Shown one piece after another: positions 1-32,704 of a stretch of 32,704 nucleotides of DNA. A model generated the notes under the pieces. The model made no database searches, was not told the DNA's origin, and saw only the letters and a program-made list of their open reading frames with translations. The translations under genes and the position numbers were made by a program. Position 1 is the first letter of the stretch; every line of letters starts with the position of its first letter. Source of the stretch: a virus (Duplodnaviria > Heunggongvirae > Uroviricota > Caudoviricetes); the IMG/VR virus record IMGVR_UViG_2778261231_000009, positions 1 through 32,704 of that record. The stretch is one strand, 5' to 3'.

Positions 1-555
1 AATATTACCGTCTATAGCTATGATGGTGAAACTCGGGAATATATTTCCACTTCAAATGAATATCTTGCCGTTGGTGTTGGTATCCCGGCATATTCCTGTC
101 TGGATGAACCTGGTATACATAAGGCTGGTTATGCAATCTGTCGTTCGGCAGATTTAAACTCATGGGAATATGTGCCAGACCATCGCGGTGAAGTTGTCTA
201 TAACACCGAAACGGGAGAATCAAAAGAAATCACAGCTCCGGGTGATTACCCTGAAAATACAACCACTATCGCCCCGTTAACGCCATACGATAAATGGGAT
301 GGTGAGAAATGGGTGACGGATACCGAGGCACAGCATAGCGCCGCAGTAGACGCAGCAGAAGCACAGCGCCAGTCGCTGATGGATACTGCAATGGCTTCCA
401 TTAGTCTGATTCAGTTGAAATTACAGGCCGGACGGAAGTTGACGCCGGCAGAAACAACCCGACTTAACGCCGTGCTGGATTACATTGATGCGGTGACGGC
501 AACAGATACCAGCACCGCGCCTGATGTCATCTGGCCTGAGCTGCCGGAGGCGTAG
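1..555 (+). CDS. Tail fibre assembly protein (lambda Tfa / Mu U'-like), 5'-truncated by window edge
   Basis: Plus-strand frame 1 is open from nt 1 with no ATG; translation (…VYSYDGETREYISTSNEYLAVGVGIPAYS…SWEYVPDHRGEVVYNTETGE…VTATDTSTAPDVIWPELPEA) resembles lambda Tfa over its length, including the C-terminal DTSTAPD-IEWP-type motif. Track ORF 172..555 is the GTG-started tail of the same frame. Confidence 0.7.
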   Translation, partial: NITVYSYDGETREYISTSNEYLAVGVGIPAYSCLDEPGIHKAGYAICRSADLNSWEYVPDHRGEVVYNTETGESKEITAPGDYPENTTTIAPLTPYDKWDGEKWVTDTEAQHSAAVDAAEAQRQSLMDTAMASISLIQLKLQAGRKLTPAETTRLNAVLDYIDAVTATDTSTAPDVIWPELPEA

Positions 556-979
556 GCCATTCAATATCTGGTGCACTGGAGGTATCAACCAGCTCCAGTG
601 CATCCAGATAATCCAGCCACAAATTATATTGCGCCAGTTCCTCACCTTTCAGACGACCAATAGCGGCTTTACCGGGCCATTGCTTACTGTTCATGTATTC
701 GTTGGCCTGGTTAATTAGTAGCTGTCTTTCTGATTCAGTAATTTCAATAAGCTCTTCATGCGTGGGTGGAGGAATATCTGCCCACGCAGGCAGCCCATCA
801 TCTCCGGCAATACGGATTTTTCCTTGTGGCGGTTCAGCCATAAACTCACTGATAATATTCTGATTTACTTCCTTAGCGTCTGATAAATCCCATCCCTCTG
901 ATTTATATTTATCAATCATATCCACAGGGAAAAAAGCATTATGCCTTGCGCTATAAACATATTCGTTCATATAAATCAC
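527..979 (-). CDS. Tail fibre assembly protein (Tfa / Mu U-like)
   Basis: 150 aa; N-terminal YVYSARHNAFFP and C-terminal LWLDYLDALELVDTSSAPDIEWPTPP are typical of Tfa chaperones. Convergent with, and overlapping by about 29 nt, the plus-strand Tfa-like gene. Confidence 0.8.
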   Translation of the reverse strand: MIYMNEYVYSARHNAFFPVDMIDKYKSEGWDLSDAKEVNQNIISEFMAEPPQGKIRIAGDDGLPAWADIPPPTHEELIEITESERQLLINQANEYMNSKQWPGKAAIGRLKGEELAQYNLWLDYLDALELVDTSSAPDIEWPTPPAAQAR

Positions 980-990
980 CCTGAATAAAA

Positions 991-1656
991 TTACTCACCA
1001 ACAGCCCACCAACTGTAATTCATCGATACCGTGTCGCTGGTTGATGACGTTCTGTAAGCAGAATTAAAACCGGTTAATGTTGGGCCTTCTGCGGTCATCA
1101 CGAATCCCCGCCCAGCACCTAAAGGCGCACCACCATCACCAGAATGAGTAAGCATGGCGCAGTCCACTTTTTTAGGAAAAGGGATGCTGAATGTAATTCT
1201 CATTGTTTGCGTCGATAATGTCGGCGTAACCGCACCACGACCATATTGCAGGATTTTCCCGTTGGGTAATTTCATCCATCCATCACCACTGGCAAAAGAG
1301 GCCATGTCCGGTATCTGATTTTCCCCTGTCCCTACATCCCGTTTTGCCGCTTCTCCCAAACCAAGATTTTCGAGAGCCGTTTTCACGGTGCCATCCGATT
1401 TGATATCGCCAAACGGATTTGAGCGACTCAGTAACAGCGCTTTTAGTGCTGTTAATAACTGGTTTTGTTTAGAAGGATCAACATTAATACCGGCAGCGTT
1501 CAGGACAGTAATAAGCTCCGACTGCGCATCTCTGACAGCCCCCTGCACGTTATTCAGATGCTCAGCATCAACAATGGTCCCCAGCTCACCTGTGAGCGGA
1601 TTACCATCATGGAAAAGATTATCCGGCGTCTGCACCGGTGGCATTAAGGGCCGCAT
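991..1656 (-). CDS. Tail fibre protein (Mu S-like position), short
   Basis: 221 aa immediately upstream of the Tfa gene and downstream of the gp48-like gene; Gly/Ser/Thr-rich C-terminal half as in fibre tips; start overlaps the upstream stop. Confidence 0.6.
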   Translation of the reverse strand: MRPLMPPVQTPDNLFHDGNPLTGELGTIVDAEHLNNVQGAVRDAQSELITVLNAAGINVDPSKQNQLLTALKALLLSRSNPFGDIKSDGTVKTALENLGLGEAAKRDVGTGENQIPDMASFASGDGWMKLPNGKILQYGRGAVTPTLSTQTMRITFSIPFPKKVDCAMLTHSGDGGAPLGAGRGFVMTAEGPTLTGFNSAYRTSSTSDTVSMNYSWWAVGE

Positions 1657-2228
1657 TATTCATTCTCCTGATATGCGAAGTAGCAAAATGTATGGGCTGG
1701 TTTGAGATCACGGAAGACGTCTTCAATAATCGGATCACCAAACGTTGTCAGGCGCTCACCTGCAGCTGAACTGCCTGAGCGAAAGCGATAGGATTGAGTT
1801 CCTGAGTTCTGAATATTGACGCGCCAGACCCAGATAATGTCTTCAACCCAGAGGCGATCACCGGCGCGGCCAACTCCCGCCCTGAAAGGTTGCGGTTCAT
1901 CAATTGTGATGATGTAGCCAAGGTTGCTTGCCAACTGAGTAAAGTACGGAATACTGAGACCACCGACTTCAGCCAGTTTAGCCAGTACACGCTGCTGGCG
2001 TTGCTGGTATGTCGCACCTTCAGCAGGAGTAAGGTCCAGGACGCGTTCCCAGTCATACAAAAGGCTGCGTGCATAAAATGGAGTAACTCCACCTTCAACA
2101 AGCCCTGCAGACGCATCGAGAGTCTCAAAAACACCTGATTCAGATCGCAATGATGCATCAAGCAGAGGCTGGCCCGGGCTGTACGAAACAAGTGGCAGCA
2201 GACGATTTAACAGCGTGAAGTAGCTCAT
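1656..2228 (-). CDS. Tail/baseplate protein, Mu gp48 (R)-like, DUF2313-type
   Basis: 190 aa; position after the baseplate J-like gene; overlapping stop/start (translational coupling). Confidence 0.7.
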   Translation of the reverse strand: MSYFTLLNRLLPLVSYSPGQPLLDASLRSESGVFETLDASAGLVEGGVTPFYARSLLYDWERVLDLTPAEGATYQQRQQRVLAKLAEVGGLSIPYFTQLASNLGYIITIDEPQPFRAGVGRAGDRLWVEDIIWVWRVNIQNSGTQSYRFRSGSSAAGERLTTFGDPIIEDVFRDLKPAHTFCYFAYQENE

Positions 2229-3292
2229 AGCAGCTCTACCTCAACGTTTCCTAATTTGAGCCATTCGACTTTCGTGGCATCGATTATCGGTTGAATATTT
2301 GCCGATGGTGTAACGATGTCATAGTCGGTAATACCCGGAATTAGAGAAATCAATGTCCCCGCCTGGCTGCGAATAAAAGCCACTCCAGGCTCTCGGCGCG
2401 AGTCATCGTCCTCCAGCGTTCCGGCGACAGCCTGTTTGGCTGCTGCGAGGGTGATGCCCTCCAGTGATACCTTCACGAGGACGTCAAATGTACGGATGAC
2501 AGGTATGAGCACCAGCGTGTTTTTTGCTGTAACAGGCCGGACATCGTCAATGTGAGCCTGCACCCTGTCGATCACATCCTGAGATGGCAGCCCACCTGCA
2601 GACGTGATCACAACATCAACGGTACCCGGCCCCCGCCGCAAAGGGTAAACATATGCGGCGGATACGCCTGATACCTCAAGCGCCCAGCGTTTGTAATCAT
2701 ATTTATTGCCGCCTGCAGGAGGTCGGCGGATGATTTCAAGCAGACGAGCAAGCAGCTCTGCATCCGTTTCCTCATCTGTTCCGCCAGTCATCAGGCCTAC
2801 TGTCACTGTGCTGTCAAACCCATCAGGTGTTGTGGTCAGTGTGGCCGATGTGACGGAAGTGGTGTTACCAGTGGTTCCGGCCAGAGAAGACACTGCGTTT
2901 ACCGATGATTTTCCATCTGACCCGACAATAATATCTTCGGTTGTTGTCCACGAAACACTGTCGCGTTTGAACACAAGACCGGCAGCGGCCACCGCTCCTG
3001 GTTCGCCGGTAAACGTGGCAGGCCCGGAGGCGCTGTTGGCTGCTTTTTTGCTTAAACCACGTAAACGGGCGTGCAGATAGAGGAATTCCGAATCAGCAGT
3101 ATCCGGAAAGATCTGACGGACTATCCATCCCTGATGCTGATAAAGCCCCTCGGCAACACTGGCTACACTCGATGCCCGGATGTACCAGTCGCTGTCCGGG
3201 CCCAGCGTATCATCTGACAACTGCAGGAGATTTTTGATATCCCGCAGAATGTCAGTGCGTATTTGCGCGGCATTTTTGGTAATGAATGGCAT
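2225..3292 (-). CDS. Baseplate J-like protein (Mu gp47 / W-like)
   Basis: 355 aa; size and synteny between the gp46-like and gp48-like genes; resembles baseplate J family proteins. Confidence 0.8.
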   Translation of the reverse strand: MPFITKNAAQIRTDILRDIKNLLQLSDDTLGPDSDWYIRASSVASVAEGLYQHQGWIVRQIFPDTADSEFLYLHARLRGLSKKAANSASGPATFTGEPGAVAAAGLVFKRDSVSWTTTEDIIVGSDGKSSVNAVSSLAGTTGNTTSVTSATLTTTPDGFDSTVTVGLMTGGTDEETDAELLARLLEIIRRPPAGGNKYDYKRWALEVSGVSAAYVYPLRRGPGTVDVVITSAGGLPSQDVIDRVQAHIDDVRPVTAKNTLVLIPVIRTFDVLVKVSLEGITLAAAKQAVAGTLEDDDSRREPGVAFIRSQAGTLISLIPGITDYDIVTPSANIQPIIDATKVEWLKLGNVEVELL

Positions 3293-3642
3293 CAGCTGAC
3301 CTTAACCGGATATTTCCAGGTCTGCGGCGTTCCGCTCGCAGACGTGACGGTGATATGAAGCAGCATCCAGCCTTTTTGCCAGTGCTCTGCAGTAACGGAA
3401 ATGGACTGGGCGCGACCGTCGTCAATAATCGGTTGCAGGGCCTGCCGCGAATACTGCACCGCGAGTTGTTGAACGCGAGACACATCCTTTTCGCGGCGGA
3501 GTGTATGCAAAAGAGAGCCCAGAGTTGGATCAGCCCACCATGAGCCAAGGGGCGTCATCAGCCGTAAGTAGACGGCATTCGCTAAAGAGTCTGAGCTGTC
3601 GCCGGTATAATCGCCGGTCGTTGGATCAATCAACATTTCCAT
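3292..3642 (-). CDS. Baseplate wedge protein, GPW/gp25-like (Mu gp46 / V-like)
   Basis: 116 aa; synteny; start codon lies inside an 8-bp inverted repeat and is preceded by the conserved late motif. Confidence 0.75.
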   Translation of the reverse strand: MEMLIDPTTGDYTGDSSDSLANAVYLRLMTPLGSWWADPTLGSLLHTLRREKDVSRVQQLAVQYSRQALQPIIDDGRAQSISVTAEHWQKGWMLLHITVTSASGTPQTWKYPVKVS

Positions 3643-3663
3643 GCCGTAATACTACCGGCATGG
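3639..3663 (-). promoter_or_regulatory. Inverted repeat CCATGCCG-N9-CGGCATGG containing the V start codon; the spacer contains TAGTAT
   Basis: Seen directly on the plus strand (ccatgccgtaatactaccggcatgg). Confidence 0.5.
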
Positions 3664-3678
3664 AAATTTAAATTATCG

Positions 3679-3700
3679 GTGAAGGGGTTCAGTGGGTATT
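3679..3700 (-). promoter_or_regulatory. Conserved late motif, copy 1 (upstream of baseplate gene V): ATACCCACTGAACCCCTTCACC on the coding strand
   Basis: Same core as the other two copies; 24 nt to TAGTAT, then 6 nt to ATG; sits in the 89-bp Q-V intergenic gap. Confidence 0.6.
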
Positions 3701-3731
3701 GCTTTTGAAGGAGAACTTACGTTACCACAAA

Positions 3732-4337
3732 TTACATTTGCTGATTAGGTTTCTGCGTTGTGCCTGCATCACCGCCGTGGTCGTGGTCGTGACCGTCATA
3801 AGTCTCACGCATGGTGTTCAGCGTAGACTTGCCGTCAGCGACTTCATTACTGCCTTTCAGCAATGGTGTATCAAAATCTGCCCGCTCTGAGGCTGTGGTT
3901 TTATACGTTTTGGTATTAACAATATGTTGTTCGGTATTCACCGTGTGCTTTTTAGTATTAACGATATATTCATCGCAGTTTACTTCAATTATTTTTCCGC
4001 GCTTCAGAATAATGTTGCTTCCTTCATCCGAATAAATGGCAAGCTCACCACTTTTCAGGCTCTTTAGCCTGTATGCAGCGTGTTCCGTGGCAATCACCAC
4101 GCTATGACTGGTGCGCCCGTTAAGCGGGAGCACAATGGCTTTAGTCCCCCTGGGCGGGTTGGATGTAAAACCGTACTGCTGAAACATCTCCACATCCTGC
4201 AAAGACTCAGTGGCCAGACCTTTACCCTGAATGGTCTGAATATCACCACCGCTGTTAACCCTTATTAAAACGCCCCTGAAGGCCTTTCTTATACGGTTTA
4301 ACGCCGTGTTAATACGAGAGTCAATTTTGTTCCACAT
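3732..4337 (-). CDS. Baseplate spike / assembly protein V-like (Mu gp45 / Q-like) with His-rich C-terminus
   Basis: 201 aa; C-terminal HDHDHGGD resembles metal-binding spike apexes; internal tandem VNT-type peptide repeats. Confidence 0.75.
   Translation of the reverse strand: MWNKIDSRINTALNRIRKAFRGVLIRVNSGGDIQTIQGKGLATESLQDVEMFQQYGFTSNPPRGTKAIVLPLNGRTSHSVVIATEHAAYRLKSLKSGELAIYSDEGSNIILKRGKIIEVNCDEYIVNTKKHTVNTEQHIVNTKTYKTTASERADFDTPLLKGSNEVADGKSTLNTMRETYDGHDHDHGGDAGTTQKPNQQM
3912..3975 (-). repeat. Three imperfect tandem ~21-bp repeats inside the spike gene, encoding IVNTKKH/TVNTEQH/IVNTKTY
   Basis: Seen directly: ggtattaacaatatgttgttc / ggtattcaccgtgtgcttttta / gtattaacgatatattcatc on the plus strand; coordinates approximate. 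Confidence 0.5.
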
Positions 4338-5538
4338 CGATAATCTCCAGCTCTTTATTTACTTTGGCGCGACGCTTACGTGATTTGCGTTTTTTCGGAT
4401 AAGCATCCGGTATCCATATTCCATCCTCTTTGAGCCGCAGGGTGGTAATGGTGTTGTCTGGACGACCACCTGAAAACTCTCTTCCCATGAGGAAGTAAAT
4501 GTCATCAATGCCATGTGGCTCGCTTCGGACACGAATACGCTGGCCCGGTTGCCATAACTGACCGTTCTCCATGCGATGGCCTTTAACAATTACTGTCAGA
4601 TCAAACCCGTTCAGACGGGCGTCAGCCATGGCCTTTCTCGCGCGATAATCAACCTGCGCCTGATTATCAGCATCACCAGCAACCATAATCTGCGGACGAT
4701 AGAAAGGTACGGTACTGTCGCGAACGGTACTACGTAAGCCATGAAAGCCATTCTCTGCAGAGCCGGTGCTGTCATAAATTGCGTCGGCATCATCATCGTC
4801 TTCAGCCTCAGCGCTCTGATCATCAACGTCAATAACTTCCAGTCTTCCTGACTTTTTCCCCTGGCCGTGTCCCTGTGCCAGCATTGTCAGTTCAGAGAAC
4901 GCACCGGTAATGGATGACCGGTCACTGAGATCGAGGACATTATTTCCCCGACCGTCACGATTCAGAACAAGCGTGGCTACAGGGTCTTTTGTGTAATCCG
5001 GCCCTCCAATTACCAGCGTGCCATCTGGCTCAAACCATGGCCATAACCCGCGTGCAGCAGCTGCACGCTCAAGGGTATCCCACGCACGTTCTCCGGGCTC
5101 CACGCTGACCTTGTCATTACGCAGGGATGACTCAGCCTCGATGCGGATGTTCGTTATCCCCAGCGGTCTGACAACCTGGGCGATCACCTCTTCAAGACTG
5201 AGCTGGCGGGAGGTAAAAACGGGTGAAGCGCAGTCAACAAGCACGGCTGCACCATCGCGACCGGAAAGAGATAAAGAAACCTGCTGACGGGATACCCGGC
5301 GCTGAACCACATCCACCCGACCGGACATGACAACATCATTACCCACCCTGACCAGCACCGGCACACCACGTTTAATGGCCGGAGGGAAAATACCATCAGG
5401 CAGCCCAAGCGTTACGCTCCATGCATCGGAGGGGATCAGAAAATCGGAGTCAATCTGATAGCGGCTCCATGCACTATGGATTTTGCCATCAATAACCAGG
5501 CTCACTGTATTCTGCGAATCTTTATCTTGAGTAGGCAT
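4321..5538 (-). CDS. Baseplate hub protein, Mu P (gp44)-like
   Basis: 405 aa; synteny downstream of the N-like gene; start overlaps the upstream gene end. Confidence 0.8.
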   Translation of the reverse strand: MPTQDKDSQNTVSLVIDGKIHSAWSRYQIDSDFLIPSDAWSVTLGLPDGIFPPAIKRGVPVLVRVGNDVVMSGRVDVVQRRVSRQQVSLSLSGRDGAAVLVDCASPVFTSRQLSLEEVIAQVVRPLGITNIRIEAESSLRNDKVSVEPGERAWDTLERAAAARGLWPWFEPDGTLVIGGPDYTKDPVATLVLNRDGRGNNVLDLSDRSSITGAFSELTMLAQGHGQGKKSGRLEVIDVDDQSAEAEDDDDADAIYDSTGSAENGFHGLRSTVRDSTVPFYRPQIMVAGDADNQAQVDYRARKAMADARLNGFDLTVIVKGHRMENGQLWQPGQRIRVRSEPHGIDDIYFLMGREFSGGRPDNTITTLRLKEDGIWIPDAYPKKRKSRKRRAKVNKELEIIDVEQN

Positions 5539-6853
5539 TCAGAACGTCACCGGCTTTGATATTGTTAGGATTACGTAGTGTCGGATTGAGACGCAGCAAC
5601 TCGGCGGCGCGCGTGTAGTCCTCATACCACAGGTGGGCCAGCAAATGCAGGTTTGTGTCGGACAATACCACTCGCGTAGTCAGTGGTGGTCTGCTGGTAA
5701 TAACCGCTGAGCCCAGCTCCTGAACGGTCAGGGCGATATCCTTGAGACCTTCAACCACGGGTTGCCAGGTCACGCCACCAGGTGTTTCACCGGCACTCAG
5801 GTTTTGCGTATCAGCAGCAAAGGTGTCCCGCGTCTGGTCGATTGCCTCCTGAATGGCCGTCCTGGTGTCGTTGGTGATCTGCTCAATATCAACGGGAGAC
5901 AGAATATCGCTGATGCTGCTGTCACTGAGTATGTCGGAAGCATCAAGTGCCAGCTGGATTGCAACCTGAGTTTTTACCGCCGTTACCAGCTCGGTAATAT
6001 CCGAGGTTGATGAGCCTGCCGGAACGGCAACAGCAACCGTTTTTTTCCCGGTCACTATCTGCTGAGGTAATGCGGCCACATCCTGCAGATTGTTACGGCC
6101 ATTCTTCCAGTCGGCCATCACGATGCCTGCTGTGCCGGAAACGTCTGAGGACTGTGAATAGCTTCCTGGATTATTACTGACACTTGATTTGGACTGAAAC
6201 GACGTCAGACTCAGCGCACTCTGCAGGTCATTCATGAACGATTTTGGGTAATTAACAAAATCCGAGGTGGTACTGACAAATCCCGTCAGTTCCCCCTTAA
6301 GCACGGTCACCATATTCAGCGTCGTGGTTGCCAGCGATTTCGCTTTTTTCATCCACTTTTTCGCTGTACGCAGAGGCGAGAGAATATTGTCGATGGCCGT
6401 CTGGGCTTTCTCCAGAGCGGATTGCGCCTGGTTGAAAACGATATCAGCTTTCGACAGCGGGAAATCGCTGCCAAAGAAAGGCAGATTAAGTCCCCCCTGG
6501 ATAAAGACCACTTCGACAACGCAGTAATCAACGTTCTCCGCTTCATGCGATGCCTGATACTCAATGCACTGCATGCCCGTCATGGAGCCGAAAACGGGAT
6601 GAATTAATTCTGCGCTACCGCGAGTATCCAGTGCGGCCAGAAACGCCTGCAGCCGCACATCATAATCATCACCCCAGAAAAGGACTGTCATCCGCAGGTT
6701 ACGAGGCTTGCGGCCAAGATCATCAACATCACCACCGTCGACATAGGGATACTCATACGTCGCAATGTCGCGACTGGCGCTGTCACGGGTATTAACCACA
6801 TCAAAGCGGACGCCCCTGAATGAGGCATCCTGTAATGAATCTTCCCAGCTCAC
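5522..6853 (-). CDS. DNA circularisation protein N (Mu gp43)-like, with LysM-like C-terminus
   Basis: 443 aa directly after the tape measure; C-terminal …YEDYTRAAELLRLNPTLRNPNNIKAGDVLNAY looks LysM-like. Confidence 0.8.
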   Translation of the reverse strand: MSWEDSLQDASFRGVRFDVVNTRDSASRDIATYEYPYVDGGDVDDLGRKPRNLRMTVLFWGDDYDVRLQAFLAALDTRGSAELIHPVFGSMTGMQCIEYQASHEAENVDYCVVEVVFIQGGLNLPFFGSDFPLSKADIVFNQAQSALEKAQTAIDNILSPLRTAKKWMKKAKSLATTTLNMVTVLKGELTGFVSTTSDFVNYPKSFMNDLQSALSLTSFQSKSSVSNNPGSYSQSSDVSGTAGIVMADWKNGRNNLQDVAALPQQIVTGKKTVAVAVPAGSSTSDITELVTAVKTQVAIQLALDASDILSDSSISDILSPVDIEQITNDTRTAIQEAIDQTRDTFAADTQNLSAGETPGGVTWQPVVEGLKDIALTVQELGSAVITSRPPLTTRVVLSDTNLHLLAHLWYEDYTRAAELLRLNPTLRNPNNIKAGDVLNAYSR

Positions 6854-9018
6854 TGCGGGCCTCCTGTTGAGCCGCGAACGGATTGTTCGCCGTTGTATTC
6901 ATTAACAGCTGATGCAATTTCACGTCCGTCTAATACCAGCTTTGTGGTGAGGTTAATTGGTTGTGATTTTTGTTGCTGCTGGGGCAGCAGATAAGACGAT
7001 ACGCCTGTGGTTGCTGGTGTGTTTTGACCCATAGTGGCCGGTGAACTCCACCATGATTTGATCTCATCCACGGCATCCAGCAATCCGGGGCGGGCTTTTA
7101 CTGCATCCAGCATGCGTGCTGACTCACTGGAATAATTGTCGACCTTGAGTCTCGCACGCGCATCAGCATCGCCTCGCTCAACATGAACGAGCGGCGCATC
7201 CTGCATGCCCTGGTAGAGTGCCAGCGGAGCAGCAACGCGCCCCAGAACTTTACCTGCACCACCCCGGATAGCGGACCAGGTGCGCCCCAGAGCAGTACCG
7301 CCAGCAGACGGAACTCCCCCTGCAGGAGAACCAGGCATTTTTATTCCGCCCCCCGTCAGGAAATTGAGCCCGGCAAAAGCTACAGCCGCTGCTGTCATGG
7401 CTTTAATGCCAGTGGTGGCACCTGCAATCGCAGTGGTTAGCCCCGGATACTCACCAGCATATTTGGTTAATTTTTCTGAAATGTCACCCAGTGCATCAGA
7501 TAAAGGGGCAATGGAATCCATTGCAGCAAAGTCCTGTTCGTTTTTTAACTGCCCAGTTTTATATCCCGGCTGTTCTGACATTAAAGCAAAGTTGATGTTA
7601 CCGGCAGTATTACCAACTGGTAAATTACGTTGTGAATTCGCCCCTGAAATTACGTCTTGGGTGTATTTTTTATTCCCTCTATACCCTAATAGAGCTAATA
7701 GCGCCTGCTGGTCAGCAATAATTTTACCTATACCAGAACCTTCAAGAATCCTTGCTTGCGAACTAATTATATTTTTACGTTCACTTTCCGGTGCTGTTTT
7801 GAGTTTATCTTCAAGTTTTTTATATGCTGGATTTGAAGCCACAATTTTATCAACAATCGTGTTAAAAGCTTCTAGAGGATTTATACCGTTACCAACAGCT
7901 TTTGCAAGACTTCCAGAGAGGTCAATTCCTTTACCGCTGGGTAGTTTAATCCGTGCTGCAGCGTTAGCAGCATCCTGACTATTCAGCTTTAGCAATAAAT
8001 TATTAAGGTTATTACCGGCCTCGTCCGGTGAACCTGATGTAATAGCTGACGCCTGGTTCCAGCCAAGCAAGACGGCAAAATCATCAAGACCTTTCATACC
8101 GACATTGCCAGCACTGGCAAGCTGCTTAGGAAGCCACTTAGCCATATCTTTCAATTCAAAAGAGCCACTTTGCCCAGCGCTAATTGCCATATTAAGTGCA
8201 GACTCAAGCTCACCGTCTTTTATGCCAAACGATTGTTTTAATTTTATGGCAATATTTGCCAAATCTTCTGGAGCTGCGCCAGTGGCTGTGGAATATTTTT
8301 GAATTAAAGGTAGCATCACCTTTGCTGACGGCATATCAACAGCCCCTGAAGCCAGCATTGTATCAAGGGTATCAGCTGCTGATTCTTTTGTTCCGCCGCC
8401 AGCACGAACAGCCTGGCGAACCATCGAATCCATCTCCACCATTCCTTTTCTGCGACCTTGCAGCCCTTCATCGGCATAAGCAGTATTGGCCATCATTGCA
8501 AGTCGCTGGCGATAGTCCATCTGTTTAGATACTGGTGTTGATAATACGGCCCCTGCAGCAGCAATCCCGCCAGCAACTGCAGCAACGCTGGAACCAGCAG
8601 CACGAAAGCGCTGCATGCGCGTCATTGAGTCATTCACGCCACCAAGTTCAGTCCGCAGCGTTTTGACCCTGTCAGTCATGGCCCTGAAAGCCCGATTCTG
8701 CTCATTCGCGGACAGCATGCCTGTGCGGGTAAGGCGGTTGTAGGCCGCCATGGTCTGCTGTATTTCACGCTGAATATCGCGCTCAGAACGAATACCAAGG
8801 GTAGATCGCGCCGAGCTGGCGCGACGGTATTCCTCAATCAGAGAACGGGAGGCACGAATCGCTGTGGTTGAGTTCTGCTGGCGGGATTTCGCCAGCTCGT
8901 CATCGGTCTTTTGCGCCGCTTTGGTATCACGGCTGATGCCCTGCAGTGCCTGCTTAAGCACTTTAGAGCCGGTATCACGGGCAAGCAGCTGCAGCGCCAG
9001 TTGTAAGTTACGCGCCAT
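6850..9018 (-). CDS. Tail tape measure protein
   Basis: 722 aa, Ala/Gly-rich with coiled-coil character, immediately downstream of the frameshifted chaperone; contains an AT-rich central segment. Confidence 0.85.
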   Translation of the reverse strand: MARNLQLALQLLARDTGSKVLKQALQGISRDTKAAQKTDDELAKSRQQNSTTAIRASRSLIEEYRRASSARSTLGIRSERDIQREIQQTMAAYNRLTRTGMLSANEQNRAFRAMTDRVKTLRTELGGVNDSMTRMQRFRAAGSSVAAVAGGIAAAGAVLSTPVSKQMDYRQRLAMMANTAYADEGLQGRRKGMVEMDSMVRQAVRAGGGTKESAADTLDTMLASGAVDMPSAKVMLPLIQKYSTATGAAPEDLANIAIKLKQSFGIKDGELESALNMAISAGQSGSFELKDMAKWLPKQLASAGNVGMKGLDDFAVLLGWNQASAITSGSPDEAGNNLNNLLLKLNSQDAANAAARIKLPSGKGIDLSGSLAKAVGNGINPLEAFNTIVDKIVASNPAYKKLEDKLKTAPESERKNIISSQARILEGSGIGKIIADQQALLALLGYRGNKKYTQDVISGANSQRNLPVGNTAGNINFALMSEQPGYKTGQLKNEQDFAAMDSIAPLSDALGDISEKLTKYAGEYPGLTTAIAGATTGIKAMTAAAVAFAGLNFLTGGGIKMPGSPAGGVPSAGGTALGRTWSAIRGGAGKVLGRVAAPLALYQGMQDAPLVHVERGDADARARLKVDNYSSESARMLDAVKARPGLLDAVDEIKSWWSSPATMGQNTPATTGVSSYLLPQQQQKSQPINLTTKLVLDGREIASAVNEYNGEQSVRGSTGGPQ

Positions 9019-9021
9019 GGA

Positions 9022-9254
9022 TTATCTCCGTTTGCCGACTTTCTTCCGGCGTTGCGATTTGACAGTGCGGGTTGTACGGGTGGTGGTTTGCCCGGTTTTC
9101 TTTCCATGTAACCGGGCAAGCGCTTCGGTGTAGCCGTCGAGTTCCGTTCGGGTCATGCTTCCTATTTGTTGTTCACTGATCCCGTATCGCCCGAGGGCAA
9201 GGACGAGGGTTCGGTACCCGGTGAGCTTTTGTTCAAATCCATCCGCTTTTTTTT
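9022..9254 (-). CDS. -1 frameshift extension of the tail assembly chaperone (G-T-like fusion product)
   Basis: From the slippery site the -1 frame stays open for about 74 codons (…ADGFEQKLTGYRTLVLALGRYGISEQQIGSMTRTELDGYTEALARLHGKKTGQTTTRTTRTVKSQRRKKVGKRR) and stops at TAA (plus 9022-9024) 3 nt before the tape-measure ATG. Hand-translated. Confidence 0.55.
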
Positions 9255-9545
9255 AATGGCTTCAATCTGAGCATCGATGAGATCGAAATCATCATCATTC
9301 AGTTCGTTAAGTAACAGCTCTGCCGTGATTTCTTCCTTCTGCAGGTCTCCGAGGGAAGTAATTGCACACGCCATCACCGCAACGCGGTAATACATGTTTG
9401 CGGCTGCACCTTCGGTAGTGCCGCAGGCTTCATCGGTTGCCCGCAGCGCTTCAATGGTATCGCTCACCACAGGCAGCCTGACGGCAAAGTCAAAATGGAC
9501 TTTATCACCGCATTTAACGCCATATAAAAGTTGCTGCTTTTCCAT
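9162..9545 (-). CDS. Tail assembly chaperone (Mu gp41 / lambda G-like), zero-frame product
   Basis: 127 aa between tail tube and tape measure; contains the A_AAA_AAG slippery run near its 3' end. Confidence 0.7.
   Translation of the reverse strand: MEKQQLLYGVKCGDKVHFDFAVRLPVVSDTIEALRATDEACGTTEGAAANMYYRVAVMACAITSLGDLQKEEITAELLLNELNDDDFDLIDAQIEAIKKKRMDLNKSSPGTEPSSLPSGDTGSVNNK
9246..9254 (-). promoter_or_regulatory. Programmed -1 ribosomal frameshift slippery site (A_AAA_AAG within an A8 run)
   Basis: Minus strand reads ATT AAA AAA AAG CGG; identical heptamer to the E. coli dnaX slippery sequence; location matches the conserved chaperone frameshift of tailed phages. Confidence 0.6.
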
Positions 9546-9920
9546 TTATTCCTCCACCCGACGAAGCGCATTCATGGTGATATCGCGCTTCGCTTCGTTG
9601 TCGACGGTATACTGAGCCCCGACCTGAGTGCTGAAACAGTCCAGGTAAGAAACACGTTTACCGCTGCTGTTAAGTGGATACAGGGTGATTTTCGCACCTT
9701 CAATACCGCCCCAGTTCAGGTCGCCGGATTCCGGGATAACTACCGTAACGGTCAGCTGGATCTCTTCAATGCCACGGGAAAAACCTTTGGCACGTCCCGT
9801 TTTGTTCATCGTCTTAACCAGCTTGCGTCCAGTGGTCACATCTTCCTTGAGGTCAGTCACTTCAATTTCCTGGCCGTCGACTTCCATGACGATCGCGCCA
9901 ACATATTCTTCAAGGGCCAT
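9546..9920 (-). CDS. Tail tube protein (Mu M / gp40-like)
   Basis: 124 aa immediately downstream of the sheath gene; size and synteny. Confidence 0.8.
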   Translation of the reverse strand: MALEEYVGAIVMEVDGQEIEVTDLKEDVTTGRKLVKTMNKTGRAKGFSRGIEEIQLTVTVVIPESGDLNWGGIEGAKITLYPLNSSGKRVSYLDCFSTQVGAQYTVDNEAKRDITMNALRRVEE

Positions 9921-9933
9921 TATGGTTTACTCC

Positions 9934-11352
9934 TCAGAGCAGCAAATCAATTCGACCGGCAAAGACGTGCAGGCCATTCACAACATCCGCAGGGATGCGA
10001 CCGTTCAGCTGGTTAACATCCTGCAGATCGCGCTCTACAATAAGTCCGTTTTTGTTGGCATCCACCTCCTCGACAATCTCCAGCTCCTCCAGCTTGTAAA
10101 GCACATCAAGCAGTTCACTGCGCACCTTCGGAGGTGTTCTTGAGCTGAGCTTGTCGCGCGGGAATCGCAGAGCGATGCGTTCACGGCAGGCCTTGCGCAC
10201 ATAGTCCAGCGTTCGGATGGTGGTGATATCCAGCAGCGCCACATCATCCACGCCCTGGGCGTTTTTGGTGTAGGTGCTGATCGCGCGAACGATTTGCACT
10301 TTGTCACCGGGGCCAATCTCAAACGGCGTAAGACCATTCCGCAGGGCGTTCTCCTGCTCAGTTCGCCCTGGCTGACTCTCTACTGCAGTCACGTCCAGCG
10401 TGCTCATCGCAAGGGTGTTCAGCGGGCGTGCCGGGTCCTCTTCACTGGCGATAACAGCAGCATAGGCAGCGGCGATCTGCGCCGGTGTTTTTACCGAACC
10501 GCTATGCCAGCCCAGCGTGATACGTCCGTCATTAAGTGAAGCTGCCAGTGCAATGCCGGTGGAAAGCGACTTGCGCCACCCACCCACACCGATTGCGCCG
10601 CGCTGTTCCATCGCATTGCTGACGTTTGTCAGATGGTTACGCAGCGCCGTCATCGCCTCCTGGGTGGAGAACGGACAAACAACAATGTTATGACCTGCTG
10701 AGAACGCCGCTGCCAGCGCTGGCGTAATATCCGGATCAACATTGCCGCCTGCAAGCGTGGTGGTCGCCGCTGTGATACCCGCTGCCGTTACGCCGGAAGA
10801 GACAATAATGTCGTTACCAACCGCCCCTTTATGGCGGCAGGTCAGGGTCACTTCCCCCGCGTTTGCTGTTGCCGTCACTGGCAACCCGTCTTTCTGGGTA
10901 ATCAGTTCCGTCAGCGCTGCCGCAATGGTCTCCGCCGTATCTGCTGCCGAAATACCGACATCAATACGGGTACCATTAATGGTCACGCTCAGCTTCCCGC
11001 CGGAAGATGCTGTGCCGGTCAGGGCGATTTTGCCCGTCGCGGCTGTTGCAGTGGCCGCATCGCTGACCCCGACGATCTGCAGCTGCAGATAGGGGTAGGC
11101 ACCGATGGCCGCTGTGGCCATCAGATGCGCCAGCGAGCCACGGCCAAAGTACGTCGCAGCTTCTTCATCAGAGAAAACAGACTGAATGACAAGCGGTGCA
11201 GACAAACCGGAGGCCAGCATTGGCGCAATCATCAGCACCTTCTGGGTGTTACCTGGCAGGGTACGAACGGCCAGGCGGGTGTTGAACTCAATATACTGAC
11301 CCGGCTTGCGGTTCGTACCGATAGTGTCAAAGCTGATATTAGGACTGCTCAC
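9934..11352 (-). CDS. Contractile tail sheath protein (Mu L / gp39-like)
   Basis: 472 aa; size, synteny and Gly/Ala/Thr-rich composition typical of sheath proteins. Confidence 0.85.
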   Translation of the reverse strand: MSSPNISFDTIGTNRKPGQYIEFNTRLAVRTLPGNTQKVLMIAPMLASGLSAPLVIQSVFSDEEAATYFGRGSLAHLMATAAIGAYPYLQLQIVGVSDAATATAATGKIALTGTASSGGKLSVTINGTRIDVGISAADTAETIAAALTELITQKDGLPVTATANAGEVTLTCRHKGAVGNDIIVSSGVTAAGITAATTTLAGGNVDPDITPALAAAFSAGHNIVVCPFSTQEAMTALRNHLTNVSNAMEQRGAIGVGGWRKSLSTGIALAASLNDGRITLGWHSGSVKTPAQIAAAYAAVIASEEDPARPLNTLAMSTLDVTAVESQPGRTEQENALRNGLTPFEIGPGDKVQIVRAISTYTKNAQGVDDVALLDITTIRTLDYVRKACRERIALRFPRDKLSSRTPPKVRSELLDVLYKLEELEIVEEVDANKNGLIVERDLQDVNQLNGRIPADVVNGLHVFAGRIDLLL

Positions 11353-11560
11353 CGTTCACCTCCGCGCTGGGCTCGCTGCTTTTGCTTTTGGTGTTCTTGT
11401 CACTGCTGGTGACAATAATCAGATCACCGGCCATTACCTGACGCTGGTAATAAGCGGTGTTCTCCACCTCAAGGGGTTCCGCATCAGTAATGTAGCGGCG
11501 CGCATTATCTTCGCGCGGCACGCTCAACCCTCTGGCGGCTTTTACTTTAATTTTGCTCAT
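11339..11560 (-). CDS. Small tail-associated protein, Mu gp38-like
   Basis: Internal start MSKIKVKAARGL… chosen from track ORF 11339..11584 to minimise overlap with the upstream gene; synteny before the sheath. Confidence 0.55.
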   Translation of the reverse strand: MSKIKVKAARGLSVPREDNARRYITDAEPLEVENTAYYQRQVMAGDLIIVTSSDKNTKSKSSEPSAEVNGEQS

Positions 11561-12206
11561 GACTGATAATGTCCTCTGCTGCATTGTCTTTATCAGGCTG
11601 CTTAAGATCGTAACTGAGTCGGGTTCTCAGCCATGCCGGGTCATCGTCGGTAGTGGCACCGCCATAAATCCGGAACATATGGTCAGCATGGTCTTCCGGC
11701 GCAGCCGTGAGCGGGTAACGCCCGTTCTCCAGCGCCGACTCAATCCACTTTGTGTCGAACTCACAGGCAAAAACGGAAAATGCCTGAGATTCTATCTGGG
11801 TGTTGAAGAGCGTGCGCACGCGACCAGGGCTGAGCGGGTCGATTTTGATACCCGTATCGGCCATATCCTGACCCGACAGCAGACGACGAACGGCGGCGAC
11901 CAGAATATACGTCCCCACCTCCTGCACATGCGGCCCCCCCATTCGGGCCGCTTCTTCACTGCGCAGGCTGCGCTCGCCAACCACCACGACAAAGCGACCG
12001 TGGGTGACAAACCGTTGCCGTGCTGTGCTGTACGGCTCGGTTTTTTGTACCCCGCCGAAGGTCACCCAGACCGCAGGGAGCTGGCGCAGCACCTCCGCAG
12101 GTTCGCCGTCCAGCTCGCCGCCGTAGGAGCGCACGTTCTTCACCATACGCCCCATACCTTTACGAAGGCGCTCCACGATGGCTTTTTCGATATCCGTAAT
12201 CACCAT
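11547..12206 (-). CDS. Head-tail joining / tail completion protein, Mu gp37 (K)-like
   Basis: 219 aa; synteny between gp36-like and gp38-like genes. Confidence 0.7.
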   Translation of the reverse strand: MVITDIEKAIVERLRKGMGRMVKNVRSYGGELDGEPAEVLRQLPAVWVTFGGVQKTEPYSTARQRFVTHGRFVVVVGERSLRSEEAARMGGPHVQEVGTYILVAAVRRLLSGQDMADTGIKIDPLSPGRVRTLFNTQIESQAFSVFACEFDTKWIESALENGRYPLTAAPEDHADHMFRIYGGATTDDDPAWLRTRLSYDLKQPDKDNAAEDIISHEQN

Positions 12207-12634
12207 CAGAAACTTCCTCCACCAGTCTGGTCACGCCCGAAGACGCGACCACCAGACACCATCCGCGCACCGGTTCCGCTTTTCACCACTTCCCCCGTCG
12301 TCGTGCGGCCCAGATTGATTCGCCCGGATGCAACTTTTTCCAGGTAACGAACGGTGTCTTCATACCGCTCGCGGATTTCATCTGTCATCTGGGTCTCAGA
12401 GCCGCACAGAAGGTAGCGGGCGATGTTGCAGCAGCGACCGACGAGAACACGGGGCTCATCAGCCCAGGGCACCGGATAGCGACCGCAGAGATAACCGTCG
12501 ATTTCAGCGCTGGCCTGAATGAGTGCGCCGTTCAGCACATCATCGTCAATCTGCCCGGTATAGCTGCGGTCGGTGAGCGACACGCACTCACGCTCACCAA
12601 ACGCCCTGACCATGTCCTCACGGTTCGCGTACAT
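12206..12634 (-). CDS. Head-tail connector protein, Mu gp36 (J)-like, DUF1320-type
   Basis: 142 aa; synteny downstream of the major head gene. Confidence 0.7.
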   Translation of the reverse strand: MYANREDMVRAFGERECVSLTDRSYTGQIDDDVLNGALIQASAEIDGYLCGRYPVPWADEPRVLVGRCCNIARYLLCGSETQMTDEIRERYEDTVRYLEKVASGRINLGRTTTGEVVKSGTGARMVSGGRVFGRDQTGGGSF

Positions 12635-12637
12635 GGC

Positions 12638-13045
12638 TTACCCCTTCGCCTTTTTGTCCGGGGTTTGCGAACCGGCCTTCAGCGAATCCAGCTCCTGACG
12701 CAGTGCATTGCGTTCAGTTTCCAGTTCTGCGATGGTGCTGTTTGCACTGGTTAGCTGCTGCTTAAGTGCATCACCATCCTGATTGAGCTGCAGAACCGTC
12801 GCCTCCAGTTCGCTGATGCGTACCTTAAGGCCGTCACGCTCAGCGATCAGGGCGGAAACAGCATCATCACCCCCTGAGATTTCAGGCACATCCTGCAGGC
12901 GGACCACAATCAGATTGGGATCGTTTTCCAGAATCTGGAGTTCGCTGTCGCTGAACTGGTCATCCGGCCAGGTGACAGTATTCGCGCTGTGGGCGATGCC
13001 GAGACGGCGAAAACCGTTACGGCGGGCAGTGATTTGAATCGGCAT
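12638..13045 (-). CDS. Coiled-coil protein at the Mu gp35 position, unknown function
   Basis: 135 aa; C-terminal half strongly heptad-like (…RISELEATVLQLNQDGDALKQQLTSANSTIAELETERNALRQELDSLKAG…); start overlaps the major head stop. Confidence 0.55.
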   Translation of the reverse strand: MPIQITARRNGFRRLGIAHSANTVTWPDDQFSDSELQILENDPNLIVVRLQDVPEISGGDDAVSALIAERDGLKVRISELEATVLQLNQDGDALKQQLTSANSTIAELETERNALRQELDSLKAGSQTPDKKAKG

Positions 13046-13953
13046 TATGCGTCCTCCCCGGTAGAGCCATACGCCATCTGCCAGAAGCCGTAGCCACCGT
13101 TTGCACGTGCTTCAGCACCGAAGAGAAACTTCTTACGCATCATCACGTTGTCAGAGTTGTAGTCGGTCTGCTCAACAAAGACTGGTTTCTTACGCTCCTG
13201 GTAAATCAGGGGCTTCACGGGCTTGGTGTTATCCAGAAGGAACCAGGCGGTATCAGACGTCAGCTCAGGGACAACCATAACCTCAGCCGTCCCCTTGTAA
13301 GGGTTTGGCGTATTGTCCGGGAAGCGGTCAGCCGTCATCAGGTAGTTGGCATCATCTTCAAGAGCCGGAGGCACAACCAGGATGGTCGGGCGAATTTTCA
13401 GGGATGCGCCTTCATCATCCTTCAGGCTGCGCATGGCGGTTCGTGCAGCGCCGTAACTTGCTTTTGCTGCGGCAAGCGAGGTGACGGCAAGCTTTTTCGT
13501 GCCTTTGTTAGAGACCGACTTGCCACCGGAAAGGTGGTCGGTATCAAAGAAGGGCTGACCATCGTAGCAAAGGTTGGTGAAGCCGTTGTTCAGGAGTGCA
13601 AAGACGATATCGGCTGGCAGTTCGGCAGCGGACTGGCCCGCACCTTTAGCCTGCAGGGCATAGCCCATAATCTGATCGTCTTCGATATCGTTACGCTCAA
13701 CTTCAACCGTCGCTTCCCAGTCTTTATTGCGAATGGTGTAGTTGAACGCGGCGAACGCTTTAATAACCTTGTCGCCAATCCACTCACGCATTTTCGGGAA
13801 ACGGCTCAGCCAGCTGTAGTCGTTCTCTTTCCCGGTCGACGGTACCACCATCGCAATCTTCTGCCAGTCGGACGGCGTCTGATCAAAGGCGTTCTGGAAG
13901 GTCGCTTTCAGATTAATGAAAATCTGACGCACATTTTTTACGTTAATTAACAC
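13045..13953 (-). CDS. Major head subunit (Mu T / gp34-like)
   Basis: 302 aa; synteny after the protease/scaffold gene; resembles Mu-type major head proteins. Confidence 0.85.
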   Translation of the reverse strand: MLINVKNVRQIFINLKATFQNAFDQTPSDWQKIAMVVPSTGKENDYSWLSRFPKMREWIGDKVIKAFAAFNYTIRNKDWEATVEVERNDIEDDQIMGYALQAKGAGQSAAELPADIVFALLNNGFTNLCYDGQPFFDTDHLSGGKSVSNKGTKKLAVTSLAAAKASYGAARTAMRSLKDDEGASLKIRPTILVVPPALEDDANYLMTADRFPDNTPNPYKGTAEVMVVPELTSDTAWFLLDNTKPVKPLIYQERKKPVFVEQTDYNSDNVMMRKKFLFGAEARANGGYGFWQMAYGSTGEDA

Positions 13954-13966
13954 GGTTCTCTCCTTA

Positions 13967-14359
13967 TTAAATCAGAACCCAGACGCCATCATTCTCAAGA
14001 CCCAGCACCTTTCCGGCGACCGGGCGGGCGTTGGTATCACTGGTTTTAGCCACTGTCTGGCTGTCCACCACGTAGCAATCTTTGCCAATCTGCGTCTGCG
14101 TGACCGCGTCAGCAGTGCTGTTGGCCAGGAACCAGGCTTTACCACGACGAACCAGCACGCTCGCATCACCGGCTGCACCTGCAGAGTTATCCACCCAGCC
14201 ATCACAGATGCCGAGGGTGGTATTGGCTGCAGTGGCGCTGCCTGGTACAGCAAAGCCCGCTGCGTTGGCCGCAATAATGTGGCCGCCAAAGAGTTCAGTG
14301 GCTGCCGCAACCGGGACGGCAAACAGCTGGCCGTCGCGATAAGGGGTATGACGATCCAT
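13967..14359 (-). CDS. Putative head decoration/structural protein, DUF2190-like
   Basis: 130 aa, Ala/Gly-rich, between the protease/scaffold and major head genes. Confidence 0.55.
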   Translation of the reverse strand: MDRHTPYRDGQLFAVPVAAATELFGGHIIAANAAGFAVPGSATAANTTLGICDGWVDNSAGAAGDASVLVRRGKAWFLANSTADAVTQTQIGKDCYVVDSQTVAKTSDTNARPVAGKVLGLENDGVWVLI

Positions 14360-14370
14360 TTCGCTCTCCT

Positions 14371-15486
14371 TTATTTGAGGTATTTCGCGACGCTTTCCGG
14401 GTCATTGCCCATCATGGAGCAGATGGCCGGGTCAATCGCATCATCTTCAGCACCCTGTGACGGGTGTGACGGAAGGCCTGCAGGCGGTTGCCCCTGAGTC
14501 TGACTGGTCGTCAGTGCGGCAATCTTTGGCGCTTTTTCGATAAAGGCGGTAAGACTGGCCGGATCGGATTTCGCCAGTGACGCAGCCCATGCCTGCTGTG
14601 CCGGAAGCAGACGACCGTCGCCGAGGGCAACCGTAATCAACGCTTCAGCCTGTTGCGTGGCGAGTGCGGCGGTATTACCCGCACCTGCACGCTCTGTTGC
14701 CTGCTGAACGGCTGAATGCATGACCTCCACCGAAACCCACTTAGCCGGGTCAGGCGTGTCGAGTTTCGCTGACAGGTCGGCGATGCTCTGCGCGTTCTGG
14801 TTCAGGATATCCAGCAGACTGACCGACGCCGCTGCAGTCCCCTGGCCATTGGAAATCATGGTGATGATTTTTTGCAGCTCAGCCATAATCTCTTCTTTCG
14901 TTGAGGCGGTTGGCAGATTGAGCATCCAGCGCAGGTTGCTCAGTAGCTCATTGAGAAATTCTTCATCCATTTCGGTCTGACCCTCTGTGGTTAAATGCGC
15001 GGCCATCAGGGAGGCGGCAGCAAGTAACACTTCCTCCATCCCGTCCACCGCTGGTGTATTGGTCAGCGCGGCGTTAAGCAACTCCAGTACCTGACCGGTT
15101 TTGTCGTAAGAAAATACGGGGGAAATAAAGCGATACTCTTTCGCCTCGACCATTGCAGCCGCAGCGGCTGTCCACTCGACATCGATGGCGAACAAACCCT
15201 CGCCATCCCGCCACTCCAGCTTTTTGAAGAATGCAGCTGCAGGCGCAGGCAGACCGTTTTTAGCGGCCCGAAGGGTCTGGTGTTCGTAGTCAAGGACATA
15301 GGGGGTGGCGCGGGCATCAGCAGCGGCAATAAGGCGCTCTGCAATTTCCCGCGTCATCAGCCAGGCGGCGCATTCGGTCGGGCGACCATCACGGGCGCGG
15401 AATTCACCAGCCGGAAAGAGCTGAATGACACCGGGAGTAGCGGTGTTAATTTCCTGGGTGAGTGAAGCGATGAGTGTCTTTTTCAT
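14371..15486 (-). CDS. Head protease/scaffold protein (Mu I / gp32-like)
   Basis: 371 aa; synteny; ATG has no Shine-Dalgarno and is abutted by a 7-bp inverted repeat, preceded by the conserved late motif. Confidence 0.85.
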   Translation of the reverse strand: MKKTLIASLTQEINTATPGVIQLFPAGEFRARDGRPTECAAWLMTREIAERLIAAADARATPYVLDYEHQTLRAAKNGLPAPAAAFFKKLEWRDGEGLFAIDVEWTAAAAAMVEAKEYRFISPVFSYDKTGQVLELLNAALTNTPAVDGMEEVLLAAASLMAAHLTTEGQTEMDEEFLNELLSNLRWMLNLPTASTKEEIMAELQKIITMISNGQGTAAASVSLLDILNQNAQSIADLSAKLDTPDPAKWVSVEVMHSAVQQATERAGAGNTAALATQQAEALITVALGDGRLLPAQQAWAASLAKSDPASLTAFIEKAPKIAALTTSQTQGQPPAGLPSHPSQGAEDDAIDPAICSMMGNDPESVAKYLK

Positions 15487-15506
15487 GGTGCCGACGATAC
15501 GGCACC
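15487..15506 (-). promoter_or_regulatory. Inverted repeat GGTGCCG-N6-CGGCACC abutting the I start codon; the spacer is the TATCGT hexamer
   Basis: Seen directly on the plus strand (ggtgccgacgatacggcacc). Confidence 0.5.
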
Positions 15507-15519
15507 ACTGCGGGGAGGT

Positions 15520-15738
15520 TCAGATGAAGAGGTTCAGTGGATTATCGCTGAGGATCGCTTTGGTTGTCGGCTTATCGGGTTTAGCAGACTGACGCCTGCG
15601 GGCAAAGTATCGGTCAGTGAACCACTCAGCAACTTTTATAACCAGCCCCCCTAAGATGCCAATGAAAACCCACTGCTGCGGGGTGAAATAATCAAGGAAA
15701 GCTTTGAATGTGTACAGTTGCCCGCTCCCGTAATGCAT
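15520..15738 (-). CDS. Small predicted membrane protein (72 aa) in the G-I spacer; may not be coding
   Basis: One hydrophobic helix (WVFIGILGGLVIKVAEWF); weak Shine-Dalgarno; its 3' end overlaps the conserved late motif. No gene is expected at this position in Mu. Confidence 0.3.
   Translation of the reverse strand: MHYGSGQLYTFKAFLDYFTPQQWVFIGILGGLVIKVAEWFTDRYFARRRQSAKPDKPTTKAILSDNPLNLFI
15523..15544 (-). promoter_or_regulatory. Conserved late motif, copy 2 (upstream of I): TAATCCACTGAACCTCTTCATC on the coding strand
   Basis: 17-nt core CCACTGAACCNCTTCAY shared with copies at ~3679-3700 and ~23680-23701; 24 nt to TATCGT, then 7 nt to ATG. Confidence 0.6.
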
Positions 15739-15854
15739 TTATGAGCCCAGGCCTTTTTAAACCGCTTTTAAAAACGTCTGAACACCTCTTTGGCGAATCA
15801 CTCTAGCACAATCAGACTGAACGCGTCACAGCGCGTTACAGGACGAATTTGCCC

Positions 15855-16397
15855 TCAGTCTAAAATACGTTTCAGATACTGCTCAGCCGTATTCTCCATC
15901 TTCTCCACGTCATCTTCGGTGAGATGCAGGAAAGGACGCGCGGGCATCCTAATTTTATACGCCCCGATAGTGTTCCACTGCTCAAAGTTGGAGCGGGATT
16001 TTTTAACGAACCGGTTACCCACTGAACCATCCTTTTTCTGGCGGTACCAGGCTTTCTGACTGCGGGCCGGAATGCTGATTTCCCCGCCTTCCTGGTGGAT
16101 GCGGGCGTATTTCACATTGGTCCCGACCGTCGCCTCATCATTCGTGCTGTACTGGGTGATACTTGCCGCCAGTCGACCGCTCTTCTGGAGAATTTTACCG
16201 CCCCGGCGCTGACGGGCGTATGCCGGGCTCCAGCCCATCCATGCGGGGCGACCCTGTTGCGCGAAATTTTCTTCGACGGCATCGCCCATGGCAGCGGCCA
16301 TCTCGCGCATCAGGGGGGCGCGGTTTTCCAGCTTTTTAATGAGTTCACCGAGTGAACGCTCAAAGTCACCAATGTCATACCTGATGGCGTAACTCAT
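15855..16397 (-). CDS. Virion morphogenesis protein (Mu G / gp31-like)
   Basis: 180 aa; synteny after the F-like gene; overlapping stop/start. Confidence 0.8.
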   Translation of the reverse strand: MSYAIRYDIGDFERSLGELIKKLENRAPLMREMAAAMGDAVEENFAQQGRPAWMGWSPAYARQRRGGKILQKSGRLAASITQYSTNDEATVGTNVKYARIHQEGGEISIPARSQKAWYRQKKDGSVGNRFVKKSRSNFEQWNTIGAYKIRMPARPFLHLTEDDVEKMENTAEQYLKRILD

Positions 16398-17680
16398 GAT
16401 TTCAGCTCCAGCAGCTGCGTCGCGCGTTCAGATAACACATCACCAGGAGTGACGGTGGCACCGGCGTTCATCAGCGACAGACGCCAGCCATTGTCAGACT
16501 GCACACCACGCACCGCGCGGATACCGTTCTGCCCGGAGAGGAGCCACACCAGAGCATCATCATCAAGCCAGACACCCGCTGGCTGACGTAGCAGAACGGG
16601 AAGCTCTGACCACATCGGGCCTGGAGCCAGCCGGACATCCTCTTCGTGAATGCTTAATGTGATCGCACCGTTAACACCACGCTCTTCGAGGCGATTCAGC
16701 AGCTCAGGCTGGATACCGCCAACGCGCCTCAGGTCGCCACGGGTCTTCTGCCGCACGCTGACGGTGTCGACCCAGCGACGCACATCATCACTGACGGCAT
16801 CCAGCACTGCAGGTTCAGACAGTGTTTCATGGATGGCCTGAGAGGCAATCCGGGGCGTGGTGGTTGCAGATTTATTCATAAGGCGCTGTCCGAGAGAAGA
16901 GAGCCAGCCCTGACCCGGATTGTGCCCGAATCCGGCATCAGGCGTGTAAAGCTCGCCGTTGAAGCGTAACGCCTTAACGTCACGGGTTTCTTTTGGTCCC
17001 CATGCCTGTTGTACCGTGACAATGTCCTGCTCCCACGATTTGACCTCAATCCCCATGCGGTCAGCATCCGCCTGGGTTCTGGCGCGAATGCGGCACCGGC
17101 AGTGGTATCCGTCAGGCGGGTACATGAACTGCCACACAGGATCGTCATAGCGGGCAGTGAAACCATTGAGCCTGGCGTGGAGTGGCCGGGTGTGCATATC
17201 CATGACGGCCACGCGTTCCCATATGGGGCGAAACTCCGCGTTGGCCATCTGCTCCGCATAGCGACCGGCACCATACGCCGCCTGCATATTGGTTTCAAAG
17301 ATGGTGCGCAGACGGCGTGGCGTAAGTTGTTTACCCTCCAGTACACCATCTTCATCGGCGACCAGCCTGGCACGGTCAGCAAGCCAGCCCTTACGGATCA
17401 ACGTTGGGGTAATCTGCCGTTCGAAGTCCCGGAGCGTGCCGCCGTTAACAATATGCTCGCGCAGCGATTGATGAATATCCTCAAGCACATCCTGTTTAAG
17501 GACGCCCGCCACGGTGAAACTGGTGGCGTGGGCGCGGGCTTCAACATCGTGCCAGTTAAAGCCGGTGGTGTAGCCCTTCGACTCAAAGTAGGCTATCGCT
17601 TCTTCGGGCTTTAACCCGATGGCGTACCCCAGATCAACATCAGCTTTCGGCATTGAGTCGCCCCCAGACCTCGCTGACAA
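16394..17680 (-). CDS. Head morphogenesis protein (Mu F / gp30-like, SPP1 gp7 family)
   Basis: 428 aa; synteny after portal. Confidence 0.85.
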   Translation of the reverse strand: MSARSGGDSMPKADVDLGYAIGLKPEEAIAYFESKGYTTGFNWHDVEARAHATSFTVAGVLKQDVLEDIHQSLREHIVNGGTLRDFERQITPTLIRKGWLADRARLVADEDGVLEGKQLTPRRLRTIFETNMQAAYGAGRYAEQMANAEFRPIWERVAVMDMHTRPLHARLNGFTARYDDPVWQFMYPPDGYHCRCRIRARTQADADRMGIEVKSWEQDIVTVQQAWGPKETRDVKALRFNGELYTPDAGFGHNPGQGWLSSLGQRLMNKSATTTPRIASQAIHETLSEPAVLDAVSDDVRRWVDTVSVRQKTRGDLRRVGGIQPELLNRLEERGVNGAITLSIHEEDVRLAPGPMWSELPVLLRQPAGVWLDDDALVWLLSGQNGIRAVRGVQSDNGWRLSLMNAGATVTPGDVLSERATQLLELKS

Positions 17681-19214
17681 AAAGCGCCTGCTTTATCAGC
17701 TGTTGCAGCTGCGCATCATCCAGCTGAGGATAACTCGCAGCAATGATATCCAGTGCCTCATCAGGGCTTTGCCCCTTGCTCAGAGCCGAGACCAGCGGCG
17801 CAATCAGCTTATCCATGGCCACCGCGATGCTCTCCCCTGGCGATGTGGCGCTGTCCAGCGCATCCTGCGCAGGGTCAATAACCTCACCCGTGGTGCTGAG
17901 TGCCGTGAAATGGCGGAATACCGGCGTGGTGCTCAGCCCCACCGGAGAGGGTGCAGCAGGCGGCGTCAGCACAGCTTCGTTATCTTTTGGTACCGGAATC
18001 CCGACCTTTTTGTGTATCCATGAGGTCGGAATAGTGTCCATCCCGGCGCGTACCAGTGCGGAAACACCATTGGCAAAGGTTTCAATGCTCTCCAGCTCGC
18101 GGGTATCAAATACCAGACGCGGCTGACGGCGCGGGCTGACGTTATAACCATTAATGGCCAGTAACATACGAATGAAGCCTCGATAAAACCCTTCCAGCTG
18201 TCGGGCATCAGCGGTCAGGAGATCGTGACGGACTTCGTTATGCACATTACCAAGGGCGTTTGTTGAGGACTTACCGTCCGCCTGTGACGTCAGCGTGCCG
18301 CCGAGAATGACCTTTGATTCGGTACGCTCGCACCAGTTAATCATCGCCATGAAAGGATCAGACTGCCCCTCGGCGGCATCCTTAAATTCGATTTTGGTGT
18401 TGTCAGGAATAATCCCCGATGCGTTATGACCGATACTGACCAGCGCTTCCATGAGTTTATCCTGCTCATCCTGGCTGGCCCCGGACATATACGACCCGAT
18501 ACGCGGCGGCAGTCCGTAGATTTCAAGGAACTCAGCGAGATCGCGCACGCTGTAGTTTTTAAACAGATACGGCCAGACCAGCACGCGGTATAACCCTGAC
18601 TGCGCGATATAACCTGACTTGGCGTTGTGCGTATGCACCAGCCAGCCAAACGGCCAGAGCTCTTCTCCACCCAGCGTGCCGGTGTTAAGACGCACCTCGT
18701 CCCCGGCTTCCGGCGTGGTACAGAACCAGCGATGCGGACGCAGTTTGATTTTGACGGGCAACCACAGATTGCCGTCAAGTTCCCACTTTTCAATCTCCTG
18801 AGCAGAAAAACCATGCCCGATAGCTTCCGCCGCGTTCAGGGTAATATCTTCCATTTCCTGAAGGTCAGCGAACCAGCTGGCCACCATCGCGGCGATCTGC
18901 TTTTCTTCCGCCGTCGCGTTCGGCGGTGGCTCGATGCTCCAGTCCAGAGTAAGCAGCGCATTCTTGCGCTTGGCCATTTCGGAAAAAATATGCCCGTCCC
19001 GCTCAACCATATCTTCGAAGAGGTCAGCCTGAGCCGCCAGATCGCCGCGCTCAGCCGCTTCAAGCAAACGAGGAAGACGGGCAATGGTCATACCCCGCGA
19101 GGGGTGAGTTGGCCAGTCGCGCTGAAGCTCGAACGTGCGGGAGGTCTGGGGGGCTTTAAGCACCTCTTTATTAAGCGGGCGACCATACTGGTCAAGAATC
19201 TGAACCATTATCAA
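17640..19214 (-). CDS. Portal protein (Mu H / gp29-like)
   Basis: 524 aa; synteny immediately after terminase large subunit. Confidence 0.85.
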   Translation of the reverse strand: MIMVQILDQYGRPLNKEVLKAPQTSRTFELQRDWPTHPSRGMTIARLPRLLEAAERGDLAAQADLFEDMVERDGHIFSEMAKRKNALLTLDWSIEPPPNATAEEKQIAAMVASWFADLQEMEDITLNAAEAIGHGFSAQEIEKWELDGNLWLPVKIKLRPHRWFCTTPEAGDEVRLNTGTLGGEELWPFGWLVHTHNAKSGYIAQSGLYRVLVWPYLFKNYSVRDLAEFLEIYGLPPRIGSYMSGASQDEQDKLMEALVSIGHNASGIIPDNTKIEFKDAAEGQSDPFMAMINWCERTESKVILGGTLTSQADGKSSTNALGNVHNEVRHDLLTADARQLEGFYRGFIRMLLAINGYNVSPRRQPRLVFDTRELESIETFANGVSALVRAGMDTIPTSWIHKKVGIPVPKDNEAVLTPPAAPSPVGLSTTPVFRHFTALSTTGEVIDPAQDALDSATSPGESIAVAMDKLIAPLVSALSKGQSPDEALDIIAASYPQLDDAQLQQLIKQALFVSEVWGRLNAES

Positions 19215-20860
19215 AATCCTCCTGAAGGACCGAACCTGTCTCCGCTATGGCCACGACGGGGAACAGCTTTAAATTCAAAATTACCAGCGCCGGAAACGGC
19301 CAGCATCCAGAGCATATGCAGGGCATCTGGCCCGTCATCATGGTCAGCTTTGGGGAAATGCCGGAGCTGGTCGATAAGTGTGGTCTGGGAAGGGTGCAGC
19401 CGTATCAGGCCGTTGGCCATATGTGGCTGCAGTGACTCAATGCGCAGGAGCTTATCAACCGAAGGCGTGACGGCCCTGGCAGGAACGGGGATACCCATCG
19501 CAGCGGAGCGCTTCACCAGTTCGGTGCGCAGGAACTCCTGGAACTGGACGGACTCGACCGCCCAGACCAGACAGTTATATTCCCGCTGCAGCTCGATAAC
19601 GTCAGAGATAATTTTGTCCGGCACACGCTTACGGATACGCGCTTCGACCACATCCAGAATGCCGGTGAAGCGGTTGAAGCCACCGACCAGTAATGCGGAA
19701 GGGTCGCGGCTGTTACCGTGTTTACCCAGGCTGGGGTCACATGCGCCATAGAAGCGCCACTCGTTAAGGCGGTTGACCCAGAAGTTAATGCAGCCGGTAA
19801 ATGGCGCATCTTCGCCGCTGACGGGATCGTTCTGATATTCCGCATCAAAGGTACTGTGGCCATCACGGGCGCGGATGAGCATCAATGCATAAAGCGGACG
19901 CGCAGCCCATGAAACAACAGCTCCTTCATCCATCTCAGCCTGATGCTCACGGTAATATGCCTGCGCCAGAACCTGACCATCTTCATCGTTGTTGCGCAGG
20001 ATCTCTTCCCATTTATCCCACAGCGACATATTGTGCGGCCAGCTGATGAGCGCTTTGAACCGGGCCCGCGTCCATAGCGGATTTTTAAGGGTGCGGGAAA
20101 GCACGGAATCGTAGTGCAGGATTGTCCCGATATACACCACATCGAACTTGGCCCCCGCACCACCGAGCGGCAGGACGGTTTTTTTGAGCCAGTTATCGAG
20201 CTTGTCACGCTGCTCAGGGTTACGCACCAGCTCGTCGTTCTCGATATCATCGAGCACAGCCAGGTCAGGACGATACGGGCCATGGCGCAGGCCACGCAGC
20301 TTTTTTCCACTACCGGCGACCTGCACCTTAATGTCGTTGCGGGTGAGAATTGTCCCGGCCTGCCAGACGCGGCCACCGCCCGTCGCTTCAGGAAAGTCCA
20401 TCAGCAGACGGGGGTTAAACTGCAGTTCCGCCTTTATCGCCTCCAGCATCGGATAGGCCTGGTCGATGGAGTCCATAATGATGACCGGGTAATGCTTGAG
20501 CGCCAGCACAATGCACCAGATGACAAAAAGCTGACTCACGATGGTGGATTTGGCTTCACCACGGGGAGCCGCTATTGCATCGTTCTGGCTCCCCGTGGCC
20601 TGGATGATTTCAGGCAGGCGCTTGTAGAGATAGTTATGCAGTTCGCTGCGGGCAGCATGGCGGACATAGTGCGGAAAATAATGCTGCACAAAGTACTCAA
20701 ACCCCGTTACAGGGTCAGCGACAAGGCCACGACGCGCAGCGACAGCAGCAGCAGAGGGGTCAAAGCCCACATCTTCCGCTTCAATGGTGCGACGAAGACT
20801 GGCGGAAAGTTCCGCAAGTTCGGCAAGAAAATCTTTGCTGGATAACTTAGTTCTGGCCAT
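19211..20860 (-). CDS. Terminase large subunit (Mu gp28-like)
   Basis: 549 aa; ATPase-like N-terminal region and nuclease-like C-terminal region; synteny. Confidence 0.9.
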   Translation of the reverse strand: MARTKLSSKDFLAELAELSASLRRTIEAEDVGFDPSAAAVAARRGLVADPVTGFEYFVQHYFPHYVRHAARSELHNYLYKRLPEIIQATGSQNDAIAAPRGEAKSTIVSQLFVIWCIVLALKHYPVIIMDSIDQAYPMLEAIKAELQFNPRLLMDFPEATGGGRVWQAGTILTRNDIKVQVAGSGKKLRGLRHGPYRPDLAVLDDIENDELVRNPEQRDKLDNWLKKTVLPLGGAGAKFDVVYIGTILHYDSVLSRTLKNPLWTRARFKALISWPHNMSLWDKWEEILRNNDEDGQVLAQAYYREHQAEMDEGAVVSWAARPLYALMLIRARDGHSTFDAEYQNDPVSGEDAPFTGCINFWVNRLNEWRFYGACDPSLGKHGNSRDPSALLVGGFNRFTGILDVVEARIRKRVPDKIISDVIELQREYNCLVWAVESVQFQEFLRTELVKRSAAMGIPVPARAVTPSVDKLLRIESLQPHMANGLIRLHPSQTTLIDQLRHFPKADHDDGPDALHMLWMLAVSGAGNFEFKAVPRRGHSGDRFGPSGGF

Positions 20861-20884
20861 GATTAATTTGCCCTTAACAGCCTG

Positions 20885-21091
20885 TTAATGGTGATTACGG
20901 AGGGCTTTATTAACCTCGCTGATAAAGCGGTTCATCGACTCGATGCCGGTTTTATCTCGTTCAACGTCGAGGCTGTAGCAGCCTGTCGACGTCGCGACGG
21001 TTACGTTTCTACCGCCCGCGAACCGGATCCCCAGCACGTCACTGGCCATCACAAAAATTTCACTGTTAACCCGGATTAACTGGTCAGCCAT
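20885..21091 (-). CDS. Small hypothetical protein between the terminase subunits
   Basis: Internal start MADQLIRVN… chosen from track ORF 20885..21196; about 68 aa; no recognisable domain. Confidence 0.4.
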   Translation of the reverse strand: MADQLIRVNSEIFVMASDVLGIRFAGGRNVTVATSTGCYSLDVERDKTGIESMNRFISEVNKALRNHH

Positions 21092-21584
21092 AGTGTTGTT
21101 CCATTTCCTTGCCGAATGGTTCAAGGATCTCAACGAATGCCGCCAGGTGCTTCGGATAGTGCTCTGCAACAAACGCGCTGAGCTTCTGGATAACATCCAA
21201 CGCTACCGCCAGCTGACTCACCTCCGGCAGTATTTTCTTGTTGGCTGCGACGGCTTTGTTAAATGCATCGGCAAGGCTTGCCAGAAGCTCGACGCGCTCT
21301 CCCGGAGGGAGCTGAGACTCGGTTGTGAGCAGTTCCAGCGTGGTCTGATACTGGGTCATTAACCCGGTGAGAATGGCGCGGCCAATCTCTTCAAGCCCAT
21401 TCCCGGCCATAAGGTGTGCGGCGCGTAACTTATCCCAGTCATCGCCTGCGTCCTGGGCTTCCTTCTTCCAGCGGCGAGCTGTCGCAAATGCCACGCCAGC
21501 CTGAGCGGATGCGATTTCAAGCGACATCTGGCCGAAGATATAAGATCGTCGCAGTTTTTCCCGTGTTTCCTGCGGATGCGCCAT
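21084..21584 (-). CDS. Putative terminase small subunit / DNA-binding protein (Mu gp27-like, DUF1804-type)
   Basis: Internal start MAHPQETREKLRRSYIFGQ… chosen from track ORF 21084..21719; position upstream of terminase large subunit. Confidence 0.65.
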   Translation of the reverse strand: MAHPQETREKLRRSYIFGQMSLEIASAQAGVAFATARRWKKEAQDAGDDWDKLRAAHLMAGNGLEEIGRAILTGLMTQYQTTLELLTTESQLPPGERVELLASLADAFNKAVAANKKILPEVSQLAVALDVIQKLSAFVAEHYPKHLAAFVEILEPFGKEMEQHYG

Positions 21585-21585
21585 A

Positions 21586-21870
21586 TCACAGCTCCAGTTT
21601 TGCGCGAATGAGCAGAATCGCCACCGTGATGACACCGCCTGCAATTCCACCCGTAATCGCACCGGCAGACGCACCACGGCGAGCCGCATCGTCGCTGATG
21701 GTCGTGAGGCGAACATCAATCCGGCTCAGCTTGTCATTAATCCCGCCCAGAATGTCCGGGCTGACGGGGGCCTGCAGGCGTTCGAGCTGAGCGGAAATCC
21801 GGCTCAGCGTTTCCTGCTCGCTCTGGCTGATTGTCGCGCGGCGGGTTCTGCGCTTATGTCTGGCTTTCAT
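21586..21870 (-). CDS. Small membrane protein (C-terminal transmembrane helix), lysis/packaging-region protein of unknown role
   Basis: 94 aa; basic N-terminus, coiled-coil-like middle, Gly-rich hydrophobic C-terminus (GAITGGIAGGVITVAILLI). Confidence 0.5.
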   Translation of the reverse strand: MKARHKRRTRRATISQSEQETLSRISAQLERLQAPVSPDILGGINDKLSRIDVRLTTISDDAARRGASAGAITGGIAGGVITVAILLIRAKLEL

Positions 21871-22121
21871 TTGTCCTGTTTCCTGTCCAGTTTGTTATCA
21901 ATGCGCTCGATAGCCGCTCGCAGCTCCCTCATCGCATCCATCATTGCGGTGTAGTTACTTTTCGCATCCTCACGGCGCTGGTATTCATCCCGGATGCGAT
22001 CAACCGCCTTTTCCAGGTCGGTAATGTCTTTTTGCAGACGGCGTATCCAGATGGTGCCGAAGGTTGCAGCCAGCGCCAGCGCAATCTGAAAGGCCATATC
22101 AAGAGTCATGATGTTGTTCAC
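21867..22121 (-). CDS. Small membrane protein (N-terminal transmembrane helix plus coiled coil), holin/antiholin-like candidate
   Basis: 84 aa; FQIALALAATFGTIWI helix followed by charged coiled-coil. Confidence 0.5.
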   Translation of the reverse strand: MNNIMTLDMAFQIALALAATFGTIWIRRLQKDITDLEKAVDRIRDEYQRREDAKSNYTAMMDAMRELRAAIERIDNKLDRKQDK

Positions 22122-22750
22122 TTCCTGTAATACTCATTTATTGCCTGCAGCCTGCCCTCAATGAGCTGGCACCATGCGCCGTATTCCGCTGAAAACGACA
22201 CTATTCCAGTGGGGGAGAGTCCGCCACCGGTGCCTGTGGTCTGGCCGGTATGACCAGGAGCGCCGCTGGCGGTGGCTGGCAGATGCTGACCAGCGGGGAG
22301 GCTTTCGGATCCTGAGTAGCCAAAGGCTTCACGGAAGAGCTGCAGGCCGCCAGGGCCAATGCCGGTATAACCAGGACCATCTTTATCAAGTGCATCTTTA
22401 AGCCTCTTTTTAAGATCGCGAACAGTCTCGTCATGTGCCTTTTGCTTTTCAGCCAGCTCGCGGGTCAGCGCATCCGCTTTCTGCTGCCAGGCGTTCTGCT
22501 TATCAAGTGCAGCCTTCAGGTCAGCTGCATACTGATTTGCAGCGCTGAGCCTCTCCTGATCCCACTGCCGTTCTTTTTCACTGAAACCATCAGTCAGGCG
22601 TTGCTTCTCCTGGCTGAAGGCCAGCGCCTGAGCGTCCAGCTTGTTGCCTGTGAGGAAGGTGCCGAACCATATCCCGCAGCCTGCCAGAACCACGACGACG
22701 AGCAGCGGTTTCCAGCTAACCCTCAGGATTTTCTGGGCTGCTTCCCACAT
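22118..22750 (-). CDS. i-spanin (Rz-like)
   Basis: Internal start MWEAAQK…; N-terminal helix LLVVVVLAGCGIWFGTFL then a long charged coiled-coil periplasmic domain; contains an embedded lipoprotein ORF in another frame. Confidence 0.65.
   Translation of the reverse strand: MWEAAQKILRVSWKPLLVVVVLAGCGIWFGTFLTGNKLDAQALAFSQEKQRLTDGFSEKERQWDQERLSAANQYAADLKAALDKQNAWQQKADALTRELAEKQKAHDETVRDLKKRLKDALDKDGPGYTGIGPGGLQLFREAFGYSGSESLPAGQHLPATASGAPGHTGQTTGTGGGLSPTGIVSFSAEYGAWCQLIEGRLQAINEYYRK
22201..22395 (-). CDS. o-spanin (Rz1-like outer-membrane lipoprotein), embedded in the i-spanin gene
   Basis: Internal start MHLIKMVLVIPALALAAC… gives a signal peptide with an L-A-A-C lipobox, followed by a Pro-rich mature peptide; entirely inside the i-spanin ORF in a different frame. 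Confidence 0.6.
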   Translation of the reverse strand: MHLIKMVLVIPALALAACSSSVKPLATQDPKASPLVSICQPPPAALLVIPARPQAPVADSPPLE

Positions 22751-22979
22751 CGCGCACCTCTCTGGCTCGTTTGATGGACATATGTTTTGATGCCTGACTC
22801 TGAGCCACCCACGCGCCCAGATAGGTGAGATACAGCTCACCAGGAGTTTCGGGGCGGGTAACGGTGAGCCAGACCAGTACGAAGGAACTGACCAGGAAGG
22901 CCAGAAAAACGATGGTGTCTGACGTAGAGAGACGACCGGTGGCCGGGTTCGTCACCAGATCGCGCAGAGATATTTTCAT
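22716..22979 (-). CDS. Small membrane protein, holin candidate
   Basis: 87 aa with one strong helix (IVFLAFLVSSFVLVWLTV); ATG overlaps the endolysin stop. Confidence 0.5.
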   Translation of the reverse strand: MKISLRDLVTNPATGRLSTSDTIVFLAFLVSSFVLVWLTVTRPETPGELYLTYLGAWVAQSQASKHMSIKRAREVRDVGSSPENPEG

Positions 22980-23620
22980 AGCGCCGCCTTAGCGACATTC
23001 AGCCGCGCCACGCGGTCAGCCTGACCTTCAGCCGGAGGGTTGATACGCCGGGTTACGGCCAGAAAATTGCCTTTGTCAGCCAGCTCGTTGCAGCCATTTG
23101 CCTTCCAGTACCAGGCAGCGCTGCGGGCTGCGTTGAGATACTCCAGTAACAAATCGGGATTCGCGATGAGATCGAGGCCCAGCGCCTTACCGCAAAGGCG
23201 GTAATTATTGCGCAGGGTAATCTGAATCAGGCCACGTCCGCGAAAGCGCCAGCCATCGCCTGATGCTTCATTACCGTTACCCCCCTGATTTGCGTAAACA
23301 TAATTCGCCATTTTTTCAGGGTTACGGGTATAGCGTCGGGCAAATTCAATCTCGCAGGGCTCGATAATACGATTCTTATTGAGATCGAAGTCGCTGCGGA
23401 AAATACGCGCCACGCGCTCAGCATCAGAGTAATAGAGATTTTCACTGAGCCGACTGAAACCCGCGCTTTCATGGCCGGTTTGAGCAATAAAGGCGGCAAG
23501 TCTGGCGGGTGTATTAATTTCGAATTCAGCGGTGGCTTTACCGAATGGTTCAAACCATCGTTGCGCCATCACTGGCGAAAGAGCTGCTGCACGCTGAAAT
23601 TGTGGGAGTGTTAAAAGCAT
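22976..23620 (-). CDS. Endolysin, glycoside hydrolase family 19-like (soluble, no N-terminal signal-anchor)
   Basis: 214 aa; …AAFIAQTGHESAGF… and overall pattern resemble GH19 phage lysozymes; first gene after the late motif and a leader hairpin. Confidence 0.8.
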   Translation of the reverse strand: MLLTLPQFQRAAALSPVMAQRWFEPFGKATAEFEINTPARLAAFIAQTGHESAGFSRLSENLYYSDAERVARIFRSDFDLNKNRIIEPCEIEFARRYTRNPEKMANYVYANQGGNGNEASGDGWRFRGRGLIQITLRNNYRLCGKALGLDLIANPDLLLEYLNAARSAAWYWKANGCNELADKGNFLAVTRRINPPAEGQADRVARLNVAKAAL

Positions 23621-23621
23621 A

Positions 23622-23649
23622 ACGCCATCCGGTTAAAAAGGGATGGCGT
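23622..23649 (-). promoter_or_regulatory. Leader hairpin (9-bp stem, 10-nt loop) immediately upstream of the endolysin ATG, covering the GGA Shine-Dalgarno-like bases
   Basis: Plus strand acgccatcc-ggttaaaaag-ggatggcgt; seen directly. Confidence 0.5.
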
Positions 23650-23679
23650 CAGTATTTCATCGGGTTAGGTGAATAATCA

Positions 23680-23701
23680 GGTGAAGAGGTTCAGTGGAAT
23701 T
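23680..23701 (-). promoter_or_regulatory. Conserved late motif, copy 3 (upstream of lysis cassette): AATTCCACTGAACCTCTTCACC on the coding strand
   Basis: Same 17-nt core as copies 1 and 2; about 60 nt upstream of the endolysin ATG. Confidence 0.6.
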
Positions 23702-24200
23702 AGTTGTCAAACTGTACAACAAACTGATCTTTCTCTTCACTGTACCATTTCACTGTATATGAAAACACTCTATCAGAAACAGTCAAGTTACAGTGTCTCA
23801 CTGCATTAACCCGGTCATAACTCATTTGCGCGGGCTCAGAGAATTTTTCTCCATTCAGCAACTCTGTAAGAACAGAATGGACATCGGATGAATCACAGCC
23901 AGGTAAATCACCTTTGTAAAAATTAATCACTGGGGCAATAAATGCTAAAATGAACATCAGGACATAAACTGATAAGGGGCTAACATTTTTTCCGCCCTGG
24001 ACACTACTGGCATCATCCGAGTCTGATAATGCACTTCCGATTAATTTTTTTCTTTTAAATAGATACAATGGAATGACAATGAAGAATATGAATGCTGAAC
24101 CAATCCCCCAACGGGCAGGTCTTGCAATGTTATTGGTGATAGCATCTTTGTAAACAGCAACAGAAGCACCGAATATAATTAAAGCAATTAAAAACTCCAT
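23700..24200 (-). CDS. AT-rich moron: three-helix membrane protein with ~70-aa C-terminal soluble domain, unknown function
   Basis: 166 aa; hydrophobic segments at roughly residues 2-17, 32-48 and 75-95; region visibly AT-rich versus flanks (estimated by eye at high-30s % GC against mid-50s); occupies the slot between the Mor/C-like gene and the lysis cassette. Confidence 0.7.
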   Translation of the reverse strand: MEFLIALIIFGASVAVYKDAITNNIARPARWGIGSAFIFFIVIPLYLFKRKKLIGSALSDSDDASSVQGGKNVSPLSVYVLMFILAFIAPVINFYKGDLPGCDSSDVHSVLTELLNGEKFSEPAQMSYDRVNAVRHCNLTVSDRVFSYTVKWYSEEKDQFVVQFDN

Positions 24201-24213
24201 GTATATTACCTTT

Positions 24214-24648
24214 TTAAAAAAGTTCTTGTTGATTGATTGATGTGTTTTGTCTGTGCTGGCTTAGTAACTGCCATCCAAAACGATCGCTGAATCCATACTT
24301 AGGGCAAAGAAAGGTCATGGCCATAAGAGAGGATGAACCTTGTTCACGCACTTCGGCGAACTCGGCGAGAAAGCGGCGGTTGCGTAATTCACGAAGGGCA
24401 CGATCACAGCGCGGTAAATAGAGAACTTCTCCGCCGAAATTCTTGATGAGTAATTGGGTTTTATCATCGCCGATAGTATTGCGCAGGAGGGCTGCGCGGC
24501 TGGCCCCCATAGCGCGGAGGCCTTTACCTATCGGGAACGTGGTGCCACCAAAAGCAGAAAGAAGCTGCTCGGTCGCCGGGAAGCCTATCAGGTCAGCTAT
24601 TTGAATCACTGCTGATGGCAGCAGCTCCGTTACCTGTTCCAGATTCAT
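24214..24648 (-). CDS. Mor/C-family transcriptional activator
   Basis: Internal start MNLEQVTELLP…; GGEVLYLPRC… and the basic C-terminal half resemble Mu Mor/C; overlaps the 3' end of the GemA-like gene. Confidence 0.7.
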   Translation of the reverse strand: MNLEQVTELLPSAVIQIADLIGFPATEQLLSAFGGTTFPIGKGLRAMGASRAALLRNTIGDDKTQLLIKNFGGEVLYLPRCDRALRELRNRRFLAEFAEVREQGSSSLMAMTFLCPKYGFSDRFGWQLLSQHRQNTSINQQELF

Positions 24649-25069
24649 TATTACGCTCCCGCTTTTTTCGCCGACTCGCATCAATGCTGAGAGCCTGCAT
24701 GAGTTTGGTTAACTGTTCAGTCGTCAACCACTCGATGTATTTGACGTGAAACATATGATCGCACATTTTCTCGGCATAATTCCACGGACGTTTTGCATCT
24801 GCAAGTAATGCGTTAATTTTAGAAAGAATTGACTCGCGCGTATTGGCAACCTTTGGGCGTCGACCGTGTTTTACTGAGTAGCGAGGAAAACCCTTGTCAT
24901 GCATATATTCCATGACAGCCTGCAGCTCGTCGAGGGTGCATTTAGTGGATGATGTTTTACCGTTGCATAAGCGAGACAGAACACTACGGTAGGTTACCTC
25001 ATCCCACCCCAGATATGCCTGACCGGCTTTAATTGCCCCTATAAGGCCTCGTTTTGCTGGCGTGGACAT
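24593..25069 (-). CDS. GemA-like regulatory protein (Mu gp16, DUF1018-type)
   Basis: Internal start MSTPAKRGLIGAIKAGQAYLGWDEVTYRSVL… preceded by a GGAG Shine-Dalgarno; matches the N-terminal pattern of GemA-family proteins. Confidence 0.7.
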   Translation of the reverse strand: MSTPAKRGLIGAIKAGQAYLGWDEVTYRSVLSRLCNGKTSSTKCTLDELQAVMEYMHDKGFPRYSVKHGRRPKVANTRESILSKINALLADAKRPWNYAEKMCDHMFHVKYIEWLTTEQLTKLMQALSIDASRRKKRERNNESGTGNGAAAISSDSNS

Positions 25070-25136
25070 AATATTTCTCCTGTTGGTTGTCATTATCGCA
25101 GGCACTTTATGAAGTGCCTGCTGTAATGACTTACTT

Positions 25137-25346
25137 TCAAGGTTTCATTTTGCTGACTGATATACCACCGATTTTCCCTTCGACCCTGACAACCAGACGA
25201 CCATTGCGCATATGCCAGGCTGCCGGGCGGGTTATTACAGTTTCCCGCTCCGATACACCAGGTGTCAGGTAATAATGGAACTGTGAGTCAACGGGGAAGC
25301 GCTGGTTAAAGGTCTTTGCTGTCAGATTTCTCAGGAGATGTCCCAT
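25137..25346 (-). CDS. Hypothetical small protein (69 aa)
   Basis: Internal start MGHLLRNL… with a strong GGAGG Shine-Dalgarno about 8 nt upstream; no recognisable domain. Confidence 0.45.
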   Translation of the reverse strand: MGHLLRNLTAKTFNQRFPVDSQFHYYLTPGVSERETVITRPAAWHMRNGRLVVRVEGKIGGISVSKMKP

Positions 25347-25524
25347 AGTTTTCCTCCAGATTCGCATCGGTGGCAATAATGCTTAATGGCCATAAGAGAA
25401 AGGCAAACCAGTAATTCTGGCGGGATAAATTAGCTAATCCCACTAATCGGGCCAGAATGCATATCCAGCACCAGCCAAGTGTTAAATACATCGCCAGCAA
25501 TATGATAATGAAAGCTATATCCAT
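25306..25524 (-). CDS. Small two-helix membrane protein (about 72 aa)
   Basis: Hydrophobic IAFIIILLAMYLTLGWCWICILARLVGL and YWFAFLLWPLSII; ATG overlaps the upstream stop; overlaps the next ORF by about 40 nt, so one of the two may be mis-called. Confidence 0.4.
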   Translation of the reverse strand: MDIAFIIILLAMYLTLGWCWICILARLVGLANLSRQNYWFAFLLWPLSIIATDANLEENYGTSPEKSDSKDL

Positions 25525-25739
25525 CACTTTATCCCCCGAAGTTTCTTGAAAGATTCAATCGCCTTCTTCATATCAGCCTGAGTCCCCTTATTGCGTACCT
25601 TACGGTTACTGGCGTCGTAATAGTTGAACCGCAGCTTAAGTGGCACCGCCAGCAACTCGACAACCTGGCTGTTATCGCGGAAGAACCAGATTCGGCGGTT
25701 ACCGTTATCCTGGAACTGGCAGCCCGTTACGCTATGCAT
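25524..25739 (-). CDS. Hypothetical small protein (71 aa), basic C-terminus
   Basis: Start overlaps the end of the DUF4406-like gene; no recognisable domain. Confidence 0.45.
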   Translation of the reverse strand: MHSVTGCQFQDNGNRRIWFFRDNSQVVELLAVPLKLRFNYYDASNRKVRNKGTQADMKKAIESFKKLRGIK

Positions 25740-26106
25740 AACTCACCTCCGTTAATGGGTGACGCTTACGGTGGATCGCAATCGACACGCTTTCCCAGTC
25801 CTGGTAAAGGAACAGCAGCCCTAGCTCACAGGCGCGATCAAACTCCCTGGTAGCGCCGGTGCTCTTTTCCCACCCGTTCAGCAGGAATACCGCATCAGCC
25901 TGCTCAAGCATGGACAATGTAATTTGCAGGTACTGCTCATGCTGCAGGCCGTCTGGAAGAATGGCCGGGTTGAGAACGGTGAAGCCGCGCTCTTCCAGGA
26001 TGCGAGCCTCAGCGTTGAATTCATCGCGGTTAAAGTTGTGATACCCGGTCATTGGACCGGCAATGAAAACCACTGGCTTACGCTCAGAATGTTTATTTAT
26101 ATTCAT
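25732..26106 (-). CDS. DUF4406-type protein (nucleoside 2-deoxyribosyltransferase-like fold)
   Basis: Internal start MNINKHSERKPVVFIAGPMTGY… with a GAGG Shine-Dalgarno; the KPVVFIAGPMTG…FNR…E…VLNP pattern is characteristic of this family. Confidence 0.6.
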   Translation of the reverse strand: MNINKHSERKPVVFIAGPMTGYHNFNRDEFNAEARILEERGFTVLNPAILPDGLQHEQYLQITLSMLEQADAVFLLNGWEKSTGATREFDRACELGLLFLYQDWESVSIAIHRKRHPLTEVSYA

Positions 26107-26272
26107 CAGAGAAACCTCACATGATTTTTCCAGCGGTTCTGTGCAGCGCTGCGTTTCTTCTTGTCGCACCACTCGTTGCCAGGCCGGGGTATCGTTGATG
26201 GCCAGCCTGTCATCGCTTTACGGTTACTGAATTTGAAAGGCATGCGCAGCAGTCTTCTTACTTTGCGGTTTG

Positions 26273-26533
26273 TCATTTGGCATCCGCCTCAGAGCGAAAC
26301 ATCATGATTGTCAGAGCGCCCTTTGTGGCAAGACGAACGGTTGTTCCGGGCTCAATGCTCTGCAGATCGAAAGCGTCGTACAACTCATCAACAGCCTTCT
26401 GGCGACGTGATGCCTTGCGGTGTTTATCCCACGATTTCAGGACAACAGATGTAAACCACTTACCGGCCTGGACCATGATGAATAGCCAACCCATGAAGGC
26501 GAGTCCGGTATTCAAAATTTCGGTGATGGTCAT
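26273..26533 (-). CDS. Small membrane protein (about 86 aa)
   Basis: Internal start MTITEILNTGLAFMGWLFIMVQAG… with GGGAG upstream; one transmembrane helix then a basic tail. Confidence 0.45.
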   Translation of the reverse strand: MTITEILNTGLAFMGWLFIMVQAGKWFTSVVLKSWDKHRKASRRQKAVDELYDAFDLQSIEPGTTVRLATKGALTIMMFRSEADAK

Positions 26534-26537
26534 TTCT

Positions 26538-26783
26538 CTATTCATCTCCCTGGTCGAACAAGATTCGCGAGTAACCCGCATTGGTAGATACTTCCAGCCA
26601 TCCATCACACCGTTCACCGGTTCTGAGATTTATCACCCGAGAATGCTGGTATTGAGAGCCTCGGATGTCTTCCAGTTCATCATCGCTGAAAAACATCGGC
26701 TCTCCGCAGTGAGGGCAGTAGCATCCGTAATCACCATCAGCGCGCCCAATTTTGTTAACTATGAGAATTTCGTTGGTAGCCAT
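26538..26783 (-). CDS. Small Cys-containing protein (C-x-C-x2-C … C), possible zinc-binding
   Basis: Internal start MATNEILIVNK… preceded by a strong AAGGAG Shine-Dalgarno; cysteines at GCYCPHCGEP and ERCDGW. Confidence 0.5.
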   Translation of the reverse strand: MATNEILIVNKIGRADGDYGCYCPHCGEPMFFSDDELEDIRGSQYQHSRVINLRTGERCDGWLEVSTNAGYSRILFDQGDE

Positions 26784-26784
26784 A

Positions 26785-27132
26785 TCACTCTCCTTTACCG
26801 GCAGCGGCAGCGCGTTCTGCGTCATACAGCCATGCATCAATCGGATTCAATGAGTTTTCGATTGGTGCCCCTCCTGATTGATACATCAGCTGCTTTGCAC
26901 GTAAAAACAGCTCGTTCACAGCTTCCAGCTCATCCAGCTGCGCCAGCACATTAGGGTCACTAACATCAACAACCGTTAGCGCGTTGGCACGAGCAAACTG
27001 GACATCAAGCGCTGTTGCCAGATTGCGAACCAGCGCGGCACACTCAGCGCAATGTAGTTCTTTCGCCAGCGCATGCCCGGCTGCTACGAGTTCTTTGACT
27101 GGCGTAGTTTCCAGTTGAGGCGAGATTTTCAT
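26785..27132 (-). CDS. Hypothetical protein (about 115 aa)
   Basis: Internal start MKISPQLETTPVKEL… with GGAG upstream; ATG overlaps the upstream stop. Confidence 0.5.
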   Translation of the reverse strand: MKISPQLETTPVKELVAAGHALAKELHCAECAALVRNLATALDVQFARANALTVVDVSDPNVLAQLDELEAVNELFLRAKQLMYQSGGAPIENSLNPIDAWLYDAERAAAAGKGE

Positions 27133-27848
27133 TTTGTCACTCCAATCTGTTCGCATTTATTAGCTGAACTGCTTACCGCGTGATGCAGCTGCGCATTGCG
27201 GCCAGCCAGATATCCCTCGTTTTCCGCCTTATCCGTTCCCCTGGCTTTGCCGGGTTTGCGCGGTTCCAGCTTTTTCATGCCTTCGCTTAATTTCCTGCTG
27301 CGGTAACACTCCATCAGCGTTGTCTCCGCCTCCGTAACAGCGAAATCACTGACAACGGCATAAGCACCGTTGACCCAGGCGGAACAGAAGGTATCGGCGC
27401 GGGCAACTTTTGTGGCCTGTTTGATGTTCTTGCGTAATGTGGAGAGGTAATCACGGCGGGCTTTCGCCAGTTGCTTACCCAGAACTTCGAATGAATATGC
27501 CGCTATCTGAGGGCGTTCGTCGGGGCCGTAATAGTGTATGGTGCGTTTTGCTGGCTTGCCCCACTGCTCAGCGCCATGGCTGGTGTAAAACTTCACGCCA
27601 AAAACGCGCGCGACCATCTCTGCCAGTATTGCCATATATTCCGGCATCTTCTCAGCATGAGAGGGGGCCTTCTGGGTAGAAGCTTCATTGATATCCATCA
27701 AATCAGCATCAGCCTCAGTCAGTTTGTGGGTTTCCATCAGGCGCTGAGCGCGGCTAAGGGCAAGTGCGGCTTCTTCGGCGCTGGAGTTATTACGCGCCAT
27801 CGCGAGCAGCTTTTTAATTCTCTGGATATATTTCTCTTTATTTTCCAT
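27129..27848 (-). CDS. DUF2786-type protein
   Basis: 239 aa; N-terminal …YIQRIKKLLAMARNNSSAEEAALALSRAQRLM… is the characteristic DUF2786 signature; AAGGAG Shine-Dalgarno. Confidence 0.7.
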   Translation of the reverse strand: MENKEKYIQRIKKLLAMARNNSSAEEAALALSRAQRLMETHKLTEADADLMDINEASTQKAPSHAEKMPEYMAILAEMVARVFGVKFYTSHGAEQWGKPAKRTIHYYGPDERPQIAAYSFEVLGKQLAKARRDYLSTLRKNIKQATKVARADTFCSAWVNGAYAVVSDFAVTEAETTLMECYRSRKLSEGMKKLEPRKPGKARGTDKAENEGYLAGRNAQLHHAVSSSANKCEQIGVTK

Positions 27849-27928
27849 TACAGAACTCCTTAATTCAGGCGTAAGCCACCCCCGGCAGGTTTACGCCATA
27901 TTTAAAACAGGTTTAATTAAAAGTTATT

Positions 27929-28120
27929 TCAGCCAGCAGGTATCAGCGATTTAATATTGGCGAAATAAGGTTCCTGATTTATTTCAACTACCGATACATC
28001 GCGGCAGTCGCGAGCCAGATCAACGGTGCTGACGACCTTACCACCACGTAAAACCGGATTCGGCTGATAAATAAAGACGCTACCAACCGGATATTTTTGG
28101 TTGAACTCTTTAGCTTTCAT
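27929..28120 (-). CDS. Hypothetical small protein (about 63 aa)
   Basis: Internal start MKAKEFNQKYPVGSVFIYQ…; no recognisable domain. Confidence 0.4.
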   Translation of the reverse strand: MKAKEFNQKYPVGSVFIYQPNPVLRGGKVVSTVDLARDCRDVSVVEINQEPYFANIKSLIPAG

Positions 28121-28334
28121 CCGAAATCCCCCAGCCGCGAGTAGCCGCGTTCGCGCAGAACTCCAGTCGACGAGTGGCCCAGAATCGACCGGAAGTGCCA
28201 CGAGCAAACATCAACGCTTTACCCCATAATTCAGCAGCCCTGGAATATTCGCCATTACGTTCGGCACGAATCGCGCCGGTGGCATAGCATCCGTAGTTGT
28301 TGCGAGCTGAATTTTCTTTAATCTTTCCAGACAT
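28110..28334 (-). CDS. Small protein (about 74 aa), possibly ANR-family regulator-like
   Basis: Internal start MSGKIKENS…; the pattern …RAERNGEYSRAAELWGKAL…RFWATRRLEFC… is, from memory, similar to small ANR-family proteins; unverified. Confidence 0.4.
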   Translation of the reverse strand: MSGKIKENSARNNYGCYATGAIRAERNGEYSRAAELWGKALMFARGTSGRFWATRRLEFCANAATRGWGISDES

Positions 28335-28335
28335 A

Positions 28336-28986
28336 TCACACCCCTGCACCTGCAATATCGAGGGCAATCGGACGATATTCATCCGAATCACCAACACGCT
28401 CATACACGCGGATATAAGAACGGCTACCGACGACCTGCACAGCCTCACCGATGGCCTGCATGGCTTGCTGCCAGCGATCATCATCAATTTCCAGACGACG
28501 AAGTGCCAGAACACGCCCGGTATTGATATTGCCTTCTTTGTCAGTATCAAACGCCTCATTGACCAGCGCCTTCAGCTCAGGACGGGCACCTTCTGTCCAG
28601 TCAGCGAGGCAGGTATCAATAAGCGCCTTTGCAGTCTGAATCCGCTCGTCCAGGGCGATTCGGTCCTGCATGGCTCGCTGGATTTTGAAACGGCCATCAA
28701 AGCTGTAGAGCGTGACATTACCTTTTTTACCGCCTTTGATGGCCCCGTATTTCTCCGCTGAAAGGTCGATAAATGCCTGAATATCAGCAAAGGCGCGTGA
28801 TTTCAGCTCACTCAGGGCAGAGGAAACGATAATCGCCTGCGTAACGAGTTCGCCAACGAGCTGGTCGCGGTCGCGGTCGATTTCTTTAATCAGACTGACA
28901 GGCGTCAGAACGCCGCGAGCATCAGTCCAGTATCCCTCTGGTGCCTGGGTGGTAGTGTATTGTTTGATGGTGTTTTCAGTGGACAT
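28336..28986 (-). CDS. DUF3164-type protein
   Basis: Internal start MSTENTIKQY…; 216 aa; resembles the DUF3164 family seen in early regions of transposable phages (recalled, not searched). Confidence 0.6.
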   Translation of the reverse strand: MSTENTIKQYTTTQAPEGYWTDARGVLTPVSLIKEIDRDRDQLVGELVTQAIIVSSALSELKSRAFADIQAFIDLSAEKYGAIKGGKKGNVTLYSFDGRFKIQRAMQDRIALDERIQTAKALIDTCLADWTEGARPELKALVNEAFDTDKEGNINTGRVLALRRLEIDDDRWQQAMQAIGEAVQVVGSRSYIRVYERVGDSDEYRPIALDIAGAGV

Positions 28987-29167
28987 TGGACTTCCCCTTT
29001 TTCTGAATTGCATGACGGATTTTTTCGTTAACATGGCCAGCCAGGCCATATCCCACAGTGGCTGCGACTTTCTGAGTCAGTTCACTGTCTTTGTCATCCG
29101 GAACAACCTGGCACTCCACACGGATACCGCGCGGTGCATCGGTTATGCTGATTACGACTTTTGCCAC
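28976..29167 (-). CDS. Hypothetical small protein (63 aa)
   Basis: ORF with overlapping neighbours in an operon-like array; no recognisable domain. Confidence 0.4.
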   Translation of the reverse strand: MAKVVISITDAPRGIRVECQVVPDDKDSELTQKVAATVGYGLAGHVNEKIRHAIQKKGKSNVH

Positions 29168-29179
29168 TTATTTTCTCCT

Positions 29180-29458
29180 TCAATGAATAGATTCTGACCA
29201 TACGACACGACAGCCGTCCTGGATGAAAAGGCCCTGGCGGTATTTACCCGATTTCCCCTGGCCATATTCGATGTAGCTGGCTTTACCGCTGCTGAGCAGG
29301 TAATCACACATGGCATGGCGCTGAATACGAATGACCGGCTGACCTTCCCGAACCACGATACCTTTCACTTCCACGCCACGGGCCTGGAGGGAAACGACGA
29401 CAGCTTCGGTACGATACAGCGCTGAAACCAGCGAGTTATCTGATGTTAAAGTCAGCAT
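29180..29458 (-). CDS. Hypothetical protein (92 aa) at the position of Mu kil (first gene after B)
   Basis: Position only; no sequence resemblance to a known family recognised. Confidence 0.45.
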   Translation of the reverse strand: MLTLTSDNSLVSALYRTEAVVVSLQARGVEVKGIVVREGQPVIRIQRHAMCDYLLSSGKASYIEYGQGKSGKYRQGLFIQDGCRVVWSESIH

Positions 29459-29478
29459 AAAACCTCCTTAAATCCGGA

Positions 29479-30372
29479 TTAATGGATCAGCATTTCAGCT
29501 ATCTGGTTGACGATATGACCGCTGACCGGAACATCATTCATCGCGCTGGTGCGGACCGCACCGCGCAGCAGCTTGAACAATCGGCGGGCGTTACCTTTTG
29601 ACGCATTGAACAGCGCTTTGCTCAGGTCTTCATTCAGGCCATCCGGGAGAACGCTGCTGGCGATGACGTCAATATCAGCACCCGGCAGGCTATGCCCGAG
29701 GTTGAGGGCGAAACCGACACGGCTATAGAGCTGTACGAGCTCACCGCGTTTGCCCTTGAGGTTCAGAATCAGGCGAGGCATACCAACCAGGACGATGCCG
29801 ATCCCCGTTTTGTCATGGATGCGGCGGATAGATTCCAGCGCACGCAGAGGGAGGTTCTCGGCTTCATCAATAATCAGCACGCGTCCGGAGTCGCGCAGCT
29901 TGTTGATGCAGGCCTCGCTGAGTTCGTGCATATTGCCGCGCGTACTGAGCCCCAGCAGGTTACAGAGCTCTTCCAGGACTACCCGTGCGGTGTAGCCAGG
30001 GTCTGCCTCAATCAGCAACGCATCCCGGTATTTGGAGACGTAGGCTTTGCAAATCATCGTCTTGCCCAGACCGGCTTCGCCGTAGAGCACGTTGATATCA
30101 CCTTCGACGTGTGCCATGCGTATAACATCAACGGCTTTGCGCGTTGTTGGGGTATCAACAAATTTGACGCTGATACGTGCCGAACGTTCTTTTTCATGCT
30201 GACGATCGATAAAGCTACGAATATCGTTTTCCAGCGATACAATATCGCCGTCGTATTTATTATTCAGATACTGGCTGATTACGGCCGAGCTCTTACCAAT
30301 GGCGCGGGCGACCTGTGTCTGGTTAAGACCTTTTGCTTTCATCAGTTCGACAAGTTCATTTTTAGCTGACAT
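29479..30372 (-). CDS. B: Transposition ATPase / target DNA activator (Mu B-like, AAA+)
   Basis: 297 aa; N-terminal HTH-like region (LNQTQVARAIGKSSAVISQYLNNKY), Walker A GEAGLGKT, Walker B-like VLIIDEAE; directly downstream of the transposase. Confidence 0.85.
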   Translation of the reverse strand: MSAKNELVELMKAKGLNQTQVARAIGKSSAVISQYLNNKYDGDIVSLENDIRSFIDRQHEKERSARISVKFVDTPTTRKAVDVIRMAHVEGDINVLYGEAGLGKTMICKAYVSKYRDALLIEADPGYTARVVLEELCNLLGLSTRGNMHELSEACINKLRDSGRVLIIDEAENLPLRALESIRRIHDKTGIGIVLVGMPRLILNLKGKRGELVQLYSRVGFALNLGHSLPGADIDVIASSVLPDGLNEDLSKALFNASKGNARRLFKLLRGAVRTSAMNDVPVSGHIVNQIAEMLIH

Positions 30373-30417
30373 AATTACTTCCTCTGTTTTAGTAAATCAG
30401 CGGCCTGTGATGTCCAG

Positions 30418-32475
30418 TCAGAAGGTCGCTTTTTTATTGCCCTGACTTTTCAGCCATTCTTCACGCTCTGATTCGAACAGGAACACATGTTCCCGAGCAT
30501 CATTAATACGCTCTGCGTCCGATGGTATTAATGCGCCGAAATCAGGGTACATATCGCTTTCAGGAAGCAGGCCTCTTGCCTCTGCTTCAATCTCTTCCCG
30601 TTGTTCGTCGATGCGCTTCAGACGACGCTGGCGACGTTTCTCAACGGCGATATCCATCATGCTGGTTGGCAGCGCGGCACGCTTATTGCCGTTCCAGATG
30701 GCGGTGCAGACATAAGTACCGTCCATGCGACGAACGATGACGGCAGCAGGGTCGTGAATGTCATAGGCGACCCGGACTTCCTCACCGTCGACCTGTATCA
30801 GGTCAGCGCTGAAATACTGGTTATTCATCAGGTCAATCCAGCCCCGCTGGGCGGTGCGGCACATTTCCGGCATGAAGGCTTCACGAAGCTCGATATCCGT
30901 CAGATATTCAATATCGTCACCCTCAGTGGCCAGAACCTCGCGGCGGTACTGTGCTGGCGTCATATGCACACCATTACGTTTTGGTAGCTCGCTGTGCTCA
31001 TGCAGGTTGTTGTATTTGTCGACTTCCTCAGCAATGGTATCCAGCAGCATCTGCCACGACGGCAATTTACGCAGCGCGTTACGCTGTACGCTCGTGAGTT
31101 CGCGCCCATTCTCCTGAGCCTTAATCGCTGACTGGATAGCGCGACCGGTCATCCGCACATGCTCACGGTCGGCCCCGAATCCATTGTAAGTATCAAATTT
31201 ATTGGCAATCGCTCTCGGTATTACGGCGTTCAGTCGTTCGATAATCCCGCGTGACTGCGGTCGACCCGGAATACTGGTCGGGTGATCAATACCCATGCGA
31301 GTGAAAATACCGGTGATATCAGCATCCAGCGTTTTATTGGTTTCACCGCCACCGTTATCCGAATAGACAAAAAGAGGTTTTCCGTGGAATTTCATGGCGT
31401 AGCGATAGGCATCCGCTACGGCGATGACGTTCTCTGAGAGCGCCAGGCTCCAGCCCACCAGGTAGCGGGTGCGGCCATCGATAACCAGCGTCAGTTCAGG
31501 TGTGAATGGACGACCATGGACCGGATGAGCAACTTTCATATCCAGCGATTTACCATCCGCAATCCAGCAACCATTTACTGGCATTTGTGACCAGTCACGC
31601 TTCTGATAAACCTCATAAGCCAGAGCCGCTGAACCGCTGATACGGCCGCGAGCGCGTTCACGTTTTGGTAGCTTTTCCATCGCCCGACGCACGGCATCAT
31701 AAGACGGACAGACGGCGAGCATCGCTGGCTGTCCCGCATAAATAGCCTGCCATTCAGTCTTGAATGAGCGCCACGCATCCACCAGAGAAGGGCCTGAGAG
31801 TTTCCGCCAGTGGGCGAGAAAATCAGGGAGCCACTTAATCTGCTCAGGCTTACGCGCTTTAAGATGGCCTGGTGCCAGCAAAGCCAGGCGTTCGATACCT
31901 GGACGTGTAGAAAGGTAAACAGACAGCCATTCCTGAAGTGTTCTTTCGCCCACGCCACGACGGCTGGAACCTTTACGCGCATTGGCAATATCAGCCGCAG
32001 CCTGGATGTTTTCCGGCAACGTGCCCTTGCGTGACTCTTTGGCGATGAACTCAACCGCCGATGCGCGTGACATACCGATATCCCGAAGACGCTCAACCTC
32101 TGCGGCTAATAATGCGCGGGCGTCGGCGATCTGTTTCTGGCGTTCGGTAAGGTCAGAGACCTCACGCTCCAGCAATACCGGGCACTGCCGCAATAACGTC
32201 AGTTCGTCGCGGGTCGTGGTGACTTCCCGCTTTGGTGCAGTCGGCGCTGATGAACAATCAGACTGTTTCAGCACCTCGCGATAATGCCGGGCTTTGACTA
32301 TTTCACGCGCCTGTTCAGGCAGGCAGTCGATGTGGTACTCGAATGCTTTGCTGCCAGCACGTTTGCGAACCAGTTCAGGGGAGTTGCCTGCACTTTTTTT
32401 AAGGCTGTATCGCAGTCCTTGTTGTGTTGTTGGCAGTCCAGGGACGCCAACTAATTCGTTAACAGTCACGAACAT
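30418..32475 (-). CDS. A: DDE transposase (Mu A-like)
   Basis: 685 aa; N-terminal DNA-binding region, central integrase-like catalytic core; resembles MuA; ATG overlaps the ner stop. Confidence 0.9.
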   Translation of the reverse strand: MFVTVNELVGVPGLPTTQQGLRYSLKKSAGNSPELVRKRAGSKAFEYHIDCLPEQAREIVKARHYREVLKQSDCSSAPTAPKREVTTTRDELTLLRQCPVLLEREVSDLTERQKQIADARALLAAEVERLRDIGMSRASAVEFIAKESRKGTLPENIQAAADIANARKGSSRRGVGERTLQEWLSVYLSTRPGIERLALLAPGHLKARKPEQIKWLPDFLAHWRKLSGPSLVDAWRSFKTEWQAIYAGQPAMLAVCPSYDAVRRAMEKLPKRERARGRISGSAALAYEVYQKRDWSQMPVNGCWIADGKSLDMKVAHPVHGRPFTPELTLVIDGRTRYLVGWSLALSENVIAVADAYRYAMKFHGKPLFVYSDNGGGETNKTLDADITGIFTRMGIDHPTSIPGRPQSRGIIERLNAVIPRAIANKFDTYNGFGADREHVRMTGRAIQSAIKAQENGRELTSVQRNALRKLPSWQMLLDTIAEEVDKYNNLHEHSELPKRNGVHMTPAQYRREVLATEGDDIEYLTDIELREAFMPEMCRTAQRGWIDLMNNQYFSADLIQVDGEEVRVAYDIHDPAAVIVRRMDGTYVCTAIWNGNKRAALPTSMMDIAVEKRRQRRLKRIDEQREEIEAEARGLLPESDMYPDFGALIPSDAERINDAREHVFLFESEREEWLKSQGNKKATF

Positions 32476-32476
32476 G

Positions 32477-32704
32477 TCACAGGTCCTTGTTGTAACGGCT
32501 TGGCCAGATACTGGCGGGTTCTAAATTGAGAGCATTTGCAATAATGCGCTCTCCTTTTGGATAAGAGCGTGCCAGCGCATTTTTCAGCGTGTCGGGTTTT
32601 AGTCCCGCGCTGGCGGAAAGGCCGCGCATAGTGACGCCACGCTTGTGCAGCTCGGCGACAATATCAATGCGATGCCAGTCACGCTGTACTTCATTTATTT
32701 CCAT
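32477..32704 (-). CDS. ner: Ner-like DNA-binding regulator
   Basis: 75 aa, same length as Mu Ner, with shared …RDWHR-D…L-K…GLS…TL-NAL-R--PKGE-IIANAL…IWPSRY… pattern; its ATG is the last three bases of the window. Confidence 0.85.
   Translation of the reverse strand: MEINEVQRDWHRIDIVAELHKRGVTMRGLSASAGLKPDTLKNALARSYPKGERIIANALNLEPASIWPSRYNKDL

Follow-up and report, generated by a model that had tools for sequence, protein, structure and literature searches.

A predicted nucleoside-monophosphate N-glycosidase of the DUF4406 family in the accessory early region of a Mu-like prophage

In a 32,704-nucleotide stretch of viral DNA (the window), eight tightly packed small genes, running on the minus strand from a DUF2786 gene to gemA, were found to make up the accessory end of a Mu-like prophage's early operon. 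This array is mosaic DNA of a kind usual in phages and offers a single modest lead, a DUF4406 protein that is most likely a nucleoside-5'-monophosphate N-glycosidase, as predicted from its sequence and modelled structure, with uncertain sugar and base specificity. Nucleotide hydrolysis is the only functional theme to emerge from the cluster, and the region, taken here as the distal accessory or 'semi-essential' portion of a Mu-like transposable prophage's early operon, probably has a role in the nucleotide pool. The substrate class and biological role of the DUF4406 protein are presented below as predictions, as is whatever the other seven small proteins may do.

On the same strand, MuA, MuB, DUF3164 and DUF2786 lie upstream of the array and GemA, Mor and a GH19 endolysin lie downstream, bearing out an earlier sequence-only reading that had placed this DNA in the accessory early region of a transposable phage. 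The array is bounded upstream by the DUF2786/DUF7168 gene (27129..27848, minus strand; Pfam E = 4.8e-11 and 2.3e-27) and downstream by gemA (24593..25069, minus strand; Pfam GemA E = 8e-20). All six ORFs listed in that reading between 25137 and 26783 are present on the minus strand between these flanks; the array in fact holds eight, with o56 (26106–26276) and o115 (26785–27132) to be added, the latter lying beyond the interval. Plausible ribosome-binding sites, as had been proposed, were found: every gene start has a Shine–Dalgarno-like motif or overlaps its upstream neighbour, and the intergenic spacings across the array are -10/-4, +1, +4, -4, -1, -8, -1 and -41 nt. The eight genes would be co-transcribed with MuA/MuB upstream and gemA–mor downstream, and would be translationally coupled. 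Promoter-like and terminator-like sites were no more frequent than in shuffled sequence.

Comparison of 27 loci showed that the array is a three-part mosaic. Its backbone, with the clade-wide order DUF4406, o71, o69 and then gemA, is interrupted by an o71/o69 slot that holds a membrane peptide here and is empty or occupied by a MazG-like or other unrelated gene in relatives. A hypervariable slot spans the DNA from DUF2786 to about codon 8 of the DUF4406 gene and here contains o115, a Cys protein, DUF4752 and o56, the last three forming a variable module common to the 'ea' regions of P22-like and lambdoid phages. The gene order of a Mu-type accessory early region was found in the window and in three related loci (L002–L004), with variable slots across the 27. 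This prophage type circulates in Escherichia, Salmonella, Citrobacter, Enterobacter and Klebsiella; almost no near-identical DNA was found in phage genomes, and one complete E. coli genome has the backbone half only.

The same ORFs were predicted by public gene callers on identical contigs, and reading frames were intact in up to 23 related loci. Pooled dN/dS ratios were 0.156 for o69 (23 loci), 0.226 for the membrane peptide o72tm (16 loci), 0.095 for o71, 0.126 for DUF4406, 0.129 for o56, 0.104 for DUF4752 and 0.136 for the Cys protein (just three distinct sequences), compared with 0.122 for gemA. Array genes other than o115 are under purifying selection; conservation as coding sequences in relatives, on which the earlier reading had been made to depend, is seen in seven of the eight genes. 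For o115, the nominal ratio of 1.6 comes from just three full-length ungapped copies with a pS of 0.019. A 225-aa antisense ORF (26277–26954, plus strand) was rejected as a gene and is regarded as a by-product: no family supports it, and the genes on the other strand there are under purifying selection.

The DUF4406 protein (124 aa; 25732..26106, minus strand) matched Pfam PF14359 over model positions 2–89 of 91 (95.8 bits against a cut-off of 22, E = 2e-27), upholding the original family call, and matched phrog_355 with E = 4e-35. Its homologues were all already annotated as PF14359, a family common in phages (at least 562 viral contigs). The sequence also matches PHROG families labelled MazG-like pyrophosphatase and hydrolase, whose profiles extend beyond the matched region. 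[quoted passage not shown] The family profile matched the Trypanosoma brucei NDT 2A0K (E = 3e-4), and an AF2 model was confident (pLDDT 87.6, pTM 0.81). The best 38 Foldseek matches of this model in the PDB were NDTs, DNPH1, MilB, BcmB and BlsM, except for one TIR-domain chain at rank 9; the NDT-superfamily matches had a probability of 1.0 and TM scores of 0.55–0.63. Further TIR domains (4c6t, 7xoz and SPARTA TIR-APAZ) appeared among the lower fold matches. A single-sequence search of the PDB had returned only TYK2, a spurious match, so the family profile was needed. The match to PF05014 reached 14.3 bits, below the cut-off of 28.8.

The catalytic triad of the superfamily is Tyr–Asp/Asn–Glu, in which Tyr orients Glu and excludes ribose, and the phosphate pocket of its hydrolases lacks Asp/Asn (PMC12884076). 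In MilB, Ser and Gly residues that precede the nucleophile Glu contact the phosphate (PMC4081090). In the DUF4406 protein the nucleophile is kept: E88 aligns with Rcl Glu93 and with the Glu of GTAFEV in 2A0K, and at least 90% of 43 family members carry it. The alignment to rat Rcl by hhalign pairs F14 with Tyr13, S82 with Ser87 and E88 with Glu93, a match that is weak when taken alone (E = 0.004, probability 8%). E88 closes an S-x-G-x-x-x-E motif; the Ser and Gly in it correspond to those that bind the 5'-phosphate in Rcl/DNPH1 and MilB, and the spacing of S82, G84 and E88 equals that of Ser97, Gly99 and Glu103 in MilB. The predicted 5' pocket thus has Ser and Gly six and four residues before Glu and no Asp/Asn, as in the monophosphate-hydrolase branch; G17, P18, G21, S82 and G84 are invariant among the 43 sequences. 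The other two triad positions appear to differ. Phe14 replaces Tyr in this protein and its Mu-like clade, Tyr being present in Vibrio-type members. At the triad Asp position (Rcl Asp69, MilB Asp78), hhalign gives Thr63 and an ungapped alignment gives the nearly invariant Tyr59, and no conserved acidic residue was found in this segment of the family alignment.

Because the fold, the catalytic Glu and a DNPH1/MilB-type Ser/Gly phosphate pocket are retained, the DUF4406 protein is predicted to be an N-glycosidase, which would cleave the N-glycosidic bond of nucleoside 5'-monophosphates to yield base and (deoxy)ribose 5-phosphate. Since Phe also occupies the triad Tyr position in the ribonucleotide-specific MilB, ribonucleotides may be accepted; the F17Y substitution in MilB is reported to switch specificity from CMP to dCMP (as cited in PMC4081090). 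With the triad Tyr replaced and no evident counterpart of the triad Asp, the protein could instead be a binder or an enzyme with different chemistry. A literature search found three papers that mention the family, and no published enzymatic assay or functional account of any DUF4406 protein. Among 79 other viral loci, its usual neighbours encode Ead/Ea22-like, HTH and DUF4752 proteins, and no consistent enzyme partner was found outside the Mu-like clade. In lambdoid prophages the gene has no regular neighbour encoding a nucleotide enzyme, which weighs against the prediction.

Within that clade, the neighbourhood of o71 points to the nucleotide pool. This 71-aa gene product (25524..25739, minus strand; phrog_9400), basic as first described (pI 10.3), is encoded by a backbone gene of the clade whose start overlaps the DUF4406 stop by 8 nt, and is predicted to fold into a four-stranded sheet with a C-terminal helix, resembling a polo box. 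Among 60 o71-bearing loci, DUF4406 was present in 24, an HD phosphatase in 29, both in none, a MazG-like gene in 10 and none of the three in 7. The HD neighbour belongs to phrog_318 (E = 4e-86), the HD-type deoxyribonucleoside-5'-monophosphate phosphatases, and the MazG-like assignment combines a sub-threshold Pfam match (E = 0.008) with a motif. Pairing of DUF4406 with o71 persists at 32% o71 identity (L094), and the order of the two genes is reversed in one locus (L060). Lineage accounts for part of the exclusivity of DUF4406 and HD, since each enzyme accompanies a single o71 subfamily, and independent-looking occurrences are few (L060, L091 and L094). An in-frame o71–HD fusion was set aside as a Rosetta stone: it occurs in L074 only and arises from one extra A in an A-run, which may be a sequencing error.

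Because the o71 neighbourhood in sister phages holds an HD dNMP phosphatase and often a MazG-like pyrophosphohydrolase, we infer that this part of the operon would remodel or sanitise the nucleotide pool during lytic, transpositional replication. A more far-reaching version, which we consider quite unlikely, is that o71 anchors an exchangeable NMP-hydrolase cassette (DUF4406 or HD phosphatase, never both, with MazG-like optional, in the 60 loci) that would form a counter-defence or pool-sanitising module with o71 as partner or regulator. The atypical active site, which combines Phe for Tyr and no evident triad Asp with a phosphate pocket of the DNPH1/MilB type, means that DUF4406 could in this case be an N-glycosidase of novel specificity. 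Its substrate might be, for example, a ribonucleotide or a nucleotide that a host defence system makes.

The remaining backbone gene, o69 (25137..25346, minus strand), lies directly upstream of gemA and encodes a 69-aa basic protein (pI 11; phrog_19503/phrog_5591, E = 2e-30). Its small domain doubles as the N-terminal module of longer phage proteins: relatives form 65 clusters in a library of 1.8 billion proteins, many with C-terminal extensions, and one fusion carries a dATP/dGTP pyrophosphohydrolase domain (PF04447). A 63-aa paralogue (27929..28120, minus strand; phrog_5591, E = 5e-28) is encoded upstream of DUF2786 and shares 36% identity with o69 over 45 aa (BLASTP, E = 7e-7); domains of both types occur in a tandem fusion in P0139. 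The 67-nt spacer between o69 and gemA contains a hairpin (25089..25130, minus strand) with 19-nt arms, a 4-nt loop and a folding energy of -27 kcal/mol, the stem of which is conserved and the loop freely variable among 15 distinct relatives. An Rfam search with the hairpin gave no match, and as it lacks a T-run, we do not report it as a terminator.

The variable module includes o56 (26106..26276, minus strand), which is also predicted as a gene in L003 and encodes a very basic protein of 56 aa (pI 12), whose homologues in phiV10, TL-2011b/c and Ro157c2YLVW are 41–43% identical and termed 'hypothetical'. A resemblance of its N-terminus to the ribosome-associated protein Sra was given no weight, the NCBIfam match being sub-threshold (E = 1.4e-4; 22 bits, cut-off 35). 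The 86-aa DUF4752 protein (26273..26533, minus strand) matches Pfam PF15944 over positions 1–83 of 84 (125.8 bits against a cut-off of 27, E = 7e-37); its gene is about 70–74% identical in nucleotides to P22-like, Klebsiella and Salmonella temperate phages and adjoins DUF4406 in 6 of the 79 other viral loci. The label 'EaF' was not adopted: in the phage record concerned, the annotated EaF only abuts the match, and the DUF4752 gene itself is unannotated. The small Cys-containing protein noted earlier is the 81-aa acidic o81cys (26538..26783, minus strand; phrog_21581, E = 2.5e-26), with Cys21/23/26/59 (CYCPHCG...C) and a sub-threshold zinc-ribbon match. It is 81.5% identical to SEN22_27 of the P22-like phage SEN22, a neighbour of EaA in that phage's ea region. 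The 115-aa acidic o115 (26785..27132, minus strand), whose start overlaps the DUF2786 stop, is conserved among relatives over its N-terminal ~52 aa and variable in its C-terminal part, with only weak matches to Ead/Ea22-like and PHROG families.

Two of the small proteins have hydrophobic N-terminal segments. The 72-aa acidic peptide o72tm (25306..25524, minus strand) had been described as a two-helix membrane peptide; its first helix is strong (2.42 in a 19-residue Kyte–Doolittle window), but the second segment, at residues ~39–52, is short. The second proposed membrane protein, DUF4752, does have a hydrophobic segment, which is borderline on the same scale (1.59, 19-residue window). Small membrane proteins of phage early regions often have host-takeover or exclusion roles, and o72tm and DUF4752 might work at the inner membrane without involvement of the soluble proteins, for instance by inhibiting division in the manner of Kil or by excluding superinfecting phages. 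Purifying selection on both genes and the recurrence of DUF4752 in the early-left and ea regions of many temperate phages favour such a role, but neither protein shows homology to a characterised Kil, Sie or holin family, and exclusion expressed from the prophage would conflict with repression of the early operon in the lysogen, no internal promoter above chance having been found. On balance we regard an inner-membrane role as somewhat unlikely. It would be compatible with the N-glycosidase explanation for DUF4406.

Counter-defence is unlikely as the main function of the array. In such a scheme, DUF4406 would destroy a nucleotide-derived immune signal or a toxic nucleotide, and o69, o71, o56 and the Cys protein would inhibit defence proteins stoichiometrically. 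ADPR-type or cyclic mononucleotide signals and chain-terminator or deaminated nucleotides are example substrates. The setting is suggestive, being an accessory early region with rapid module turnover in which sister phages carry alternative nucleotide hydrolases (HD, MazG-like) in neighbouring slots; the DUF4406 fold is common to TIR domains, its unusual active site would suit a non-standard substrate, and o71 is modelled as a small, well-folded, interaction-type domain. However, no known defence-related model was matched, a literature search gave no link, and the backbone genes evolve at low dN/dS (0.10–0.16) without the diversifying pattern frequent in inhibitor proteins.

The suggestion that the membrane peptide and its neighbours form a toxin/immunity-like pair gained no support from comparison with relatives, and we consider it very improbable that o72tm is a toxin neutralised by the overlapping o69 or the adjacent o71. 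The peptide is of the general kind of type I toxins and Kil-like proteins, its gene overlaps o69 by 41 nt and abuts o71 by 1 nt, and o69 follows it in all 16 o72tm-bearing loci. This co-occurrence is nevertheless limited to one closely related clade and does not extend across lineages as expected of a unit; o72tm had no match in phage genomes and weak matches only to PHROG, its homologues being confined to that narrow clade. Conversely, o69 and o71 are conserved without it in many relatives, including Klebsiella phage ST405-OXA48phi1.1 and Pseudomonas phage VW-6B; the loci concerned include L005 (Kosakonia), L009 (Phytobacter), L037, L038, L039 and L040. Where o72tm is missing, its slot is either vacant or taken by an unrelated gene, MazG-like and HD genes among them. 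The paralogue and membrane-unrelated domain fusions of o69 also argue against such a pair. PADLOC matched no defence or toxin model to any array gene, Pfam and NCBIfam gave no toxin, antitoxin or defence match for o72tm, o69 or o71, and NCBIfam returned nothing for the eight array proteins beyond the sub-threshold o56 match.

That some of the short ORFs are chance ORFs rather than genes has next to no likelihood and is already refuted for seven of the eight: short lengths (56–86 aa), the membrane peptide left unannotated by PGAP in E. coli FDAARGOS_1303, the ease of ORF origin illustrated by the antisense ORF and the few o115 copies would favour it, but in seven genes the frame is intact, start and stop are conserved and dN/dS lies at 0.10–0.23 in relatives, PHROG or Pfam families are available for most, other phages hold distant homologues, and the seven proteins looked up are deposited on 74–945 enterobacterial contigs each, labelled hypothetical, DUF4406 or DUF4752.

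The annotation of the array is that of an ordinary accessory region, with seven looked-up proteins already public. Its by-product is a lead for DUF4406, a phage-common family: the residues point to a predicted monophosphate N-glycosidase, perhaps one that takes ribonucleotides. Alternation of DUF4406 and HD beside a conserved o71 suggests that Mu-like phages need a nucleoside-monophosphate-degrading activity in lytic growth. If this is true, a function would be assigned to two DUF-level families and transposable phages would join the nucleotide-pool-editing phages; if the exchangeable cassette is real, it would represent a type of phage module, for counter-defence or pool sanitation, that had escaped recognition.

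The region between B and gemA/mor of phage Mu is accessory. Our array shares its position, strand and operon logic, its many small dispensable-looking genes and its gemA–mor end, but its gene content differs and was in part borrowed from the ea regions of lambdoid and P22-like phages, and phage-genome searches with the eight array proteins gave no match to Mu itself. Among the closest enzymatic comparisons is DNPH1/Rcl, a 2'-deoxynucleoside 5'-phosphate N-hydrolase (2KHZ, 4FYH and 8QHR). It shares with the DUF4406 protein the alpha/beta fold (Foldseek E = 5e-4, TM about 0.6), the S-x-G-x-x-x-E motif (S82/E88 against Ser87/Glu93), a matching glycine-rich first loop and a 5' pocket without Asp, the hydrolase/monophosphate signature (PMC12884076). 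Identity is, however, about 22–28% with no sequence-level match, Tyr13 of the triad becomes Phe14 and Asp69 lacks a conserved counterpart, and the DUF4406 protein is shorter (124 aa) and phage-borne, with a predicted activity. The CMP (hmCMP) N-glycosidases MilB, BcmB and BlsM (4JEM, 4OHB and 4JEN) also share the fold, and MilB-type enzymes have Phe at the triad Tyr in a similar F-[IL]-[AG]-G-P motif, as well as Ser(-6)/Gly(-4) before Glu. Unlike MilB, the DUF4406 protein lacks the Phe22/Arg23 base cage (Met19/Thr20 instead) and an evident Asp78 equivalent, and its gene lies in a prophage operon with no linked MilA/ThyA-like hydroxymethylase gene rather than in an antibiotic biosynthesis cluster.

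Phages offer further parallels. DmtZ of Z-genome phages is an NDT-superfamily dAMP hydrolase/deoxyribose-5-phosphate transferase with a full Tyr–Asn–Glu triad (PMC12884076), and in dZ phages NDTs, described as PF05014, co-occur with the YfbR-like DatZ (bioRxiv 10.1101/2025.10.22.683976). Like DUF4406, DmtZ is a phage-encoded member of the superfamily, and it acts on a nucleoside monophosphate; HD and MazG/DUF550-type hydrolases do related jobs in Z-genome phages, a theme that recurs in the alternation of DUF4406, HD and MazG-like genes here. The window showed neither PurZ nor DpoZ nor any other base-replacement gene, and DUF4406 probably belongs to a separate Pfam family from these enzymes, judged from the description of the dZ-associated NDTs as PF05014. 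The YfdR-like HD dNMP phosphatases of prophages (phrog_318), the mutually exclusive counterparts of DUF4406 in the o71 neighbourhood of sister Mu-like phages, are unrelated in fold and chemistry, attacking a phosphoester rather than an N-glycosidic bond, and usually lie downstream rather than upstream of o71; both enzymes would act on nucleoside monophosphates.

Mu-like prophage genes occupy the minus strand of the window in the order MuA (30418-32475), MuB (29479-30372), DUF3164, DUF2786/DUF7168 (27129-27848), GemA (24593-25069), Mor and GH19 endolysin, followed by head and tail genes. Between the DUF2786 gene and gemA, eight small genes run head to tail on the same strand: o115 (26785-27132; 115 aa), the Cys protein o81cys (26538-26783; 81 aa), DUF4752 (26273-26533; 86 aa), o56 (26106-26276; 56 aa), DUF4406 (25732-26106; 124 aa), o71 (25524-25739; 71 aa), the membrane peptide o72tm (25306-25524; 72 aa) and o69 (25137-25346; 69 aa). 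The array therefore sits between the Mu transposition genes and GemA/Mor, in agreement with the sequence-only reading, which had proposed an early accessory region; o56 and o115 are two genes beyond those it listed. Intergenic spacing ranges from +4 to -41 nt, a Shine-Dalgarno motif was recognisable for most of the eight genes, and neither promoter-like nor terminator-like sites exceeded, across the region, their frequency in shuffled sequence. The simplest reading is that the eight genes are part of a long early transcript. Elsewhere, between mor and the GH19 endolysin gene, lies a 166-aa ORF with hydrophobic segments (23700-24200, minus strand), which public gene callers assigned to no Pfam family; a 159/166-aa variant occupies the corresponding position in relatives, and the ORF may encode a lysis-related membrane protein.

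We compared the array with relatives in one E. coli genome, four other enterobacterial genera plus Serratia, and approximately 20 viral contigs. Frames were intact in these relatives, with starts and stops kept, and gene callers predicted the same ORFs on identical public contigs. Seven of the eight genes gave pooled dN/dS values of 0.095-0.226, a range into which gemA (0.122) and DUF2786 (0.126) also fall; o115 was represented by just three full-length ungapped copies (pS 0.019), and the seven other genes carry the selection result. Each of the seven array proteins that we looked up was deposited on 74-945 contigs from Escherichia, Salmonella, Citrobacter, Enterobacter and Klebsiella, labelled 'hypothetical protein', 'DUF4406 domain-containing protein' or 'DUF4752 family protein'. 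Together, the intact frames, low dN/dS and public deposits confirm the observation that this is a real cluster of small coding genes. A 225-aa antisense ORF (26277-26954, plus strand) opposite o56, DUF4752, o81cys and o115, for which family support was not found, probably arises only as a side effect of the genes on the sense strand.

Placing ten proteins on 27 loci revealed a mosaic. A backbone of DUF4406, o71 and o69, then gemA, was present throughout the clade, with identity down to 62-74%, and is accompanied by two variable slots. The slot between o71 and o69 holds o72tm in the closest relatives only; it is empty in Phytobacter (L009), a gene bearing a MazG-like motif takes this place in L005, L037 and related viral loci, and L038 has an unrelated gene there. 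The second slot, from DUF2786 to about codon 8 of DUF4406, is hypervariable (0.5-1.3 kb) and in the window contains o115, o81cys, DUF4752 and o56. In relatives without the DUF4752/o56 module, the DUF4406 alignment begins only at residue 8 or 9, and the match to E. coli FDAARGOS_1303 stops at window position 26083, which places a recombination junction in the first eight codons of DUF4406 (approximately 26083-26106). This part of the array is borrowed from the shared pool of temperate-phage 'ea' genes, because o81cys shares 81.5% identity with a gene adjoining EaA in the ea region of P22-like phage SEN22, DUF4752 has 70-74% DNA identity to genes found in temperate phages of Klebsiella and in P22-like ones, and o56 has homologues at 41-43% identity in phiV10, TL-2011b/c and others. 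DUF4752 also adjoins DUF4406 in some other, lambdoid-looking viral loci. In o115, the first ~52 residues are kept in relatives (46-66% identity) and the C-terminal part is replaced, which puts a second recombination junction inside this gene.

No function could be assigned to o69, o72tm or o81cys. The small basic o69 domain forms 65 clusters in a library of 1.8 billion proteins and is often N-terminal to variable extensions; it is fused to a dATP/dGTP pyrophosphohydrolase domain in library protein P0141 and to a Cys-rich CxxCGC...C.W domain in P0147 and locus L091, and stands in tandem with its own paralogue type in P0139. A 63-aa paralogue of that type is encoded in the window upstream of DUF2786 (27929-28120, minus strand). 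o81cys has four Cys residues, conserved among few sequences, that could form a zinc site, and o72tm had no relatives outside the close clade. The description of o72tm as a two-helix peptide holds for its strongly hydrophobic first helix and less well for the second segment, which is short. At its N-terminus, o56 shows a likeness, below the cut-off, to Sra, a ribosome-associated protein of stationary phase (NF007473, E 1.4e-4); this may reflect shared basic composition only. A counter-defence role for array genes is possible, although we found no positive evidence for it. The suggested toxin/immunity pair is disfavoured, as o69 and o71 are conserved without the peptide and profile searches matched no toxin, antitoxin or defence family.

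The spacer between o69 and gemA contains a hairpin (25089-25130) with 19-nt arms and a 4-nt loop (-27 kcal/mol). Its stem is kept in 15 distinct relatives, including ones in which o69 is only 62-72% identical, and the loop is freely variable; both observed stem changes retain G-U pairing in the sense RNA. The hairpin has no T-run and no Rfam match; it may act in mRNA processing or stability, or it may be a palindromic operator in front of gemA-mor.

The DUF4406 protein is a member of the superfamily of nucleoside 2-deoxyribosyltransferases (NDTs), the deoxynucleoside 5'-phosphate N-hydrolase Rcl/DNPH1 and the CMP N-glycosidase MilB; the DUF4406 and NDT-fold calls of the sequence-only reading were right. 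It matched the Pfam DUF4406 HMM strongly (95.8 bits), its PHROGs family is labelled nucleoside 2-deoxyribosyltransferase, and a profile of 43 homologues matched the solved structure of an NDT from T. brucei (E 3e-4). The best PDB matches to a confident AlphaFold model (pLDDT 87.6) were NDTs, human and rat DNPH1, and the CMP N-glycosidases MilB and BcmB. We aligned rat Rcl (a sequence exactly matching PDB 2KHZ) to the family profile and read the residues against published active-site descriptions (PMC12884076, PMC4081090). The nucleophile Glu is E88, at least 90% conserved in the family alignment, preceded by an invariant Ser at -6 and Gly at -4, the counterparts of Ser87 in Rcl and of Ser97/Gly99 in MilB, which bind the phosphate; in nucleoside-using NDTs, these phosphate-pocket sites are instead occupied by Asp/Asn (PMC12884076). 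The Tyr of the Tyr-Asp/Asn-Glu triad is replaced by Phe14 in this clade, as it is by Phe in MilB, for which PMC4081090 describes F17Y as a CMP-to-dCMP switch, and the triad Asp had no conserved counterpart in the DUF4406 alignment. Judged from these residues, the protein most likely hydrolyses nucleoside 5'-monophosphates with an apparently atypical catalytic apparatus; the sequence does not tell which sugar or base it would accept. We found no report in the literature of activity for any DUF4406 protein. Some viral contigs (L155, L157, L164-L166 and L169; ~2453-3091) encode DUF4406 fused to a ~100-aa C-terminal domain, which also ends a 212-aa ORF in a Klebsiella sp. MISC125 prophage (L006 5107-5745).

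Homologues of o71 at 32-45% identity occur in Mu-like phages of Klebsiella, Serratia and Pseudomonas, where the next gene, joined by a stop/start overlap, encodes an HD-domain protein matching the PHROG 'deoxyribonucleoside 5' monophosphate phosphatase' (E 4e-86). Scanning 60 o71-bearing loci with home-made HMMs placed DUF4406 near o71 in 24, the HD enzyme in 29 and both together in none, an exclusivity that is suggestive only, because it is partly a lineage effect. An additional MazG-like gene was present in ten loci (seven with DUF4406, three with HD), and all three genes were absent from seven. The DUF4406-o71 pair is kept at 32% o71 identity in L094, and in L060 DUF4406 lies downstream of o71, the usual place of the HD gene. 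The exclusivity suggests that DUF4406 and HD are alternatives, enzymes that are unrelated but would both act on nucleoside monophosphates. The predicted fold of o71, a four-stranded sheet with a helix (pLDDT 93.5), had no informative structural relative among fold-search matches, and o71 may be an enzyme partner or merely a conserved neighbour. In L074 (1291-2052), a single additional A in an A-run close to the o71 stop joins o71 and the HD phosphatase into one 253-aa ORF; this could be a genuine fusion or an error of sequencing.

In Z-genome phages, NDT-type, HD-type and MazG/DUF550-type enzymes have been described as co-occurring in a comparable way; no base-replacement genes were seen in this window. 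As a mosaic accessory region of a widespread Mu-like prophage, the array is ordinary, and it adds new members to families that are known but for the most part uncharacterised. It offers a modest lead in DUF4406, a predicted monophosphate N-glycosidase that alternates with HD phosphatases next to o71.

Follow-up and report, generated by a model that had tools for sequence, protein, structure and literature searches.

The window, meaning the whole 32,704 nt stretch of phage DNA that was analysed, belongs to a Mu-like transposable prophage, the early operon of which encodes no Gam. Among the loci fetched for comparison, DUF3164 and Gam are mutually exclusive alternatives, and in phages closely related to each other one or the other fills a single slot. 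The reading we favour, with confidence and doubt evenly balanced, is that of a Gam-less early operon encoding a diverged Kil, a diverged gp7 and DUF3164, the last being the likeliest source of the Gam function.

Mu Gam is a Ku-like protein that binds double-stranded DNA ends and blocks RecBCD, and it is used both as a double-strand-break marker and as a genome-editing additive. One study regards Gam as close to a core gene among transposable phages (PMC8705779); its supplements do not indicate which gene of B3 was counted as Gam. DUF3164 was left uncharacterised by a 2026 study that applied AlphaFold and Foldseek to it (PMC13637380), and neither a link to Gam nor any function for the family was found in the searchable literature. 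The either/or distribution and the clean exchange of cassettes described below turn this “unknown” family into the subject of a single specific hypothesis. If true, DUF3164 would add a third, unrelated phage route to neutralising host exonuclease, the survival of Gam-less Mu-like phages would be explained, and database names for DUF3164 such as “sulfate transporter” could be corrected.

A Mu-like early operon without Gam

The genes downstream of B make up the promoter-distal end of the early operon, known as the semi-essential region, in a Mu-like transposable prophage. Pfam places Ner, MuA and MuB upstream of this region, and GemA and Mor downstream; hence the window contains, in order, Ner, MuA (with DDE and Mu C-terminal domains), MuB (AAA+), GemA and Mor, the series by which a Mu-like transposable phage was recognised, and an annotated E. 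coli relative has the identical order. All of the genes described here are on the minus strand. The ner-like early regulator (32477..32704; PF13693 HTH_35, 6e-28) is 56% identical to Mu Ner, and its start codon is the final three bases of the window. It is followed by the MuA-type DDE transposase (30418..32475; Mu-transpos_C, HTH_Tnp_Mu_1 and rve domains) and the MuB-type AAA+ target-DNA activator (29479..30372; AAA_22, 7.5e-23, with an N-terminal HTH), the latter being 28% identical to Mu B (E 1e-20). The far boundary of the semi-essential region is GemA, of the gp16 family (24593..25105; PF06252, 9.5e-20), and the Mor-family middle-operon activator lies beyond it (24214..24684; PF08765, 1.8e-8). 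The early region is probably a single transcript from ner through A and B; a scan of 24000-30500 for promoters and terminators returned sites no more numerous than those in shuffled sequence.

The nearest phage transposases to that of the window are from Klebsiella phages (64-68% identity), with 68% identity to the transposase of ST405-OXA48phi1.1, and no close match to the window at the DNA level was found among deposited phages. The window is an ordinary member of a common prophage group, and its gene layout is already known and common, as in B3 and BcepMu.

The six ORFs that the original prediction placed downstream of B are all present in the positions it gave them. Shine-Dalgarno-like motifs precede the ORF starts, most clearly those of the 92-aa, 63-aa, DUF3164 and DUF2786 genes, and homologues of each of the six were found by at least one of PHROGs, a protein database search and jackhmmer on the fetched loci. 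The semi-essential region reaches past the segment covered by that prediction, as far as GemA at 25105, and no Gam was found in this additional stretch either.

No ORF in the window is detectably related to Gam/Ku by sequence, profile or fold. Gam was not found by Pfam in any early ORF at E<=1, by PHROGs among the early ORFs, by tblastn of the window with Mu Gam, or by jackhmmer; when all six frames of the window were scanned with a Gam HMM, narrower than that of Pfam, nothing was returned either, the best in-region match having E=7. When the 14 early ORF families of the window were compared with Gam by hhalign, all had Prob <=1.5%. The claim that nothing downstream of B resembles Gam has therefore withstood each of these methods, including the Gam/Ku profile searches that had been proposed as its check, which found no divergent Gam.

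Small ORFs and other genes downstream of B

The first gene after B (29180..29458), beginning 21 bp past the end of B, encodes a 92-aa protein that is, on remote-homology statistics, a strongly diverged relative of Kil (hhalign Prob 85%; direct HMM E-values of 6.5e-3 to 0.15). The hhalign match to the Mu Kil family (P 6e-6 in local mode, 8.8e-7 in global mode) was the best of 196 window-versus-Mu family pairs, with eight control families all at <=9.3%. It aligned residues 10-88 of the ORF with residues 1-74 of Mu Kil, which is to say end to end, and a C-terminal GC(R/Q)(V/I)(V/I)W is common to both proteins. A jackhmmer profile started from Mu Kil reached the ORF at E 6.5e-3 in a set of 39,220 ORFs, and a bridging member of the 92-aa family (L204) at E 1.8e-6, while the PHROG Kil family, phrog_2743, matched at E 0.15 (residues 18-87 to profile positions 10-74 of 75). 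In the 80 DUF3164 loci, the gene just upstream of DUF3164 belongs to the 92-aa family in 36 and to the Kil family in 41, with a single ORF matching both profiles. A word-indexed search for homologues of the ORF returned 15 close relatives only. In a fold search with its AlphaFold2 model (pLDDT 89.5), Mu Kil was not among the matches listed, the best of which was a 105-aa myovirus protein (TM 0.80) that is uncharacterised.

Like Mu Kil (gp5), the 92-aa protein is small, basic and encoded directly after B; unlike it, the protein has an extra ~18 residues with a predicted beta-strand, and is assigned by PHROGs to a separate family, phrog_2041, the identity between the two being ~21-25%. By analogy, it would presumably act on host cell division or shape. 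The original prediction had seen no Kil homologue in this region, while allowing that profile searches might reveal a divergent one, and this is what such searches found.

The second gene after B (28976..29167) encodes a 63-aa protein that is a diverged form of Mu gp7 (E6), remotely related to it. The hhalign match between the two (Prob 74%, P 2.7e-5, residues 1-54 to 1-63) was the second-best of the same 196 comparisons, and their N-termini read MAKVVISITD and MAKVIIEIKN respectively. DUF3164 is the third gene. Beyond it lie a 74-aa ANR-family (AraC negative regulator) protein (28110..28334; NCBIfam NF033650, 4.9e-18; phrog_2227), the E. coli orthologue of which is likewise annotated as ANR-family, and another 63-aa protein (27929..28120; phrog_5591, 1.6e-27), which is a paralogue of the 25137-25376 product (BLASTP: 36% identity, E 9e-7).

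The last of the six ORFs (27129..27848; phrog_421) encodes a 239-aa protein combining DUF2786 (PF10979; 4.8e-11, score 42.9 against a gathering threshold of 23.9) with DUF7168 (PF23771; 2.3e-27, score 95.8 against 25.5), in agreement with its earlier description as DUF2786-like, and no relative of it was found among solved structures. DUF2786 is present in 42 of the DUF3164 loci, but also in nine Gam loci. Hence it is ruled out as a Gam substitute, and its earlier grouping with DUF3164 as a stand-in does not hold.

The rest of the semi-essential region (25137..27156) was annotated from Pfam and PHROG matches. It comprises a 123-aa ORF (26785-27156), a zinc-ribbon ORF (26538-26840), a DUF4752 ORF (26273-26617), a DUF4406 nucleoside-deoxyribosyltransferase-like gene (25732-26172) and three small ORFs (25524-25739, 25306-25527 and 25137-25376), all with mechanical coordinates, such that the true starts may be further in. 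None of these ORFs resembled Gam by hhalign (Prob <=1.4%).

DUF3164 and Gam as alternatives

The DUF3164 gene (28336..28986; phrog_846) encodes a protein of 216 aa. The mechanical ORF extends over 28336-29049, but the start is most likely at 28986; the product translated from there and a 216-aa database protein are identical throughout. PF11363 matches over profile positions 1-193 of 194 (4e-82; 275 bits against a cut-off of 23.7), in line with the assignment first made by eye. The AlphaFold2 model (pLDDT 93.5) begins with a long N-terminal helix, after which comes a mixed alpha/beta part; neither a Ku-like core fold, as in PDB 2p2u, nor a recognisable DNA-binding fold was found in it, and Foldseek against BFVD gave only weak matches to uncharacterised phage proteins of 124-178 aa. 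The DUF3164 profile aligned to Gam at an hhalign Prob of 0.2%, ten diverse DUF3164 proteins did not match the Gam PHROGs (phrog_491/2205/18351) even at E<=10, and ten longer DUF3164 proteins had no second Pfam domain.

Gam and DUF3164 were found together in none of the 86 DUF3164 and 130 Gam loci fetched, both sets being biased towards close relatives (at least 63% identity to the window's DUF3164, and at least 64% to Mu Gam, respectively). A jackhmmer search started from Gam matched in 0/80 DUF3164 loci, whereas the same loci yielded GemA in 72/80 and Mor in 71/80. DUF3164 itself was in all 80 and in no Gam locus, a distribution matched by none of the other early ORF families tested. With the HMMER filters off, Gam was likewise not found in the early regions of B3, BcepMu, a Vibrio phage and a Shewanella phage, in each of which DUF3164 is present. 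Gam-less roseophages also carry DUF3164, and the protein has been detected in purified-phage preparations (PMC5488378).

The alternation is clearest between the Pseudomonas phages Ab30 and D3112, which are 95.7% identical over Ab30 1139-7629 and 96.6% identical over 8230-11817. The difference is confined to the segment between, in which D3112 has gam and ~280 bp downstream of it, and Ab30 has DUF3164 as its ORF13; the products flanking the swap are 99% (orf12) and 94% (orf14) identical. Ab30 is a viable, lysogenising phage (PMC4482731). Thirteen further contigs with an orf14 homologue had Gam (10/13) or DUF3164 (3/13), with none having both and none neither. Hence the slot holds one or the other in 15/15 of these Casadabanvirus relatives, and is never empty nor filled by a third gene. 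A looser second case of replacement is provided by Mannheimia phage 3927AP2, which has DUF3164, and Haemophilus phage SuMu, which has Gam: their A proteins are 65% and their B proteins 55% identical, and the adjacent small genes are homologous but differ in order. The small genes around the slot occur in freely shuffled combinations in both types of early region, with Gam and with DUF3164.

A possible role for DUF3164

We infer from the replacement of gam by DUF3164 that the two would be equivalent in function. DUF3164 would then shield linear phage DNA from host exonuclease (RecBCD), either post-injection or in the lytic cycle, and might do so by acting on DNA ends, as Mu Gam does, or on the nuclease itself, as lambda Gam does. 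The acidity of DUF3164 proteins (pI 4.9-6.0, against 7.8 for Mu Gam) leans weakly towards nuclease binding. More generally, and with confidence falling somewhat short of even, we propose that DUF3164 proteins form a novel class of phage-encoded DNA-end protectors or RecBCD inhibitors, structurally unrelated, as far as can be detected, to Mu Gam/Ku and lambda Gam; that they have taken the place of Gam on more than one occasion among transposable phages; and that they are the standard solution in B3/BcepMu-type lineages. The idea from which this work began, that unrelated proteins take over the Gam and Kil roles, thus gains support for Gam, through the exclusivity of DUF3164 and its use of the same slot, but fails for Kil, a divergent form of which is present.

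Alternatively, early regions might be inherited in two types, or the slot might be a variable one for counter-defence, with the same pattern arising in phages that simply manage without Gam. DUF3164 would then have another job, as an accessory to transposition or replication or in counter-defence not directed at RecBCD, which we regard as possible but rather doubtful. Mu gam is dispensable and forms part of the semi-essential region, itself dispensable, so its loss without replacement is conceivable. The acidity of DUF3164, and the lack of a recognisable DNA-binding fold in it, likewise count against a Gam-like role. Counter-defence genes with different targets also replace each other positionally, such that alternatives in a slot could be non-equivalent, and the free shuffling of adjacent small genes between the two types would suit this explanation. 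So would the position of DUF3164 in phiKM1, beside an ‘integrase’ and with an HNH/terminase packaging module, as this phage may not be transposable, and the lack of a fold or sequence link between DUF3164 and any end-binding protein or nuclease inhibitor. However, this does not sit easily with a slot that is always filled by one of the two genes in the Casadabanvirus relatives, nor with the complete lack of co-occurrence across >200 loci. Furthermore, conservation of the family is high, with ~1,400 representatives at 50% identity, and its members are reported beside DDE transposase and ATPase genes as far off as Bacteroidetes prophages (PMC7761591), whereas counter-defence cargo typically turns over fast.

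It is unlikely that the Gam function is supplied by another early ORF, such as the DUF2786/DUF7168 gene or the 123-aa ORF, or by a gene beyond the window. Several early ORFs are of unknown function, and the repressor side of the prophage lies outside the window, which ends at the ner start codon. Yet 0/14 ORF families resemble Gam, among the early ORF families tested only DUF3164 has the distribution described above, DUF2786 accompanies Gam itself in nine loci, and jackhmmer found no Gam in the locus of a related E. coli prophage, in which the left end is included. That DUF3164 is a genuine homologue of Gam/Ku that has diverged to an extreme degree, rather than a displacement of it, is very improbable given the profile and fold comparisons, despite a comparable size and genomic position and a superficially similar layout of a long N-terminal helix and then a mixed alpha/beta part.

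The early region of the window is most similar to that of phages of the B3/BcepMu type (Pseudomonas B3, Burkholderia BcepMu, Shewanella MuM16-2 and Mannheimia 3927AP2). These share the order A, B, small genes, DUF3164, in some cases further small genes, DUF2786+DUF7168 and, later, GemA and Mor; their DUF3164 proteins are 45-68% identical, and Gam was found in none of them. The window differs in having A and B genes of Mu/SuMu rather than B3 type, next to which lies Ner. Relative to Mu Gam (PF07352), DUF3164 has the same early-operon position, a similar size and the same slot in sister phages, but no similarity in sequence, profile or fold, and is acidic where Gam is near neutral, its Gam-like activity being putative. 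Lambda Gam, a DNA mimic that binds RecBCD, offers a possible analogy for the means by which an acidic, helix-rich small protein might block RecBCD without binding DNA.

Gene content of the early region

The window contains a Mu-like prophage coded on the minus strand, in which ner (32477-32704) is followed by the MuA transposase (30418-32475), MuB (29479-30372) and then, beyond a series of short early genes, by GemA (24593-25105), Mor (24214-24684) and a GH19 endolysin. No deposited phage proved close to the window in a DNA-level search; a related prophage of matching gene order lies in an E. coli chromosome, and the layout belongs to a common type that has been sequenced before, of which the window is an ordinary member.

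The six ORFs originally listed after B hold at their coordinates, and have Shine-Dalgarno-like motifs ahead of their starts, clearest for the 92-aa (29180-29458), 63-aa (28976-29167), DUF3164 (28336-28986) and DUF2786 (27129-27848) genes. Pfam agreed with both domain assignments, matching DUF3164 at 4e-82 and adding DUF7168 to DUF2786. The DUF3164 start is most likely 28986; the resulting 216-aa product is identical to a database protein of equal length. NCBI and UniRef records name that protein “sulfate transporter”, and several homologues from Photorhabdus and Xenorhabdus bear the same label; almost certainly, a wrong name has been copied from record to record.

Other minus-strand genes of this early region include an ANR-family (AraC negative regulator) small protein (28110-28334; NCBIfam 4.9e-18), which has relatives in Gam-type and DUF3164-type loci alike and could interfere with host AraC-family regulators. 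The ORFs at 27929-28120 and 25137-25376 are paralogues (36% identity, E 9e-7) with a common FNQ(K/R)(Y/F)PV motif, and their family is the most widespread among the small early genes, with 105 matches in the fetched comparison loci. A DUF4406, nucleoside 2-deoxyribosyltransferase-like protein (25732-26172; Pfam 3e-27, phrog_355 1.3e-35) may be involved in nucleotide modification or influence the nucleotide pool.

Searches for Gam and Kil

The original prediction that this region has neither Gam nor Kil was right for Gam, but wrong for Kil. Gam had no match among the early ORFs in Pfam at E<=1 or in PHROGs, nor did tblastn with Mu Gam, or a six-frame scan with the Gam HMM, detect it anywhere in the window. 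A jackhmmer search begun with Mu Gam and run on about 39,000 six-frame ORFs from the fetched loci recovered 130 Gams, none in the window or the E. coli relative, whose locus takes in the left prophage end; in profile-profile comparisons of 14 window ORF families with Gam, Prob never exceeded 1.5%. Within the reach of these methods, Gam is missing from the window. The only sub-threshold HMM match (9162-9545, minus strand; E 0.019, 9.8 bits) lies among tail genes, adjoining a tape-measure-sized ORF, and we take it as chance. Nor is DUF3164 a hidden Gam: its deep alignment, of 116 sequences that mostly share 36-60% identity with the window protein, scored Prob 0.2% against Gam, and ten diverse DUF3164 proteins matched phrog_846, an uncharacterised family, and nothing else.

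The 92-aa ORF starts 21 bp past the end of B, and has weak, full-length matches to two PHROGs, that of Mu Kil (E 0.15) and that of the gene directly following B in phage B3 (E 0.069). From Mu Kil, jackhmmer converged on 157 ORFs, one per locus; among these, an unambiguous 92-aa family member scored 1.8e-6, and the search extended to the window ORF (6.5e-3). The two families aligned end to end in hhalign (Prob 85%; P 6e-6 local, 8.8e-7 global), with a common C-terminal GC(R/Q)(V/I)(V/I)W, whereas eight other small Mu families reached at most 9.3%. This was the top pair of 196 between window and Mu families; the second was the 63-aa ORF with Mu gp7 (Prob 74%, P 2.7e-5). Immediately upstream of DUF3164 in 80 viral contigs, the slot held the 92-aa family in 36 and the Kil family in 41. 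Mu Kil was not among the folds retrieved from BFVD with a good 92-aa model. Judged by these profiles, the 92-aa ORF is a remote Kil homologue, and Kil is not missing; the 63-aa ORF is a remote homologue of gp7.

Distribution and exchange of Gam and DUF3164

Gam is held to be a near-core gene of transposable phages (PMC8705779). Across the fetched loci, DUF3164 occurred in 86 and Gam in 130, with no overlap. The early region is covered in the DUF3164 loci, since 72 of 80 contain GemA and 71 Mor. B3, BcepMu, a Vibrio phage and Shewanella MuM16-2 each have DUF3164, and no Gam, in the early region. DUF2786 is not the substitute, because it was found in nine Gam loci.

The strongest result for DUF3164 as a Gam replacement comes from two Pseudomonas Casadabanvirus phages, Ab30 and D3112, which share 95.7% identity on one side of a single segment and 96.6% on the other (flanking proteins 99% and 94%). 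Within it, D3112 has gam and about 280 bp downstream, whereas Ab30, which forms plaques and lysogens (PMC4482731), has only DUF3164. Thirteen further contigs with the same downstream gene carried either Gam (10) or DUF3164 (3), never both or neither. A second, looser case pairs Mannheimia 3927AP2 (DUF3164) with Haemophilus SuMu (Gam), in which A is 65% and B 55% identical, and several neighbouring genes are homologous in a different order.

Two deposited annotations need care. The 266-aa “gam” CDS of D3112 (locus L218, 7567-8367) seems to reflect a fusion or a frameshift in the annotation, as in relatives the Gam ORF spans about 170-180 codons and a separate variable stretch follows it. In SuMu, the 63-aa SuMu_6 (locus L233, 4928-5119) is labelled “Gam” without matching the Gam profile, and is 61% identical to a small 3927AP2 gene; SuMu_8 is the real Gam.

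A candidate role for DUF3164

DUF3164 also occurs in roseophages without Gam, and was detected in purified-phage preparations (PMC5488378); in Bacteroidetes prophages it likewise lies near transposase and ATPase genes (PMC7761591). It was still uncharacterised in a 2026 study (PMC13637380), and no link to Gam was found in the literature searched, subscription journals being outside its coverage. The main rival explanation is that the slot houses non-equivalent alternatives, such as counter-defence genes with different targets, Gam being simply dispensable. The gene identities, lack of a Gam homologue, remote Kil and gp7 homology, mutual exclusivity and slot replacement are shown; the comparative pattern singles out DUF3164 as the putative replacement, which would protect against host exonuclease. 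This specific proposal, of a non-homologous stand-in for Gam, is worth pursuing. DUF3164 proteins are acidic (pI 4.9-6.0, against 7.8 for Mu Gam) and show no recognisable DNA-binding fold, and we therefore lean weakly towards a protein that would bind the nuclease, as lambda Gam does, over one that would cap DNA ends.
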